Under the pieces are notes generated by a model. The model saw only the letters and a program-made list of their open reading frames with translations. It was not told where the DNA came from and made no database searches. A DNA stretch of 61,323 nucleotides, counting the filler. It is 5 parts of 5 records of this genome, joined end to end, with 100 filler letters (N's around TTAATTAATTAA, not from the genome) between each part and the next. Parts side by side here need not be neighbours in the genome. Positions count along the whole stretch, not along the records: positions 11,442 to 26,797 come from DRR723986_4023; 4 more parts are not named here. One strand, written 5' to 3'. Of the stretch, positions 1 to 61,323 are shown piece by piece; positions within the stretch are counted from its first letter, which is position 1, and every line of letters starts with the position of its first letter. The position numbers were made by a program, and so were the translations under genes.

Positions 1-1
1 T

Positions 2-1495
<1,494 letters not shown>

Positions 1496-1521
1496 TCGTA
1501 TCGCTTAACTGAATAGAATTT

Positions 1522-1557
1522 GGGCCACCGCATATTCTGCGGTGGCCCTTATCTTTT
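1522..1557 (+). terminator. Intrinsic terminator after carB (possibly bidirectional)
   Basis: Perfect 11-bp stem GGGCCACCGCA/TGCGGTGGCCC with a 5-nt loop, followed by TTATCTTTT; lies between convergent genes. Confidence 0.8.
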
Positions 1558-1583
1558 CTAAACTGTGGTTGTGCCCTAAGTGT

Positions 1584-2993
1584 CTATAGCCCCAGTGTAC
1601 CGGGTGCAGCCCCATCTCGATGGCGCACATAAAGCAGTGCCAAAGCCGCAGATGCCACACGCGACATGATCCCGTCTGCACGGCTGGTCAGCATGATAGG
1701 CACCCGTGCCCCCAATACGATCCCAGCGGATTCTGCGCCTGCCAAATACATCAACTGTTTGGCGACCATGTTGCCGGACTCAAGATCCGGCGCCACCAAA
1801 ACATCCGCCTGCCCCGCCACCGGTGACGTGATCCCCTTGGTCTTGGCCGCAGCCACAGATATCGCGTTGTCAAAAGCCAACGGCCCATCCAAATCAGCGC
1901 CGGTGATCTGCCCACGATCCGCCATTTTGCACAGCGCCGCCGCCTCAACCGTCGAAGGAATGGAGCGCATCACCGTTTCCACCGCCGAGAGGATGGCAAC
2001 TTTGGGCCGCTCAACACCAAGCGCATGGCACAGATCAACCGCATTCCGGATCATATCCGCCTTGATCTCTAGATCCGGCGCGATGTTGATCGCCGCATCG
2101 GTAATGAACAGCGTTTTGGGGTAACTCGGCACATCCAGAGCAAAGACGTGGCTCATCCGGCGTTCGGTCCGCAGACCTGTCGCCGCATCAACCACTGCCC
2201 CCATCACCTCATCTGTGTGCAACGCGCCTTTCATCAAAGCCTCTGCTTGCCCTTGATGGACCATCTCAACCGCGCGGTCTGCCGCTGCATGGCTGTGGGA
2301 AACAGCAACGATCTCGATCCCGGTCAGATCTAAGCCCGCTTCGGCCGCAGCTGCATTTATCCGCGCCGGAGGGCCAATGAGGATGGGGGTAATCAGCCCC
2401 TGCGCATAGGCCTGCACAGCCCCCTCAAGCGAGGTGGCGTCACACGGGTGCACCACGGCCGTGCGAATTGGGTCCAGGGCTTCGGTCATGGCCAACAGCT
2501 CGGCATACCCGGCCCCGGAATGATGCAAGTGAACCTCGGGCAATTGTGTACGCGGGCGTCGAACTTTTTCGCGGGGGGCGATCACTTCAGCTTCGCCGAT
2601 GATCACAGGTTTGCCATCACCGTTGATACACGTGCAGTCGAGTATCAAACGCGCTGTTTCGGGATCACGTTCACGCACACTGACACGAACCGTAACAGTC
2701 TCACCTACCCCAACAGGTTTTCGAAAACTCAGGGACTGATTGAGATAGATCGTCCCCGGCCCGGGTAATTCCGTCCCCAATACGGTTGAAATCAACGCCC
2801 CGCCCCACATGCCATGCGCGATGACTTTGTGGAAAACATCATCTTTGGCATAATCTGGGTCGACATGCGCCGGGTTCACATCGCCGGACATTGCTGCAAA
2901 CAAGTCAATGTCTTGGGCGCTAAGCGTGCGGGTCAATTCCGCATGATCCCCAACCGAGATCTCGTCGAACGTTTTGTTTTCTATGTACTGCAT
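1584..2993 (-). CDS. Bifunctional MaoC-type (R)-enoyl-CoA hydratase / phosphate acetyl(butyryl)transferase
   Basis: N-terminal SGDVNPAH and IAHGMW hot-dog motifs; C-terminal PTA_PTB motifs TDAAINIAP, DGPLAFDNA and PDLESGNM. Start moved to MQYIENK (2993) to avoid overlap with fabI. Confidence 0.92.
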   Translation of the reverse strand: MQYIENKTFDEISVGDHAELTRTLSAQDIDLFAAMSGDVNPAHVDPDYAKDDVFHKVIAHGMWGGALISTVLGTELPGPGTIYLNQSLSFRKPVGVGETVTVRVSVRERDPETARLILDCTCINGDGKPVIIGEAEVIAPREKVRRPRTQLPEVHLHHSGAGYAELLAMTEALDPIRTAVVHPCDATSLEGAVQAYAQGLITPILIGPPARINAAAAEAGLDLTGIEIVAVSHSHAAADRAVEMVHQGQAEALMKGALHTDEVMGAVVDAATGLRTERRMSHVFALDVPSYPKTLFITDAAINIAPDLEIKADMIRNAVDLCHALGVERPKVAILSAVETVMRSIPSTVEAAALCKMADRGQITGADLDGPLAFDNAISVAAAKTKGITSPVAGQADVLVAPDLESGNMVAKQLMYLAGAESAGIVLGARVPIMLTSRADGIMSRVASAALALLYVRHRDGAAPGTLGL

Positions 2994-3001
2994 CGCTGAC
3001 C

Positions 3002-3769
3002 TCAGGACATGATGTGATAGCCGCCATCCACATAGGATACGTTGCCGGTAATGGCAGACCCTTGGGGTGACAACAGGCAAGCGGCCATCTGGCCGACCTC
3101 TTGGATCGTGACAAGGCGGCGCAATGGTGCACGCGTTTGGGCTTCGTCTACCAGCGCATCAAATTTGTCGATGCCGCTGGCTGCGCGGGTCATCAACGGC
3201 CCCGGAGAGATTGCATTCACCCGGATCCCTTTGGGACCCAGTTCCGCCGCCATATATCGGCTCACACTTTCCAAGGCCGCCTTAACAGGGCCCATGACGT
3301 TATAGTGATCGACAACCTTTTCTGCGCCATAATAGCTGACCGTCAAAAGTGACCCGCCGTTGCGCATCAAAGGTTCCGCGCGCCGCGCCATGCGTGTGAA
3401 CGAATGAACCGAGATATCCATGGCTTGCGTAAATCCATCACGCGAACAATCCGTAACGCGACCATGCAGATCTTGCTTCGGGCAAAACGCGATCGAGTGG
3501 ATCAGGAAATCCAATTCGCCCCATTCTGCTTTGATCTGGTCGAACACCGCATCCATTTGGGCATCGTCAGTCACATCTAACGGCATCAATAGCTCTGCCC
3601 CACACGCATCCGCTACGGGGGCTACATGGGGCTTGGCCTTGTCCGACTGATAGGTCAACGCCAGCCGGGCACCTTGTTCTTTGGCGACCATTGCACAGCC
3701 CGCTGCAATGGACTGATCATTGGCAACCCCAACAATCAATCCTTTCTTACCTTGCAAAAATCCCTGCAT
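3002..3769 (-). CDS. fabI: Enoyl-ACP reductase
   Basis: GVANDQSIA, YNVMGPVKAALE, RVNAISPGP and VDGGYHI motifs. Confidence 0.93.
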   Translation of the reverse strand: MQGFLQGKKGLIVGVANDQSIAAGCAMVAKEQGARLALTYQSDKAKPHVAPVADACGAELLMPLDVTDDAQMDAVFDQIKAEWGELDFLIHSIAFCPKQDLHGRVTDCSRDGFTQAMDISVHSFTRMARRAEPLMRNGGSLLTVSYYGAEKVVDHYNVMGPVKAALESVSRYMAAELGPKGIRVNAISPGPLMTRAASGIDKFDALVDEAQTRAPLRRLVTIQEVGQMAACLLSPQGSAITGNVSYVDGGYHIMS

Positions 3770-3772
3770 TGC

Positions 3773-5539
3773 TCACTCCATCATCACGTAGGTGCCGGGT
3801 GCATCGCAAATTGATTTCCCCGATGTCGGAGGCGCACTCTGCGTCCCAGAGCGTTCGCTGAGCCAAGCGCTCCATTCTGGCCACCAGCTGCCTTGCTTCA
3901 TTTCAGCGAGTTCAAGCCATTCATCCGGTGCCACATTCGGGGCGCTATCCGGGTTGGTGTGAACACGGAAATGACGGCGGGGATGTCCCGGTTCAGACAC
4001 AACACCGGCGTTGTGCCCACCATTGGTCAGGACAAATGTCACCTCAGAACGGGACAAGGTGTCGATCTTGAACACTGATTTCCAAGGCGCAACATGGTCT
4101 GTTTCAGTGCCTACCGCAAAAATTGGGACCCGCAGGTCCGTGGGCGTAACAGATCTGTCGCCGACTTCGAAATGGCCCGCAGCGAACGCGTTGTTCAAAA
4201 AGAGATTCCGCAGGTATTCAGAATGCATCCGGTATGGCATCCGCGTCGTATCCGCATTCCATGCCATCAGATCGTTGCCATGCGGACGCTCGCCCATCAG
4301 GTATTCGTGCTGCATCCGGGACCAGATCAGATCGCTTGACCGGAGCAGTTGGAAGGCCCCCGCCATTTGCGCCGCATCAAGATAGCCATTTTTCCACATC
4401 ATATCTTCGAGAAAAGCGACCTCGGCCTCGGAGATAAACAGCATCAATTCCCCGGCTTCGGTGAAATCCGATTGCGCAGCAAACAGGGTAAGAGACGCCA
4501 AGCGATCATCCCCATCCCGCGCCATGGCCGCCGCCGCAATGGACAGCAAGGTGCCCCCGAGACAATACCCAACGCCATGCACTTTTTCTGCGCCGGTAAT
4601 CTCCAGAACTTGATCGAGCGCCGCCATCGGCCCCTGTTCCCGGTAATCATTCATCCCCAGATCGGCGTCTTCTACGCCCGGATTGCGCCACGAGATCATG
4701 AAAACCGTAAACCCCTGTTCGGTCAGGTATTTCACCATCGAGTTTTCGGGGCTGAGATCCAAAATGTAGTATTTCATGATCCACGCCGGGGTGATCAAAA
4801 TTGGCTCTGGATGCACTTGTTCAGTAACGGCATCATACTGAATAAGCTCGATCAAGTGGTTGCGAAACACGACCTTACCCGGTGTTGCAGCCAACTCCTG
4901 CCCAACCCGAAATTCCTCCGCGACAGCTGGTTTCTCATGAAAGAAATAGCGACGAATGTCTTCTTGGAAATTCTTGGCCCCTTCAGCGAAATTGTGCCCC
5001 TTTGTTTCTCTGACTTTGTTCAGAACCTCGGGGTTCGTCAGAGGAAAATTTGCAGGCGACATGGCATCAAGAAACTGGCGCGCAGTAAAGTTGATCGCTC
5101 GTTCATTGGCCTTGGTTACACCGCGTACATTTGTGGTCGCATCATCCCACCACTGCTGGGTTAGCAGGAACCCCTGCTTGTAAACGTTGAACGGGAACTT
5201 CTCCCAACCTTCGTACCGAAACCGGCGGTCGCGTGCATCAGGCTGAACACAGCCCTCGGCCGGGGCATCCAAGGCGCATCTGGTCAGATACTCACCAAAA
5301 TCAATCATATTGTGCGCAGCATGTTGCGTCAGCTCTGCGCGCTTGCCGGGCAGTGTCGACAGGTGCGTCATCCAGTTGAAATACAGCTGAGCCAAGGCAT
5401 TGGGGGACAACCCCCCGGTCAGCTCACTTAGCCCTGCTCGATAGGATGTATCGACCATATCGGACAGGTCATTATCCGGGTCATGCATCCGACGTCGATT
5501 TGGCCCTTGTGGCAATTTAGAAGAAACGGAATCTGTCAT
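3773..5539 (-). CDS. phaC: Class I polyhydroxyalkanoate synthase
   Basis: Lipase box GYCLGG, TPGKVVFRN, KYYILDL, WNADTTRMP, catalytic Asp (DHVAP) and His (GHNAG). Start uncertain (5539 or 5584). Confidence 0.93.
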   Translation of the reverse strand: MTDSVSSKLPQGPNRRRMHDPDNDLSDMVDTSYRAGLSELTGGLSPNALAQLYFNWMTHLSTLPGKRAELTQHAAHNMIDFGEYLTRCALDAPAEGCVQPDARDRRFRYEGWEKFPFNVYKQGFLLTQQWWDDATTNVRGVTKANERAINFTARQFLDAMSPANFPLTNPEVLNKVRETKGHNFAEGAKNFQEDIRRYFFHEKPAVAEEFRVGQELAATPGKVVFRNHLIELIQYDAVTEQVHPEPILITPAWIMKYYILDLSPENSMVKYLTEQGFTVFMISWRNPGVEDADLGMNDYREQGPMAALDQVLEITGAEKVHGVGYCLGGTLLSIAAAAMARDGDDRLASLTLFAAQSDFTEAGELMLFISEAEVAFLEDMMWKNGYLDAAQMAGAFQLLRSSDLIWSRMQHEYLMGERPHGNDLMAWNADTTRMPYRMHSEYLRNLFLNNAFAAGHFEVGDRSVTPTDLRVPIFAVGTETDHVAPWKSVFKIDTLSRSEVTFVLTNGGHNAGVVSEPGHPRRHFRVHTNPDSAPNVAPDEWLELAEMKQGSWWPEWSAWLSERSGTQSAPPTSGKSICDAPGTYVMME

Positions 5540-5620
5540 TTTGGATGTCCTATTCACACGCGGCGTACCGATGAATTCTAACATGATATCAATTATGTAC
5601 GGAGGTAGCGCCCCTCAAGA

Positions 5621-5644
5621 TGCTGCATTGCGGCAAATTGTCAA
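5621..5644 (-). promoter_or_regulatory. Candidate PhaR-type operator next to a TTGACA -35-like element upstream of phaC
   Basis: Near-palindrome TGCTGCA-T-TGCGGCA (5621-5635) resembles the CTGC-N3-GCAG PhaR box; TTGACA on the minus strand at 5644-5639. Confidence 0.45.
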
Positions 5645-5830
5645 TGCGCGCTGCTTCGGGCCTATGCCAACCGATAATCGCACCGAGAGAGAGCTTAGAA
5701 AATTCAGTGTTTCCCGCTGTTTTGCTGATTACGAGACCAATTTCTCGAACCCTTGTGACACGGCCATGACAAAGCCGAAAACCGGCAAGAATTGGCCGAA
5801 GCGCACAAACCTGTGCGCTTCGGCTTTGCT

Positions 5831-8800
5831 TTAAACAGCCTGTTGTTCGCTGCGACCAAAAAAGATCAGATAGAACACCGGTGCGGCTACCAACGTCAGA
5901 ATCGTCGCAAACGCCAATCCCCCCATAATGGTCACTGCCATAGAGACAAAGAACGCATCCGAAAGCAGAGGTGCCATCCCAAGAATGGTTGTGACCGCCG
6001 CAAGCATAACAGGGCGCAAACGCGATACGGACGCTTGAACAATCGCCTCCCGCAGGGGGATCCCCTCGGCCCGAACCAAATCGATCTCTTCGACCAATAC
6101 GATCCCGTTCTTGATCAACATGCCCGACAGGCTGAGCAACCCAAGCAACGCCGTAAAAGTGAACGGCAGCCCCGTCCCCAGCAATCCAATCACAACGCCA
6201 TTCACTGACATCGGCACCAACAGCCAGATGATCACAGGCTGACGGATCGCGTTGAACAGCAGAACCGAAATCAACACCATGATCAGCAAGCTTAGTGGCA
6301 ATTGCTTGCCCAGACTTTCCTGCGCATCACGCGAGCTTTCGAACTCTCCGCCCCATGCCATGGTGTATCCCGGGGGCAAGGGCATCTCTTCGATAACGCT
6401 ACGGATTTCGCCATGCACTTGGGCCGCCGTCAGCTCCGGTGGGATATCAGCCCCGACAGTGATTGTCGGAACCCGATCTCGCCGATGGACCAAAGTGTTT
6501 TGAACCCTGTACTCAAACCCATCGACCATCTGTTCGATGGGCATGAATTTCTGTGCCTGCGCCGAATAAACCACCTGATCGACAATGCTATAGGGGCCAT
6601 CTGCGGGTCGGCGCACATAGATCGGGATCAACCGTTCCCGTTCGCGGAAAACCCCGCCCCGCTGTCCATCAGTGGAAAACAGCAGCATATCCGCAATATC
6701 ATCGCGTGTTACGCCCGCCGTCTGCGCCCGGTTGGTGGCATAGACAGGCAGGACCGCCAGCTCTTGTTCCCGCCAATTCGTGCGCACCCCGATCAAATTG
6801 TCCGAGGCGGCCTCCATCCGTCGTTTTGCCTCAGCCGCCAACTCTCGCAGGACCTTGGGATCGTTGCCTGAAAAGCGCGCCTGAATTGGGTCACCTCCAC
6901 CGGGGCCAAAAACAAGCCGCTTGGTTCGAAACTCCCCCTCGGGGAAACGAGCCTGCCCAAACGCCTCAAGATCAGCCTGCAACGCTGGGATATCCTCCAA
7001 GGACGCCGTGCGGATGATCATGTGCCCGTAAGACGGGTTCGCCTTTTCAGCCGAATAGGTCAGCATGAACCGGGTCGCACCCTGGCCAACAAACGTGGTC
7101 GCAGACACAACATCGTCACGGTCTGCCAACCACGCCTCAACCGTTTTCAGGTGATCTGATGTCAGACTAATCGGGGTGCCCTGCGGCAGCTTATAGTGCA
7201 CAAAAAACAGCGGTGTGTTCGAGTTGGGAAAAAACTGCTGTTTGACCGAGGCAAAGCCTGCAAAACAAACGACCGTCACCCCTACAAGACCCACAACGAC
7301 CAACCAACGCAGCTTGAGTGCCGCGCGCAGTGTCGCACCATAGGCCCGGAACATCAGCCCGCCATAGGCATCGCCGTCGCCCTCTTTGCCTTGCTTAAAG
7401 AAATAATGCCCAAGCAACGGCGTGACGGTCAGCGCCAAGATCCAACTCAGCAACAGCGAGATGCCGATAACAGCAAAGAGTGAGAACAGGAATTCACCAG
7501 TCGCATCGGGACTTAGCCCGATACCCGCAAAGGCCATGATGCCGATAACCGTGGCCCCCAACAGCGGGATCTGCGTTTTGCTCGCCGCATCTTGCGCCGC
7601 ATCGTGCGAGGTCTTTCCGCGCTGCATCGAGATCTGCATGCCCTCGGCCACAACGATGGCATTGTCGACCAACATCCCCATCGCGATGATCAGCGCCCCG
7701 AGCGAAATGCGTTCCATCTCAATCGAAAAGATCGCCATAAACAGCAACGTGCCAACCACTGTCAGCAGCAAGGTTGAGCCCACAACAACGGCGGCCCGCC
7801 ACCCCATGAAAAGCGCAAGAACCGCCACCACAATGGCAACAGACATGGCCAGGTTTACGAGAAACGCATTCGAGGCCTCTTCGACCACCACATGCTGTTG
7901 ATAGATCGGCAAGATTTCGACGCCAAACGGGATGTCTTGATCCAGCTCCGCCATCTTTGCATCAACGCGCTTGCCGACTTCGACAATGTTTTCTGTCGCC
8001 AGCCCCGCGACACCAAGGGTGAACGCCTCAACCCCGTTGAACCGGACCATCAGATCCGGGTCGACAACACGGCCACGATGCACCCCCGCCATATCAGACA
8101 GGTTGATCACGCGCCCCTGTGTTCCAACTGATAGGCCAGCAATTTCGGAAACGCTATCTGATCCTTCAGCAGTTAAGATCGCTGTAGCCCGATCATTCGA
8201 CCGCACCAGACCCGAGTCCTTGACCGAATCCGCAGTCGCAATCGCTTCGGCGATCGCTTGCATGCTGATGTTTTGGTTCACCGACAGCGCAAGATCTGGT
8301 TCAACAAAAATCGCCTCTTCCGGCAACCCGGCCACATCAACATCCGCAACGCCATCCACAGTCAGCAATTCGCGCCTGAGAAAGGTTGCCAGTTCATGCT
8401 TTTCTGCGTCCGAAAACCCTTCGGACGTGACGGCATAGAATAGACCAAACACGTCCCCAAAACTGTCGTTCACATAGGGCTGGCTTACCCCTGTCGGCAG
8501 ACCCCGGGCTGCATCGCGCACTTTTGCACGCAATTCGGTCCAGATCGCCGGCAGCTCTGTGCCATCATAAGTCGATTGAATTTCCACCTCGATAATGGAT
8601 CTGCCCGGTTGGTTGATTGACGTAATCTTGTCAACCTCGCCCATTTTCTGGATCGCGGATTCCAAAGGTTCCGAGACTTCTAAAGCAACCTGTTCCGCAT
8701 CTGCACCGGGGTATTGCGTGACAATCACGGCCTGTTTGATGGTAAAGGCCGGGTCTTCGAGCCGCCCCAATGACGTAAAACCCCAAATGCCACCGAACAG

Positions 8801-8863
8801 GGCAATCAGAATAATCAGCCACGTGTACAGCGGCTTTTCGATAGAGGCGCGTGCGATATTCAT
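5831..8863 (-). CDS. RND efflux transporter permease (AcrB/AcrD/AcrF family)
   Basis: 1010 aa; GMLVDNAIVVAE, KNGIVLVE and RLRPVMLAAVTTILGM motifs; 12-TM layout. Confidence 0.95.
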   Translation of the reverse strand: MNIARASIEKPLYTWLIILIALFGGIWGFTSLGRLEDPAFTIKQAVIVTQYPGADAEQVALEVSEPLESAIQKMGEVDKITSINQPGRSIIEVEIQSTYDGTELPAIWTELRAKVRDAARGLPTGVSQPYVNDSFGDVFGLFYAVTSEGFSDAEKHELATFLRRELLTVDGVADVDVAGLPEEAIFVEPDLALSVNQNISMQAIAEAIATADSVKDSGLVRSNDRATAILTAEGSDSVSEIAGLSVGTQGRVINLSDMAGVHRGRVVDPDLMVRFNGVEAFTLGVAGLATENIVEVGKRVDAKMAELDQDIPFGVEILPIYQQHVVVEEASNAFLVNLAMSVAIVVAVLALFMGWRAAVVVGSTLLLTVVGTLLFMAIFSIEMERISLGALIIAMGMLVDNAIVVAEGMQISMQRGKTSHDAAQDAASKTQIPLLGATVIGIMAFAGIGLSPDATGEFLFSLFAVIGISLLLSWILALTVTPLLGHYFFKQGKEGDGDAYGGLMFRAYGATLRAALKLRWLVVVGLVGVTVVCFAGFASVKQQFFPNSNTPLFFVHYKLPQGTPISLTSDHLKTVEAWLADRDDVVSATTFVGQGATRFMLTYSAEKANPSYGHMIIRTASLEDIPALQADLEAFGQARFPEGEFRTKRLVFGPGGGDPIQARFSGNDPKVLRELAAEAKRRMEAASDNLIGVRTNWREQELAVLPVYATNRAQTAGVTRDDIADMLLFSTDGQRGGVFRERERLIPIYVRRPADGPYSIVDQVVYSAQAQKFMPIEQMVDGFEYRVQNTLVHRRDRVPTITVGADIPPELTAAQVHGEIRSVIEEMPLPPGYTMAWGGEFESSRDAQESLGKQLPLSLLIMVLISVLLFNAIRQPVIIWLLVPMSVNGVVIGLLGTGLPFTFTALLGLLSLSGMLIKNGIVLVEEIDLVRAEGIPLREAIVQASVSRLRPVMLAAVTTILGMAPLLSDAFFVSMAVTIMGGLAFATILTLVAAPVFYLIFFGRSEQQAV

Positions 8864-8874
8864 CTGCCCGCCCC

Positions 8875-9915
8875 TTAGTTCGCAAAGCCGGCAAAACGGC
8901 GAACGGATTGACCGTCCTCCAGCGCATTGCCACCCGTTACAACAATCTCATCGCCGTCCTGCAGGCCAGAAATCACGCGCACACTACCCCCCTGAGTGGG
9001 TTCGATCTCCACCGCGGTGAACGCCACAGTGCCTTCGCTGGCACCTTTTGGGGAAAAGACCATGACACCAATCTGCCCCGAAGGGGTGGTCACAATGGCC
9101 GTTGGCGGGATGATAATTCCGGTCCGCCCATCCTGCACCTGAACATTGACCGTTACAGAAGACCCCGGAAAGACCTGCAAATCATCGGGTTTCGGGAACC
9201 CAAAGTTGATGCGGAATGTTTGCCCAACGCTTGACGTTTCGGCATCAAACTCGCGAATTTGTAGGGGAAAGAGTTCATCCGATGCAGGAAACTTTGCGGT
9301 GATTTCAACATCATCCTGCTGTCCGGCTCGTTGAAACAGAATTTCAGGAACGTCCACCTCGATCCGCAGCTCTGACATATCGTGGATGCGCACAACGGGT
9401 GTCCCGGCCGAAACAGTCGTAAAGGCCGCGACCGTGCGGTGCGCAACCAGCGCATCAAACGGGGCGGTCAAAGTTGCATGTTCCAGAGCGTATTCTGCAT
9501 CGCGCAAAGCAATTGCACTCAGCGCGGCGGCTGTTTCTGAATCGTCCAATGACACTTGGCTGACGGTTGACCCTTTCAGGCGGTTCAATCGTGCGACCGT
9601 GCGATCCGCTTGCTCTTTTTGCAGACGCGCTCGGTTCAATTGCAGTTCAAACGGTTCTTGATCCAATCGGGCGATCAACGACCCTTTGGGAATGACCACC
9701 CCCTCGTTCACTGGCAGATCCAAAATCTGCCCTGAAACCTGAAAGGCAAGATCGACAGATTGGCGTGCCGCAACCTGCCCAAAGAATTGCCGTGAGAAAC
9801 CCGGGGCTGTTTCACTAACTTCAATCAGTTTCACGGGTTTCAGGGCTTTGTCTTGCGCCATTGCGCCCCCTGAAAGGGCAATCAAAGCGGCGCTGAATAC
9901 AGACATTAGTTTCAT
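8875..9915 (-). CDS. RND efflux periplasmic adaptor (membrane fusion protein)
   Basis: Signal peptide, LAFQVSG, TLTAPFDA and SGLQDGDEIV motifs; directly upstream of the RND gene. Confidence 0.93.
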   Translation of the reverse strand: MKLMSVFSAALIALSGGAMAQDKALKPVKLIEVSETAPGFSRQFFGQVAARQSVDLAFQVSGQILDLPVNEGVVIPKGSLIARLDQEPFELQLNRARLQKEQADRTVARLNRLKGSTVSQVSLDDSETAAALSAIALRDAEYALEHATLTAPFDALVAHRTVAAFTTVSAGTPVVRIHDMSELRIEVDVPEILFQRAGQQDDVEITAKFPASDELFPLQIREFDAETSSVGQTFRINFGFPKPDDLQVFPGSSVTVNVQVQDGRTGIIIPPTAIVTTPSGQIGVMVFSPKGASEGTVAFTAVEIEPTQGGSVRVISGLQDGDEIVVTGGNALEDGQSVRRFAGFAN

Positions 9916-10385
9916 TTCTTCAGTCCCTCAGGAATTCCTGTTTTCAGGATGTTTTCTCTTATTTTGCGCGCCAATCGCGCGAATTCTTCGGTCTCTTCGG
10001 CGTTCAACCCCGATGCTTGGTGGAACATCTCCCCCGCGCGGGTCACGACGGTTTGGCGGATTTCTTGACCCAATTTCGTCAGCACCAGCAGCCAAGCCCG
10101 ACGATCGTTCGGGTCCCGCTGGCGTTGCAAATAGCCTTTGGCCTCAAGGTTATCTGTTGTGGCGGTCAAGGTTGACGGCGCAGCCAAAAGGTCCCGCGCC
10201 AACACACCCATACGCTTGGGCCTGTCTAACTTTACCATCAAATGCAGTTCATTGCGCGACAGCTCTGGGTCTGTGGCAAGATCATCTATCGTTTCTTCCA
10301 GCTTCCAATACAGCGCATGCACGCCCATCATCGCTTGAATTTCAGGACTGAACCCTTCCATCACAAAAGTTTCGTCATTTGGCAT
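9912..10385 (-). CDS. MarR-family transcriptional regulator
   Basis: LEAKGYLQRQRDPNDRRAWLLVLT wing motif; 4-nt overlap with the MFP gene. Start taken at MPNDET. Confidence 0.88.
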   Translation of the reverse strand: MPNDETFVMEGFSPEIQAMMGVHALYWKLEETIDDLATDPELSRNELHLMVKLDRPKRMGVLARDLLAAPSTLTATTDNLEAKGYLQRQRDPNDRRAWLLVLTKLGQEIRQTVVTRAGEMFHQASGLNAEETEEFARLARKIRENILKTGIPEGLKK

Positions 10386-10553
10386 AAGGGCGTTCCTGGT
10401 AATGTAGCGCGCGATATATTTCGAAACCCGAACCATTCAAGATACAAAACAGTTTTTTTCTGCATCCCGCCGGTTTCCCTTGGGGCACCCACCCTTGATC
10501 CTGACACGACACAGCGTCATTTTGTGCCAACCGGCAACCTTGAGGAGCCCGCA

Positions 10554-11341
10554 ATGTACAAAACCGCCATCACCGGAACCGGGGTGTTCACGCCTAGTCA
10601 GGTCATCACCAACGCCGAATTGGTCGAAGCCTTTAACGCCTATGCTGACAAAACCAACGCAGCAAACGCCGAGGCCATCGCCGCAGGCGACGTTGAACCG
10701 TTGCAGCATTCTTCGGTGGATTTCATTTTCAGGGCTTCCGGCATTGAGCAACGGTTTGTGATGGACAAATCCGGCATTCTGGATCCCGATGTTATGCACC
10801 CTCAGTTGCGGCAGCGCAGTGATGACGAACCGGGTATCATGACCGAAATGGCTGTGGATGCGGCCAACAAGGCCCTCGCCCAAGCCGGTAAAACGGCAGC
10901 CGATGTGGATGCGGTAATCTGTGCGGCTTCAAACCTGGAACGTGCGTACCCAGCGGTCGCCATTGAGGTTCAAAAAGCCCTTGGAATTCAAGGATTTGCC
11001 TTTGATATGAATGTGGCTTGCTCCTCTGCCACGTTTGGAATTCAGGCCGCGGCTGACATGGTTCGCTCGGGCTCCATCCGCTCTGCCCTCGTGGTAAACC
11101 CCGAAATCTGTTCGGGGCATCTGGAATGGCGCGATCGCGATTGCCATTTCATTTTCGGGGACGTTGCCACCGCCACGTTGATAGAACGGAAAGAAAACGC
11201 CACGGGGCCTCATTTCGAAATCCTTTCGACGCGCTGTGCGACCGATTTTTCCAACAACATCCGCAACAACAATGGCTTTTTGCGTCGCTCACGCCCGGAT
11301 GGGGTAAAGGACCGCCGCGATATGCAGTTCATGCAAAATGG
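10554..11341 (+). CDS. fabH: Beta-ketoacyl-ACP synthase III (FabH-like), 3' truncated by the contig end
   Basis: GAGGAG RBS before ATG 10554; FDMNVACSS catalytic Cys motif and IFGD. Confidence 0.88.
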
Positions 11342-11441
11342 NNNNNNNNNNNNNNNNNNNNNNNNNNNNNNNNNNNNNNNNNNNNTTAATTAATTAANNN
11401 NNNNNNNNNNNNNNNNNNNNNNNNNNNNNNNNNNNNNNNNN
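11342..11441. other. Artificial contig spacer
   Basis: N-run flanking TTAATTAATTAA (stops in all six frames); genes are cut on both sides. Confidence 0.98.
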
Positions 11442-11831
11442 CATGAAGCCCTGACCGTCATAGTAGTTCACACCAGCAAAGTTCAGACCCAGCTGAGTGT
11501 CGCGGGACATGGTCCAGGTGGTGTTACGGGACAGAACATCAACTTCGCCGGACTGAAGCGCGGTGAAACGCTCTTTTGCGGACAGCGGAGTGTATTTCAC
11601 AGCGGACGCATCGCCGAACACTGCTGCAGCCATAGCGCGGCAGTAGTCAACGTCGATACCGGTCCAGTTCCCCTGAGCATCCGGGTTCGAGAAACCCGGC
11701 AGACCCTGGCTCACGCCACACTGAATGAAGCCCTTTGCCTTGACGTCTTCCAGCGTCGTTGCACCAGCAGCCGTCGTCGCGGCGACTCCCATAGCAGCGC
11801 CGATTACGAGCGGAAGGAATTTATTGGACAT
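11442..11831 (-). CDS. aapJ: General L-amino acid ABC transporter substrate-binding protein (AapJ/BztA), 3' truncated
   Basis: Signal peptide; CGVSQGLPGFS, KERFTALQSGEVDVLSRNTTWT and YYDGQGFM; divergent from metC as in rhizobia. Confidence 0.92.
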
Positions 11832-12301
11832 GGATATGCAGCCTTTATTTGTTACCCATACTTTTATTATGCCGGGTTTGTTCGAAAGACATCTTCTCCG
11901 TCTCTTGTAACCGGACGGATGCCAGCCTTGACGGCTGCTTCCTCCAGATATCTTTCGTCCCACCCAACGGTTCCATACGATGGCATTTAGCTGTTCGGGT
12001 CAAGTACTTGCTGCAGATATCTCGTCAAATTTCTCGAGCTATCCGCCATTTGCCATCAGGTTGGATGCACAAACAGCGAACATGTCTAAATCGAATTCAT
12101 TCAATGCCTAAAAAGGGTTCAATGCATTTAGCGGAGACCTTGCGAAGGTTAACGCTAATCGAAAAATTCTCCACACAAAGACCCGCGCCCAACACGTGAA
12201 ATGGCGGTTGCGACCATGACGCGAATGACTAAAGTGAGCGCTCGGCGCTCGGCAGCTCAATGTCGCGCCGCCTCTCGCAAAACACACACCCAAGAGCCTT
12301 C

Positions 12302-13480
12302 ATGTCTTCCACCAATTCCAAGCCGCCGTTGAGGCAGGATACCAAACTGGCGCATGCAGGGCGCGACCCGCTTGCATTTCACGGTTTCGTCAATCCGCCT
12401 GTCGTGCATGCTTCGACTGTTCTCTACCCCGACACCAAAACCATGGTGACGGGTGCCCAGAGCTATTCCTACGCCCGCAGGGGCAACCCGACCACGGACT
12501 CCCTTGAAGGGGCCATGAAGGAGATCGAAGGGGCAGCAGGGGTCAAGATCGCGAATTCGGGCTTGAATGCCATTGCATTGGCCATCCTGTCCTGCGTGAA
12601 ATCCGGTGACCACATCCTGATTGTCGATACGGCTTATGGACCGACTCGCCATTTCGCCGACACTGTTCTGCCTGGCATCGGGGTTTCCGTGACCTTCTAC
12701 GATCCGAAGATCGGCGCCGACATCAAGTCACTGTTCCAGGAAAACACGACAGCCGTGTTCACCGAGGCACCCGGCTCCCTCACCTTCGAGATGCAGGATG
12801 TTCCGGCGATTGCCGCCGAGGCCCGTGCAATCGGCGCGACCGTTCTGATGGACAATACCTGGGCGAGCCCGATTTACTGCCAGCCACTGTCCATGGGAGT
12901 CGATCTGTCGATCCAGGCGGGCACCAAATATCTTGTCGGACATTCCGACGCCATGCTTGGTACAGTCGCTGCCAGCGAACGTGCCTGGGAAAAACTGGAT
13001 GCGTTCTGTGGTGCCATGGGCTGCCACGTCGCACCGGATGACATCTACCTCGGCCTGCGGGGTCTCAGAACTCTGTCCGTGCGCCTTGAACGGCACCAGC
13101 GCAACACGCTAGCCGTGCTTGGCTGGCTGAAGGACCAGCCCAACATCGAACGCATCCGCTATCCGGGCCTTGAAACGGACCCTGGTCATGCCCTTTGGAA
13201 ACGTGATTTTTCGGGGGCCTCGGGCCTGTGCGCCTTCGACTTCAGTAAAAGCACGACACAGGAACAGGCCTACGCCTTCCTGGATGCGCTCACGCTATAT
13301 GGTCTTGGCTATTCGTGGGGTGGTTTTGAAAGCCTTGCCATTCCGGTTCGCCTCAAGGGCGGCCGCACGGCAACCCCGGTAAACCTGGATCGCCAGTCGG
13401 TTCGCCTCCACATCGGCCTGGAAGACCCGGAAGATCTGATTGCCGATCTGGATCAGGCACTGACGAAGGCATTCGGCTGA
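12302..13480 (+). CDS. metC: Cystathionine beta-lyase
   Basis: VNPPVVHASTV, MDNTWA, PLP lysine in GTKYLVGHSD, GYSWGGFESL and RLHIGLED. Confidence 0.93.
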   Translation: MSSTNSKPPLRQDTKLAHAGRDPLAFHGFVNPPVVHASTVLYPDTKTMVTGAQSYSYARRGNPTTDSLEGAMKEIEGAAGVKIANSGLNAIALAILSCVKSGDHILIVDTAYGPTRHFADTVLPGIGVSVTFYDPKIGADIKSLFQENTTAVFTEAPGSLTFEMQDVPAIAAEARAIGATVLMDNTWASPIYCQPLSMGVDLSIQAGTKYLVGHSDAMLGTVAASERAWEKLDAFCGAMGCHVAPDDIYLGLRGLRTLSVRLERHQRNTLAVLGWLKDQPNIERIRYPGLETDPGHALWKRDFSGASGLCAFDFSKSTTQEQAYAFLDALTLYGLGYSWGGFESLAIPVRLKGGRTATPVNLDRQSVRLHIGLEDPEDLIADLDQALTKAFG

Positions 13481-13508
13481 CAGACTGTCGAGCGAAGGGC
13501 GGAACGGC

Positions 13509-13823
13509 TCAGATCGTAGGGTCGTTCCGCTTTTCCTTGAAGATCAGCCACAGGTTCCGGAAATAGATTAGCAGACCCAGTCCCTGACCGGCGATGAAGA
13601 CCGGATCCTGTCGTTGAATGGCGTAGATCAGCAGCAGCGACCCACCCGCAACGGAAAAGAACCAGAAAGCGACCGGCACGATTGAGCGGCCGACGCGCTC
13701 GGATGCGATCCATTGAATGACGAAGCGCATCATGAACATGGCCTGGGCGAAGAAACCCAGAATGATCCAGAAGTCCAATTGCGCGATGAAAACCGCATGG
13801 ATCCATTCGTATAGAGCGCTCAT
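13509..13823 (-). CDS. Lipid A biosynthesis N-terminal domain (LAB_N) membrane protein
   Basis: RFVIQWIASE, PVAFWFFS, DPVFIAGQ and IYFRNL are typical of the LAB_N family. Confidence 0.9.
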   Translation of the reverse strand: MSALYEWIHAVFIAQLDFWIILGFFAQAMFMMRFVIQWIASERVGRSIVPVAFWFFSVAGGSLLLIYAIQRQDPVFIAGQGLGLLIYFRNLWLIFKEKRNDPTI

Positions 13824-13887
13824 GTCTCAGGTCCAGTCAGTGTTTTTGAAAGGTCGGCGGGCTTCTCCACCCGGATTGGGGCATTAA

Positions 13888-14649
13888 TCAGGTCAGCGGC
13901 CGGACATCCGGAATTTTTTTACGGCGGCGGCGCAGCCACCACACTCCGAACAGATCCAGCACACCGACCAGCGCCCTGTCAAAGATCCCGTATTTAGACG
14001 TTCCATGGCGCCGCTGCCGGTCCTGAACGTCGATATGGGTGACACCGTAACCCTCGCGGATCACGAGTGCGGGCAAGAACCGGTGCCAGCTGTCGAAGTA
14101 TGGCAGTTGCAGGAACACTTCCCGGCGCAGGGCCTTCAGGCCGCAACCGCTGTCGCGAGTGTTATCCCGCAGGATCGCGCCGCGCAGCTTGTTGGCAAAC
14201 TTCGACGCATAGCGCTTGGCCAGGCTGGCCTTGCGGCCAAGCCTTTGCCCGGCGGCAAGAGCAACTGCGGGGCCGGCAGCGTCGAGAGCGTCCAGAAGAG
14301 CCGGAATATAGGCGGGGTTGTTTTCGCCATCGCCGTCTATGGTCGCGACGACGTCGCCCCTCGCATTCAAAAGACCAGTACGCACCGCGCAGCTCTGGCC
14401 ACAAGACTTCTCGTGCCTGACCGGCCGCAGCCAGTCATGGGTTGCCGCGTAATCCTGCAACACGATATCCGTACCGTCGGACGAGCCGTCGTCGATGACG
14501 ATCACCTCGAAACGCCTGCCCTGCAATGCTGCCTCGATTTCATCCAGCAGGATGGGCAGGTTTTCCGCTTCGTCCTTTGCGGGAACCACGACCGTGACAG
14601 CGAGCGCGCCCTTGCTGGCCGCAACAGCTTCCAGATAGCTTTGTGTCAT
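13888..14649 (-). CDS. GT2 polyprenyl-phosphate glycosyltransferase (ArnC/RgtE-like)
   Basis: VVVPAKDE, IDDGSSDGT, IDGDGEN, DSGCGLK, HRFLP and GTSKYG motifs. Confidence 0.88.
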   Translation of the reverse strand: MTQSYLEAVAASKGALAVTVVVPAKDEAENLPILLDEIEAALQGRRFEVIVIDDGSSDGTDIVLQDYAATHDWLRPVRHEKSCGQSCAVRTGLLNARGDVVATIDGDGENNPAYIPALLDALDAAGPAVALAAGQRLGRKASLAKRYASKFANKLRGAILRDNTRDSGCGLKALRREVFLQLPYFDSWHRFLPALVIREGYGVTHIDVQDRQRRHGTSKYGIFDRALVGVLDLFGVWWLRRRRKKIPDVRPLT

Positions 14650-15557
14650 GCGCTTGTCCGTTCTGTCGTGTCTGCCGCAGGGGCCTCGGCCTCCACACGG
14701 TCAGCGCCGCGCTGGCCGCGCAGAACCTGCCAGACAGCCCGCACACAGGCCTTGGCAGACAGGACATTCATGTTGGGTACAATCTTTCCGGAGGAAGACA
14801 GGTGAAAGCCGATCCGCCGCCGGGCCATGGCACGAACCGTGAAAAAGGTGAACGTCATCCCCAATAGCGTGCCTGCGATGACGTCGCTGGGATAATGCGC
14901 CCCGACCATGACGCGGCTGAACGCAAGCCAGAAGCCCGCAACAATGATCAGCCACCGGTAGGCCGGGAAAATAAAGGCCAGCGCAGTTGCAAGTGCAGCG
15001 ACAGTGGTCGAATGACCAGAGGGGAAACTGGTGAAGGTGCCGTCGAAGGCCAGAAAGTCGAAGCGGACCGGACCAACTTCCTCGTAAAGCTTGGGACGCG
15101 CCCGGCCGAGCGACCACTTGAATGCAATGGCCAGAAGCCCCGTCGCGGCGACTGAATAAAAGATGAAGGCCGCATAAGTGAACACTGCGCCGATTGCCAT
15201 GCGCAGGCGGAATGCGTAGCGCCCGGCATCCAGCGCCAGCAGAAACAAGCAGCATAGACCGGTAGAAACGAGGATCCAGTCGGCCTTGCCGATATCGGTA
15301 AAGGTTCGGAAGGCGGCCCGGTATTCGCCCGGGAGAGAGCGCAGCCACGGATAGGTCGGAACATCGAACGCAACGACTGCAATGCCAACCGTCAATAAGA
15401 GGACTGCAAGGATATCCTGCGGCCGCTGCCCGGGAGGAAGCGGATCCCTGTTGTGGCGCGCACGTTCCCTGCGACCGGAAAACAGTATTGCAGCCCGCCG
15501 AGAATTCCCGCGCATGCGCGCCAGAACATGCCAGACAAATTTACTGCTGTTGCTCAT
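14646..15557 (-). CDS. lpxE: PAP2-family phosphatase, lipid A 1-phosphatase-like
   Basis: All three PAP2 motifs: KWSLGRARP, SFPSGH and SRVMVGAHYPSDV; operon context with ArnT-like and GT2 genes. Confidence 0.75.
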   Translation of the reverse strand: MSNSSKFVWHVLARMRGNSRRAAILFSGRRERARHNRDPLPPGQRPQDILAVLLLTVGIAVVAFDVPTYPWLRSLPGEYRAAFRTFTDIGKADWILVSTGLCCLFLLALDAGRYAFRLRMAIGAVFTYAAFIFYSVAATGLLAIAFKWSLGRARPKLYEEVGPVRFDFLAFDGTFTSFPSGHSTTVAALATALAFIFPAYRWLIIVAGFWLAFSRVMVGAHYPSDVIAGTLLGMTFTFFTVRAMARRRIGFHLSSSGKIVPNMNVLSAKACVRAVWQVLRGQRGADRVEAEAPAADTTERTSA

Positions 15558-17358
15558 TGCCGTCTTCTGAAACCGTCGTCGGCACGGACTTCTCATAAAG
15601 CCCGATATCGACATCGTCCCCGCCGTTGATATTGAGGCCGTCTACCCTTTTTACAGCCTCCGGCACAAGACCAATCTCCTTTGCGGCGGCCAAAAACGCG
15701 GCTTCTTCCCGGCTTTCTATTGCCGCGATACGGCAGGTAGCTGGATTCGCGGCTTCATCGGCAGCAAGAAATGCGGCGGCATCCTGCGCGGAAACGATCT
15801 TTGTCGTCGTGCCTTCCAGGAATATGAAACTGGGTTCGTGAAAGCCGGTGGTCACGACCAGACGGTTCGACTTGTCTGCACAACCGGGGATTTCGTCCAT
15901 GGCCGCGACAAGGCGCGGACTGACCCAGATCGGCGTAAGAGCTGGGCCGACAAAGCCCCAAAACCCGATGCTGACGCAGATCGCTGTCAGACAGATGGCG
16001 GGGAAAGCATAGAGTGCCGGTCCTCGCAGAACCCGGGATGCTGCTGCAATCGCAAAAACAGCTCCCACTGCAAGCAGAACGGCTCCGGGAGGTGACGGCC
16101 AGACACCCAGGGCAAAAGGACCGGCAAACGCGGCGACGGCCAACCCCAACGCAGGCACCGCCAGCAGCACTGCCGCTACCCAACGCAGCCACGTTCTCGT
16201 CGTGGCGCCAGCCCCCTCCATCAGCGCAGCAGCAACAGGTAGCGCGAGCGCAGGCAGCAGCGGCATTGTGTAATGCGGAAGCTTCGTTGCAACCAGTTCG
16301 AACACGATCCAGCTTGGGACGAACCAGGCAACGGCAAACGTCACCAGCGGACTTTTTCGTTCATGCCAGATGAGCGGCAAGGCAATCAGGAAGAATGCAG
16401 GCAAAGGCCAGAATATGCCGAACATCGCCCCGAGATGGGTAAGCGGGGGTGCTCCATGACCTTCCTGCCCCTGCCCGACCTTGCCAAGGAGGTCCTTGCC
16501 GATGGCTTCAGTAAAGAACGTTCCGTCCGTCGCGATCCAGATTGCCACAAACCAGGGTGAGACGAGCAGCACGAACCACAGCAGACCCGCGATTGGCGCC
16601 GTTCCCTTGAACCATGCAGCTTTCCGTTTCATGGCCATGAGGCCAACAACCGTAAGGCCAATCACCATGGGTCCAACCGGCCCCTTGATTAGGACACTGC
16701 CCGCAAGTGCAGTCCAGAACAGGAACCCAAGACCCCATAGCCGTTTGTCCGGATCCTTCAACCAGATCCGCGCCAGGGCACCTTGCGCTATTATGATCAT
16801 TGCAAACAGCGCGGCATCAGTTTTTGCCAGTCGCGCCTCGACGCCGACAATGATTGCCAGCGCCACGAAACCTGCGGCCAACAGCGCACCGGCAGGCCCC
16901 ATGAATGCCCGTGCGAGCCAGAAGGTTGCCAGAACGCTGATTATCGAGGCTATGACGGAAGGCAGTCGATAAGCCCAAAGCGGCGCGTCCGCCCCCTGCC
17001 CTGTCAGCTTTACGGCAGCTGCCTGAAGCCAATAGATCCCGACTGGCTTTTTGTGACGTGCCTGATCCTGAAAACGAATGTCGATGTAATCGTTCGTTTC
17101 CAGCATCTGCTTGGTTGCCTGGGTAAAGCGCGGCTCGTCCCTGTCCAGCGGTGGTACCGTCCATTGACCTGGTACGAACAAGGCAAGCGACAGGAGCAGC
17201 AGAAGGAACGGGGCAGTGATGTCGTGGCCGAAGATATGCAACCAGACCGGCTTCCGAACCGGGGCAGCCGACGGGCTGTCCACGTTGTCCTTGCGTTCGG
17301 AATTCCCGGCTGCCTTGCCTGCCGCCTCGGGCTTCTGATCGTCGCGCGTGTCCGACAT
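15541..17358 (-). CDS. ArnT/GT83-family lipid A glycosyltransferase
   Basis: DRDEPRF, HKKPVGIYW, YRLPS, EARLAKTD, LIKGP and TKLPHY motifs; many TM helices. Start taken at MSDTRD. Confidence 0.9.
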   Translation of the reverse strand: MSDTRDDQKPEAAGKAAGNSERKDNVDSPSAAPVRKPVWLHIFGHDITAPFLLLLLSLALFVPGQWTVPPLDRDEPRFTQATKQMLETNDYIDIRFQDQARHKKPVGIYWLQAAAVKLTGQGADAPLWAYRLPSVIASIISVLATFWLARAFMGPAGALLAAGFVALAIIVGVEARLAKTDAALFAMIIIAQGALARIWLKDPDKRLWGLGFLFWTALAGSVLIKGPVGPMVIGLTVVGLMAMKRKAAWFKGTAPIAGLLWFVLLVSPWFVAIWIATDGTFFTEAIGKDLLGKVGQGQEGHGAPPLTHLGAMFGIFWPLPAFFLIALPLIWHERKSPLVTFAVAWFVPSWIVFELVATKLPHYTMPLLPALALPVAAALMEGAGATTRTWLRWVAAVLLAVPALGLAVAAFAGPFALGVWPSPPGAVLLAVGAVFAIAAASRVLRGPALYAFPAICLTAICVSIGFWGFVGPALTPIWVSPRLVAAMDEIPGCADKSNRLVVTTGFHEPSFIFLEGTTTKIVSAQDAAAFLAADEAANPATCRIAAIESREEAAFLAAAKEIGLVPEAVKRVDGLNINGGDDVDIGLYEKSVPTTVSEDGNEQQQ

Positions 17359-17552
17359 CAACTTTCTTGTCCAGTTCCTGCGTCCGGTGTCCTGCGCCCG
17401 GTGTCCTGCGTCTGGGCGGTCGCCCCTGCCCGCCCGTTTCTGAACGCTTCTCCTACATGAGCTTTTCAAAAAGGGAAACTAGTGCTTGCCCTCTTCGAAC
17501 GCACGGTTATCGTCCGGGCAGATGATCCACCTGACGAGTCACAAGGTTTTCC

Positions 17553-18389
17553 ATGACATTGATTGCTCATATGACGGACCTGCATTTGCGTCCGCGAGGT
17601 TTGCCCTGCTATCGCGTTTCGGACACCAATATGCTTGCCGAGCGCGCGATCAAGTCGCTGCAGAGTCTCACCCCGAAACCTGATGCTCTCGTTATAACCG
17701 GCGATATAACCGACAGAAACGATCCAAGGGAATACGCACTCGCCCGCTCCATCCTCTCGCGCGTCGACATGCCTGTCTATCTTGTGCCCGGGAACCACGA
17801 CGGCACAGAAGTCATGCGCCGCGAACTCGGCAGCTTTCCGGGTCTTTCAGGCAGCCTTGAAGACAAGATCTGCTATACGGCGGACATTGGCGACATCCGC
17901 CTGATTGCGCTGGACACCCATATTCCGGGTGATCCGCGTGGTCGGCTCGGTCAGGCACAGCTTGACTGGCTCGACAGCCGGCTGCGCGAAAGTGCCAAGA
18001 CAACGCTGATCGCCCTCCACCACCCGCCTGCACTTTCCGGGATCCGACACATGGACGACATCGGACTTGTGGATGCCGATGCGCTTGCAGAAGTTGTTTC
18101 GCCACACCGGCATGTTGCGCGCTTCCTGTGCGGTCATCTTCACCGTCCGATCATCGCGAGCTTTGCCGGAAAGGTGATGACGCTTGCTCCCAGCACCGGT
18201 CACCAGGTCGTCCTCGACCTGACGGAAGACGGCCCTGCCATGTTCAACTTCGAACCCGCAGCCTATTTTCTCCACTATCATTCGCCGAAAACCGGAGTGG
18301 TGTCTCATATGGCCTACGTGGAAGCGTATGCTGGCCCGTACCATTTCTTCGCCGATGAAGGCGTCGTCTGGCCGGGAGATGAAACCTGA
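17553..18389 (+). CDS. Calcineurin-like metallophosphoesterase (CpdA/Icc/GpdQ-like)
   Basis: TDLH, ITGDI, PGNHD, LHHPP and CGHLH metal-binding motifs. Confidence 0.9.
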   Translation: MTLIAHMTDLHLRPRGLPCYRVSDTNMLAERAIKSLQSLTPKPDALVITGDITDRNDPREYALARSILSRVDMPVYLVPGNHDGTEVMRRELGSFPGLSGSLEDKICYTADIGDIRLIALDTHIPGDPRGRLGQAQLDWLDSRLRESAKTTLIALHHPPALSGIRHMDDIGLVDADALAEVVSPHRHVARFLCGHLHRPIIASFAGKVMTLAPSTGHQVVLDLTEDGPAMFNFEPAAYFLHYHSPKTGVVSHMAYVEAYAGPYHFFADEGVVWPGDET

Positions 18390-18937
18390 TGTCCGTAATC
18401 CCCCTGCCCAAACGCTTCTTGGCGCTGTTGCTGCTTGGCCTTTTCGCGGCCTCCCTCAGCGCCTGCGGCGCCTTGCCGGGAAAAAGCGACCTTGAAGACA
18501 AGACAGTGCTTACAGACCAGCCGATCGACAAGGCACAGATGCTGTCGATGATAAACGCCTACCGGCAGCAAAAAGGCTTGCCCGCTTTGCGCCACGACCC
18601 GGAACTGGATGTCGTTTCCCAAAAGATGGCACGCCATATCGCCGAGCGCGACAGTATGGACACCTGGGCTCACAGTGCCTTCGGTCTGTCACAACGGCTC
18701 GACAAGGCAGGATACGCAAATTACGCAGGCGCGGAAAACCTGGGTGCGGGATACGCTGATCTGGCAGCAGCCTTCCGTGGCTGGCAAGGCTCAGAAGGCC
18801 ACAACAAGAACCTTCTCAACCCCTACGTGACACGGGTAGGCATTGCCAGAACAAACCGCAACAATGGCAAATGGCGCAATTTCTGGGTGATGACACTGTC
18901 CCGCCCTTATGCGGACGGCCGACCGACCGTCCGATAA
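18389..18937 (+). CDS. CAP/SCP domain lipoprotein
   Basis: Lipobox LSAC; INAYR, AENLGAG and WQGSEGHNKNLL motifs; 1-nt overlap with the upstream gene. Confidence 0.9.
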   Translation: MSVIPLPKRFLALLLLGLFAASLSACGALPGKSDLEDKTVLTDQPIDKAQMLSMINAYRQQKGLPALRHDPELDVVSQKMARHIAERDSMDTWAHSAFGLSQRLDKAGYANYAGAENLGAGYADLAAAFRGWQGSEGHNKNLLNPYVTRVGIARTNRNNGKWRNFWVMTLSRPYADGRPTVR

Positions 18938-18948
18938 CAAGACACCTG

Positions 18949-18974
18949 GAAAAAGGGCGGAGCCAAGCTCCGCC
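18949..18974 (-). terminator. Intrinsic terminator downstream of the YcaO gene
   Basis: 8-bp stem GGCGGAGC/GCTCCGCC (18956-18974) followed on the minus strand by CTTTTT. Confidence 0.6.
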
Positions 18975-19088
18975 AAAAGGCTTCTTCCAGAGATCGAATG
19001 ACCCAGTTGTCATCCGGACGCCTCGCAAACAAAACATGAATGCACGGCTCATATTTTATTAAGGCCGGCGCATCAGCCTGTCAATCGT

Positions 19089-20525
19089 TCAAAAGGGAAA
19101 TAGTCGGGCGGCAAATTCGGCTTCGGACGCGGGAATGTCTCGCAAACCACGCTCTACAACCCCGTCGAACAACCTTTTTTTGCCGAACCTTGGCTCCCAA
19201 CTGCAAAGCTCGGGGGACAACAGCTTGATGCAGGGAATTGCAAGGTCTTGGCGGGTCGCATCAAACTCCCAAAGGCTGATCTCGCGGTCGAAACAACCCT
19301 GAAGCAGAGTTTCAAAAGTCGAGGTCTTCTCCAGAACCTCAGGACGGGCGGCAACCGCACCCCGAAAAGGCAGATCCTCGAATATCACGCGCTCTCTGGC
19401 ATACGCCAGCTGCCTGGGTAGCGACCTCAGCGCTTTTTTTGTGCCGTGACTGGCGGGATAGGATTTGTCCATCAGAGACAGAGCATTTTCCGATTGCAAC
19501 ATTTCCTGAATTGCACTGGTGCAGGCCTGTGCGGTGTCCCAACCGGCGGATGATCCAAACGCACCCCCCCGGCCGTAAACGTCATGAGAGACACAAATCA
19601 CCACCTGGACCGGCAGGTCCGTGTCGACGTGCAAGAGCTCCCATTCCCGCGGCTGATCATCGAGATATTGGACCAGATCAGGAGGGAGCATTTCCCTCAC
19701 ATAGCCTTCAGGTAGAGAAGTTATCCCCAGGCGGTTGTACCAGGCCTGCGCAACTGCATCACGCTCTACAAGCTCAAGAAGCGCGCGCGCGCGCGCTCCC
19801 TCAAGGTCATGCCAGACAGCGCATCCTACGCTTGAAGCAAAGGGCAAACGTAAGCCCGTAACGTCATCGGCTTCGTTAAACAAAATTCCCAAACTAAGGC
19901 ACTGCGCCTCTTCATCAGTCTGCAGATTTCGCAACCGGACACGCCTGGCTGAAAGAGATGACCAGTCTGAAGAGTTGACGCCCGAAAGATCTCGTCCGAG
20001 ACGGAGCCTGCCGAGAGCGACACTTGCCTGACCTTCACTCAATCCAAGCAATCGGCCGAAATCTACCTGTGGTTGTTTTTTGTCGTAAGTGAACACCCTA
20101 TTGTCACTAATCCCGATACTACAAAGGGTTAGCCTTTCGGAAAGCTCTCCAATACAACTAATAGCTGCAATTGATGCGATATCCCCCTGTCCACCGGCAG
20201 GAATTGGTGCCCCCACAGCTGGTACTTCTTTTGCATCAGTTTCAGGCGACTTGAGTAACCCGGTGCAAAAATGCACCGGGCATCCGGGGCGTGTCATCGG
20301 GACCAGTCTTGGGGAGAATGACGAAAGCAGCTTCAGGAAAAGACGAAGGTCCGGCTCCAGCAAGCGCACACGATCTCCCTCAACGCCCGGCTCCACCGCT
20401 ATCAGGCCCAAACGCGACAGGTCCGCAAGTACGTCGTCCGCAAATCCACTTTCAACGATCATAGAAGAGACACCGCCGCCAACAGTGAGGATGCGGAACG
20501 GCTGCTTATGTTTTGATATGGCCAT
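19089..20525 (-). CDS. Stand-alone YcaO-family protein (RiPP cyclodehydratase-like)
   Basis: ATP-binding motifs SCIGELSER and SSVGCA...ALLELVERDAVAQAWY; C-terminus PELCSWEPRFGKKRLF...FPF resembles TOMM D-protein tails. Confidence 0.88.
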   Translation of the reverse strand: MAISKHKQPFRILTVGGGVSSMIVESGFADDVLADLSRLGLIAVEPGVEGDRVRLLEPDLRLFLKLLSSFSPRLVPMTRPGCPVHFCTGLLKSPETDAKEVPAVGAPIPAGGQGDIASIAAISCIGELSERLTLCSIGISDNRVFTYDKKQPQVDFGRLLGLSEGQASVALGRLRLGRDLSGVNSSDWSSLSARRVRLRNLQTDEEAQCLSLGILFNEADDVTGLRLPFASSVGCAVWHDLEGARARALLELVERDAVAQAWYNRLGITSLPEGYVREMLPPDLVQYLDDQPREWELLHVDTDLPVQVVICVSHDVYGRGGAFGSSAGWDTAQACTSAIQEMLQSENALSLMDKSYPASHGTKKALRSLPRQLAYARERVIFEDLPFRGAVAARPEVLEKTSTFETLLQGCFDREISLWEFDATRQDLAIPCIKLLSPELCSWEPRFGKKRLFDGVVERGLRDIPASEAEFAARLFPF

Positions 20526-20629
20526 TTACTTCGCCTCACCCTGCAATTGCACACAACGTAGATTAACAAAACTGCCATTGAGCGAGTTCATTCCCTCGTT
20601 CTACATTCTATTCGAAAGCAGTCGATCAG

Positions 20630-20662
20630 TAGTAAACAGTCTCAATACATAACTATTTACTA
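20630..20662. promoter_or_regulatory. Candidate operator (inverted repeat) in the divergent ycaO/precursor promoter region
   Basis: TAGTAAACAGT-N11-ACTATTTACTA, 10 of 11 positions complementary, in an AT-rich spacer. Confidence 0.4.
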
Positions 20663-20746
20663 AAGTTTGACCGAATTTCAAAAAGCCAGGTGACCATCCC
20701 ACCACCAGGCAGGACACATTGCAACTCAACCTATCGGAGGCTCATA

Positions 20747-21037
20747 ATGCACGCTGACACAACTTCCCGGACTGAACTGGAAATTGGCGCGAAACTTGGC
20801 GCGATCATTCAGAACGCCACAGCACGTGAGCGGCTGGTTGCCAACCCGGCTGAAGTCCTGGCTGAAGTTGGCATCAACTCCGATGCCGCAATCTTCGCCG
20901 ACACTGCTGACCTCGTCCACCTCATCATCCCGGCAGAAATCGATGCAGCGCGCGTTGCTGCTGGCGATGAGAAATATTTCGAAGAACTCGGTAAAGCAGC
21001 TCTCGGCAATTGCTTTTACGAAGACGTCCCGGAGTAA
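20747..21037 (+). CDS. NHLP-like putative RiPP precursor (96 aa) with C-terminal tail CFYEDVPE
   Basis: GGAGG RBS at 20736-20740; IIQNATARERLVANPAEVLAEVGI...DTADLVHLIIP follows the nitrile-hydratase-leader pattern; single Cys near the C-terminus; adjacent to YcaO. Confidence 0.72.
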   Translation: MHADTTSRTELEIGAKLGAIIQNATARERLVANPAEVLAEVGINSDAAIFADTADLVHLIIPAEIDAARVAAGDEKYFEELGKAALGNCFYEDVPE

Positions 21038-21064
21038 GCCGGTAAGGTCGTCACGATACGTCTC

Positions 21065-21101
21065 CGGCCTTCTTGCTTCGCGCAGGAAGGCCGTCGTTCT
21101 T
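21065..21101 (+). terminator. Intercistronic stem-loop (weak terminator or mRNA stabiliser) after the precursor gene
   Basis: 12-bp stem CGGCCTTCTTGC/GCAGGAAGGCCG (one G-U pair), loop TTCGC, imperfect U-tract TCGTTCTTT. Confidence 0.55.
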
Positions 21102-21117
21102 TCCGATTGGGGTAACG

Positions 21118-21405
21118 ATGGCCAGATTTCCCTACTACCAGAGCAACGTCAAAGACCTTGGCAAACTCATCGCCAGGGCAGCGACCGACGAAAACTTCCG
21201 ACGCGAGCTCGAGCGAGACCCGTTAGCCGCAATTTCCAATATTGGCCTGCCGAAAGAGACGGTGGCGCTCATGCGGTTCAAGATCGTCGATCAGAAAAAC
21301 AATCCGAACGCCGTAGCTCTGCCTTTTCGTCTGAACGAAGAAAAGCTGAACAGTGCTAATGAGGAGTATCTGAAAGCTCTGTCTTCGACCTTCGCGCTAA
21401 ATTGA
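21118..21405 (+). CDS. Second NHLP-like protein (95 aa) without a Cys tail
   Basis: KLIARAATDENFRRELERDPLAAISNIGLP closely follows the NHLP consensus; C-terminal 26 aa align without gaps to the first paralog. Confidence 0.75.
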   Translation: MARFPYYQSNVKDLGKLIARAATDENFRRELERDPLAAISNIGLPKETVALMRFKIVDQKNNPNAVALPFRLNEEKLNSANEEYLKALSSTFALN

Positions 21406-23391
21406 ACCGGAACCGTCGAACAGGAACCGCTGCACCAAGGCTGCGCCCTTGTCGAAATCGTTTCGCACTTTCTCGTTCTGGAAGAAATTGATCTTCTTTC
21501 TCCAGCTCTTGGGGTCCTGCGCAAGCTCGGGAGAGTTTTTCAGCAAGGCAGCACGGTTTTCACCAAAGCGCTCAAGCGTTTGCATGGCTTCTTCTTCTCG
21601 CCCGGCACAGACCAAAGCGGCCACACGAGTGGTCAAGCCACTGATACCAACCCCGGCGCCCCGCTCTATCTGCTTTATCGCGCTGTCGTAATCTTCCGCG
21701 GCAAAATAGATGTTCGCCAGGTACTCGTAGAAAACGCGGGGAACAAACGCGAAGAGTGAGAAAGCTCTTTCAGCCGTAACGCGTGCTTCGTTGATGTCGC
21801 CGGAAAAAGCCAGGCCCTCTGCGACGGACATCAGGTTGGCCGGATCAGCCGAGCTCAGACGGCCGGCGTTCTGGAATGCTCTTCGCGCCTCGTCAGGCAT
21901 ATTGGACAGAATAAGTGCCCAACCATAAACACGCTGATTTACCGCCTGCCAGGGATCGAGCCTGATCGATTTTTCGGCAAGGTTCAGGAGATTGTTTTCT
22001 TCACCGGAAAACGTCTTATCCATGAGCGGGAAATGCAATTCCTGCTTCATGATGATTGACGCTTTGCCTGCATACGTCATCGAGAACGAACGATTTGTGC
22101 GCTCCAGATCATCCAACAAGCGCATCGCTTTTTCGTCGGATTGCGGCGTGAAATCCCACAACAGGGCTTCCGCCTGACACCAACGGGCGAAAACGGATGT
22201 TTTCGCGGGGTTTCTTAGTCTGCTGGTCGCGTGGTTATGGATGCGGCTCACAATCTGGCTCGCAGCCGGCACCAGACCGTCCCAGTATTGCAGGTCAATT
22301 ATCTCGTTAAAGACAATCTGACCGTTGCCCCTGTCCTCGAACTGGACAACCACTTTGCCCGATCGCTCGTCATGCCGGAACCTGAGCAGATAACAGCCAA
22401 GTTCGTGGCCTTCCATCAAGGTTGGACGTGGCACGTTTTCTTCGCCGAAATACTCAGATTCAAACAGCTCGAACGACCGAAACGAGGAAAGGCCGGAAAC
22501 GATTTCCTCTCGCAGATGGATCGCGTCGTTCAGCCCTTTTTTCAACAGGGATGACGAGACAATGGAAATTTCTGGCAAGGGAACGAAGTCATCGTAATTT
22601 GGCAGGAACCCTCGGTTTCCGCCGCTGTTGCCATCACTTCTACCAACCGGCACCGGAGAAGGTTCGACCTCCGATGCGATCAGCAGCTTCCGCGTCTCCT
22701 CATCGGGCTCAGCATCCAGATGGAGCCGCATTTCCCTTTCGCAAGACCTGAGCTGCTGTTCGGCGCGCTCGGGCTGGCCCAGATTCATGTAGAGACGAAT
22801 AAGAACGCGATGGGCCGCTTCAAACGCGGGATCGAGCTTCAGGACAAAACGCGCCCCGGCCTCTGCCTGCACACCCCCGTCTTCCGTGGATATCCTGTTC
22901 AGATGCTTGAAGGCGGCGCTGATGAGTTCTGAACGCACCCGTTCACGCTCGACCGTCAGCCACTCGGAAAATTCAGAATCGATATCGTCGTAGCCGGTCA
23001 GGAACTCGCCGCGCCACAGTTCCCCCGCCTTGCGGAAATCAGCTGCCTGCCCACGTTCCAGAAGCGTATTCATGGCCATGAGATCAGACGCAAACGCCGA
23101 TGGGTCGAGTTGAATGTGACCTGGCGCTGAGCGCACTACATCGATGCCTGCCGTTTCTTCGGCGCTCTTCAATTGGCGCAATGCCTGACGCAAGGATTGC
23201 ATTGCCTTGTGGCGGTCTGTCCCGCTCCAAAGCAAATCCGCCAGTGCTTCCCGGGGCGACGCCATACCGCTCATGCGGCTCAGATAGCCCATGATCGCCA
23301 GAGCCTTGCGGGTTTTGACCGCCACAGGTTCCTGGTCGCTATCAAGGAGCAAAGGCCGCCCAAGGCATGCAAAGCAGGACGCGATTGCCAT
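21397..23391 (-). CDS. SARP-like transcriptional regulator (wHTH + BTAD + TPR-like C-terminus)
   Basis: TRKALAIMGYL, REALADLLW, SLRQALRQLK, LWRGEFL, DPAFEAAHRVLIRLY and LDAEPDEET are BTAD hallmarks; helical repeat C-terminus; GGGGA RBS before ATG 23391. Confidence 0.87.
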   Translation of the reverse strand: MAIASCFACLGRPLLLDSDQEPVAVKTRKALAIMGYLSRMSGMASPREALADLLWSGTDRHKAMQSLRQALRQLKSAEETAGIDVVRSAPGHIQLDPSAFASDLMAMNTLLERGQAADFRKAGELWRGEFLTGYDDIDSEFSEWLTVERERVRSELISAAFKHLNRISTEDGGVQAEAGARFVLKLDPAFEAAHRVLIRLYMNLGQPERAEQQLRSCEREMRLHLDAEPDEETRKLLIASEVEPSPVPVGRSDGNSGGNRGFLPNYDDFVPLPEISIVSSSLLKKGLNDAIHLREEIVSGLSSFRSFELFESEYFGEENVPRPTLMEGHELGCYLLRFRHDERSGKVVVQFEDRGNGQIVFNEIIDLQYWDGLVPAASQIVSRIHNHATSRLRNPAKTSVFARWCQAEALLWDFTPQSDEKAMRLLDDLERTNRSFSMTYAGKASIIMKQELHFPLMDKTFSGEENNLLNLAEKSIRLDPWQAVNQRVYGWALILSNMPDEARRAFQNAGRLSSADPANLMSVAEGLAFSGDINEARVTAERAFSLFAFVPRVFYEYLANIYFAAEDYDSAIKQIERGAGVGISGLTTRVAALVCAGREEEAMQTLERFGENRAALLKNSPELAQDPKSWRKKINFFQNEKVRNDFDKGAALVQRFLFDGSGSI

Positions 23392-23571
23392 CAATTCCCC
23401 GTAATTGAAATGCACGCTTCAGCCGTCGCCTTCGCGCAACCGCGAATATCACGCAACCTGAAACACAACAGCACCTTATCACGCTCATTTCACGCTGCAA
23501 CAGCATGCTTTAATCGGATGGTCACAGCAGCGACGCTGCAATCGGCAAATCAAATACTGGTGGGTAGTAAA

Positions 23572-23826
23572 ATGTCTAAGACCGTTAGCAAATCGGACCG
23601 CACTGAACTCGAGCAGGAGCCTGCAATCGAGGCGATCAAGCGCATGATCCGCTACACGAAAAAAGAATCGGACAAGGACGGCCGTACGTTCTGTTCCTAT
23701 TTCCTAGATATGGCTCTTCAGTCCCTGGAAGATGGTTCCGAGGACGTGGACATGATCCTCAAAACAAAGATCACGCCGCTCATGGTTGGCCAGAAGGTGG
23801 AATCGGGAAAGTCCGAGACGCTCTGA
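23572..23826 (+). CDS. Small hypothetical protein (84 aa) divergent from the BTAD regulator
   Basis: ATG 23572; helical pattern with YFLDMA; followed by a terminator. Confidence 0.6.
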   Translation: MSKTVSKSDRTELEQEPAIEAIKRMIRYTKKESDKDGRTFCSYFLDMALQSLEDGSEDVDMILKTKITPLMVGQKVESGKSETL

Positions 23827-23853
23827 CCTTCAGGCGAATCGCGGTCTGGAAAC

Positions 23854-23898
23854 ACCGCCGTGCTCCTATATTGCAGGGGCCGGCGGTTTTTGTTTTTT
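23854..23898 (+). terminator. Intrinsic terminator
   Basis: ACCGCCG...CGGCGGT stem followed by TTTTGTTTTTT. Confidence 0.6.
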
Positions 23899-24018
23899 GC
23901 AGGCTTTTTCCAAGTACCCGACTTGAACGTCCAGTTTAGGACATCTGCACGGCAGGAAGCCTTTCCACGCATGGTAGAGGCATCGAAGCTCAGGACTTAT
24001 TCAAAAAAATCAGGGAGA

Positions 24019-24095
24019 TGGCGACTCCGGCAGGATTCGAACCTGCGACCATTCGCTTAGAAGGCGAGTGCTCTATCCAGCTGAGCTACGGAGCC
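24019..24095 (-). tRNA. tRNA-Arg(UCU)
   Basis: GGCTCCGTAGCTCAGCTGGATAGAGCA...CT-TCT-AA...GGTTCGAATCC...CGCCA; 77 nt with encoded CCA. Confidence 0.97.
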
Positions 24096-24331
24096 AATTT
24101 CTCAGGAACGCAAACCGTTCCCAGATGAGACTATCAGGCAGTATCTCTGAGGCCTGCCAGACGTTCATGCAAACTTGAATCGAGACCAAACGTCCGGAGG
24201 CAACCCGATCCGGCGATCGCCTCCACTGCCCTAATGCGTCAAAAACCCGGCTCGTGTCGATTCGAAATCGGCGCTTTCAACAGACAATCCGATCTCTTAC
24301 CGAACAGGTCAGAGGAGCCGAACGTTCTTGT

Positions 24332-24637
24332 TCAGTGGGTCCAGGGCGCAGACCGGTTGAATTTGAAATTGTCCGCATAGGCAGACCCGCGCACTTTGCG
24401 TTCCTGGGCTTTCTCAACCCTGTGCAGAATGCCATGGCGCTTCGCATATGCGACAGCTTCTTCTGAAGTCTCGAAATAGAGCCGGATTTGCTGCTTCATG
24501 TCGGAAGACGACGTGTAGCCCATCAAAGGTTCGACGGACTTGGCGACCTCCGGCTCGTAATCCAGCACCCATCTCTGGGTTTTCGCCTTGCCTGACTGCA
24601 TGGCGGTTTTCGCCGGACGGTAGATACGCGCAACCAT
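24332..24637 (-). CDS. ETC complex I subunit (NDUFS4-like)
   Basis: ARIYRPAKTAMQSG, EPLMGYTSSSD and YADNF motifs. Confidence 0.93.
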   Translation of the reverse strand: MVARIYRPAKTAMQSGKAKTQRWVLDYEPEVAKSVEPLMGYTSSSDMKQQIRLYFETSEEAVAYAKRHGILHRVEKAQERKVRGSAYADNFKFNRSAPWTH

Positions 24638-24985
24638 GTGACAGTGCCCTCAAGTCTGAATATGTGAGATGCAATTCCTTACAGCAGCTTTTTCCCGCCT
24701 TTGCCGCCGGTGTCAACACCGATATTGGCCGCAACCCGCAATCTTCGGTTCGGCGACGACTCATTTAACAGCACAAGTATGTATTAACGGTGTTGGTGGA
24801 GAGGCGATTTATGACATTCACGTAACATGACATGGAGGCGCAACTCATGCTATTAACTACCCTAACGTGAACTTGTCTGGAAGACGCCGATTTTCGGAAC
24901 GCAGTGCAGGTTCAAAAAATACAGAATCGCAGGGCCGGACAGCCTGAAAGGGCCGATCCAAAGATCAAAACGATAAGGCTTTGAC

Positions 24986-25234
24986 ATGCATTACGAATTT
25001 CTGAAAAGACTGGAAGGCTATGTTCCGGAACATGTTCGGCCGGTTACCAGAGCGCCGAAAAAAATTGCGCCGGTCGAACTGAAAGCGGCGATCGACGACG
25101 CCAATCTCACTGAAATGTGGGACATGATCCTGACGCTGGACTATTCGGTTTCCGATCCCACCGATCTGTCACCGGAAAAACGCGACGAATTCCTGAATGT
25201 CATGTCGCTGTTGTTGAAAGCCTTCGACCGGTAG
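24986..25234 (+). CDS. Hypothetical protein (82 aa)
   Basis: Clean ATG ORF with protein-like composition and no overlap with neighbours; no family recognised. Confidence 0.6.
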   Translation: MHYEFLKRLEGYVPEHVRPVTRAPKKIAPVELKAAIDDANLTEMWDMILTLDYSVSDPTDLSPEKRDEFLNVMSLLLKAFDR

Positions 25235-25321
25235 AAATGGTTATTGGCAAACGGCCAAACATGTGCGGTGTCCCTGGTCGATTTTTACCGGATGGAACAA
25301 ATCAAAACATGAGAGAGGACT

Positions 25322-25828
25322 GTGCTAACACGCCCTGATACTCATTTTTCGGAACTCGGCACACAGGCCATTGAAAAAGGGCTTGCCGACCCGGCTGTGT
25401 CTGCGTTCTACGACAGCATCATGTCGACCGATGCGGTTCAGATCCAGCAATGCCTGAAACCGTTCCTGCCTCATTTGAGCCTTTGCTCGGACAAGATGCC
25501 CGGCAACGCTCCCCCTCCGATATTCTATGTCGGCAAGGAAAGTGGGCAGCGACACTTGTTCGGCGAAGACTGGGCAAGCCCGGCGACACCCGCCTGCGGT
25601 CTGCGCACACCTGATCCGGACCTGGAGAAGGCTTCGGCGGAAGGTTATCGCAAGGCTTTGGAAGGCACGCCTTATTACGGCTACGCCCACACGAAAATTC
25701 AGGTCAATGGCGAACTCTATGAAGTTGCGTTCGAGCGGTTGATCGTCGCCGTGCGACCTTCGTTGCAATCCGATCTTCGCTTCTGCGCCTACCTGGGCGT
25801 CATTCAGGATCTTCAGCGGACGTCCTAA
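25322..25828 (+). CDS. Hypothetical protein, possible PAS-like (PAS_5-type) domain
   Basis: GAGGA RBS before GTG; FLPHLSL...FYVG...FERLIV pattern resembles stand-alone alphaproteobacterial PAS proteins. Confidence 0.5.
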   Translation: MLTRPDTHFSELGTQAIEKGLADPAVSAFYDSIMSTDAVQIQQCLKPFLPHLSLCSDKMPGNAPPPIFYVGKESGQRHLFGEDWASPATPACGLRTPDPDLEKASAEGYRKALEGTPYYGYAHTKIQVNGELYEVAFERLIVAVRPSLQSDLRFCAYLGVIQDLQRTS

Positions 25829-26519
25829 GGATAAGTTTTACAAGGCCGTGTAGATCTCCTCTGGTGGCATAGACCAGCCAGTCATCCGGCCTGATATGTC
25901 CAGGCGCAATCTCCCAATGCGTTCCGCGTGGCACGAACCTGCGGTAACCGACCCGGATGCCAAAGCCTTTTTCTGCGCTTTTTGCGGCCATCAGGCCATA
26001 GAGATAGTCCGGCGACCACTTCAATAGTGAGAGCAGAAACCCCAACTGGGTCAAAGGCTCGGCAAGGCCCTGCCCCCGGATGTCCCGTCTCAGCCAGAGA
26101 TTGCCGTGATAGACGATACGCCCGCGCATGAAATAGGCGTCATGCGCGTGCTCTGTCCCGAACCGAACCTGAGGGTTTGGATCGACAAAGATCCTGCGTT
26201 GCTGCTGATGCCAGTGCTCGGCAAGGCTCCTGTCTTTCAGGTCTTCCACCTTTGCAGCTTGCACAGACACGACGTTACCATGGTTGTTGACGGCCCCTAC
26301 CCAGAACGCGGTCGTCCCGTGCAGGTCGAAAAACCGCGGTGAAAAATCTTCCATCAGGTATTTGTCTTCGGTGCTCCGGACGGTTTTTTCGAAAAGCGCA
26401 AAATCCGCGCTTTCCTTCAGAGAAAGCCCGGCCTTTTCAATTCTGGACTGCAGTACGGCTATCGCCGCCGATACATCCAGCGTCGCCTGGTCGTCAGGAT
26501 CCGGTATCATCAGCCCCAT
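25800..26519 (-). CDS. Hypothetical protein, possible GNAT/acyltransferase-like fold
   Basis: YHGNLWLRRDIRGQGLA resembles GNAT motif A; start uncertain (26510-26636). Confidence 0.55.
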   Translation of the reverse strand: MGLMIPDPDDQATLDVSAAIAVLQSRIEKAGLSLKESADFALFEKTVRSTEDKYLMEDFSPRFFDLHGTTAFWVGAVNNHGNVVSVQAAKVEDLKDRSLAEHWHQQQRRIFVDPNPQVRFGTEHAHDAYFMRGRIVYHGNLWLRRDIRGQGLAEPLTQLGFLLSLLKWSPDYLYGLMAAKSAEKGFGIRVGYRRFVPRGTHWEIAPGHIRPDDWLVYATRGDLHGLVKLILRTSAEDPE

Positions 26520-26740
26520 CCGGCGCGGCCTGCATGCCGTCGCAAGCGGCGTCACTCCCACAGGCATTGGAAACGCCCGTCTGACCAGTCTGTTATGCGG
26601 CGATAAGTTGCACAAGACGCCTGCGTAGCTTGGCACTAGTTATCCCGGCCTTTAGGCACGGAACCACAGCAAGCGCATGGATTTGCATTGCAAAGCCCAG
26701 CGAACGCGTACCGCATCACATCGATTATCAGGAGAACGAA

Positions 26741-26797
<57 letters not shown>

Positions 26798-26897
26798 NNN
26801 NNNNNNNNNNNNNNNNNNNNNNNNNNNNNNNNNNNNNNNNNTTAATTAATTAANNNNNNNNNNNNNNNNNNNNNNNNNNNNNNNNNNNNNNNNNNNN
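26798..26897. other. Artificial contig spacer
   Basis: N-run with TTAATTAATTAA. Confidence 0.98.
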
Positions 26898-26898
26898 G

Positions 26899-28155
26899 AC
26901 CGCCTATGAAATGATGCTGTCGGAATCTCAGGAACGCATGCTCATGGTGCTGCGCCCCGAGCTTGAAGCAGAAGCGAAGGCAGTCTTTGACAAATGGGAT
27001 CTGGATTTTGCCATTGTTGGTGAAACACTGGCCGATGACCGGTTCCTGATCATGCTGAACGGCGAGGTCAAAGCCGACCTGCCGCTCAGCAAACTCGCCT
27101 CCACCGCCCCCGAATATGATCGCCCTTGGGTCGAAACGCCCCCCGCCGAACCGATGGGTGATGTGCCGGGCGTCGATCCGATTGACGGACTCAAGGCGTT
27201 GATCGGTGATCCGAACTATGCGGCTAAATCATGGGTCTATGAACAATATGACACCATGGTGATGGGCGACACGGCGCGCAATCCCGGCCTTGGCGCGGGC
27301 ATCATCCGGGTGCATGGCACCGACAAGGCGATTGCTTTCACCTCTGATGTGACCCCGCGCTATGTCAAAGCGAACCCCTTTGAAGGCGGCAAACAGGCGG
27401 TCGCAGAGGCCTACCGCAACCTCAGCGCCGTGGGATCACGGCCCCTGGCCACCACCGACAACATGAACTTCGGCAACCCCGAAAAGCCGCAGATCATGGG
27501 CCAGTTTGTGGGTGCCATCAAAGGCATCGGCGCCGCAGTTGAGGCGCTGGACATGCCCATCGTGTCAGGCAATGTCTCGCTCTACAACGAAACCGACGGC
27601 ACCGCGATCCTGCCCACGCCCACCATCGGCGCAGTGGGGCTGCTGGATCACACCGACGATCTGATCGGCTGCGAGGTCCGCGAAGGCCACGTGGCGCTGG
27701 TGCTGGGCGACACCGAGGGCCACCTTGGTCAATCGGCACTCCTCGCACAGGTCTTTGGCCGCGCGGACGGCGATGCACCCCATGTCGATCTGGCCGCAGA
27801 GAAAGCCCACGGCGATTTCATCCGCGCCAACCGCGACCTGATCAAAGCCTGCACCGACCTCAGCGATGGCGGGCTGGCACTGGCCGCCTTCGAAATGGCC
27901 GAAGCCGCCGGCGTTGGCGTCACCCTGGATGCCGCCGACACACCAACCCTCTTTGGCGAAGATCAGGCCCGCTACCTGATCGCCTGCAACTTTGATCAAG
28001 CCGAAGCTTTGATGACCGCCGCAGGTGCCGCAGGCCTGCCCCTGTACACAGTGGGCAAATTCGGCGGCAGTGATGTGTCCTTCGGCGGCACCTCCGCCCC
28101 GCTGGAAGAGCTCAAAACCATCTACCGCAACACCTTTGCGGACACTTTCGCCTGA
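26899..28155 (+). CDS. purL: Phosphoribosylformylglycinamidine synthase subunit PurL (5' truncated)
   Basis: [42 protein letters not shown] and LFGEDQARY motifs. Confidence 0.97.
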
Positions 28156-28384
28156 TCCTTTGGGTCCGGAGCCGCCCTTGCTTGCGCACGGGCGGCCCAA
28201 ACCGCACGTCACGATCAAGCCAAATCGCCGAGGGCCCCCGCAGGGGATACGGCTATTTGACTTGAACGGGGCGGACGGTTTGGGCAGACAGGGCTCAAGC
28301 AAGGGATGCACCCAAGACCCTTTGGGTCAGGTGAGCCCGCAGCGAAATATCTTCAAAATCAAAAATCGAATGCGGCGCAGCCGC

Positions 28385-29644
28385 TCAATGGTCCATGGCC
28401 TGCAACAGGCGCTGCTTTTCACCGCTGTCATCAGGCCGCGACAGGGCTTCGGCCAAGGCCTCCAACGATCCAATCGAATGACCGGCGCGGAAACTGTCCA
28501 CATGGGGCAACATCGCGCGAATACCCGCCGCCTTGGGCGCAAATCCGTCCCAGCGCAGCAGCGGATTCAACCAGATCAACCGCCGCGCTGTCAGGTGCAG
28601 ACGCTGCATCTGCCGCGACAGATCTTCTGGCGCGTCCCGGTCCAACCCATCGGTAATCAGCAAGACAATCGCGCCCTGCCCCATCACCCGGCGCGACCAA
28701 TCGCGATTAAACGCTGCAAGGCTGGCCCCGATCCGGGTGCCGCCTTCCCAGTCCTGCGCCTCGGCCCCCGCCGCCGCCAGCGCCGCATCCACATCGCGGG
28801 TGGCCAGATGGCGGGTGATGTTGGTCAGCCTTGTGCCAAAGGTAAAGGCATGCACCCTCGCCCAACCCACCCCTTGTGCGTTGCTGACCGCATGCAGAAA
28901 ATGCAGGATCATCCGCGAATACTGGCTCATGGAACCGGAAATGTCGCAAAGCACCACCAGATTGGGATAACGCGGGCGCGGGGTTTTGAGCGCCAGATGA
29001 TGCATCTCCCCGCCTTTGCGCAGCGCCCCGCGCAATGTGCGGGCGGCATCAATGCGCCCGCGCGGTGCAGCCATGGCCCGCCGCGATGGCAAGGGTTTGA
29101 CCGGCAGCGTGAGCCGCGCCAGCATGCGCTTGGCCTGCGCGATTTCGGCAAGGCTCATCTGTTCAAAATCCAGTTGGCGCAACCGTTCGGTGGCCGACAT
29201 GGTCAGGCTGGCGTCCACTTCCAAGAGCGGATCATCCTGAGCGCTCTCGTCTTCATCCTGCGGCAGGGGCGCCTCTGCGCCGTCTAACAAAGCCTCGGCC
29301 GCGCGTTTCTCGGCCGCCTGGGCCGGTCTGTCCTCCTGTACCCCGCGGATCGCAGGCAACATCGCCGACATCATATGTTCCAGATAACGCGGATCGCGCC
29401 AATACAGCCGGAAGATCTGCGCAAAGACCCGGCGGTGTTCGGGTCGGTTCACAAAACAGGCATGCAGGGTCCAATAGAAATCCCGTTTCTCGGTGAACCC
29501 CGCCACCTGCACGGCGCGGATCGCGTCAATCACCCGTCCGGGGCCAATCGGCAGCCCGGCCCGCCGCAGGGCGCGGGCGAAATGGGTGATGTTGCCGGCC
29601 AGTTTGGGGTCATCCGGCAGATCGAGGGGCAGATGTTCAGCCAT
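28385..29644 (-). CDS. coxE: VWA domain protein, CoxE-like
   Basis: MIDAS motif DISGSM, FGTRLTNIT, GGTRIG, ITDGLD and LIWLNPLL. Confidence 0.85.
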   Translation of the reverse strand: MAEHLPLDLPDDPKLAGNITHFARALRRAGLPIGPGRVIDAIRAVQVAGFTEKRDFYWTLHACFVNRPEHRRVFAQIFRLYWRDPRYLEHMMSAMLPAIRGVQEDRPAQAAEKRAAEALLDGAEAPLPQDEDESAQDDPLLEVDASLTMSATERLRQLDFEQMSLAEIAQAKRMLARLTLPVKPLPSRRAMAAPRGRIDAARTLRGALRKGGEMHHLALKTPRPRYPNLVVLCDISGSMSQYSRMILHFLHAVSNAQGVGWARVHAFTFGTRLTNITRHLATRDVDAALAAAGAEAQDWEGGTRIGASLAAFNRDWSRRVMGQGAIVLLITDGLDRDAPEDLSRQMQRLHLTARRLIWLNPLLRWDGFAPKAAGIRAMLPHVDSFRAGHSIGSLEALAEALSRPDDSGEKQRLLQAMDH

Positions 29645-29657
29645 GAATGGCTGATTG

Positions 29658-29704
29658 GAGGCTCTGCCTCCAAACCTCCGGAGTATTTTTGGCCAAAAAG
29701 GGGG
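29658..29704. repeat. Possible Rhodobacteraceae REP-like intergenic element (single copy here)
   Basis: GAGGCTCTGCCTCC hairpin followed by CCGGAGTATTTTTGGCCAAAAAG palindromic end; recalled resemblance only. Confidence 0.3.
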
Positions 29705-30613
29705 TCATGCCACCTCCAATGTGGCCTTGGCCTGATCCAGGATGCGTTTGGCTTCTGATCCTTGCAGCTTGGCAATGTCATCCTGGTATTTGAGGATTGC
29801 GCCCAGCGTGTCGGCAATCACCTCGGGGCTAAGGCTGATCACATCGAGGGCCAGCAGGCATTTGGCCCAGTCGATGGTTTCGGCCACGCCGGGTTTCTTG
29901 AACAGATCCTCGGTGCGCAAGTGTTGAACAAAGGCGACAACCTCGCGGCTGAGCGCCTCTGATGCTTCGGGTGCACGGGCGGCAAGGATGTCCATCTCGC
30001 GGTCAAAGCCGGGGTAATCGACCCAGTGATAGAGGCAGCGCCGTTTCAGGGCGTCATGGACCTCGCGGGTGCGGTTTGAGGTCAGGATCACGATTGGCGG
30101 TTCGGGCGCCTTGATCGTGCCCAGTTCGGGGATTGTCACCTGAAAATCGCTGAGCGCTTCGAGCAGAAACGCCTCAAACGGGGCATCGGTGCGGTCCAGC
30201 TCATCAATCAGCAGCACGGGCGCGCCGTTTTCATCCGGGCGCATCGCCTCAAGCAGCGGGCGTTCGATCAGATAGTCATCGCTGAATAGCTGGGTGTTGA
30301 GCGCGGCGCTATCCGCACCGCCTGCTGCCTCGGCGGTGCGGATCGCGATCATCTGGGCTGGAAAGTTCCATTCATAGACCGCAGAGGAGGCATCGAGCCC
30401 TTCGTAGCACTGCAAGCGGATCAAGCGGCGGTTCAGGCCGGCGGCCAACGCCTTGGCGATCTCCGTCTTGCCAACGCCCGCCTCCCCTTCCAGAAACAGG
30501 GGCCGGCCCAGCGAGAGGCTGAGAAACACCACCGTGCCCAAAGCCCGGTCACTGATATAACCCTGATCGTCCAGCATTTTCTGGACAGCGTCGATACTGG
30601 ATATGTCTGGCAT
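29705..30613 (-). CDS. coxD: MoxR-family AAA+ ATPase, CoxD-like
   Basis: Walker A GEAGVGKT, RLQCYEGLD, Walker B LLIDELD and TREVHDALKRRC. Confidence 0.88.
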   Translation of the reverse strand: MPDISSIDAVQKMLDDQGYISDRALGTVVFLSLSLGRPLFLEGEAGVGKTEIAKALAAGLNRRLIRLQCYEGLDASSAVYEWNFPAQMIAIRTAEAAGGADSAALNTQLFSDDYLIERPLLEAMRPDENGAPVLLIDELDRTDAPFEAFLLEALSDFQVTIPELGTIKAPEPPIVILTSNRTREVHDALKRRCLYHWVDYPGFDREMDILAARAPEASEALSREVVAFVQHLRTEDLFKKPGVAETIDWAKCLLALDVISLSPEVIADTLGAILKYQDDIAKLQGSEAKRILDQAKATLEVA

Positions 30614-30838
30614 GGTGGCTTCCTTTGTTTCAAAGGTGCATCTTGGCGGCGCAGCGTCAAGCCGTGCTGGCGGATATGTCACGTCCTGCCCGCCTGCTGC
30701 TGCAAAGATTGACGCGATTCAGCCGCCCTGCCATACTCAGAGGCGAATAATATGAGGTTTCGGGGCATCTCGCACCCGGCCCAGAGGCGGCTATGAGACA
30801 GAATATCTACATCCCCAATGCGGGCGGTGCGGCCTGAT

Positions 30839-31882
30839 ATGCGCATCACCGCTGTGACCTGTGTCAAGAACGAAGGCCCGTTCCTGCTGGAGTGGATCGC
30901 CTTTCACCGCGTGATCGGCGTGACCGATTTTCTGTTTTATTCCAACGATTGCACCGATGCGACCGACCGTTTGCTGGACCGGCTGGAGGATCACGGCATG
31001 GTCGCGCATCTGCCCAATCCGGCGACCAACCGCAATTACCAGATGCAAGCGCTGAAAAAGGCGCGAAAGCATCCCTTGATCCGCAAGGCCGAATGGGTTT
31101 GGGTCGCGGATGTGGACGAATTTCTGAACATCCATGTGGGCGATCATACGATCCCCGCGCTGATCCATGCTTGCGGCAATCCACAAGCGATCTCGGTCAC
31201 GTTCCAATTCTTTGCCAATGATGGGGTGGAGACCTATGAGGATCAGCCGGTGATCACCCAGTTCCTGCGCAGTCATAATCCCGACATCTGGTGCGCGGAC
31301 ACGGCGATTGAGGTCAAAAGCCTAGTGCGCGGGGATTTCCCCTTGGACTATTATGGCGCGCACCGCCCCTTCCATGACGAGGACGTGCCAAAGGAAGAGC
31401 GCCCAAGCTGGACCGATGGTGCGGGCCGTCCGGTGCCCGGACCGTTCCGCCGCCGCGCCAACAAACGCCGCATCCGCGCCTTTCCCGCCCATGGCGCCCG
31501 GCGGTTTGCCACGTTGAACCATTACGCCCTGCGATCGCTCGACAGTTATCTGGTCAAGAACGACCGGGGCGATGTGAACCGCGAACACCGCGCCTTTGAC
31601 GACAGCTATTGGCGCGAGCGCAACGACGGGGCGTTCTTTGACGATAGCATTCTGCGCTACCAGGAGGCGCTGACCGCAGAGATGGACCGCCTCAAGGCCC
31701 TGCCCGGCATCGCCGATTTGCATGACGAGGCGGTCGCGCTGCACCGCGCCAAGCGGGACGAATTGCTGGCGCAAGACAGCTACCGCGCCATGCAAGAACA
31801 ATTGCGCAACGCCAGCAGGTTTTGCGCCGCCGAGGCCGCAATCCGGGCAGAAATTGGACTGGACGAAGAGGCACAGCCATGA
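30839..31882 (+). CDS. Glycosyltransferase family 2 (Glyco_tranf_2_4-like)
   Basis: CVKNEGPFLLEWIAFH, SNDCTD, DVDEF and LNHYA motifs. Confidence 0.88.
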   Translation: MRITAVTCVKNEGPFLLEWIAFHRVIGVTDFLFYSNDCTDATDRLLDRLEDHGMVAHLPNPATNRNYQMQALKKARKHPLIRKAEWVWVADVDEFLNIHVGDHTIPALIHACGNPQAISVTFQFFANDGVETYEDQPVITQFLRSHNPDIWCADTAIEVKSLVRGDFPLDYYGAHRPFHDEDVPKEERPSWTDGAGRPVPGPFRRRANKRRIRAFPAHGARRFATLNHYALRSLDSYLVKNDRGDVNREHRAFDDSYWRERNDGAFFDDSILRYQEALTAEMDRLKALPGIADLHDEAVALHRAKRDELLAQDSYRAMQEQLRNASRFCAAEAAIRAEIGLDEEAQP

Positions 31883-32514
31883 GCCGTCTGCGCATTGTCA
31901 ATCTGGCCCTGCCCAAAACCGGCACCACCACCCTGACCGAAGCCTTGCGGGCCGCTGGTTTGACGGTCGCGGATTGGAAAATCCGCCCCGGCCAATCCAC
32001 GCGCAGCGACATTCCGCGCCAGCACTTGGGCAAAATCATCTATTCCGATTATTTCGACAGCGGCGATCCCTTGGCGCGGCTGGATGAATTTGATGCCATC
32101 AACGAAATGTCGGCGGTCCGCGAGGATCGGTCTTTGTGGCCGCAAACCGATTGGGGGCTATTGAGCGCCATCCAGAGCCATCATCCCGGCGTCAAATTCG
32201 TACTCACCCGGCGCGATCCGGCCAAAGCGGCCAACAGCATGATGCGGTGGAACAATCTGGGCAAACGGCGGCTGCCGCAGGCTGATATTCCCGGCCTGCC
32301 GCGCGGCTTTGGCCAGAGCGAGGCGGAGCTTGCCCGCTGGATGGAGGGGCATTACGCCTTTTGCGATCGGGTCTTTCAGGGCTGCGAGAATTTCCATGCC
32401 TACGACATTGAAGATGACCAAGCGCCTGTAAATCTGGCCAGTTATCTGGGTATTGAACTGCCCTGGTGGGGACAGGCCAATGTGGGCAAAGTCAAAGCGG
32501 GAGAGGCAAACTGA
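31879..32514 (+). CDS. Sulfotransferase-family protein
   Basis: 5'-PSB loop LPKTGTTTL and KFVLTRRDP 3'-PB region; ATGA overlap with the upstream gene. Confidence 0.75.
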   Translation: MSRLRIVNLALPKTGTTTLTEALRAAGLTVADWKIRPGQSTRSDIPRQHLGKIIYSDYFDSGDPLARLDEFDAINEMSAVREDRSLWPQTDWGLLSAIQSHHPGVKFVLTRRDPAKAANSMMRWNNLGKRRLPQADIPGLPRGFGQSEAELARWMEGHYAFCDRVFQGCENFHAYDIEDDQAPVNLASYLGIELPWWGQANVGKVKAGEAN

Positions 32515-34871
32515 TGCGTCTGACACTGCTGATCGGGCCCAATGAGAAAGCCGCCGCGCGGTTCCGGGCGATGTTCAAACAAAAGGCCGCCGCGCTGGAA
32601 AAACAGGGCATTTGGGCGCCCGAGTGGAACCATGTAAGGCTCTATGCCGCCTGCGCCGAGACAGGTGACGTTACCTCGCTGCGCCACAAACGCGGAATGG
32701 ACAGCGCCTTGGTGCAACAGACCATGGCGCATGAATTTCAGAGCCTGTTTGAAAAAGAACTGCCCGACGCGCCCGCCGATCACGTGGTGTTCAGCGCGGC
32801 GCAACTGGGATCACTTTTGACGAACCCATTGGAAATCAAGCGGTTGCATGGGCTATTGGCCCCCTATTTCGACGATATCCAGATTGTGGCCCATGTTGAG
32901 GAACAAGCGCAGGCCTTGGCGGCACATTACATCACTGCCGTGCTGGATGGGCGGCGGCATTCGTTACAGCAAGAGCTGGAACTGGCGCAAAATACCGAAT
33001 GGTGGGCCGGTGCGTTGGCATTGCGCCAAGGGCCGGATGCCTTTGCCGGGCTGTTTGACGATGTGCAACACCCGCCCCATTGGCTGGACTATGCGGCGCT
33101 GTTTGATCATTGGGCGCAAGCCTTTGGCAAAGACAATGTGCGACTGCGCCCGCTTGATCTGGCGGCGCTCCGTTTGGAAAGCTGCACGGATGAACTGGTG
33201 GATATGCTCGGCCTTGGCTCAAACCTTGGCAAGATGTTGGAAGAACGGATGTTCCATCCTGAACCTGCGGCTTCACTCACCCGGATGCGACAATTTAACG
33301 ATGTGCTGATCCGCCATGCCCAAGCCAGGGATATCATTGTCCCGCGTGATCTGTGGCACCAGATGCGGATGAGCCTGCGTGTGCCCGGCCCGCCGACAGA
33401 TCCCGGCAGCCTCTTTGCGATCTCGGACCATTTTGCCAAAGACAATGCCAAATTGATCAAAGCATTTCCTGATCTGAAGGGCGGATTGACCCCCGATGCC
33501 CCCTCGGAGGCTTGGCAGGAGGCCGACCCAACAAACGGATATCGCGCCACACAATACCTCGCCGCCTACGCCCATCAGATCCGCAAGAACAGCACCCCGG
33601 TCGCCGAAAAACGCGCCGAGGCGGCGGCGGCAAAGGAGGCCACTGCAAAGTTCGACACGCTTTTGTCCGATGACACCGCTGACGCAGATCAACAGGCCAG
33701 CAACGCGCGTCTGCTCAATCGGGTCAAGCTGAACCACGAGATGATCCTGAACACCCAGTTCAAACCGCACAACAACCTTGGCGCGGTCAACGAGGAAGAG
33801 CTGGCCGCCGCCTATCCCCTCGCCCCGCCGCGCAAACTGGCCCCCGGCATCAGTGGCAATGTCATCGTCGGCTGCATGAAGAACGAAGCGCCCTATATTG
33901 TGGAATGGATCGCCTATCACCGCGCCATCGGGGTCGATAACTTCTTGATCTACACCAATGATTGCAGCGATGGCACGGATGAGGTTCTGGGCCGCTTGCA
34001 GGATATGGGCGTGATCCAGCACCGCAACAACGACAATTGGAAGGGCAATTCCCCGCAGCAATACGCGCTGAACCAAGCCCTGAAAGAGCCCATCATCCAA
34101 AACGCCGATTGGATCATCCACATCGACGTGGACGAGTTTATGAACGTGCGCACCGGCAACGGGACTTTGGATGATCTGTTTGCCGCTGTGCCCGATGCCA
34201 CCAACATCGCGATGACATGGCGGCTGTTCGGGCACAACGGGATCACTCAGTTGAACGATGATTTTGTGATTGATCAGTTTGACGCCTGCGCGCCGAAATA
34301 CTGCCCCAAGCCGCATACGGTCTGGGGGTTTAAGACGATGTTCCGCAACATCGGGGCCTATGCCAAAATTTCCTGCCACCGTCCCAACAAACTGGACGAA
34401 GGGTTTGAAAACAAAATCAAATGGGTAAACGGCTCCGGTCAGGATATGACCCGCGACGCCGCGCATAACGGCTGGCGGTCCTCAAAGAACAACATCGGCT
34501 ACGACCTTTTGCAGCTGAACCATTATGCGCTGCGCTCTGCCGAGAGTTTCCTGATCAAACGGCAAAGAGGACGCGCGTTGCATGTGGATCGCTCGATCGG
34601 CATCAACTACTGGATTCGGATGGACTGGTCCGATTTCCGCGACATCACCATCAAACGCAACATTCCCCGTGTCCGCGCCGAATATGATGATTTGATGCGG
34701 GACGACATACTGCGCCAAGCCCACCAGGACGGTTTCGAATGGCACAAGGCCAAGGCAAGGGAATTGCACCAAATGCCGGAGTTTCAGGATCTTTACCGCC
34801 AGGCGCTTGAGGTCAAGCTGAACGAAACCGAACGGGTGGCCTATGCCCTTTCGCTGGATATGGAGAGTTGA
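32514..34871 (+). CDS. Two-domain protein: degenerate sulfotransferase-like N-terminus fused to a GT2 (Glyco_tranf_2_4-like) domain
   Basis: C-terminal CMKNEAPYIVEWIAYH, TNDCSDGT, DVDEF and LNHYA; N-terminal LDYAALFDHWAQAFGKDNV resembles sulfotransferase folds. Confidence 0.8.
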   Translation: MRLTLLIGPNEKAAARFRAMFKQKAAALEKQGIWAPEWNHVRLYAACAETGDVTSLRHKRGMDSALVQQTMAHEFQSLFEKELPDAPADHVVFSAAQLGSLLTNPLEIKRLHGLLAPYFDDIQIVAHVEEQAQALAAHYITAVLDGRRHSLQQELELAQNTEWWAGALALRQGPDAFAGLFDDVQHPPHWLDYAALFDHWAQAFGKDNVRLRPLDLAALRLESCTDELVDMLGLGSNLGKMLEERMFHPEPAASLTRMRQFNDVLIRHAQARDIIVPRDLWHQMRMSLRVPGPPTDPGSLFAISDHFAKDNAKLIKAFPDLKGGLTPDAPSEAWQEADPTNGYRATQYLAAYAHQIRKNSTPVAEKRAEAAAAKEATAKFDTLLSDDTADADQQASNARLLNRVKLNHEMILNTQFKPHNNLGAVNEEELAAAYPLAPPRKLAPGISGNVIVGCMKNEAPYIVEWIAYHRAIGVDNFLIYTNDCSDGTDEVLGRLQDMGVIQHRNNDNWKGNSPQQYALNQALKEPIIQNADWIIHIDVDEFMNVRTGNGTLDDLFAAVPDATNIAMTWRLFGHNGITQLNDDFVIDQFDACAPKYCPKPHTVWGFKTMFRNIGAYAKISCHRPNKLDEGFENKIKWVNGSGQDMTRDAAHNGWRSSKNNIGYDLLQLNHYALRSAESFLIKRQRGRALHVDRSIGINYWIRMDWSDFRDITIKRNIPRVRAEYDDLMRDDILRQAHQDGFEWHKAKARELHQMPEFQDLYRQALEVKLNETERVAYALSLDMES

Positions 34872-34873
34872 GC

Positions 34874-35566
34874 ATGGGCGGACAAGACGCTGAAAAAACA
34901 GGGTTTATCCGGTCTCGCGGGATGAAGTTCCCGAAACACCCCGAGATCATGCAAGGCAAAATCCGCCGATTGTTGCGGTCCAATTCCTATGAGGCCAAAG
35001 AAACCGAAGCCGCCCTGCGCGTGGTCCGCGAGGGCGATGTGGTGGTCGAATTGGGGGGCGGTATCGGCTATATGTCCACGTTGGTGGCCACCAAACGCGC
35101 GATCAAATCGGTGCATGTGTTTGAGGCCAATCCAAACCTGATCCCCTATATCCGGTCTGTCCACGGCGCCAATGACGTGACCAACGCCCATGTGACCAAT
35201 GCCATCCTTGGTCCGCGCAAGGGATCGGTGGATTTTTATGTGCGCGAGCCGATGCTGGGCTCGTCCATGCAGGTGTTGGAGGGCGAGGTTGACCCGCCCT
35301 CGGTCAAGGTGGACGTGCTCAATGCCAAAGCGACGTTCAAAGAGATCGGCGCAACCGTCCTGATCTGCGATATCGAGGGGGCCGAGGTCGATCTGATCCC
35401 GCAATTGGATCTGACCGGTCTCAGGGCCGCGATCATCGAAACCCATCCACAGTGGATCGGCCCAGAGGGCATCAACAAGGTCTTCCGCGCCTTTATGGAT
35501 GCCGGTCTGGCCTATTACCATCGCGGCTCGCATGGCAAGGTTCTGGCCTTTCGGACGGATTGGTAA
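34874..35566 (+). CDS. FkbM-family SAM-dependent methyltransferase
   Basis: VVELGGGIG, FEANP and CDIEGAE motifs. Confidence 0.9.
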   Translation: MGGQDAEKTGFIRSRGMKFPKHPEIMQGKIRRLLRSNSYEAKETEAALRVVREGDVVVELGGGIGYMSTLVATKRAIKSVHVFEANPNLIPYIRSVHGANDVTNAHVTNAILGPRKGSVDFYVREPMLGSSMQVLEGEVDPPSVKVDVLNAKATFKEIGATVLICDIEGAEVDLIPQLDLTGLRAAIIETHPQWIGPEGINKVFRAFMDAGLAYYHRGSHGKVLAFRTDW

Positions 35567-36610
35567 GTGACCCACCTCGCCATCCTCTGCGTCAAGAACG
35601 AAGGCGCGTTTCTGCTGGAATGGCTGGCCCATCACCGTGCCTGTGGGTTTGACGATTTTATTGTCTTTTCAAATGACTGCAGCGATGGCACCGATCAAAT
35701 TCTGGACCGGTTGCAAGACATTGGCTGGCTGACCCATCACCGCAATGATGGCCCCTACGACAGTGGCGGCATTCAGTTTACCGCGCTCAAACAAGCGTCC
35801 AAGCTGGATGCGGTCAAGCGGGCCGAGTGGATTTTGGCGCTGGACGTGGACGAATTTGTGAACATTCACTGCGGCGATCACACGTTGGCCGCGCTGCACA
35901 CCGCCCTGCCCGAGGCAACGGCGATCACGCTGACATGGCGGCTGTTTGGCAATGGCGGCATTGCCCGCTACGCAGATGTGCCCGTGACAGAGACCTTCAC
36001 CCGGTGCGCCCCCAAGGTCATGCCTTGGTCCTGGCGGGCGGCGATGTTCAAAACGCTTTATCGCAATGATGGCATCTACCGCAAACCCGGCGTGCATCGG
36101 CCCCGTGACCCCGACAAAACCCGCCTGAACGAGGCGCGTTGGTTTGACGGGCGCGGTGAGGCGTTGGATGACAGCTTTCGCACCAAGGGGATCTTTTCCG
36201 ACTTCCGGCAGGACAACACGCCTCTGGTACAGTTGAACCATTACCCCCTTGGCGCGATGGAAAGCTATATTCTCAAGGCTGATCGTGGCCGCGCCGTGCA
36301 TGCCGATGACCATTTGGGCATGGATTATTGGGTCGAACGGAACTTCAACAGCGAGACCGACACCTCCATCTCCGCATCGGCGCCCCGGCGCGACGCTTTG
36401 CTGGCTGAATTGCACGCCGATCCCCTGCTGGGACCGCTGCACCAACAGGCGGTGCAATGGCGCAAAGACCGCTTTGATACGCTGATGCTGGAAGAGCCGA
36501 ACCGCGCCCTTTTTGGCCGTTTGGCGATGACGCCAGCCTCTGAACCGGTCTCTTCTAAAACCGCCAATTTCCTAATGTCTTATGGACGAAGGGCGCAAAA
36601 CCGCCACTAA
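35567..36610 (+). CDS. Glycosyltransferase family 2 (Glyco_tranf_2_4-like)
   Basis: CVKNEGAFLLEWLAHH, SNDCSDGT, DVDEF and LNHY motifs; GTG start abuts the previous stop. Confidence 0.88.
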   Translation: MTHLAILCVKNEGAFLLEWLAHHRACGFDDFIVFSNDCSDGTDQILDRLQDIGWLTHHRNDGPYDSGGIQFTALKQASKLDAVKRAEWILALDVDEFVNIHCGDHTLAALHTALPEATAITLTWRLFGNGGIARYADVPVTETFTRCAPKVMPWSWRAAMFKTLYRNDGIYRKPGVHRPRDPDKTRLNEARWFDGRGEALDDSFRTKGIFSDFRQDNTPLVQLNHYPLGAMESYILKADRGRAVHADDHLGMDYWVERNFNSETDTSISASAPRRDALLAELHADPLLGPLHQQAVQWRKDRFDTLMLEEPNRALFGRLAMTPASEPVSSKTANFLMSYGRRAQNRH

Positions 36611-36712
36611 ACCTCACTGTTTTCACACGCATTTTCCGCAATTTCGCCGCATTGAGCCGGTACATCCTCATACAAATGCGCACAAAATAAGCGCGGATAT
36701 GCTATTGAGGAC

Positions 36713-37666
36713 GTGGCAATGACAAACGAGACGCCCACACTTCAGACGTCACTGGTTGACCTGCCCCGGCGGGACTGGCTGGGTGCAATCGAAAGCATTT
36801 GTGAAAACGAAGGTTTCTACGAACCTTTGGGCCGGCGCCACTTTGCCGCTTATGTGGAAAAGGGCGATACTCTGGTGGTGTCATTCGAGACCATTCAAGG
36901 CATTCATGCGCTGTCTGACTATGGCCAACCTCTGGCCTGGGACATGGCGCGCAATCACAATTGGTCCAGCCTCAGCATCATCAGCCACGGCGACACATGG
37001 TTTCGCGACGACAAGGTTTATGGGTTCTTTGACCGGCTGATCGACGAAGGCGTGTTTGACGAGTTTGAGACCATCCTGTTTTACGGCGCTGGCCCCTGCG
37101 GTTATGCCGCTGCGGCCTTTTCGGTGGCGGCCCCCGGTGCCCGCGTGATCGCGATCCAGCCGCAAGCCACGCTGGACCCGCGGGTGACCGAATGGGACAA
37201 CCGCTTTGCCGAGATGCGGATCACTGATTTCACATCGCGCTATGGCTATGCGCCCGATATGTTGGATGCGGCCGAACAGGCCTATGTGATGTATGACCCG
37301 CGCGAACAGCTTGATGCGGTTCATGCCGCCCTCTTCACCCGCCCCAATGTGCGCAAACTGCGGATGCCCCATATGGGCGGCGCATTGCAGACAGATCTGC
37401 TGGAGATGGAACAATGGGAGGCACTGCTGTGCGCCGCAGCGGACGACCGGCTGACCGTGCGCCGCTTTGCCAAGATGTACCGCGCCCGCCGCGACTATCG
37501 GCCATATCTGCGCAATCTGATGAAACACCTCGAAGCCGAGGAACGCATTCCGATGCTTCTGGCGCTGTGCCGCAATGTAACAGGCCGTATGAACGCCCGC
37601 AAATTCGCCAACAAGCTGCGCGAATATGACGATGAACCCGTGCAGAAAGCCGCAGAACAAGGCTAG
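36713..37666 (+). CDS. Hypothetical protein with alpha/beta-hydrolase-like elbow
   Basis: LVVSFE, TWFR, LFYGAGPCGYAA and AIQPQATL; no recognisable catalytic Ser. Confidence 0.7.
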   Translation: MAMTNETPTLQTSLVDLPRRDWLGAIESICENEGFYEPLGRRHFAAYVEKGDTLVVSFETIQGIHALSDYGQPLAWDMARNHNWSSLSIISHGDTWFRDDKVYGFFDRLIDEGVFDEFETILFYGAGPCGYAAAAFSVAAPGARVIAIQPQATLDPRVTEWDNRFAEMRITDFTSRYGYAPDMLDAAEQAYVMYDPREQLDAVHAALFTRPNVRKLRMPHMGGALQTDLLEMEQWEALLCAAADDRLTVRRFAKMYRARRDYRPYLRNLMKHLEAEERIPMLLALCRNVTGRMNARKFANKLREYDDEPVQKAAEQG

Positions 37667-37699
37667 CCCCGCCAAACGCTCTGTGCTAGCCGAAGCGCC

Positions 37700-38734
37700 A
37701 TGACTCAGAGCCTGACACTCCGCCGCCCCGATGACTGGCACCTGCACCTGCGCGATGGCGATATGCTGCGCGCCGTGCTGCCCCATACCGCCAATCACTT
37801 TGCCCGCGCCATCATCATGCCCAATCTGGTGCCGCCGGTTGTGACCGGTGCCGATGCCGCCGCTTACCGCGAGCGCATCATGGCCGCATTGCCCGAAGGC
37901 AGCGGTTTTGAGCCCTTGATGACGCTCTACCTGACCGAAGATACAGATCCCGAAGATCTGGCCGCCGCCCATGCCAGCGGTCTGGTCAAAGCTGTGAAAC
38001 TCTACCCCGCCGGGGCAACAACCAATTCCGCCAGCGGTGTCAGTGACTTTAGCAAGGTTGCGAAAGTCTTTGAAAAAATGGCTGAAATCGGTCTGCCGCT
38101 TTGCACCCATGGCGAAGTGACCAACAGCGACGTGGACATTTTTGACCGCGAGGCCGTGTTCATCGACCGGGTTCTGGACCCGATCCGCAAGGATCATCCG
38201 GCGCTGCGCGTCATCATGGAACATATCACCACCAAAGACGCCGCTGATTATGTGCGCAGCGCCGATCAGAACCTTGCGGCAACCATCACCACGCACCATC
38301 TGGTGATCAACCGCAATCATATCCTCGCCGGGGGTATCAAACCGCATTACTATTGCCTGCCCGTGGCCAAACGCGAAACCCACCGCCTTGCCCTGCGGGC
38401 CGCCGCCACATCCGGCGATTCACGGTTTTTCCTTGGCACCGACAGCGCCCCGCACACCGACGCCAACAAACTGCTGCCCTGCGGCTGCGCGGGCTGTTTC
38501 ACAGCGCCCAATACCATGTCGATCCTCGCCGAAGTGTTTGAACAAGAAGGCAAACTTGACCAGTTGGAGGCATTTGCATCGCTGAACGGGCCTTCCTACT
38601 ACGGCCTACCCGCGAACGAGGACCAGATCACCCTGATCCGCGAGACCCCCAGCTTTCCGGCGCATATTGATACGCCCGATGGCCCTGTGACCGTCTTTGA
38701 TCCTGATATGCCATTGCACTGGCGTGTCGCCTAA
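37700..38734 (+). CDS. pyrC: Dihydroorotase
   Basis: [31 protein letters not shown] and FLGTDSAPH motifs. Confidence 0.97.
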
Positions 38735-38770
38735 CCTTCAATTCCAGCCTGCCACCAAAGGACCGCCTGT

Positions 38771-39448
38771 ATGATCCCGTCCAGCTACCCCACTGCCGAA
38801 GAAATGGCCCGTCTCACCGCCCGGATGCTGCTTGAGATCAAGGCGGTGCATTTCAACGCGGATGAGCCGTTTACGCTGGCCTCCGGCCTGCCAAGCCCGA
38901 CCTACATTGATTGCCGCAAATTGATCAGCTACCCGCGCATTCGCAGCACTTTGATGGATTTTCTGACCGTCACCGTGGTGCGCAACGCAGGCTTTGAGGC
39001 GTTTGACAACATCGCAGGCGGCGAAACCGCAGGTATTCCCTTTGCCGCCATGGTTGCCGAACGCATGGCGCTGCCGATGACCTATGTCCGCAAAAAGCCA
39101 AAGGGATATGGCCGCAATGCCCGCATCGAAGGCGCAATGAGCGAAGGTGAACGTGTGCTGCTGGTCGAGGATTTGACCACCGACGGCGGATCAAAGCTGA
39201 GCTTTGTCGATGCCATCCGCGAAACCGGCGCGACCTGCGCGCATACGGCGGTGATCTTCTACTACGGAATTTTCCCGCAGACCGAAAAGACCCTTGGCGA
39301 TCACGGTGTTGCCCTGCACAGCCTGTGCACATGGTGGGATGTTCTGGCCGAAGCCAAGGCGCAGGGCGCGTTTGACAAAAGCACCCTGTCCGAAGTTGAG
39401 GCGTTTTTGAACGCGCCAAAAGAATGGCAGGACGCCCGAAAAGGCTGA
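38771..39448 (+). CDS. pyrE: Orotate phosphoribosyltransferase
   Basis: [21 protein letters not shown] and PRPP motif [11 protein letters not shown]. Confidence 0.96.
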
Positions 39449-39513
39449 CCACGACGAACCACAATATGTTGACGCCGCTTGCCTTTTCGGGGCAAGATGA
39501 GGTGTGCGCAGAG

Positions 39514-39533
39514 CCATCCACAACTTATCCACA
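39514..39533 (+). promoter_or_regulatory. DnaA boxes upstream of dnaB
   Basis: Perfect TTATCCACA at 39525-39533, preceded by degenerate CCATCCACA at 39514-39522. Confidence 0.65.
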
Positions 39534-39600
39534 TAAACATACAATTTGCGCCAATCCGCACCTCTGTCTATGACAGAAGCGGGACAGACAGGGTGAGATA

Positions 39601-40776
39601 ATGAACGAAATAACATCGCTGAACGCGAACCAGATCGCTGTGCAGGCCCCTGAAACAATGCCGCATTCCATCGAGGCTGAACAACAGCTTCTGGGTGCAA
39701 TACTGACCAATAACGACATTTATGATCGTGTTGCCTCGATCATCACGGCCAAGCATTTTTACGATCCGGTTCATGCCCGTATTTTCGACATTGCGGCCGC
39801 CCGCATCGCCAAGAACAACCTTGCCTCGCCCGTGACGCTCAAAGCCTTCATGGAAGACGACGAAGGCCTCAAGGAATTGGGCGGGCCGGCCTATCTGGCC
39901 CGGCTTGCAGGTGCTGCGATCTCTGCCTTTGCGGTGCGCGATTATGCGCAGATGATCTATGATCTGGCTGTGCGCCGCGACCTAATCCAACTGGGGCGCG
40001 ATATTTCGGCCAAGGCCGCGCAGGTCGATGTCAAATCAGAGCCACGCGAGCAAATCGTCGAGGCTGAACAACAGCTTTACAAGTTGGCCGAGCAAGGCCA
40101 GACCGAAAGCGGTTTTCAGAGCTTTCTCAAGGCGGTAACGGACGCTGTTAATGTGGCGAACGCCGCCTATCAGCGTGAAGGCGGGCTTGCAGGCCTGTCT
40201 ACCAAACTGAACGATCTGGACAACAAGCTGGGCGGTTTGCACAAGTCGGACCTTTTGATCCTCGCCGGTCGTCCGTCGATGGGCAAAACCTCACTGGCGA
40301 CCAATATCGCCTTCAACATCGCCAAGGCCTACCGCCGGGGCACGCGCCCCGATGGCACTGAGGGTGCTGTCGATGGCGGTGTGGTTGGCTTTTTCTCCCT
40401 TGAGATGAGCGCCGAGCAGCTCGCGGGCAGGATCTTGGCGGAAGCGTCAGAAATCTCCAGCCACAAAATCAGGCAGGGCGACATGGACGAAACCGAATTC
40501 CGCCGGTTCGTCAACGCCGCCAAGGATCTGGAGGCCTGCCCGCTTTTCATTGATGATACTGCCGCCATTCCGATTGCCCAGCTCTCTGCGCGGGCGCGAC
40601 GGCTCAAGCGGACGCACGGGCTGGATCTGCTGATCGTGGACTATCTGCAGCTGGTGCGCGGCACATCGGACAACCGCGTACAGGAAATTGGTGAGATTTC
40701 CATGGGCCTCAAGGCCATTGCCAAGGAACTGGATATTCCGGTGATTGCCCTGTCCCAGCTGTCGCGTCAGGTGGAA
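39601..40776 (+). CDS. dnaB: Replicative DNA helicase (3' truncated)
   Basis: PHSIEAEQQLLG, Walker A GRPSMGKT, FSLEMS, VDYLQL and LSQLSRQVE. Confidence 0.97.
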
Positions 40777-40876
40777 NNNNNNNNNNNNNNNNNNNNNNNN
40801 NNNNNNNNNNNNNNNNNNNNTTAATTAATTAANNNNNNNNNNNNNNNNNNNNNNNNNNNNNNNNNNNNNNNNNNNN
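40777..40876. other. Artificial contig spacer
   Basis: N-run with TTAATTAATTAA. Confidence 0.98.
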
Positions 40877-40877
40877 G

Positions 40878-41888
40878 GCGGCGAACTATCCGTTCTGCAC
40901 GATTGACCCCAATGAAGGAATCGTCAGTGTTCCGGATCCGCGGCTGGAGACAATCACGCAGTACATTAAGCCCAAGAAGGTCATTCCGGCGATCCTGAAA
41001 CTAGTGGACATCGCTGGTATCGTTCAGGGAGCCAGCGAGGGCCAAGGGCTGGGCAATAAGTTCTTATCTCACATTCGGCAGGTGGATGCCATTTTGCAAG
41101 TCGTTCGGTGCTTTGCCGACGATGACGTCATCCATGTCGCTGGTAAAGTCGACCCGGTGGCGGACGTGGATACGATCCACACCGAGCTGATGTTGGCTGA
41201 TATGCAGACACTCGAAAATGCACTGCCCAAAGCCGAACGTGCGGCTCGCAGCGGTGACAAAGAGGCCAAGCTTCGCGTGTCGGCGATCAAGCGTTGCCAG
41301 GAACACCTTGACAAGGGGTTGCCACTGAGAAGCCTTGAGATCCCGGAAGCGGAGGAGAAGGAGATTGCGAGCTACGGCTTGATGACGGCCAAGCCTATTC
41401 TGTACATCGCAAATGTTGACGAAGACGACTTGCACGGCGAAGGCGAACTCGCGACTGCCCTGAAGCAACAAGCTGAAAAGATGGGGGCACTGGTTGTTCC
41501 CGTTTGTGCCAAGCTGGAGTCGGAGCTTGCTGAGCTTGACGAACCAGATCGCCAGGAGCTACTCGAAGAGGTCGGCCTCAAAGAACCTGCACTGGCAACG
41601 GTCGCCCGTGAAGCGTACCGGACATTGGGCCTGCAGAGTTACTTCACCGCAGGCGAGAAGGAAGTGAGAGCTTGGCCGGTGCCAATCAATTCCACTGCCC
41701 CTCAAGGAGCTGGCGTTATCCACTCAGACTTCGAACGTGGCTTTATTCGCTGTGAGGTCTACACGCTTGCAGATCTGGAAGAGCACAAGTCGGAGAAGGA
41801 AATTCGCAACGCCGGCAAACTCCGAACTGAAGGCAAGACATACGTCCTTCAAGATGGCGACATTTGCCACTTCCTGTTCAACGTGTAA
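40878..41888 (+). CDS. ychF: Redox-regulated ATPase YchF (5' truncated)
   Basis: The frame upstream of the listed ORF reads [34 protein letters not shown] and [10 protein letters not shown] motifs. Confidence 0.97.
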
Positions 41889-41945
41889 CAGAACGACTAC
41901 TTCCGACAATCGCCCTTTATCAAAGTCATAAGGTCGCACCGGAGG

Positions 41946-42230
41946 TTAGCTGTCTTCCTCCGGCTTGCATGCCTCTTGGTACTTCGCCAGAATGCGACGA
42001 GTGATCTCGGTACCGTGCCGGTTCGCTTTGAGTCGCTGGAAGAAGCCGAGAACGATAACGACCAATCCAATCGCAACGGTAAGGCGGTTCTGCTCGGTTA
42101 GGCCCCAAACGGCCAGCCCAACGCCGACCAGCAAGTAGGAAGCATCGAACCATTGGCCATCGGTCTTGCCGTTGGAGATGTAGTCCAGCAAGTAAGCCTC
42201 ATCGTCGTCGAACTCGGGCGGCTTCGCCAT
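41946..42230 (-). CDS. Small membrane hypothetical protein (2 TM)
   Basis: GGAGA RBS-like site, ATG start and two hydrophobic segments. Confidence 0.6.
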   Translation of the reverse strand: MAKPPEFDDDEAYLLDYISNGKTDGQWFDASYLLVGVGLAVWGLTEQNRLTVAIGLVVIVLGFFQRLKANRHGTEITRRILAKYQEACKPEEDS

Positions 42231-42301
42231 GCTGCTGTTCTCCGTCTGTCAGTCCCTGAGTCTTCGCGGCATCTGCCGTGCCGCGGGCAGCGAACGTGTC
42301 G

Positions 42302-43033
42302 CTAGCCGTTGCGAGCGGCCATCAATCCGACGAGTAGCCCAATTTCCGCGTCGATTTCCTCTGGATCGTCGATGGTTTCTGCAACAACACTGCGTAGCGT
42401 CTGTGCAAACCGTTGCCGCAGGCGATGAAGCGCAACGCGAATCGCACCGCTGGTTAAGCCCGTCTGGCTCGCGAGCACGGCATAGTCCTCAGCGGTGAGT
42501 TGCCGACTGAGGACGGGCATCAAGGCGGAGAACACTTTGTTGCGATCTTGACTCGAGTACTCGGCACGCAACTGCCGGCGAACTTCGTCGAGCAGACTCT
42601 CCGCCCAGGCCAAATGGAAGATTTGATCAGGATCGTCACTCTTGGATTCCAGTTGCTGCCACGCCTGTTCGCCAGAATCAAAGTCGAGCGAGAACACTTG
42701 CGCTCCACCGCCGCGTTTCTGAGCCTGCTGGCTTCGGTAGCGATCGACCAAGAAGCGTTTGAGGGCGGTAAGGAGGAACGCGCGAAATTTCCCTTTTGCA
42801 GGATCGGCATCTTCGAGCAATTTGCCGGACACCAATCCTTGCAAGAAATCCTGAGTCGCATCTTCAGCGTCTTCACGACCAAGGCCGCGTCTGCGAGCAA
42901 AACTGTACAGCGGAAGCCAGTAGCGCCCGATGATCTCCTCCAAAGCAGGGCGACCTACACTGGAGTCCTGTTGGGCGGCCTGCCACAGCAGGGTCCAGCG
43001 TGTTGTCGCGAAAGCTTCGTGCGAGCTACTCAT
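42302..43033 (-). CDS. ECF sigma-70 factor (PVC-type)
   Basis: FATTRWTL, YWLPLY, DAEDATQDF, KGKFRAFLL, AQKRGG and IRVALHRLRQRF motifs. Confidence 0.88.
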   Translation of the reverse strand: MSSSHEAFATTRWTLLWQAAQQDSSVGRPALEEIIGRYWLPLYSFARRRGLGREDAEDATQDFLQGLVSGKLLEDADPAKGKFRAFLLTALKRFLVDRYRSQQAQKRGGGAQVFSLDFDSGEQAWQQLESKSDDPDQIFHLAWAESLLDEVRRQLRAEYSSQDRNKVFSALMPVLSRQLTAEDYAVLASQTGLTSGAIRVALHRLRQRFAQTLRSVVAETIDDPEEIDAEIGLLVGLMAARNG

Positions 43034-43052
43034 CAGAATGCCAATTGGGGAG

Positions 43053-44606
43053 CTAGGCGAGGATCTTCTTCACCACGTGGGCTTCTTCCACACCAGTCAG
43101 TTTTTGATTCAGTCCCTGGAATGGGAAGACCAGCCGATTGTGGTCGATGCCCAGTTGGTGCAAGATCGTTGCATTCAGGTCGCGAACATGAACGGCGTCA
43201 TCTTCAAAACGCGTCGTGATCTGGCCAGCCGAATCGACAATGTTGTAGCTGTACTCGTCGGTCTGCCCATGTTCGATGCCACCCTTGATCCCGCCGCCAG
43301 CCAGCCACGAGGTGAAGCAGCGTGGGTGGTGGTCGCGACCATACTTATCGCGAGTTTGATTGCCCTGGCAGTAAACGGTCCGACCAAACTCACCGCTGAA
43401 CACGACCAGAGTTTCATCTAGTAGACCGCGGTTTTCCAAGTCCTTCAGCAGTGCTGCGCAGGGTTGATCCACGTCGTAACACTGCGCCTTCATCTTGGGC
43501 GGCAAGTCGGCGTGGTGGTCCCAGCCACGATGATACAACTGAATGAACCGAACACCGCGTTCCACCATGCGACGGGCTAGCAGACAGTTGCGGGCAAAGG
43601 AGCCACTCTTGCCTACTTCGGGGCCATACATGTCGGTCACGTGCTCCGGCTCCGAGGACAGATCGGTCAACTCAGGAACCGAAGCCTGCATTCGAAATGC
43701 CATTTCCTGTTGTGCGATCGTCGTTGCAATCTCAGGGTCGCCGATGATGTCTTGGTGGTGGCGGTTCAGCGATCCAACCATGTCCAGCATCTTTCGGCGA
43801 TCAGCTCGCCCGACTCCATCAGGGTTGGACAGAAAGAGTACCGGATCGCCCGAAGCCTGCAGCAACACACCCTGATGCTTCGAAGGCAGAAACCCCGTGC
43901 CCCACAACCGGCTGTAGAGCGCTTGCACGTTTCTTTTGTCACCAGACCAGAATGCTGAATTCAGAACTAGAAAGCTGGGGATGTCCGCGTTGAGCGAGCC
44001 AAGCCCGTAACTAAGCCACGCCCCCATGCTTGCCTTGCCGGGGATTTCCGAACCGGTGCAAATGAGCGTTTTTCCCGGGTCGTGGTTAATCGCGTCGGTG
44101 TGCATCGATTTGACCAAGCATAGCTTGTCGACCTGCTTGGATAGGTGCGGCAACAGCTCACTCATCCATAGCCCGCTTTGCCCCTGCTGGGCAAATTTGA
44201 ACATCGACGGCTGAACCAGTTGCGTTTTTCCACGCGTCATCGCAGTTACGCGCTGGCCGCCACTGATTTCACTTGGGAGCGGCTCTTTGAAGCGTTCGCC
44301 TAAATTGGGCTTGTAGTCAAACAGGTCAAGCTGGCTCGGCGCTCCGGCCATGAAGAGAAAGATGACATGCTTCGCCTTGGCGGGAAAATGCGGTACTCCA
44401 TCGAGGCCACCCACGCGCTGCCCACTGGATGGAGCGGTCCCCCCAGTTGAATCGGTTGGCTGGAAACCACGCGCCTGCAACTGCGGCAGGAGCGAGCCGA
44501 GTGCGGTTGCCCCCAGCCCCATCCCGAGACGATTCAGAAAGACTCGACGATTACTTGCATCAGCAGCCTGTTGCATCTGCCAAAGCCGTTGCTTGCTTGT
44601 TTGCAT
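43053..44606 (-). CDS. DUF1501 family protein (sulfatase-like, Tat-like N-terminus)
   Basis: NRRVFL, VIFLFMAGAPSQLDLFDYKP, GWDHH, GEFGRT, GRDHH and WLAGGG motifs. Confidence 0.92.
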   Translation of the reverse strand: MQTSKQRLWQMQQAADASNRRVFLNRLGMGLGATALGSLLPQLQARGFQPTDSTGGTAPSSGQRVGGLDGVPHFPAKAKHVIFLFMAGAPSQLDLFDYKPNLGERFKEPLPSEISGGQRVTAMTRGKTQLVQPSMFKFAQQGQSGLWMSELLPHLSKQVDKLCLVKSMHTDAINHDPGKTLICTGSEIPGKASMGAWLSYGLGSLNADIPSFLVLNSAFWSGDKRNVQALYSRLWGTGFLPSKHQGVLLQASGDPVLFLSNPDGVGRADRRKMLDMVGSLNRHHQDIIGDPEIATTIAQQEMAFRMQASVPELTDLSSEPEHVTDMYGPEVGKSGSFARNCLLARRMVERGVRFIQLYHRGWDHHADLPPKMKAQCYDVDQPCAALLKDLENRGLLDETLVVFSGEFGRTVYCQGNQTRDKYGRDHHPRCFTSWLAGGGIKGGIEHGQTDEYSYNIVDSAGQITTRFEDDAVHVRDLNATILHQLGIDHNRLVFPFQGLNQKLTGVEEAHVVKKILA

Positions 44607-44634
44607 TCTTAATTCCGCACGACGGTTGATGGAG

Positions 44635-47211
44635 CTACTGATGATTTTTGACGGTATCGAGGCTGTAGATGGCATTGATCGTAAGCGTCAGGGCCGCACA
44701 GTCGATTGCTTCAGCTTCACTGATTTCTATCGAGGCATGTGACCGACGAGCCAATTGCAGGGCTTCGTCAGCGCGGTCCTGATACGAACCACGGAGAGTT
44801 TTGAAGCCTTCCCGAAGCGTCTGGGATTCGAATTCAGTGGGCAGATGACTAGTAATGGTTTCAAACGCAGTGTCAATTGCTTCGCCCGCGTCTAGTTGAT
44901 CGACCAACAGCAAGCGACTTGCGAGCGTGGCCGCGGCATCGACAAACAGCCCTTCGTTCATCAGAACCAGTGCCTGAAGCGGAGTGTTTGTGCGTTCCCG
45001 CCGAGCGATGCAGCTTTCCCGAGTTGGAGCGTCGAAGATCGTCATCTGCGGAGGCGGAAGAGCACGTTTCCAAAACGTATAAATGCTCCGGCGAACAATG
45101 TCTTTTCCTTCATCAGCAACGAACGAGTAGGTGCTGGACGACTTCATGGAAACATTCTTCCACAGACCGGGTGGCTGCGGCGGTTTTACGCTGCGGCCGT
45201 AGAGCGATTCGTAAAGCAGCCCGGATGTGAAAAGAATTTGGTCTCGGATGACTTCGCTATCAAGGCGGAATCTGGCTCCGCGAGCAAGCAGCCGATTCTG
45301 AGGATCAGCCCTGTACTGCTCAGGCTCCGATTCGGTAGTTTGTTGATAAGCTTTCGTCAGAACGATCCGGCGGATCAATTGCTTGGTATTCCAGCCCGAT
45401 TCGATGTACTCGCTGGCCAAGTAGTCGAGTAGCTTGGGGTGCGATGGCACTTCGCCCTGGTTGCCAAAGTCTTCACTGGTTCGGACGAGCCCAACACCAA
45501 AGAACTGTTGCCAGATGCGATTTACCGAAACGCGTGCCAGCAGCGGGTGGTCTGGTGAGGTGATCCACCGTGCAAGGTCGAGGCGATCAGCCAAGTCCCC
45601 ACGCGGCTCTAGGGGCGGCAAGAAGCCAGGCGTGGCACGCTGCACCAGTTCTCCGGGACTGTCGTACGCGCCGCGGATCAGAATGTGCGCTGCCCGCGGC
45701 TCCTTCCGCTCCTTCATGATCAACGTCGTAAGTACTTGAGACCGAACGGATTTGATTTTCGCATTGAGCGCAGCCAACTCCGATTCGAGCTCTTCGATTT
45801 GTTCTTTGTTTGTGTCGCCTGAGCTTGGTGCACTGCAACCGCTAGAGGAGTCAGCGCTGCTCGCATTGGACTCTTTGGGGTTAGCATTCTTGGCCGCATC
45901 CTTTGCAGACGCGAGCAATCGCTGAGTCGCGGCGACGGCCTGCTCAAGCTTTGCTAGTTCAGCCGACTGCTCAGGTGTCGGGAGTCGCAAAGCGGGTTCG
46001 TGGACGTTCCGGCCTGGCGTCTCAGGCGTGGCGTCGATGTTGTTGAAGAATGCGTATAGCTGGAAGAAGTCCCGCTGCGTGATTGGGTCGTACTTGTGGT
46101 CGTGACACACAGCACAACCAACCGTCAGCCCCATAAAGGCAGTCCCGAACGCCGTTGTCCGATCGACCACGTTTCGCACATGGCTTTCTTCGGGCAACGC
46201 AGTACCCTTGTCAATCACAAGATGTAACCGGTTGAACCCTGACGCGATCAGCTCGTCCTGCGTCGGAGAATCCAGCAGATCGCCAGCGATCTGGTCGGTG
46301 ACAAATTTGTCGTACGGCAGGTTCTGGTTGTAAGACCGAATGACCCAATCTCGGTAGGGCGTCATCTCTCGGAAATGGTCATGGTGAATGCCATTGGTAT
46401 CGGCAAATCGCACCAAGTCGAGCCAGTACTTGGCCATGTGCTCACCGTAGCGTGGCGAGTTTAGCAAGCGGTCCACCTGCGTTTCATAGGCGGTTGGCGT
46501 TTCGTCTGCCAAGAACTCTCCAAGTTCCTCGCGAGTTGGCGGCAAGCCAGTTAAGTCCAATGACAGGCGGCGAAGCAGCGTGCGACGATCTGCTTGCTCC
46601 TTCAAGACAGGCTGCTTTCCAGCGCTGGCGAGACGGGCGACGATCAGGGAATCTATGGGCGATGTCAGCTTGCTCGTTTCGTCTACAGCCGGTAGATCCG
46701 GCCGACTGATGGGGCGATAGGCCCAGAACTTCTCGACCTTTGCTCCTTGCTCGATCCAGCGCTTGATCTTCTCCCGCTGCTCAGCGTCCAACGGAGGGCG
46801 ATGTGAATCCGCTGGAGGCATGATCACATCGGGGTCGTCGCTCACGATACGTTGCCACAGCTCGCTGGATTCCAAGTCACCAGCAGTCAGGACATCCGTT
46901 AGCAGCGTATCGCCAGAACTGTTTTCTTCACCCGAGCTGTCTTGGTCGTCTGTCGCTAAATCCAACCTCAGGCCAGCCTCTCGGCTGGATGGGTCGGGCC
47001 CATGACAATGGTAACAGGCATCGGAGAGAATCGGCCGAATATCCGAATCGAAGTTTACAGTTGGTTCTTCGGCATGCAAACTTACATCGCAAACTGAGAC
47101 CGCCGCAAACAATCCAACAAGGATCTTGAAGCTCACTCGCGGTGCAAGTAAAAGATCTGATGGTTTGGCGCGTAGACGGTGGAACAGAAACGAACTTTGA
47201 AGTGAGCTCAT
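44635..47211 (-). CDS. Planctomycete cytochrome c / DUF1549 / DUF1553 (PSCyt/PSD1) protein
   Basis: Heme motifs CYHCH and CAVCHDHKYDP; WLDLVRFADT, PSHPKLLDYLA and TNTPLQAL. Confidence 0.93.
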   Translation of the reverse strand: MSSLQSSFLFHRLRAKPSDLLLAPRVSFKILVGLFAAVSVCDVSLHAEEPTVNFDSDIRPILSDACYHCHGPDPSSREAGLRLDLATDDQDSSGEENSSGDTLLTDVLTAGDLESSELWQRIVSDDPDVIMPPADSHRPPLDAEQREKIKRWIEQGAKVEKFWAYRPISRPDLPAVDETSKLTSPIDSLIVARLASAGKQPVLKEQADRRTLLRRLSLDLTGLPPTREELGEFLADETPTAYETQVDRLLNSPRYGEHMAKYWLDLVRFADTNGIHHDHFREMTPYRDWVIRSYNQNLPYDKFVTDQIAGDLLDSPTQDELIASGFNRLHLVIDKGTALPEESHVRNVVDRTTAFGTAFMGLTVGCAVCHDHKYDPITQRDFFQLYAFFNNIDATPETPGRNVHEPALRLPTPEQSAELAKLEQAVAATQRLLASAKDAAKNANPKESNASSADSSSGCSAPSSGDTNKEQIEELESELAALNAKIKSVRSQVLTTLIMKERKEPRAAHILIRGAYDSPGELVQRATPGFLPPLEPRGDLADRLDLARWITSPDHPLLARVSVNRIWQQFFGVGLVRTSEDFGNQGEVPSHPKLLDYLASEYIESGWNTKQLIRRIVLTKAYQQTTESEPEQYRADPQNRLLARGARFRLDSEVIRDQILFTSGLLYESLYGRSVKPPQPPGLWKNVSMKSSSTYSFVADEGKDIVRRSIYTFWKRALPPPQMTIFDAPTRESCIARRERTNTPLQALVLMNEGLFVDAAATLASRLLLVDQLDAGEAIDTAFETITSHLPTEFESQTLREGFKTLRGSYQDRADEALQLARRSHASIEISEAEAIDCAALTLTINAIYSLDTVKNHQ

Positions 47212-49112
47212 TTTCGATTCTTGAGTTGAGTGACTTTTATGTGGCGTATTCTGGGGAACAGCCTAAATTCCTCCTCCGCAGCCGGTGGAGCAATTCTGAA
47301 CGGGCGGATCAAATCTGGGATTCTGTTGGCGCGGTAGATAGACCAACCAAATTGGCTGCCGATACCGCTGTCGAGGCTGATTTCAAAGACGACTTCGTCG
47401 GCATCGTCGCGAGCAATCTCGAAGATCCTCGCCCATTGCCGATCAGAGGGTACATCGTCGGCGGGCGTTCCGCCAGCGGTTTCAATGTGGCCGCCGTCAG
47501 TGATCAACAGATTGTTTGTCTTCGGCAACCAATCGGCTTCACAATAGAACGGGCAGTAGAACGGATTTGAGTCGCCTCCATTGTACTCATACACGACATC
47601 AAACGTCATGGATTGTTCGTCGATCTTGAGCTCTAGAACCCGGCTCCGGTTGTCAGGCGCCATGGTTGCCTCAAAGAAAGGGCGAGCTCGATAGTTGCCG
47701 TTGTCGTACAGCAGCAAAGTCCCTTGGGGGGTGAGCTGTGGCGAGTGTTGGTGGTAGAACCAATCAAAGTCGCCCTTCGGCTTCAACAAGAGCTTGTCAA
47801 AACGGGCGTCCCAACCTCGCGGATCGCCCAGGATCCACTTGACCTCTTTTGTCTTCCAGTCAATTTTGTAGATACAATCCAGGTGCCGAAAAGAGACAAT
47901 AATCGCGTCTTCGTCGGGCAAGTACAACAATGCGTTCGCGTGACTCCAGTCCCGTGCCTTCTCGCCTAGCAAGTACTCGTACTTGTCCTTCCAGAAGCTT
48001 CCAAGTGATATGTAGCCGATACGGTCATCGTCAAGGATATCGCGCAAGTGGAATCGCTCCGCAATCTCGCCTGACTGTCTATCGAATTTGACAACCGTAT
48101 CGCAAACGACTTTCGCTGGCGCGGGAGGTGCATCAGGCTCGAACTCACTGACCGGGAAAGAATCAAACTGCTGAATCTCAGTTGCCAGTGTTAGCAGGTC
48201 GCCGTCTGGCAACTGCAAAATATCGTGATGCGTCGTATCAATCGCAACAGGAATTGATTCCTTATCGGGTGCAACGGTTAGATTAGTCCCGATCCAACGA
48301 TTGATGTCTCGACCCATGATGTCAATTTCATAGGCGTAACGGTAGTTGCCGTGCTGGTAGAGGATGTTGCCATTGTCCAGAATCCGCATATCTGCGATTC
48401 GATCATCGGTCTGGCAAAACCAGACCACTTCCCCCAGCTCATCAACGACGACGATGTAACCGTAGTCAAGAACGCTGACCGAGTCACGCCAGATGTTGGC
48501 AGCGAACATGGTCAAGCCAGGCTCCATTTTTTTCGGGTTGCTTCGAAGGACCCTCAACGGCGGGAAGCTATCGGGCAGCGGTGCCGTCGTAAACTCGAGT
48601 GGCTTGCTCAGTTGAGATTTGCCGGAACCCGGATCGGTAAGCTTGACTTGGATTGAGTGTTTTCGATCGGGCTTCATCCCCATCAAAGCAACTCGATGCC
48701 GCCGAGCTGCGGCAGACGGCCACTGCTGCTGCCAACTACGGTGCCCATCGTCGATCAAGAGTGAAGCGTTGACGTCCGTGGATGCCTCGATATCAATGAT
48801 TGCGATCAGCGGCGCTCTCTCGATCGGATTGGGCCGAATGCCTGGCTGGCTAACAAAAAGTTGCCCTGACTCCAGCGCCAACCGCGCTCGCCGCTCCGCG
48901 CTGCTCTCGACACAGCCACCACTTGCTGCCAAACATAACGAAAGAACTAACCCAAGCACCGGCTCGATGGAAGATCGACTCCATGATGCTGACTGCCAAC
49001 ATTTCAGACGGCTGAAAATCGCGAACAGCGACAACGATTCGTTCCCCCGAGAACGTCGCCGGGCGTTTGAGCTGCTGGAGAGTAGTTGCGAGGCGAGCGT
49101 TCTTGGAAACAT
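47208..49112 (-). CDS. Arylsulfotransferase (ASST) family protein
   Basis: N-terminal Ig-like NP..RAPLIA region; HHD, DWSHANAL, SFRH, WILG, YHQHSP and YDNGN motifs. Start uncertain. Confidence 0.85.
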   Translation of the reverse strand: MFPRTLASQLLSSSSNARRRSRGNESLSLFAIFSRLKCWQSASWSRSSIEPVLGLVLSLCLAASGGCVESSAERRARLALESGQLFVSQPGIRPNPIERAPLIAIIDIEASTDVNASLLIDDGHRSWQQQWPSAAARRHRVALMGMKPDRKHSIQVKLTDPGSGKSQLSKPLEFTTAPLPDSFPPLRVLRSNPKKMEPGLTMFAANIWRDSVSVLDYGYIVVVDELGEVVWFCQTDDRIADMRILDNGNILYQHGNYRYAYEIDIMGRDINRWIGTNLTVAPDKESIPVAIDTTHHDILQLPDGDLLTLATEIQQFDSFPVSEFEPDAPPAPAKVVCDTVVKFDRQSGEIAERFHLRDILDDDRIGYISLGSFWKDKYEYLLGEKARDWSHANALLYLPDEDAIIVSFRHLDCIYKIDWKTKEVKWILGDPRGWDARFDKLLLKPKGDFDWFYHQHSPQLTPQGTLLLYDNGNYRARPFFEATMAPDNRSRVLELKIDEQSMTFDVVYEYNGGDSNPFYCPFYCEADWLPKTNNLLITDGGHIETAGGTPADDVPSDRQWARIFEIARDDADEVVFEISLDSGIGSQFGWSIYRANRIPDLIRPFRIAPPAAEEEFRLFPRIRHIKVTQLKNRK

Positions 49113-49331
49113 CAAATCTCTCGAATTCGCAGTCCTCGCGTGCAACGGTTACGCGCCGAGGGCTTACGGCTGGTGGCAAAATAGTCCAATTCTTGACCTT
49201 GCGATTCTAACAGAACCTTAACCATAACGCTGGCGATTGCGCAGCCCTGCGCGTGATCGCTACTGGACTCCGTACCGCTGGGCCCTTACAACGAAGCCAG
49301 TCATCCAACCCAGTACGATGAAACCGCTTCC

Positions 49332-49907
49332 ATGAAACACTCACCGTCATCACCGGCATGCCAATCTGCGTCTCATCGAACTGTTGAGGTCGATCCGTAT
49401 GCAGTCTTGGGTGTAGACCCAGCATCAAGTCCAGAAGAAGTCACTGCTGCCTACAAGCACGTTGAGGAGACCCTGAGCAAGCGAGCGGCGGAGCCCTGGA
49501 TCCGACAGGCCGCACGGGATTCATACAGGGCATTGACCGAACCAGCTACTACTAAGGGATCGGAAGCCGCCGCACCGAAGCACCTAGGACTGACGGGCGA
49601 ATTGCTGCTTCAGAACGAAATGACTTATTTCATCCTTGTCAGCGTGATGGATTTCTTCCTTACTTACCTACTCCTGAACCTTGGTGCGATCGAAGCGAAT
49701 CCAGTTGCAAACCTGCTGTACAAGCGTTTCGATTTCGCTGGGATGTTGGCGTTCAAACTCATCATCGTTGCAATTGTTTGCATCGTCACTCAAGTAATTG
49801 CGCAGCGGAATCTCAAATACGGAAGGTTTGTGATCTGGGTGGGGATCATTGTCACTGGCCTTGTGGTTATCTACAGCATGCGATTGCTGAGCGGGCAATT
49901 AAGCTAG
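49332..49907 (+). CDS. J-domain-like N-terminus fused to a DUF5658-like membrane domain
   Basis: DPYAVLGV...EEVTAAYK without HPD; DFFLTY...EANPVA...FK membrane motif. Confidence 0.65.
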   Translation: MKHSPSSPACQSASHRTVEVDPYAVLGVDPASSPEEVTAAYKHVEETLSKRAAEPWIRQAARDSYRALTEPATTKGSEAAAPKHLGLTGELLLQNEMTYFILVSVMDFFLTYLLLNLGAIEANPVANLLYKRFDFAGMLAFKLIIVAIVCIVTQVIAQRNLKYGRFVIWVGIIVTGLVVIYSMRLLSGQLS

Positions 49908-49986
49908 CGACGCAAAGACACATCTGCCAGGTTCGTTTGATCGATCTCGCATCGAACCTTTCAACACGATACCTTTGCCCTTCTCG

Positions 49987-51828
49987 CTATCCCGATATTT
50001 TGGCGGGCAGCGGCTCAAGCTGGGGCTCCAACTCACCGTGAGCTTTCTTCCAAACCAAAGCTGCCTCGATAAATATCCAGACTTGCAAGAGTAAGATCCC
50101 AATCCCGAATGCTGACAACAGAATGTTGCCCTGCGGAATGTACTTGTTAAACAGGTCGTAGGTCATGGCCCAGCCAGGCATGAGCAACATCAACACCGTC
50201 GGAATGGCCAGAAAAGCAATCGTCTTGTTTCGACGCCACAGATAAAACGTCGCGACCATCATCGCTAGCCCCGCGAGCAATTGATTGGTTGCTCCGAAGA
50301 GGGGCCAAAGCACGAGTCCTCCTTTGCCGGGCGTTTCGCCAGCGAACACGGCTATCAAGCCACCGATGCCGACGGCAAGCCCAGTGGCGACGTACTTGTT
50401 TTGAGTGGGTAATCCAACGGTTGCCCCAAGCTCTTGCAGAACGTAACGTTGCAGCCGAGTGGCCGTGTCTAGCGTAGTGGCTGCAAAACTGGCGACGAGC
50501 ACGGCGACGATACCAATTCCCAGCCGGACGGGTATGCCGATCGATGTCAAGAAGTTTGCGCCGCCCTCGATAAAGGCACGCAGTTTCTGTGGCAAACCCT
50601 GCTTGCTCCAGCCTCCCTCTTCACCCGCGCGGTAGTAGGTTTGCCAGGCGGCCCGACCGACCACAGGCTGCCCGTCAGCGCCCGCAGCTACTTGATATCC
50701 TACTTCACCGATCGGCAGCTTCTCCAGGGCTCCCATTCCTACACCTGCAGTGCAAGCCAGAATGACGATCACAGCAAGTGCGGACTCCAGGAGCATGGCA
50801 CCGTAGCCCACCGCCTGCGCGTCGGTCTCACACGACACCTGCTTGCTACTCGTTCCCGAGGAGACAAGGCAGTGGAAGCCGCTGCAGGCGCCGCAAGCTA
50901 TCGTTATAAACAGAAACGGCAAAATGGGAGGGGCATCAGCGGGAACGCTTGAGGAGATCGGCTCGGCTGACGCAAACAAGTCCGCCCTGCCTGATACGCC
51001 AGCCACCGCAAGACCTAATACCAACAAGCCCAAGGCGACAAACAACTGGTGGCTATTGACCAAATCGCGGGGCTGCAGCAACAGCCAGACCGGTAACACA
51101 CTGGCCGCAAAACAATACGCAAGCAACAAGATGGTCCAGACGACATTCGGCTGCCAAAGCGAAGTCTCACTCGGAGCCTTAACGTAGTCGGCCATGTCGA
51201 ATTGTAGGTAGTAGACACCGATGTAGGTCGCCGCATAGAGAAGCACCAGCGAGAGGATCGACGGCAACATCAGTGAACCACCGGTCTTGTGGGCCCATAG
51301 TCCAACAGCAATCGCAATCGGCATCGCCACCCAAACGCTCAGGACACTTTCGGGATAAAGGCCGAAGATGCTCGCGATGACGAGCCCGAAAATCGCTAGG
51401 ACAATCCACAGAGCAATTGCGAGAATCGACAGAAAAAGAATCTTTGCGCGAGGCGAAATCATTCGCCCGGCAACTTCACCAATCGTCTGCCCTCGATTTC
51501 GAATCGAAATTACCAGCGCGGCCATGTCGTGAACGCCGCCTATCAATATCGCTCCTAGGACAACCCAGGCTAGTGCCGGCAGCCATCCCCAAAACACTGC
51601 GATAGCAGGGCCAACGATCGGGCCGGTCCCCGCGATACTGGTGAAATGGTGCCCAAAGATGACGCTTCGCTTGGTCGGAACAAAGTCATTGTCGTCGCGA
51701 AGCGCCCGACTGGGCACGTTGGCATCCTCGGTCAGCTCAAACAACTTGCGACTCAACCAGCCACCGTAGACGCGGTAGGCGGTATACAGCAGGCCCAGCG
51801 AGCCGATGCAAACCAGTAGTGTGCTCAT
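49987..51828 (-). CDS. cstA: Carbon starvation protein A (peptide/pyruvate transporter)
   Basis: FGHHFTSIAGTGPIVGP, WLLLQPRD, FITIACGACSGFH, TTLDTATRL and WPLFGATNQLLA; start at MSTLLV. Confidence 0.95.
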   Translation of the reverse strand: MSTLLVCIGSLGLLYTAYRVYGGWLSRKLFELTEDANVPSRALRDDNDFVPTKRSVIFGHHFTSIAGTGPIVGPAIAVFWGWLPALAWVVLGAILIGGVHDMAALVISIRNRGQTIGEVAGRMISPRAKILFLSILAIALWIVLAIFGLVIASIFGLYPESVLSVWVAMPIAIAVGLWAHKTGGSLMLPSILSLVLLYAATYIGVYYLQFDMADYVKAPSETSLWQPNVVWTILLLAYCFAASVLPVWLLLQPRDLVNSHQLFVALGLLVLGLAVAGVSGRADLFASAEPISSSVPADAPPILPFLFITIACGACSGFHCLVSSGTSSKQVSCETDAQAVGYGAMLLESALAVIVILACTAGVGMGALEKLPIGEVGYQVAAGADGQPVVGRAAWQTYYRAGEEGGWSKQGLPQKLRAFIEGGANFLTSIGIPVRLGIGIVAVLVASFAATTLDTATRLQRYVLQELGATVGLPTQNKYVATGLAVGIGGLIAVFAGETPGKGGLVLWPLFGATNQLLAGLAMMVATFYLWRRNKTIAFLAIPTVLMLLMPGWAMTYDLFNKYIPQGNILLSAFGIGILLLQVWIFIEAALVWKKAHGELEPQLEPLPAKISG

Positions 51829-52326
51829 GTGAACATCAATGTGTGGAGGAGGCGGAAGGCGGAGATTCAGCCCTAGCGTACCGATTCTGCTGGCTGAAGA
51901 ACACCTAGCATCGAACAGGTAAATGGGCTCGCCGACGTCTGCAACTGCATGATCCTCACAATCGTCATCCTCACCGCCAATCGGTTGAGCTTGCCGAAAA
52001 CGGACTCTTTGGGCAACTGATCCCCGGAACCCACGCCGATAAATCCCACCATGCTGAGGACAGCAAGAAGATTCGTGGCCTCTCCTAAACCGTACGCTCA
52101 ACCTGCCAAGTGACCGGCGTTTGCTGGCTCAGGCGGTGAGAACAAAGTCCGACCCGTGTGGTCGGGCCGAACTTGGGATTCAAGGGTTCCCCCAGACGCT
52201 CCAGGGGCACCCAAATCGCTCAACATGACTTTGAGCAAGATCAAGTGTTCGGCGTGCGATAGCAAGCGGGTTTTCTCGACACATGGATGTGACACCACCG
52301 CCAATTGGCGGATAGTCCGTTAACCA

Positions 52327-53991
52327 ATGCATGATGCGTTGAAAAACTGCAGAGTGATCACCCGCCATAGGAATACGAGCGTGTCCAAGAAGCTTCCCTC
52401 TCATCTGAAACTACACACCGAAGAACAGTCGCAAGAACGCACCGTCGCATCGGTTTTTGATTTAGGTGCAACCATCAGTGCTTTCACCAAAGCGACAGGT
52501 TGGATCCCGAGAGCCATTCACGGCAACCCAATTGGGACCGGTCCAAAAGGTACAGGAGTCGCAGCAGCACTGGGCATCGATGCCACTCGCGAAGAAGGCG
52601 AGCCAACTCCACCGCTCCATCGTCGAGTTAGACTGATTAGTGATGCACCGATCGACGGCCAACTGGACGCCGAGTTTGCCGCTATCGAAGGAATCACTAG
52701 TGAAGAAGATGCTTGGCAACTGCTCGGTCAGATTGACGCTCTAGTACAAAAGCTAGACGCGGCCGAAACAACAATCCGCCACCAGGAAGCGCAGCTTGCG
52801 ACCAGTGTTGGCGTAAGCATTCGCAAAGATGAAACAAGTGCGCTTTCATCCAGAATGAGCGAATCACTCCAGCGTGCCGCTGAGCATACGGGCAGTGACG
52901 CTGCGGCCGTCTACCTGCTTGACGATGCCACCAGCACGCTCAAGATGCGTGGTTGCTGGGGCATGGCCGCGGACCGACTTGCTCAACCTCCTCGTGACTT
53001 GCGCGGTTCACTCGGGGACCTTGAAGCCCTAATGGGCAATGCAGTGCTGCTAGAGAACACCGCGCTGGCGGCAGAATGGCAGTGCCCGGAAGACTATGCG
53101 GCCGCAATGTGCTTGCCGATCGGCTCACCAACGATGCCGCAAGGCACCATCTGGTTGTTCAGCGACCATGTGCGTGACTTCAGCAGTGAAGACATTGAGA
53201 TGGCGAAGGCCGCGTCGGACAAGATCTTAGTTGACATCGAGCGCTGCGTACTGGCCGACGAAGTCCTCAAGAATCGTGGAATTGAAAGAGAGTTCGATTC
53301 CGCCGGACTCACTCAGTCGTCGCGTTTGCCGAGCGGTAATCAGCCGCTACACCAAGACTATGACTTAGCGGGCTGGACGTTCCAGGATCAATCTCTGGGC
53401 GGCAATTTTCATAACTGGACGATGAATCGGCGAAGCGAAGTGTGTATCGCATTGGGAGCTTCGGTCCCAACTGGTGCGGCAGGATCGCTCGTCGCGACTA
53501 GCGTGCAGACGGTGGTCGAAACGTGCTGGAATTCCCGTCACACGCCAGAGCAGATCATGCGGCGGGCCAACGACGTGCTTTGGCAGGCACAGGATGGAGA
53601 CTGGCGAAGTTCACTGGGATATTGCGTTTTGCATCCAGACAGCGGGTCGGTCAACCTGGCTGTAGCGGGTTCCATTCAAGCGTTCTTGATTGGCGATTAC
53701 GGCTTCCGCCCACTTCCAAGGACCGAGACTCCTCTGGCCGCCCAGCCGGACACCTCGTTTCGATCCACACAGTTGTTCATGGAGACCGGCGAAGTACTTC
53801 TGCTTGCATCAGAGAGCGTAATCGCCGGAGCTGAGCAAGGCGGCTTGACCCAAGAACTGTTGCTTCAGACAATCAATTCGATGCGGGAAGAGACTGCTGA
53901 CGACATCGTCGATCACTTAGCACGCAAGCTCCCACTGCAGCTTGATCACACAAGCGACAGGTCTCTTCTCATCCTGAAACGCGGCTTTTAA
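52327..53991 (+). CDS. GAF + SpoIIE/PP2C-like domain protein (catalytic motifs degenerate)
   Basis: GAF region (AAVYLLD, MCLPI, GTIWL) followed by a SpoIIE-like domain; start may be GTG 52381. Confidence 0.75.
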   Translation: MHDALKNCRVITRHRNTSVSKKLPSHLKLHTEEQSQERTVASVFDLGATISAFTKATGWIPRAIHGNPIGTGPKGTGVAAALGIDATREEGEPTPPLHRRVRLISDAPIDGQLDAEFAAIEGITSEEDAWQLLGQIDALVQKLDAAETTIRHQEAQLATSVGVSIRKDETSALSSRMSESLQRAAEHTGSDAAAVYLLDDATSTLKMRGCWGMAADRLAQPPRDLRGSLGDLEALMGNAVLLENTALAAEWQCPEDYAAAMCLPIGSPTMPQGTIWLFSDHVRDFSSEDIEMAKAASDKILVDIERCVLADEVLKNRGIEREFDSAGLTQSSRLPSGNQPLHQDYDLAGWTFQDQSLGGNFHNWTMNRRSEVCIALGASVPTGAAGSLVATSVQTVVETCWNSRHTPEQIMRRANDVLWQAQDGDWRSSLGYCVLHPDSGSVNLAVAGSIQAFLIGDYGFRPLPRTETPLAAQPDTSFRSTQLFMETGEVLLLASESVIAGAEQGGLTQELLLQTINSMREETADDIVDHLARKLPLQLDHTSDRSLLILKRGF

Positions 53992-54033
53992 CACAGCCTT
54001 GCAACCAACAGAAAAAGCATCTCCGGACGACCA

Positions 54034-54510
54034 ATGAGATACATTGCACCTGTTTTCTTCATCCTTCCGTTTGTGCTCGTCGGTTGTGAGGGGGCAAGTT
54101 TACGCGACAAGAATATCGTTGACGTTGAGTCTGACGACGTGGCAATGAATTCTGCCATTGCTAAGGCTCAGGCGACGTTTCCTGTCTTCGTTGAAAACTG
54201 GAAGCGTGTTCAAGGCAGGAATTGCAATGTTAAGTTCGCGATGGAAACCACCGACGGAGGCCGGGAGCACATCTTGTTTGAGCCGCTTAAGATTGACGGG
54301 GAAAACATCATCGCGGTCTGCTCGAATGAACCTCGCAATGTTGATGGGCTGCAGATAGGAGACAAACGCCAACTCCAGCAGTCCGCGGTTTCGGATTGGA
54401 TGATCATAGAAGCCGGCAAGTGCTACGGCGGATACACCATTCGAGTATTGTCGGAAAAATCGCCTGACGAGGCGCCACCGATGGAGTTCGCTGATTATCC
54501 GGACAGCTAG
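54034..54510 (+). CDS. DUF2314 (YegJ-like) lipoprotein
   Basis: Lipobox LVGC; DVAMNSAIAKAQAT, EHI, NEP, VSDWMI and YGGYTIR motifs. Confidence 0.85.
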   Translation: MRYIAPVFFILPFVLVGCEGASLRDKNIVDVESDDVAMNSAIAKAQATFPVFVENWKRVQGRNCNVKFAMETTDGGREHILFEPLKIDGENIIAVCSNEPRNVDGLQIGDKRQLQQSAVSDWMIIEAGKCYGGYTIRVLSEKSPDEAPPMEFADYPDS

Positions 54511-54615
54511 TTCTTTCGACCGCTCCGTAGCTTCCAACGTGCGTTCAATCGGCCGGCACAGTGTGATGTTGTAGCTGTGTTGGATAGTTTTGAAACGCGG
54601 AGGCGCAGAGAACGC

Positions 54616-54715
54616 NNNNNNNNNNNNNNNNNNNNNNNNNNNNNNNNNNNNNNNNNNNNTTAATTAATTAANNNNNNNNNNNNNNNNNNNNNNNNNNNNN
54701 NNNNNNNNNNNNNNN
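54616..54715. other. Artificial contig spacer
   Basis: N-run with TTAATTAATTAA. Confidence 0.98.
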
Positions 54716-54891
<176 letters not shown>

Positions 54892-55133
54892 TCACAGCCC
54901 GCCGGGCTTGACCAGACCGGCAGGGGCAATCGCGGCCCGCCCATGGCGCGGTGAAAGGCGCGGCCCGGTGCGCTTTGTGACCGTTGCCCACGCCGCAGGG
55001 GGCTGTCGGGGTGCCTTGATACAGCCCCCTGCGCCGCAGGGGTTGGGCACGACCGCCGCCCCTCTCGTAACCGGGGGCCCTTGTCGCCGCGCGCCACGGG
55101 AACGGGCGCCCCACCGCAGAGGACGGCGGAGGC

Positions 55134-55781
55134 CTACCGCCCGCTGCGCGAGAAGTGCTGGTAGTCCTTGGCACTGCGCCACGTCCCGCCCCAGCCCCAG
55201 CCGCGCGCGGTGAAGGCCCGGACCACCGCGTCGCCTTCGCGAAGGACACCCGGCGCCTCGCCGCGCTCGGCGGGGTCGTCGTAGTCGACCCCCGCAGCCG
55301 GGGCGGTGCCCCCCTTCGAGACGTAGGGATTCTGCACCGGGTTGATGTCGATGGCCGTGCCGAAGGCATGTTCGGACAGCCGCGTGCTGCCGCCGACCGT
55401 CCGGCAGTTGAAGGCAGAGGTGTTGTTGGCGGCCATGGACAGCGCGTCGTCGCCGCCGAACTCATGCACCGGCCGCATCTGCTGGATCGGATAGCCGGCG
55501 GCGTAGAGGTCGGCGAAGATGTCGAGCAGGGTCTCGGCCTCCGGGGCGGCGACGATCAGCTGCCCCTCGCGGCTGTCGCCGGTGAAATCGACATGGGGCA
55601 CGGTCAGGAGGCGCAGCGCCGCACGGTCGGGGCATCCCCTGCCCTCGTGCCACGAGACGCCCTGCATCCGCTGCCAGAGCGCATCGGGGATCGGCTCCGC
55701 ATGGCCACGCGCGTCCCGAGCGGCGGCAGCGGGCGCGAGGACCGCAAGCAGGATGGCGGTCAGAAGGGGCTTGGTGGTCAT
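55134..55781 (-). CDS. M15-family D-Ala-D-Ala peptidase-like protein
   Basis: Signal peptide; NTSAFNCR, SEHAFGTAIDINP (SxHxxGxAxD) and WGWGGTW...DYQHF. Confidence 0.9.
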   Translation of the reverse strand: MTTKPLLTAILLAVLAPAAAARDARGHAEPIPDALWQRMQGVSWHEGRGCPDRAALRLLTVPHVDFTGDSREGQLIVAAPEAETLLDIFADLYAAGYPIQQMRPVHEFGGDDALSMAANNTSAFNCRTVGGSTRLSEHAFGTAIDINPVQNPYVSKGGTAPAAGVDYDDPAERGEAPGVLREGDAVVRAFTARGWGWGGTWRSAKDYQHFSRSGR

Positions 55782-55939
55782 GCGCGGGGCGCTCCGGCAG
55801 GGGTGCTTGGGACGATTGAGCCCTGCGCGGGCGCGCGCCGTCAAGGCAGGGATTCCGGAGGGTCGGAGGCGCGCCAAAGCGTCCCGCGGCTGCTGACACC
55901 CGTGCTGGGGTGATGAGCGGCGTCTCTTCGGGACGTGGA

Positions 55940-56166
55940 GAGGCGATCCACCGGGATCGGGATGACCCCTCGCCCCGGTCAGGACCGGAAGACGTTCCGC
56001 AGAGGGCGCCTCGATCCGTTCGTCCCAGCCGATACGCAGCCATGCCCCAACGCCGGGAGGCGATCAACCGGGATCGGAATCGCCCCTTGCCCCGGTCATG
56101 TCCTGAAGACGTCCCGCAGAGGGCGCCTCTATCGGCCCGTTCGTCCCGGCCATGCCCCACCGCCGG
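55940..56166. repeat. Degenerate tandem repeat, two copies (about 117 and 110 bp)
   Basis: Copies start GAGGCGATC at 55940 and 56057 and share ACCGGGATCGG, GCCCCGGTCA, GAAGACGT, CCGCAGAGGGCGCCTC, CCGTTCGTCCC and GCCATGCCCCA. Confidence 0.85.
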
Positions 56167-56260
56167 GGGGACAAGGAAGCGTGGGGGCCAAACTCTTGTG
56201 GGTTATCCGGGTCAGGCGCGACCGACAGCCCGCCCGGGCCAGAGCGTCGTCACGGGGCCT

Positions 56261-56429
56261 ATCCCCGGCTCGGGGGCGATGCGCAATCGGGCTGCTGCGC
56301 AGGCCGCGATGGCGCGCACGCCGTCGCAGCCGCCCCTATCAACGCGCGCGGCTCATCCCCGGCTGTGGGGCCATGCGCAATAGCGGCTACACAGGCCGCC
56401 ACGGCGCGCACTACGCCGCAGCCGTCCCT
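56261..56429. repeat. Second degenerate direct repeat, two copies (period 94 bp)
   Basis: ATCCCCGGCT...ATGCGCAAT...CAGGCCGC...GGCGCGCAC...CGCAGCCG at 56261 and 56355. Confidence 0.8.
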
Positions 56430-56459
56430 CCCCGCGCCCGGATCGCGCTGGCTCCGCCC

Positions 56460-57242
56460 TCAGAGGTCGCGGAACAGGTTGTCGTCCTCGACGAAATCCA
56501 GCCGATCCTCGCTGACGGTGCCGGCGTTGATGTCGCGGGTCTCGACCCGGCCGTCGCCGAAACCGATCACAACCTGATCGCAGATGTCGATGAAGAGCCC
56601 GTTCTCGACCACGCCCGGCACCTGATTCAGCACCATCGCCAGCTGGCGCGGGTTGCCGATCCGGCCAAGATGCAAGTCGAGGATGTGGTTGCCCTCATCG
56701 GTCATGTAGGGTCGCTCGCCATTCATCCGCAGGGTGGCCTTGCGGCCCATGACGTCCATGGACACCAGCAGTTCCTCGATCAGCGCCTGCGAGGTCTGCC
56801 AGCCGAAGGGGATGACCTCGACCGGAAGGGGAAAGTTGCCGAGGCTCTCGACCTCCTTTGCCGCATCCGCGATCACCACCATCTGGTCCGAGGCGGTGGC
56901 CACGATCTTTTCCTGCAACAGCGCCCCGCCGCCGCCCTTGATGAGGCTCAGGTCGCTGTCGAACTCGTCGGCGCCGTCGATGGTGATGTCGAGCCACTTG
57001 GCCTCGTCGAGAGAGATCACCTCGATCCCCACTTCGCGCGCCAGATCGGCGGTGCGGGTCGAGGTCGGCACGCCGCGAAAGCGCAGCCCCTCTTCGCGGA
57101 CCTTCTCGCCAAGGCAGCGCACCAGCCATGCGGCGGTCGAGCCGGTGCCCAGACCGACGCGCATCCCGCTTTCCACGAATTCCGCCGCGCGCTTGGCGGC
57201 GACGAACTTGGCCTTGTCGATGGGCGAGAGCTCTCCGGACAT
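56460..57242 (-). CDS. rpiA: Ribose-5-phosphate isomerase A
   Basis: GLGTGST, DGADE, IKGGGGALLQEK, PLPVEV and PGVVENGLF; start at MSGELS. Confidence 0.97.
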   Translation of the reverse strand: MSGELSPIDKAKFVAAKRAAEFVESGMRVGLGTGSTAAWLVRCLGEKVREEGLRFRGVPTSTRTADLAREVGIEVISLDEAKWLDITIDGADEFDSDLSLIKGGGGALLQEKIVATASDQMVVIADAAKEVESLGNFPLPVEVIPFGWQTSQALIEELLVSMDVMGRKATLRMNGERPYMTDEGNHILDLHLGRIGNPRQLAMVLNQVPGVVENGLFIDICDQVVIGFGDGRVETRDINAGTVSEDRLDFVEDDNLFRDL

Positions 57243-57892
57243 TGGTTTCCCTTTCAGGTGCGGCAGTGTGGGGCCCTTATAGGGCGGCCTGTTCCGGGGC
57301 GCGAGAGGCAAAGGCCACATTCCTTCCGCCCGCGCACCGCCGCCCCGCCCAGAGCATCCCCTTTGCCACTGCCCCCGGGCGAAACCGGCGCGTAAGGGCC
57401 CCTTCTGCGTGCGAGGGTTGGCCCCTCCCACATCGCGGCACGCGTGCCGGGGTCCCACCACCGCCTTCAAGAGTACCGCCCTGTGGCATCGTGCCGAAGC
57501 ACTGAGGGCGCCCCTGCCGCCTGCGAGGGGTGTCCCCAAGCCTCAACATGGCCCGCGTGCCGGGGGGGTGCCTTCCAAGGGCCCCGCCCCTTGGCATCCT
57601 GCCGGATGGCTCACGGCGCCCCTCCCGCCCGAAAGACCAGCGCCCTGCCGTGCTATGTGTGCACCGCCGGGACTGCGCGTCCCTCCTGCCCGCGCGGTAT
57701 CGACCCGCCGCATCCTGCCAGACCGCTGACGGCGACGCCCTCGCCTGCAAGACAAACCGCCCCGCCGCATCCCCTCCCGACAGACCCCCGGACGGTCCGC
57801 ACCCCGCCGACGGCGATTTTCCCGCTTGCACGGGCCGCGTCCTGCCGCATCATGGCCCGAATGCCCCCCGCGTTGCCCGTCAAGGAGGCCTC

Positions 57893-59368
57893 ATGCGCCC
57901 TGCCCCGCTCTGGTTGCTGGTCTTCCTGCAGGCCGCCGTCTCGGCCGCTTCGCTGGTGGTCGAGATCGTGGCGGGCCGGATGCTGGCGCCCTACGTCGGC
58001 ATGTCGCTGTACACATGGACCTCGGTCATCGCGGTGGTGCTGGCGGGCTTCTCCGTGGGCCACTGGATCGGCGGTCGGCTGGCCGAGAGCCCGCGCGGGC
58101 TGGCGCTGACCGGCTGGGGGCTGGTGGGCGCGGCGGTGACGACGGCTCTGGCGGGGGTGGCGCTGCGCGCCTCGGCGCCGTGGCTCACGCAGATCGGCAG
58201 CCCCGTGGGCGCGATCACCGCGCTGACGCTGGCGGCCTTCTTCCTGCCCTCGCTCTTCGCGGGCATCCCGGCGCCGGTGCTGACGCAGGTCTCGCTCTCG
58301 GCACCCCAAGGCCAAGGCCGCGCGCTGGGGGCGATGTTCGCCGCAGGGGCGGTGGGCGCCATCGCCGGAACCCTGCTGGCGGGCTTCGTCTTCATCGCGT
58401 GGCTGGGCAGCGCATGGACGCTGGCCACGGTGACGGCGGTCTACCTCGGCGCGGCGGCGCTCTGCCTGTGGCTGGCGCGCCGCCTGTCGGGGACGGCCAT
58501 GGCTGCGCTGGCGGCCTGCGCGCTTGGCGCGGGCCTGCTGGCGGCGCGGCCCGGGCCCTGCGCGGTGGAAAGCCGCTACTTCTGCCTGCAAAGCGTCGAC
58601 GTCGCCGCCGACCCGTCCCGGCCGACGCGGGCCATGGTGATCGACCACCTCGTGCACGGCATCTCGGCCCGCGACGCGCCCGGGGTGATGTTCACCGATC
58701 ACGCCGCCATGTTGGACGCGCTGGCCCGACTGCGCGCCCCCTCCGAGGCCTTCTCGAGCTTTCACATCGGCGGCGGCAACTACGCCCTGCCCCGCGCCAT
58801 CGCGGCGCGCGGCGGCGGTCCGGTCACGGTGGCAGAGATCGACCCTGCGGTGACGGCTCTCGCGGCGCGGGACTTCTGGTTCGATCCGGCGACCGCCACG
58901 ATCCTGCACGAGGACGCGCGGCGCGCGCTGATGCTTTCCCACGACCGCTACGACGTGATCGTCGGCGATGCCTTCACCGACACCGCCGTGCCGCAGCATC
59001 TCGTCACCTCGGAGTTCTTCGCGCTGGTGGCGGAGCGTCTGGCGCCGGGCGGCAGCTACCTGATGAACGTGATCGACTATGCCGACCGGATGCAGGCGGT
59101 GGGGAGCCTCGTCGCGACCCTGCGCCGTCATTTCCCGGTGGTCGAGGTCTGGACCGAGGCGCGCCGCCCCGAACCCGGAGAGCGGGTGGTCATGGTCCTC
59201 GTCGCGGGCACTGCGCCGACACCGGCGGATCGCTTCGCCGTCCCCGCGCCGGAGCGCACGACCTTCGCCGCGCTGGGAACCGCCTTCGTCGACCGGCTTG
59301 CGACCGAGGGGCTGATCCTGACCGACGACCACGCGCCGATCGACCGGTTGGTGGGCGCGCGGGACTGA
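57893..59368 (+). CDS. Fused MFS-like / spermidine-synthase-like SAM-dependent protein
   Basis: AAGGAGG RBS; EIVAGRMLAPYVG..LYTWT membrane region; IGGG, AEIDP, DVIVGDAF, PQHL and LTDDHAP. Confidence 0.88.
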   Translation: MRPAPLWLLVFLQAAVSAASLVVEIVAGRMLAPYVGMSLYTWTSVIAVVLAGFSVGHWIGGRLAESPRGLALTGWGLVGAAVTTALAGVALRASAPWLTQIGSPVGAITALTLAAFFLPSLFAGIPAPVLTQVSLSAPQGQGRALGAMFAAGAVGAIAGTLLAGFVFIAWLGSAWTLATVTAVYLGAAALCLWLARRLSGTAMAALAACALGAGLLAARPGPCAVESRYFCLQSVDVAADPSRPTRAMVIDHLVHGISARDAPGVMFTDHAAMLDALARLRAPSEAFSSFHIGGGNYALPRAIAARGGGPVTVAEIDPAVTALAARDFWFDPATATILHEDARRALMLSHDRYDVIVGDAFTDTAVPQHLVTSEFFALVAERLAPGGSYLMNVIDYADRMQAVGSLVATLRRHFPVVEVWTEARRPEPGERVVMVLVAGTAPTPADRFAVPAPERTTFAALGTAFVDRLATEGLILTDDHAPIDRLVGARD

Positions 59369-59530
59369 GGCCTCGGGGGGCGCTGGGACGGGGCCGGAGG
59401 GTCCGGCATCTTGGCTGCGGGGAGTTTCCGGTCCTCCCCTTTTACCCCCTGACAACCCGCCCGAATGGCCCGGGGGGCTTGCCACCGGCGCTGCGGAACG
59501 GGCCGTGCGACACCAAGGGCCCTGTGGCCA

Positions 59531-59566
59531 GCCCACCTTGCCGCGAGCCCACCTTGCCGCGAGCCC
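59531..59566. repeat. 16-bp tandem duplication
   Basis: GCCCACCTTGCCGCGA twice, then GCCC. Confidence 0.8.
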
Positions 59567-59729
59567 TGCCGGAATTGGGGGCTGGAGCAGACCGGAGGCC
59601 GGGGAAACGGGGCTGAGCCGAAGGCCCAAGAATGGCGCCCTGCCAGACCCCGCCACAGCGTAAATCAGCCAGAGACCGGCAGTAAGCGCCGGTCCAGCGG
59701 GCCAGCGAAGCAGCCCGGGCGCGTACTCC

Positions 59730-60413
59730 TCAGAGGGGGATCGGCACGCCCGCCGCCTGCACCGTGCCCGTCGGCTGGCCGGTCGGTGAGCCGCCCACGG
59801 GTTCGTCGGAAACCGCCAGCGTCGCGCCGGGCACGCGGGCCGCCATCGCGTCGGAAAGCACCACGATGTGATTGCCCCCCGGGGACATGACGCCCAGCGA
59901 GATCGGCTGTTCGCCCTCGGGGATCAGCCAAAGCTGAAGGACGCGCCCCTCGGGCAGGTCGCCCTCCCTGTAGGCGATGTCCACCGTATGCGTGGGCGGG
60001 TCGATCCGCACGTCGAAGGCAAGCGTCCCGGCCGCCGGTTCGAGAGAGGCGAGGATCTCGGCGCGCGGCGTTTCCAGCACACCCGAGACGAAGACCGCGA
60101 AGGACAGCGCCGCGCCGGCCATGGCGCCGCCGAGATAGGGCAGAAGCTGGCGCCAGACCGGCAGGCGCGAGTCGCCCCATGCCCCGGCCTCGATCCGGCG
60201 GAACACGGCGGGCGGCGGCGTCACCTCGGGGATCGCGTCGGTGAAGCTGGCGAAGTATTCGGACCATGCCGCCACGTCCTGCCGCAAGTCCGGATCGCGC
60301 GCCAGACGCGCCTCGAAGGTGGCAAGCTCATCCGCCTCGAGCAGGCCGAGGACGTATTCGGCGGCAACCGCCTCCCAGCCGCCGGGCAGCGTGGTATCGG
60401 GTCTATCGCTCAT
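59730..60413 (-). CDS. Anti-sigma factor, RskA-like
   Basis: AAEYVLGLL, one TM helix, LQLWLI, PISLGV and LAVSDEPVGGSPTGQPTG. Confidence 0.9.
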   Translation of the reverse strand: MSDRPDTTLPGGWEAVAAEYVLGLLEADELATFEARLARDPDLRQDVAAWSEYFASFTDAIPEVTPPPAVFRRIEAGAWGDSRLPVWRQLLPYLGGAMAGAALSFAVFVSGVLETPRAEILASLEPAAGTLAFDVRIDPPTHTVDIAYREGDLPEGRVLQLWLIPEGEQPISLGVMSPGGNHIVVLSDAMAARVPGATLAVSDEPVGGSPTGQPTGTVQAAGVPIPL

Positions 60414-60961
60414 CGGCTCAGGCACTCCCGCAGTTGCAGCAGGCTGCGCCGCAGCCATGTGCGGACGGTGTTCAGCTTGACCCCGCTCGAGTCGGACAGC
60501 TCGGCGTAGGTCATGCCCTGCAGATAGGCGCGGCGCACCATCGACGCCCGCTCGTCGGGCAATTCGTCGAGGCAGGCGTTGAGCACGCGCGCCTCGTCAC
60601 GCTCCACCGCGCGGGCTTCGGGGCCCGGCTGCGGGTCGTAGAGACGCTCGGCGATCTCCACCGGCTCGGTCGCGGTGCCGTCGCGTCGCGCCTGGCGCAA
60701 CCGGTCGATCGCGGCGTTCCGCGTGATGGTGATGAGCCACGTCATGGGCGAATATCCGTTGGTCTTGTAGCTGTCCGCCCGGTGCCAGATCCGCAGGAAG
60801 ACCTCCTGCAGGACCTCTTCGGCCTGGGCATCGTCCCTCAAGACACGCGCCGCGATGCCGAAGAGTTTCGCCGAAGTCCTGTCGTAGAGTTCACGGAACG
60901 ATTTGCGATGCCCCATTGCGACCCGGGCAATCAGGGCCTCGATTTCTTCCTGAGGTGTCAT
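60410..60961 (-). CDS. ECF sigma factor, SigK-like
   Basis: LYDRTSAKLFG, AEEVLQEVF, WLITITRNAAIDRLR and NTVRTWLRRSL; ATGA overlap with the anti-sigma gene. Confidence 0.9.
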   Translation of the reverse strand: MTPQEEIEALIARVAMGHRKSFRELYDRTSAKLFGIAARVLRDDAQAEEVLQEVFLRIWHRADSYKTNGYSPMTWLITITRNAAIDRLRQARRDGTATEPVEIAERLYDPQPGPEARAVERDEARVLNACLDELPDERASMVRRAYLQGMTYAELSDSSGVKLNTVRTWLRRSLLQLRECLSR

Positions 60962-61053
60962 CTTTTCGTCTTGCCCGCTTCCCCTTGCCCCCCGTCCAGA
61001 TATGTTGCACCTACTGCAAGGCAATCGAGCTTGAACTGAAGGACGGTGCAACC

Positions 61054-61323
61054 ATGGCGGACGGCACGATCGATATCAACGCGAAACCGACCGAGGAGAT
61101 CTCTGTCCGCGAGGTCTTTGGAATCGACAGCGACATGGTCGTGCACGGGTTCCCGGACCGCACCGACCGGGTGCCGGATATCGACAGCACCTACAAGTTC
61201 GATCCCGACACGACGCTGGCGATCCTCGCGGGCTTCCGCAACAACCGCCGCGTGATGATCCAGGGCTATCACGGCACCGGCAAGTCGACCCACATCGAAC
61301 AGGTGGCGGCGCGGCTGAACTGG
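61054..61323 (+). CDS. cobS: Cobaltochelatase subunit CobS (3' truncated; absent from the ORF track)
   Basis: Translates to MADGTIDINAKP...FDPDTTLAILAGF.NNRRVMIQGYHGTGKSTHIEQVAARLNW. Confidence 0.93.
   Translation, partial: MADGTIDINAKPTEEISVREVFGIDSDMVVHGFPDRTDRVPDIDSTYKFDPDTTLAILAGFRNNRRVMIQGYHGTGKSTHIEQVAARLNW

Follow-up and report, generated by a model that had tools for sequence, protein, structure and literature searches.

Does a stand-alone YcaO enzyme that is encoded next to two small proteins modify one of them, and which chemistry would it use when the partner proteins usual for such enzymes are missing from the locus? This question is raised by a five-gene block in the window, the whole 61,323-nt stretch of DNA that was analyzed. 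Several contigs have been concatenated into the window as a pseudo-molecule, with N runs and a six-frame stop linker at the joins (11386, 26842, 40821, and 54660), and only positions 11442-26778 are contiguous with the block. The five ORFs that a preliminary description had placed here are all present:

19089-20525, minus strand: YcaO, stand-alone, 478-aa ORF (PF02624, E 9e-27)
20747-21037, plus strand: small protein A, 96 aa, putative NHLP-clan domain and a tail ending Y77-x11-C89-x7
21118-21405, plus strand: small protein B, 95 aa, putative NHLP-clan paralog of A lacking the module Cys, starting M-A-R-F-P and ending in a short variable tail
21397-23415, minus strand: BTAD-TPR (SARP-like) regulator, 672 aa (PF03704, E 2.3e-9, and TPR families)
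23572-23826, plus strand: p84, 84 aa, an orphan protein encoded divergently from the regulator

Conservation of the locus

Synteny of the block together with the housekeeping genes on either side is seen in 57-58 of 60 loci from Roseibium, Labrenzia, Stappia, and Pannonibacter. Of these loci, 58 have A, B, and the regulator and 57 have the 84-aa gene, and the loci that are missing block genes are contigs ending at or within the block. A and B are divergent from the YcaO gene and adjoin it in 58/60. The suggestion that the five genes travel together is borne out by these counts and by an outgroup metagenome-assembled genome (L062) in which YcaO, one peptide, a BTAD-TPR regulator, and a p84-like ORF (HMM E 5.3e-6) lie between quite different flanks. 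The flanks also differ in the outgroup L059, and in both outgroups YcaO is still paired with a single such peptide; one outgroup locus keeps this pairing without the regulator or p84. The YcaO is present once per genome in 77 of 132 species genomes of the family to which these four genera belong. The hosts of the block are marine bacteria. The locus is inherited vertically and has a fixed place in the chromosome, and its 'core' sequence is conserved, which sets it apart from typical bacteriocin gene clusters. It had been put forward as an undescribed system, and literature searches found no paper on the five-gene YcaO cassette, which appears unstudied so far.

The YcaO protein

The Pfam match of the protein to PF02624 scores 94.7 bits against a cut-off of 25.7. 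Its true start is probably Met22, at ~20462, because homologs are ~457 aa long and residues 1-20 of the ORF neither align with them nor are modeled with confidence. When the profile of the clade was compared with solved structures, the best matches were TruD (1.5e-33), LynD (1.3e-31), and MusD (2.7e-23), with the thioamide-type MJ1094 at only 1.5e-7. The alignment with TruD and LynD reaches the last residue and includes ELVERD, WYNR, D-x-T-R-x-D, R-F-G-x-x-R-L, and the terminal P-F, and the motif residues held in common are invariant across 31 clade members. A proline-rich C-terminus is described as typical for azoline-forming YcaOs (PMC8442711). The AF2 model (pLDDT 87.8, pTM 0.88) gave LynD, MusD, and TruD as the best Foldseek matches, headed by LynD 4v1v (E 1.5e-22). 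Judged by these comparisons the YcaO is LynD/TruD-like and is without an E1-like/RRE domain. Two observations speak against an azoline-forming enzyme: TIGR03604 (SagD family) scores 72 bits, far under its cut-off of 219, and the window protein ends R-L-F-P-F where the clade consensus is R-P-F-P-F.

Small proteins A and B

The small genes had been called an NHLP-like pair. NHLP-clan models do match both proteins, and every match falls under the curated cut-offs. Sub-threshold scores for the window B are 1.8e-7 (NF038399), 5.8e-7 (TIGR04509), and 9.4e-6 (TIGR03793), and for the window A 0.013 (TIGR03793). At E<=0.01, TIGR03793 matches 27 of 35 B homologs and 15 of 35 A homologs, again under the curated cut-off, so that the assignment to the clan appears supported across both families at a sub-threshold level. 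BLASTP of the window A against the window B gave no match, and alignment of the two profiles gave an hhalign probability of 98.1% (E 7.6e-14); by profile comparison A and B are distant paralogs. Against the PDB, the top match of A is the NHLP structure 8tb1 with a weak E of 0.53, and the B profile matches nitrile hydratase alpha (4.3e-5) and 8tb1 (0.067). The structure model of A is of low confidence (pLDDT 64.6), so that its NHLP fold is a putative one.

The Cys-containing tail of the preliminary description is real and invariant in A. It is not found in B, which lacks the module Cys, so the two proteins are not equivalent precursors. Counted from the C-terminus, the module Cys of A is 8 residues away in 57 of 58 homologs and 9 residues away in the remaining one, and in 56/58 it is the sole Cys of the protein. 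D74, Y77, G82, A85, L86, and C89 are invariant, and the Tyr and Cys are kept 12 residues apart in all 35 A sequences and all 15 wider-family sequences. The metagenomic homolog P0354 carries the unit Y-L-x2-L-G-x6-C-A-H-T three times, as in multi-core RiPP precursors. These features suggest that A is probably the YcaO substrate.

In B it is the N-terminus that is conserved, as M-[A/P]-R-[F/I]-P in 58/58 family loci and as M-[A/P]-R-[F/I/L] in the wider-family peptides, and the final residue is Asn in 44 of 59 sequences, a count that includes the outgroup L059. The outgroup peptides are single proteins that combine the M-A-R-[FI] start of B with the G-C end of A, which, together with the hhalign result, points to duplication and a division of labor between A and B. 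Median identity within the block is 48% for YcaO and 45% for B, the two fastest-evolving genes, versus 61% for A. The fast evolution of YcaO and B could reflect a YcaO-B rather than a YcaO-A relationship. The conserved 'core' of A and the invariant N-terminus of B could equally mean that both are small regulatory proteins in which the Cys has another role.

The regulator, p84, and non-coding elements

The regulator gene is convergent with B and the 3' ends overlap by 9 nt. It had been described as a wHTH-BTAD-TPR protein. The BTAD domain scores 38.2 bits against a cut-off of 22.1 and TPR_14, TPR_2, and TPR_19 are over their Pfam cut-offs, but a wHTH was detected neither by Pfam nor by a phmmer search of the PDB with residues 1-260. 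The 84-aa gene is real and is conserved in 57/60 loci, with a median identity of 77% and a conserved core K-R-M-I-x-[YF]-T...K-D-G-R-x-F-C-x-Y. No family in Pfam, NCBIfam, or Atlas matches p84; its 99 database relatives all carry the label 'hypothetical' or no name, and the named ones come nearly all from Roseibium and its relatives. The non-coding elements of the block are:

18956-18974, minus strand: terminator-like hairpin ~115 nt downstream of the YcaO stop, 8 pairs (7 G-C) followed by a T-rich tail
20526-20746, no strand: divergent YcaO/A region, putative control region with an inverted repeat, the block GTGACCATCC, and GGAG
21065-21093, plus strand: G+C-rich stem-loop between A and B, 12 pairs (8 G-C)
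23873-23893, plus strand: terminator-like hairpin after p84, 9 pairs and a T run

Terminators had been proposed to bound the block at about 18960 and 23870. Hairpins are indeed found at both places, but taken together the hits of the terminator scan do not exceed chance (11 versus 7.5 +/- 2.8 expected). In the YcaO-A region the inverted repeat (20621-20640 / 20652-20671), GTGACCATCC (20690-20699), and the GGAG ribosome-binding site (20736-20739) are blocks conserved in most of 25 aligned upstream regions. Nucleotide identity to loci L001-L003 is 81-84% in this region versus 53-77% within YcaO, and a control function is presumed. Folding of the A-B spacers gave a long perfect or near-perfect stem in 20 of 20, although the sequences differ, with z <= -2 in 14 of them and -1.83 for the spacer of the present block. 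The stem-loop is a probable partial terminator or mRNA-stabilizing hairpin and fits unequal expression of A and B.

Partner proteins and related systems

The usual partners had been said to be missing from the block, and this holds: no E1-like, Ocin-ThiF, TfuA, or C39/ABC gene is among the 10 ORFs tested around it. Neither the E1-like docking domain (cyclo_dehyd_2) nor a SagB dehydrogenase over the cut-off was found in any of five relatives' carrier genomes, and a C39 peptidase was found in one. Another five carriers, a set that overlaps with the first, include three with TfuA, always beside a second YcaO of 407 aa, and two from which it is absent.

By sequence and predicted fold, the closest solved YcaO-domain relatives are the cyanobactin heterocyclases LynD, TruD, and PatD, which act on PatE-type precursors. 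Those systems target Cys, as proposed here, and the multi-core PatE can be likened to P0354. The cyanobactin enzymes are ~775 aa with an N-terminal RRE and E1-like half, and the aligned part is LynD residues 390-775, whereas the present YcaO has only ~90 extra N-terminal residues. The present block is also without a protease, macrocyclase, or oxidase, and its candidate substrate would be an NHLP-like folded protein with one conserved Cys.

MprC/MprE and NstD/NstC are described as azoline-forming YcaOs acting on NHLP leaders (PMC12455567). According to that paper, both MprC and NstD rely on an RRE domain, through which MprC binds the leader, and MprC acts together with the dehydrogenase MprD on a set of ten variable cores. 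The resemblance lies in the NHLP-type folded leader, the proposed modification at Cys, and a hydrophobic pair four residues apart after a conserved Pro (I65/V70 in A, L72/L77 in B), read from the sequence and the 8tb1 alignment. The present cassette differs from MprC/MprE, as described there, in having no RRE, no dehydrogenase, a single tail that is conserved, and a leader-only paralog without the Cys. Since the YcaO has no RRE, recognition of an NHLP leader would have to work differently from MprC and NstD.

Known partner-less YcaOs come from bottromycin, where partner-independent thiazoline and macroamidine formation are reported (PMC8442711). As described there, these enzymes also stand alone, without E1-like, Ocin-ThiF, or TfuA partners, but in their precursor the core is N-terminal and is accompanied by a follower peptide, and many tailoring genes belong to the cluster. 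Bottromycin YcaOs are absent among the PDB matches of the present YcaO, and the likeness is one of partner independence.

An alphaproteobacterial cassette in Mesorhizobium (L065) encodes a haem peroxidase, a small protein, a BTAD/TPR regulator, and a YcaO. Its YcaO also stands alone (27% identity to the present one), its regulator is homologous over nearly the full length (residues 29-623 of the present regulator, BLASTP 1e-24), and its small protein has a Cys-bearing tail at the end. It differs in having an animal-haem-peroxidase gene (PF03098, 5.2e-9) and in lacking p84 and the twin peptides; its small protein, of 133 aa, shows no detectable relation to B (hhalign 0.5%) and matched neither the A nor the B HMM.

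Alternative explanations

Several other readings of the locus must be weighed. The tail of A might be modified by other YcaO chemistry, such as a TfuA-free backbone thioamide, an amidine, or ATP-dependent peptide-bond cleavage as reported for MusD. MusD is among the three closest solved relatives, the title of PDB entry 7u58 assigns it 'YcaO-mediated ATP-dependent peptidase activity', cleavage by the YcaO would be economical as no protease is encoded, and TfuA is not universal among carriers. The thioamide-type enzymes are, however, far more distant (1.5e-7 for MJ1094 versus 1e-31 to 1e-33 for LynD/TruD), and azoline formation needs what A has, an invariant Cys at a fixed spacing; we regard the other chemistries as unlikely. 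A somewhat smaller chance is given to a conventional secreted RiPP or bacteriocin whose leader protease and exporter are encoded elsewhere or are housekeeping proteins. NHLP-type precursors and YcaOs are both typical components of RiPP systems, the multi-core homolog P0354 exists, and there is a hairpin at the precursor genes, but a C39 peptidase was not found in four of the five carrier genomes and the block has no exporter or protease in any of the 58 loci with flanks compared. The conserved 'core' and the single chromosomal position between housekeeping genes are also unlike competition-driven bacteriocins.

B, or both small proteins, could instead be modified at the M-[A/P]-R-[F/I]-P N-terminus with the NHLP body as a follower peptide, as in bottromycin. 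The conservation of this pentapeptide in the family loci, and of its first four residues in the wider family, would be explained, as would the similarly fast evolution of B and YcaO, and one of the partner-less bottromycin YcaOs is described as using an N-terminal amine (PMC8442711). Yet A has lost this N-terminus while its Cys module is invariant, the YcaO looks like the azoline-forming type, the block encodes no aminopeptidase, and docking or translation could equally explain the conserved N-terminus, which makes this reading improbable. Least credible, and very improbable, is that the YcaO modifies an unrelated cellular protein (cf. McrA, ribosomal protein uL16) and that A, B, and p84 are small regulators sharing the locus. 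Protein-modifying YcaO enzymes are reported in Pseudomonadota (PMC13063428), and A, B, and p84 have the appearance of small folded proteins. Against this, the YcaO-peptide adjacency persists in both outgroup loci, whose flanks are unrelated and of which one has neither regulator nor p84, and the separate TfuA-linked YcaO of close relatives is a better candidate for housekeeping work.

Proposed mechanism and role

On a slight balance of probability, we favor a reading in which the YcaO forms a thiazoline at Cys89 of A without a partner and B is a leader-only helper; from sequence and conservation we infer the chemistry, the substrate, the role of B, and the regulation as follows. The YcaO would be a cyanobactin-heterocyclase-like enzyme whose E1-like/RRE half was lost or never present. 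It most likely spends ATP to activate the backbone amide preceding Cys89 of A, and the Cys89 thiol would then close a thiazoline with the loss of 18 Da. The ring would not be oxidized beyond the azoline, as no dehydrogenase is present. Substrate recognition is probably local, through the spacing-locked D-x2-Y-x3-L-G-x6-C module that ends A, and the folded NHLP-like domain of A may assist. B would be a paralog that retained the ancestral N-terminus and the leader-like body and lost the Cys, and it probably serves as a leader-only helper (adaptor, trans-activator, or titrator), not as a second substrate. The divergent promoters would be under the control of the BTAD-TPR protein, and p84 would be accessory.

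In Roseibium, Labrenzia, Stappia, and Pannonibacter the cassette would be a vertically inherited, self-contained unit for peptide or protein modification. The modified A probably works intracellularly, given its conserved tail and the lack of a protease or exporter; these same features fit, as a hypothesis, the proposal that the product may be a signal sensed by the TPR regulator.

Organization of the locus

The five genes of the preliminary description were all recovered in the ORF map. The small-protein genes A and B are divergent from the YcaO gene, B is convergent with the gene encoding the BTAD-TPR regulator, and the regulator gene is divergent from the gene encoding an 84-aa protein (p84).

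Genes of the block, with positions in the window and the basis of each assignment
19089-20525, minus strand: YcaO, 478-aa ORF (ORF map and PF02624)
20747-21037, plus strand: A, 96 aa (ORF map; divergent from YcaO)
21118-21405, plus strand: B, 95 aa (ORF map; divergent from YcaO)
21397-23415, minus strand: regulator, 672 aa (ORF map; convergent with B)
23572-23826, plus strand: p84, 84 aa (ORF map; divergent from the regulator)

Terminator-like hairpins lie just beyond both ends of the block, as had been proposed, and a strong hairpin of 12 pairs is located in the A-B spacer. The flanks are ordinary and include a metallophosphoesterase-like ORF, a CAP-domain protein, a tRNA-Arg and an NDUFS4-like protein; the tRNA was the sole Rfam match. 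Contigs from four RNA libraries (X2, X3, X4 and X13) span the block, but such contigs cannot show transcription, strand or level and may derive from DNA carry-over. The X3 and X4 contigs break in the YcaO-A spacer.

The N runs of the window (11342-11441, 26779-26897, ~40821 and ~54660) contain a six-frame stop linker, TTAATTAATTAA, which indicates that several contigs were artificially joined into a pseudo-molecule (linkers at 11386, 26842, 40821 and 54660). Only 11442-26778 is truly contiguous with the block. This contig terminates within a tRNA-like sequence (26700-26778) that was not called by ARAGORN because the N run cuts it. Three ORFs of 82, 168 and 278 aa between 24986 and 26636 belong to no Pfam or NCBIfam family and are kept beside the NDUFS4-like gene in 22-31 of 60 loci. 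Beyond 56 kb the G+C content climbs to 0.70-0.73 and, given this value, the last piece of the window may come from another organism.

The YcaO enzyme

Residues 112-440 of the enzyme match PF02624 (E 9e-27, 94.7 bits against a gathering score of 25.7), which bears out its identification as a YcaO; public databases annotate it as a "YcaO-like family protein". It falls below the curated cut-off of the SagD-type model TIGR03604 (72.1 versus 219.25 bits). Homologs are ~457 aa long compared to the 478-aa ORF, and residues 1-20 are neither aligned nor confidently folded, so the true start is probably Met22. The residues E127, E130, R131, E251, E254, R255, D256, E341 and Q344, in acidic/Arg nucleotide-binding motifs, are invariant across 31 YcaO sequences and align with TruD and LynD; some of them probably bind ATP and Mg.

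The AlphaFold2 model of the enzyme (pLDDT 87.8, pTM 0.88) gave LynD, MusD and TruD as its best Foldseek matches and also matched archaeal and E. coli YcaOs and McbD. When the profile of the clade was compared to solved structures, the matches were TruD (1.5e-33), LynD (1.3e-31) and MusD (2.7e-23), while the thioamide-type MJ1094 reached only 1.5e-7. The profile match spans LynD residues 390-775 only; the enzyme lacks the half with the RRE and E1-like domains and has ~90 residues in its place. The single sequence can be aligned with TruD and LynD to the final residue and shares with them the motifs ELVERD, WYNR, D-x-T-R-x-D, R-F-G-x-x-R-L and a terminal P-F. The extreme C-terminus, R-P-F-P-F in the clade consensus and R-L-F-P-F in the window copy, lines up with that of TruD and LynD (...P-T-P-M-P-F). 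According to PMC8442711, a Pro-rich C-terminus marks azoline-forming YcaOs, which normally require an E1-like or Ocin-ThiF partner, and the two bottromycin YcaOs are described as requiring neither.

The usual partners and the C39 peptidase-exporter had been described as absent from the block, and none was found among the block ORFs. No E1-like, Ocin-ThiF or RRE partner is present, either fused to the enzyme or encoded separately in the block. Among five carrier genomes (relatives' genomes with a YcaO of this clade), none contains a match to TIGR03882 (E1-like docking domain), the one partner model used in this search, and none contains a SagB dehydrogenase above the cut-off, including a genome (G055) whose YcaO is 96% identical to that of the window. 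One of the five encodes a C39 peptidase. TfuA was searched for in a second set of five carriers that overlaps the first; it is found in three of these genomes and is absent from the other two, and where present it always adjoins a second, 407-aa YcaO. The gene for this second YcaO lies directly beside the TfuA gene in G001-G003, ~150 kb from the block, and both genes are missing from G004 and G005. They probably constitute a separate thioamidation pair.

The small proteins A and B

The small proteins had been described as twin NHLP-like proteins, and this holds at the level of the clan but not at the family cut-offs. Against the NHLP model TIGR03793 (curated cut-off 50.9), A scored 15.4 bits and B 25.4 bits, and B also stayed below the cut-offs of NF038399 (31.1 bits versus 40) and TIGR04509 (29.5 versus 34). 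However, 27 of 35 B sequences and 15 of 35 A sequences match TIGR03793 at E<=0.01. In searches of the PDB, the B profile matched nitrile hydratase alpha (4.3e-5) and the NHLP NMR structure 8tb1 (0.067); 8tb1 was also the top match of the A profile, but with an E value of only 0.53. BLASTP found no match between A and B. Their families (35 homologs each) are linked by profile (hhalign 98.1%, E 7.6e-14) and, on this comparison, are paralogs. The AlphaFold2 model of A is of low confidence (pLDDT 64.6, pTM 0.33, with helices predicted over residues 2-40), and Foldseek returned no match to it. NCBI annotates A as a "hypothetical protein" and UniRef annotates several copies as "NHLP leader peptide family natural product".

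Across its 35 homologs, A has invariant residues at fixed spacing (D74, Y77, G82, A85, L86 and C89) and ends in L-G-x-C followed by seven conserved residues. The Cys is located 8 residues from the C-terminal end in 57 of 58 homologs (9 in the remaining one) and is the only Cys in 56 of the 58. B lacks a Cys at this position. The proposed Cys-containing tail is thus an invariant feature of A but is not shared by B, whose NHLP body is followed by a short or variable tail (0 to ~30 residues). The first five residues of B read M-[A/P]-R-[F/I]-P at all 58 family loci, and the final residue is Asn in 44 of the 59 sequences counted, which include one outgroup locus (L059). A and B are therefore not equivalent. 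Two A-type proteins of 97 and 100 aa (P0226 and P0228) were found on one 945-kb contig of Roseibium denhamense, which suggests a second copy of the A-type gene in this species.

The probable ancestral form and the wider peptide family

Two outgroup loci with unrelated flanks have a single peptide. L062 encodes a YcaO, one peptide, a BTAD-TPR regulator and a p84-like ORF, and L059 encodes a YcaO and one peptide only. These single peptides start with M-A-R-I, end in ...L-G-C-x5 or ...D-G-C-x3, and are recognized by the HMMs of A and B alike (E 1e-12 to 2e-15). An exhaustive profile search for peptides yielded 34 cluster representatives, of which 20 were fetched. In fourteen of these, a single peptide begins M-[A/P]-R-[F/I/L] (after extra residues in two of them) and has the Tyr and the Cys tail; the rest include two B-type sequences, one low-complexity sequence and two tandem NHLP proteins. 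All 15 aligned sequences of the wider family have both the Tyr and the Cys, always 12 residues apart, and one sequence outside the alignment has a spacing of 13. One representative, P0354, contains the unit Y-L-x2-L-G-x6-C-A-H-T three times, resembling multi-core RiPP precursors.

The peptide family is sparsely represented when Alphaproteobacteria are sampled evenly, with matches in 4 of 401 genomes searched, namely the genome on which the sample was centered (G002) and three that match the leader part of the model only. Two metagenome scans with the single peptides gave no match. We infer that the YcaO and its peptide together form the functional core and that the YcaO recognizes and modifies the Tyr-x11-Cys unit. 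A and B would have arisen by duplication, after which the Cys end was kept in A and the N-terminal end in B.

The regulator, p84 and the control regions

The assignment of a BTAD-TPR regulator is upheld, as the BTAD domain (38.2 bits versus a cut-off of 22.1, E 2.3e-9) and the TPR repeats both score above cut-off. The winged helix that had been assigned to it was not detected; there was no Pfam match at E<=0.1 and no PDB match for residues 1-260 at E<=1. An N-terminal stretch (residues 29-110) is conserved with the regulator of a Mesorhizobium locus (L065). p84 belongs to no Pfam or NCBIfam family, and the Atlas gave only unnamed clusters for it, below 0.9.

The YcaO-A spacer contains a conserved inverted repeat (20621-20671) and other conserved blocks that are candidate operator sites for the regulator. 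A repeat search of the two control regions found short repeats only, without a clear SARP-like pattern. RNAalifold gave no consensus for 29 A-B spacers because the alignment is poor. When 20 of the spacers were folded singly, all 20 formed a hairpin (z <= -2 in 14), with stems that differ in sequence. The hairpin in the A-B spacer is consistent with different levels of A and B, an arrangement also seen downstream of many precursor genes.

Distribution, synteny and divergence

Down to E 9e-51 the YcaO has ~99 relatives in the databases, all of them under the names Roseibium, Labrenzia or "Pseudomonadota", and after a gap other YcaOs start at E 2e-14. Of 76 genome loci fetched, 60 fall in this clade (Roseibium, Labrenzia, Stappia sp., Pannonibacter and metagenome-assembled genomes). 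By tblastn, A, B and the regulator were each found in 58 of the 60 clade loci and p84 in 57, confirming that the five genes travel together; the loci missing block genes are contigs that end at or within the block. The flanks keep the same order, with the CAP gene in 59, the phosphoesterase in 53 and a glycosyltransferase in 56 of 60 loci. In the family of G002, the YcaO is present in 77 of 132 species genomes, in a single copy each. Given the conserved content and order of the block and a single copy of the YcaO in each carrier, the block is a vertically inherited chromosomal fixture and not a mobile island. In Pannonibacter loci (L055-L057 and L061), a gene between the YcaO and CAP genes replaces the phosphoesterase flank; it was considered as a member of the system and rejected, as it encodes an unrelated Tim44-like domain protein.

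The genes of the block have diverged to differing extents. Compared with the window, B (median identity 45%) and the YcaO (48%) are the least conserved, the regulator (57%) and A (61%) are intermediate, and p84 and the CAP flank (77%) are the best conserved. In the closest species (L001-L003), the YcaO gene has a nucleotide identity of 53-77% compared to 80-87% for the flanks and the YcaO-A spacer, and at the protein level the YcaO is ~63% and its neighbors ~90% identical. Such a difference suggests that the enzyme alone has evolved fast or has undergone allelic replacement. A 22-kb RNA-library contig from a related strain (X13) has 74 differences in 2738 bases over the YcaO and A and also matches well over the 5' part of the regulator gene and p84. 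Starting exactly at the stop codon of A, a stretch of 855 bases gives way to 962 letters that do not resemble it, and divergence covers most of the region encoding the TPR half of the regulator, as far as 22682 (compared tract 21037-22682). The pattern is that of a single tract in which B varies jointly with the sensor half of the regulator, by recombination or by co-variation.

Related cassettes and literature

The Mesorhizobium locus L065 contains a peroxidase, a 133-aa small protein, a regulator and a YcaO. Its regulator is homologous to that of the window over residues 29-623 (BLASTP 1e-24), but its Cys-tailed small protein is unrelated to B, and unlike this cassette the window block has neither a haem peroxidase nor a 131-133-aa small protein. 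The present cassette is a distinct branch of a wider alphaproteobacterial theme. Among the papers listed for a YcaO in Roseibium, Labrenzia, Stappia, Pannonibacter or the Stappiaceae, none deals with this locus, supplementary tables aside. The literature on stand-alone YcaOs and NHLP proteins likewise contained nothing on the locus; the YcaO clade lists in the supplements of RiPP genome-mining studies could include the clade.

Proposed mechanism and alternatives

The mechanism that we consider most likely, at slightly better than even odds, is partner-independent formation of a thiazoline by the YcaO at Cys89 of A. NHLP leaders are reported to be folded and to be bound by the RRE of MprC by means of an L(X)4L motif and helix alpha-1 (PMC12455567). 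Here, recognition would occur through the local Tyr-x11-Cys module and the folded body of A. With no dehydrogenase present, the ring would not be oxidized further and would remain an azoline. B would be a leader-only helper or a titrator, a role that is proposed because of the division of the ancestral features between A and B.

Less probably, the same enzyme could carry out other YcaO chemistry on A, including MusD-like cleavage. MusD is among the best structural matches, and in the profile comparison TruD and LynD rank ahead of it. It is also unlikely, though conceivable, that the modified site is the N-terminus of B. A further rival of low probability is a conventional secreted RiPP. A C39 peptidase occurs in one of five carrier genomes and not in the block, and the arrangement of a Gly-Gly-type leader end, a variable core and a C39 peptidase/exporter is not matched by A or B. 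Least probably, the target could be an unrelated protein; against this, a YcaO and a peptide are found together even in the two-gene outgroup locus. The complex prediction for the YcaO and A gave a score of 0.00, which is no answer and counts neither for nor against binding.

For the product of thiazoline formation on A, an intracellular role is favored, given that the block has no exporter or protease, that the tail is conserved and that the block is vertically inherited. Such a role is compatible with the signaling idea. A fuller version of that idea, which we regard as improbable, is that the locus is a post-translational signaling module and not an antibiotic pathway. An RRE-less YcaO would recognize its substrate by a "split leader", in which the Cys-less B contributes the ancestral N-terminus for docking in trans, while the Tyr-x11-Cys tail with its locked spacing comes from A. 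Either the small protein carrying the thiazoline or a fragment derived from it would then act inside the cell, as a ligand or partner of the regulator and p84, in an autoregulated circuit that is vertically inherited family-wide.

Significance

The locus is confirmed as observed, and its interpretation is partly supported. A YcaO acting on an NHLP-type substrate is of a known kind. What is unusual here is that there is no RRE, E1-like domain, dehydrogenase, protease or exporter, and that a pair of paralogs (a putative substrate and a leader-only protein), a conserved tail, an orphan fifth gene and family-wide vertical inheritance are found together. The locus would offer a natural and minimal setting in which to study how a LynD-like YcaO recognizes a folded NHLP substrate without an RRE or E1-like domain, and RRE-less recognition is an open question in RiPP enzymology and engineering. 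It would also reveal the purpose of a leader-only paralog. Together with its peroxidase-bearing cousins, the block points to a wider unstudied theme in the Alphaproteobacteria that combines a YcaO, a BTAD-TPR regulator and a Cys-tailed small protein. The fixed chromosomal position, the conserved "core" and the lack of an exporter and protease suggest a physiological role, as a modified small protein or a signal, and such a role would add to the known uses of YcaO chemistry, which so far lie in antibiotics and in the modification of a few proteins.

Follow-up and report, generated by a model that had tools for sequence, protein, structure and literature searches.

A cysteine-less paralogue retained beside a minimal YcaO enzyme and its probable cysteine-bearing substrate in Stappiaceae

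The window, that is the whole stretch of DNA analysed (61,323 nucleotides, filler included), contains a locus from a marine Roseibium-type bacterium. A minimal YcaO is encoded at 19089..20525 on the minus strand (478 aa as called; the real start may be a Met further downstream), and is transcribed divergently from a gene here called P1 (20747..21037, plus strand). P1 encodes a 96 aa precursor of the NHLP clan ending in LGN-CFYEDVPE (coding 20747-21034, then stop). Its probable modification site and tail (21008..21034, plus strand) comprise N88 and C89 followed by FYEDVPE, with C89 encoded at 21011-21013. The intergenic region downstream of P1 contains a G+C-rich stem-loop of 12 pairs followed by a T-rich run, a terminator-like match (21065..21093, plus strand). 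P2 (21118..21405, plus strand) encodes a Cys-less paralogue of 95 aa ending in FALN (coding 21118-21402, then stop). It is convergent with a gene encoding a 672 aa SARP-like regulator with BTAD and TPR domains (21397..23415, minus strand), which overlaps the last 9 bases of P2. These genes have no protease, exporter or immunity gene as a neighbour, and neither an E1-like/RRE partner nor an FMN dehydrogenase gene adjoins the YcaO gene. The YcaO, P1, P2 and regulator genes are best explained as a conserved, chromosomally inherited four-gene module.

A total of 66 P1 orthologues were found in the database, every named one from Roseibium, Labrenzia or Stappia. P1 is conserved along its full length (mean column identity 71%), is under purifying selection (median dN/dS 0.13, n=15) and is strongly acidic, with a net charge of -6 to -14 in all 30 orthologous loci. 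The Cys proposed to be invariant is so in all 32 aligned database orthologues and all 30 genomic loci, and 29 of these 30 loci encode a single Cys per P1. Within the tail, C89 and Y91 are invariant in the database orthologue alignment, and P95 nearly so. P1 retains the canonical ..DT....H..IP motif as well as invariant L81 and L86, three residues ahead of the Cys. An AlphaFold2 model of P1 reached a pLDDT of 67.8, with the tail (residues 88-96) below 50 and predicted to be disordered.

The original prediction placed a Cys-led core of eight residues at the end of P1, separated from the leader by cleavage at LGN|C. This is chemically inconsistent with azoline formation, which uses the carbonyl of the residue preceding the Cys; since a thiazoline would need the carbonyl of residue 88, the core cannot begin at the Cys. 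The reported lack of a Gly-Gly cleavage motif was upheld, as P1 reads ..LGxC before the Cys in the database orthologues and in the 30 loci. The Asn common to the ends of P1 and P2 is not conserved: the residue preceding the P1 Cys is N, S, A, I, T, G or F among orthologues, and N in only 11 of 30 loci. An intein-like, Asn-driven cleavage at N88|C89 was also considered, and was discarded given how few P1s have Asn at position 88.

The C-x-Y tail is absent from every P2, as had been predicted: all 14 database matches are 95 aa long, and none of the 30 loci has the tail. A Cys anywhere in the last 15 residues of P2 is found in two of the 30 loci, and is absent from the closest relatives of those two. 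The length of P2 is 95 aa in 13 loci, 92 aa in two and 98-106 aa in the other 15; the protein ends in N in 21 loci, in H in five and in S in four. The proposal that P2 ends exactly where the P1 core was thought to start is therefore true of 13 of the 30 orthologous pairs and fails in the others, where P2 carries short variable tails. As lengths and residues vary among the loci, the exact coincidence of ends and the shared Asn are traits of the clade of the window and not of the whole system, and the variable length of the C-terminus suggests that the exact end of P2 is probably not mechanistically critical.

P2 has kept and gained features of its own. All 30 P2s start with MARFP, the ancestral N-terminus, vs none of the 30 P1s; retention is thus complementary across the 30 loci, with the MARFP start in P2 only and the Cys tail in P1 only. 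P2 has an invariant ..VALPFRLN block and lacks the canonical ..DT....H motif, which P1 and the single-copy relatives described below keep. The net charge of P2 is -1 to +7; the median is +2, vs -11 for P1 and -4.5 for the single-copy relatives, so that P1 and P2 diverge from the latter in opposite directions. Furthermore, P2 is under purifying selection (median dN/dS 0.19, n=9; 0.035 against its closest relative). No longer or fused P2 was found among relatives of 168-2000 aa, which is weak evidence.

The gapless alignment of 26 residues following the conserved Pro was reproduced (P1 63-88 against P2 70-95, with E, Y, L and N as the four identities). Four identities are not significant alone, being reached in 17,990 of 100,000 shuffles; the BLOSUM62 score of 18 for the same stretch was reached in only 80 of 100,000. 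BLASTP gave no alignment of P1 with P2 at E<=100. Alignment of the orthologue profiles with hhalign gave a probability of 89% (E 2.3e-6), placing P1 13-84 on P2 14-91 in the same register. The single-copy relatives aligned with P1 at 99.4% (E 2.3e-21), Cys on Cys, and with P2 at 98.8% (E 4.8e-17), gapless over residues 1-92. In this register the family Cys would fall at position 96 of P2, one beyond its last residue. The conserved Pro is invariant in all 53 aligned family members. Comparison of orthologues confirmed P1 and P2 as real genes, distantly homologous and under purifying selection.

Among 132 Stappiaceae genomes surveyed, 75 encode the P1-P2 pair, all 75 of them together with the YcaO, and 55 encode neither; in the remaining two the YcaO matches are fragmentary or cut at contig ends. 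P1, P2 and the YcaO gene lie side by side in 30 of 30 loci, and P2 is never lost separately from P1 or the YcaO. Across genera the module sits in a conserved chromosomal neighbourhood of ~15 kb and is vertically inherited. In other Rhizobiales, the same module has a single precursor, which bears the Cys, and no P2: in ten of 12 loci outside the Stappiaceae, a minimal YcaO of the same kind lies beside a single Cys-bearing precursor. The Cys is present in 13 of 13 such single-copy relatives, with as few as one residue following it, and in one relative (P0102) the whole upstream unit and the Cys are repeated three times. In a tree of the family, P2 forms a clade (100/100 support) with a stem length of 1.46, nested among the Cys-bearing precursors. 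This nesting shows that P2 descends from a Cys-bearing precursor of the family and has lost the Cys. The clade, together with the MARFP start and the purifying selection, also bears out the view that P2 is not a local truncation. A search of 401 genomes at the class level gave P2-profile matches in only two genomes beyond G001; these are classical multi-copy NHLP arrays with Gly-Gly and an ABC transporter, and are unrelated. Some Stappiaceae genomes give 9-13 additional weak matches each, likewise to classical NHLP arrays located elsewhere in the genome.

The regulator matches Pfam BTAD (PF03704, 38.2 bits; gathering score 22.1) and several TPR families. It is adjacent to the module in all five loci first inspected (one open frame being interrupted) and syntenic in five further loci at the level of genera. 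Eleven of the 12 single-precursor loci outside the family have an adjacent homologue, ~25% identical along the full length. The hairpin between P1 and P2 is found at the same position in orthologous loci with a different sequence, and has z < -2 in 22 of 30 (median -2.96). Its conservation suggests that less P2 than P1 may be produced, which sits poorly with a 1:1 scaffold.

Profile searches placed neither paralogue in a known family. For the NHLP leader family TIGR03793 (cut-off 50.9 bits), P2 scored 25.4 bits (E 9.4e-6), relatives 17-29 bits, and P1 gave no match; P1 in fact matched nothing in Pfam or NCBIfam. P2 also gave sub-threshold matches to the NHLP-clan models NF038399 (1.8e-7) and TIGR04509 (5.8e-7), and weak matches to NHase_alpha. 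TIGR03795 (NHLP-Burk, cut-off 41 bits) matched neither P1 nor P2 at E<=0.01 and nothing in genome G001, which carries the system; a true member in G675 scored 124 bits. P1, P2 and the single-copy relatives all score below the cut-off of every Pfam and NCBIfam model and are, as judged by profiles, an uncurated family. Protein-atlas look-ups gave a score of 0.83, below the level for more than a lead. A literature search for YcaO in Roseibium or Labrenzia returned no relevant paper in the text available, and one for coreless or leader-only precursors returned none; both searches covered main texts, and supplementary files could list clusters that include this family.

The YcaO domain was the only domain detected in the 478 aa enzyme (PF02624, 94.7 bits over residues 112-440; gathering score 25.7 bits), which is without an E1-like or RRE part. 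Minimal YcaOs that lack a recognition partner are common and largely uncharacterised, also as to how they find their substrates. The best-scoring NCBIfam family was TIGR03604 (SagD family), with 72.1 bits for this enzyme and 141.4 bits for that of a single-precursor relative, both below the cut-off of 219.25. The nearest solved chains are TruD (4bs9, 4.6e-10), LynD (4v1t) and MusD (7u58), aligned over residues 231-478, to the last residue. An AlphaFold2 model built from six sequences was poor (pLDDT 51.7). In genome G827, a stand-in whose P1 and P2 tails are identical to those of the window, no SagB-type dehydrogenase (TIGR03605) was matched. A thioamide-forming YcaO-TfuA system is not indicated in the stand-in, where no TfuA lies beside the YcaO of P1 and P2 and the only TfuA adjoins a second YcaO ~166 kb away.

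The enzyme probably modifies the cysteine tail of P1. Azoline chemistry is favoured by the nearest structures (TruD, LynD and MusD), the best family (TIGR03604), the invariant single Cys and the disordered tail. It is also favoured by L81 and L86 of P1, which recall the LxxxxL motif described as mediating PatE-LynD and MprE7-MprC recognition (PMC12455567). The score of the enzyme, far under the TIGR03604 cut-off, counts against this chemistry. In the proposed reaction, the YcaO would use ATP to activate the amide between residue 88 and Cys-89 of P1, and the Cys thiol would close a single thiazoline in the flexible acidic tail. The ring would stay a thiazoline, as no dehydrogenase is present, and since no protease or exporter is encoded nearby, the product may persist as a small modified protein.

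Several known systems share parts of this arrangement. TruD, LynD and MusD, to which the YcaO domain is closest among solved structures and aligns up to the C-terminal residue, are ~780 aa enzymes with an N-terminal leader-binding E1-like/RRE half that the YcaO of the window lacks. The bottromycin stand-alone YcaO reportedly forms a single thiazoline without an E1/RRE partner, at a Cys with residues following it; its precursor family is said to be unrelated, with a follower peptide, large clusters and no Cys-less paralogue. Precursors with two NHLP domains (P0093, P0099, P0105-P0111 and P0119-P0121) combine two modules with one core, a fused analogue of P1 and P2, but are classical NHLPs with Gly-Gly junctions and long cores. 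MprE1-10, classical NHLP/proteusin precursors modified by MprC and MprD, resemble P1 in the long NHLP-type leader, which in P1 is putatively folded as well, with LxxxxL shortly before the modified Cys (PMC12455567; PMC10858898), and azoline formation by an ATP-dependent YcaO is the chemistry expected in both. They differ in the RRE domain of MprC and its partner oxidase, and in the Gly-Gly junctions and variable cores of the precursors; the available portions of these papers describe no Cys-less paralogue (PMC12455567; PMC10858898).

The closest precedent is the uncharacterised NHLP-Burk tandem pairs (Haft 2010, PMC2887384). NHLP-Burk precursors (TIGR03795) adjoin cyclodehydratase-docking fusion enzymes in Burkholderiales (PMC2887384; PMC4603692), and occur, in tandem or as fusions, in NHLP-type pairs of which one member bears the Cys (PMC2887384). 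The likeness lies in tandem NHLP-related genes of ~100 codons beside a YcaO gene, a Cys in one member and no Gly-Gly; such a tandem, with the Cys in P1 only, was found in all 30 loci. The differences are several. The Cys of P1 lies 8 residues from the end, whereas that of NHLP-Burk is terminal, and no fused form of P1 and P2 was found, whereas the Burkholderiales locus L020 encodes a fused 261-aa NHLP-type precursor ending in Cys. L020 has an 880-aa fusion enzyme beside this precursor; a TIGR03882-type cyclodehydratase-docking fusion is not present beside P1 and P2, where the 478-aa YcaO lacks the E1-like half. Furthermore, the BTAD-TPR regulator belongs to the module here, and the Cys-less member is demonstrably derived from Cys-bearing single precursors. 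A full-text search found no experimental work on the NHLP-Burk class, and the present system gives a handle on these long-uncharacterised asymmetric pairs.

The whole explanation we favour, at slightly less than an even chance, is a four-gene module in which a thiazoline forms in the P1 tail and P2 is a trans-acting positive partner. P2 would bind P1 and/or the YcaO dimer, presenting or tuning P1 for modification. A retained partner is suggested by the co-occurrence of YcaO, P1 and P2, the purifying selection, the nested clade with its long stem, the complementary features and the opposite charges; the presence of both genes in RNA libraries and the NHLP-Burk precedent would also count for it. 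P2 would not stand in for the missing E1/RRE protein. The original suggestion that it replaces the missing C protein is unlikely, because ten of the 12 loci outside the Stappiaceae have the same minimal YcaO without P2, and for the same reason a P2-like partner is not generally required. Counting against the favoured explanation, the P1 model (pLDDT 67.8) gave no match in the PDB at E<=0.001, to NHLP-like structures or otherwise. MprE7, the only structurally studied NHLP, is described as a monomer in solution by SAXS (PMC10858898), so dimerisation of the NHLP fold is without precedent.

A bolder reading, which we consider rather unlikely, would make P2 the first natural leader acting in trans, a precursor paralogue without its modifiable residue that is obligatory, oppositely charged and family-wide, and that docks P1 on a YcaO devoid of a recognition domain; the output would be a small thiazoline-tagged protein read by the adjacent TPR regulator, and not an exported antibiotic. 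LynD can reportedly be activated by a leader peptide supplied in trans or fused, an engineered counterpart of the in-trans activator proposed originally.

P2 could instead be a decoy which fills the docking site of the YcaO unmodified, thereby restricting or timing the modification of P1, or buffering the enzyme. Its descent from true Cys-bearing substrates, with the family fold and N-terminus kept, speaks for such a role; the single-precursor systems work without P2, which makes it look like an extra layer of control, and the hairpin after P1 could uncouple the expression level of P2 from that of P1. However, P2 has lost the ..DT....H motif and gained an invariant block, whereas conservation of the docking surface is what one would expect from a pure competitor; its charge, opposite to that of P1, also suits binding of P1 better than mimicry of it. 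We regard a decoy as improbable.

With low probability, P1 and P2 are a small two-subunit protein and not a leader-core natural-product precursor; the YcaO would permanently modify the P1 tail, and the modified complex would act intracellularly, possibly as a ligand or partner of the TPR regulator. The vertical inheritance in a ~15-kb neighbourhood across genera, the conservation of P1 over its whole length, the lack of an adjacent protease, exporter or immunity gene and the regulator conserved with the module across the order are all consistent with this. In addition, the one residue after the Cys in some relatives is too short for a released product starting with Cys. On the other hand, the three repeated cassettes of P0102 resemble multi-core natural-product precursors, processing may depend on genes at other places in the genome, and the interaction with the regulator is hypothetical.

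There is little probability that P2 is itself modified, at Ser89, at the C-terminal Asn, His or Ser or at the N-terminus, so that P1 and P2 yield a two-component product. Two-peptide products were proposed for NHLP-Burk pairs by Haft et al. (PMC2887384), S89 is conserved in 12 of 13 95-aa P2s, and the last residue is only N, H or S. Yet modification at the SST triplet named in the original prediction is not supported, as positions 90 and 91 vary, and S89 is Gly in five of 15 aligned database orthologues. P2 further lacks a conserved Cys, varies in tail length from 92 to 106 aa in total, and belongs to a module that encodes one modifying enzyme only. That P2 is a decaying truncated duplicate without function is very improbable: it fits the missing Cys tail, but not the low dN/dS (median 0.19; 0.035 vs the closest relative), the invariant blocks and intact MARFP in 30 of 30 loci, or its presence in all of these loci and family-wide co-occurrence with P1 and the YcaO.

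The pair is thus a natural test case for the function of a target-less precursor copy. The Rhizobiales with a single precursor and no P2 and the Stappiaceae with P2, alike in the other three genes, form a natural comparison, and therefore the role of the Cys-less copy is directly testable. Vertical inheritance and a conserved regulator of its own are unusual for peptide natural-product genes.

P1 and P2 were covered in one piece by RNA-library contigs in four runs from four studies, which indicates presence only, and neither levels, P1/P2 ratios nor a single transcript. In two studies, the RNA contigs are interrupted at 20572-20650, within the intergenic region between YcaO and P1; this hints only weakly, if at all, at a transcript end.

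P1 (20747-21034 plus stop, + strand), a 96-aa Cys-bearing precursor, and P2 (21118-21402 plus stop, + strand), its 95-aa Cys-less paralogue, are separated by an 80-base gap that holds a G+C-rich stem-loop of 12 pairs (21065-21093). A YcaO gene (19089-20525, - strand, 478 aa; Pfam YcaO domain 94.7 bits) lies divergently upstream of P1, and a 672-aa regulator with BTAD and TPR domains (21397-23415, - strand; Pfam BTAD 38.2 bits plus TPR families) is convergent with P2. P1 matched none of the Pfam or NCBIfam models, and all matches of P2 to NHLP-clan models were below threshold (NF038399, 31.1 bits with a threshold of 40; TIGR04509, 29.5 with 34; TIGR03793, 25.4 with 50.9). The window was assigned to a Stappiaceae alphaproteobacterium because the nearest named database proteins are from Labrenzia, Roseibium and Stappia. 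Divergent from the regulator is an 83-aa open frame without a Pfam match (23575-23826, + strand), with equally placed counterparts of 44-82% identity in five divergent loci of the Stappiaceae. A tRNA-Arg (tct) gene (24019-24095, - strand) lies downstream of the module, and the sequence adjoining a masked run of N near 26.8 kb (about 26740-26850) has a translation resembling that of a further tRNA read on its reverse strand.

The original prediction paired 26 residues of P1 and P2 after a conserved Pro, and the two stretches match its description exactly. The four identities are within chance, as at least four were reached in 17,990 of 100,000 shuffles; the ungapped BLOSUM62 score of 18 was reached by just 80 of 100,000. 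BLASTP of P1 against P2 gave no alignment at E ≤ 100, and paralogy is therefore not assignable from these two sequences alone. Profiles of the P1 and P2 orthologues aligned by hhalign in the same register as predicted (probability 89%, E 2.3e-6), and a search of 1.84 billion representative proteins with the profile of P1 found the P2-like database proteins P0098 and P0112 (whole-library E 4e-5 and 4e-4). With the single-copy relatives, Cys-bearing proteins from Rhizobiales outside Stappiaceae, P1 aligned at 99.4% probability, Cys on Cys, and P2 at 98.8%, gapless over residues 1-92. At the level of sequence profiles, these comparisons settle that P1 and P2 are homologous.

Database searches gave 66 orthologues of P1; the 32 that were aligned all have C89 and Y91, and nearly all have P95. 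For P2 there were 14 matches, all of 95 aa, with the MARFP start, the V66-N73 block and N95 invariant; the lower number is an effect of the word-index search, not of P2 absence. Both genes were present in all five genomic loci reached via YcaO, and a family-level search of 132 genomes recovered P1 and P2 as adjacent matches. The pair occurs in 75 of these genomes, all 75 with a YcaO orthologue, while 55 have neither; two further YcaO matches are cut by a contig end or fragmentary. P1, P2 and a divergent YcaO were found in 30/30 loci examined by script. Both P1 and P2 are under purifying selection, with a median dN/dS relative to the window's copies of 0.13 (n=15) and 0.19 (n=9), respectively, dS being near saturation in most pairs, and 0.18 and 0.035 in the closest pair. 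The surrounding ~15 kb, including glycosyltransferases, PAP2, a metallophosphoesterase, a CAP-domain protein and an NDUFS4-like gene, is syntenic in divergent family members, so that the module is a chromosomal one, inherited vertically. No protease, exporter or dehydrogenase was found among the neighbours within these ~15 kb. In one genome (G800, locus L027) YcaO is matched only in part (model positions 84-298, E 1.7e-39), and Phe replaces the Tyr two positions past the P1 Cys, as in no other of the 30 loci; the module may be decaying there. The regulator frame is broken in a Roseibium aggregatum locus (L002; 291 aa stop-to-stop versus about 670), where P1, P2 and YcaO are intact.

The exact end-point match originally proposed, with P2 stopping at the residue aligned just before the P1 Cys, holds in the window's clade, not as a family-wide rule. 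Over the 30 loci P2 is 95 aa long in 13, 92 aa in two and 98-106 aa in 15, the endings being short and variable. The last residue of the 30 P2s is Asn in 21, His in five and Ser in four. The residue preceding the P1 Cys is Asn in 11, Ser in seven, Ala in seven, Ile in two, and Thr, Gly and Phe in one each. Both the shared Asn and the coincidence of the two ends are therefore confined to the window's clade. That P2 stops just before the Cys position of the family was borne out: the invariant Cys of the single-copy relatives is residue 96, and the 95-aa P2 stops one residue short. The P1 Cys is present in all 30 loci as well as the 32 aligned orthologues, and the Cys-x-aromatic tail is missing from every P2. 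A Cys occurs within the last 15 residues of two of the 30 P2s, the nearest relatives of both having none there. The observation is confirmed and its interpretation partly supported; the chemistry and the binding of P1 to P2 are putative.

When 401 genomes of the order were searched with the family profile, 11 from outside the family gave strong matches: a single match in ten of them, and two on separate contigs in the other. Each of these 12 loci encodes one family member of 97-101 aa, starting MAR(I/F) or MPR(L) and ending in G-C plus one to six residues. Ten have a YcaO homologue next to it in divergent orientation (about 410-500 aa as open frames), the other two loci stopping at contig ends, and a BTAD-TPR regulator homologue is adjacent in 11. 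The basic module therefore has three genes, for a regulator, a single Cys-bearing precursor and a minimal YcaO. The maximum-likelihood tree (85 family members, 103 columns) leaves many forks unresolved, and its root, resting on two long classical-NHLP outgroup rows, is not secure. In this tree P1 forms one clade (support 99/94), as does P2 (100/100), whose stem is long at 1.46 changes per column. With support of 98/95, P2 is nested among MARF-starting Cys-bearing single-copy proteins; it therefore descends from genuine precursors and has lost their Cys. This nesting rules out a recent local truncation, and the tree position rules out that P2 is the immediate duplicate of P1. The two retain complementary features, the MARFP start being present in 30/30 P2s and 0/30 P1s and the Cys tail in P1 only. 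Their charges are shifted in opposite ways from the single-copy relatives (median net charge -11 for P1, +2 for P2 and -4.5 for the relatives). The Rhizobiales module is vertically inherited, and its Stappiaceae version gained a conserved Cys-less precursor paralogue.

The nearest solved chains to the YcaO are the cyanobactin heterocyclases TruD, LynD and MusD, aligned from residue 231 to the last and including the ELVERD block; its best NCBIfam family is of the SagD type, with a score far under the cut-off. The heterocyclases carry an E1-like/RRE half of roughly 300 residues, which the YcaO of the module lacks. In the stand-in genome G827, which has the same P1 and P2 tails as the window, the only TfuA adjoins a second YcaO at a distance of about 166 kb from the module, and a search for a SagB-type dehydrogenase gave no match. 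This second YcaO and TfuA (G827:C1:5746863-5748391, outside the window) are a thioamidation-type pair. P1 has a single invariant Cys, and its tail is predicted to be disordered from residue 88 on; L81 and L86 are invariant, the motif ending three residues ahead of the Cys. According to PMC12455567, LynD recognises PatE, and MprC the NHLP MprE7, through an LxxxxL motif shortly before the core. The most economical inference is that YcaO would perform one ATP-dependent cyclodehydration on P1, in which Cys89 and the residue-88 carbonyl would form a thiazoline. As that carbonyl would be needed, a core beginning at the Cys, as originally proposed (CFYEDVPE), is inconsistent with this product. P0102, a 179-aa database relative of the family with three tandem copies of the whole upstream YL..LG......AC unit like a multi-core precursor, and other relatives, ending one residue past the Cys, agree with a core that does not start there.

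We favour a role of P2 as a positive trans-acting partner, as suggested by its strict co-retention with P1 and YcaO, the complementary split of ancestral features between P1 and P2, and their opposite charges. P2 may instead be a decoy or timer, or it may be one subunit in a small modified protein that the TPR regulator reads. A simple 1:1 scaffold is counted against by the single-precursor systems, which have no P2, by the stem-loop separating P1 and P2 in nearly all loci, and by MprE7, monomeric in solution according to PMC10858898. The intergenic stem-loop has the same position in loci L021-L050 and a sequence that differs by lineage (fold z < -2 in 22/30, median -2.96), and may end or stabilise a P1-only transcript. 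Stem-loops in other peptide operons often yield more precursor than downstream products. Replacement of the missing C protein by P2, as originally suggested, is unlikely because the single-precursor relatives have the same minimal enzyme without P2, and a dead gene is excluded by the data.

The closest described system is NHLP-Burk (Haft et al. 2010, PMC2887384), in which Burkholderiales carry TIGR03795 genes in tandem next to cyclodehydratase-docking fusions. Each pair has one member with a C-terminal Cys or Cys-Cys, a Gly-Gly motif is lacking, and fused forms occur in some genera; one fused example of 261 aa, Cys-ended, adjoins an 880-aa fusion enzyme. The asymmetry therefore has a precedent, such NHLP pairs being known since 2010. 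The P1/P2 system is not a member of the NHLP-Burk family: TIGR03795 matched neither P1 nor P2 nor a genome with the system, the YcaO lacks the fused half, the regulator differs, and the family is alphaproteobacterial. Searches of article texts found no experimental characterisation in the three papers that use the name NHLP-Burk, no relevant link of YcaO to Roseibium/Labrenzia-type genera and, under the terms searched, no natural coreless precursor paralogues. Compact and uncurated, the system lends itself to direct tests in which the single-precursor loci serve as natural controls. Classical NHLP arrays of 4-8 genes with Gly-Gly motifs, unrelated to the P1/P2 module, occur elsewhere in the genome of locus L016 (G364), where the array adjoins an ABC transporter, and in several Stappiaceae genomes.
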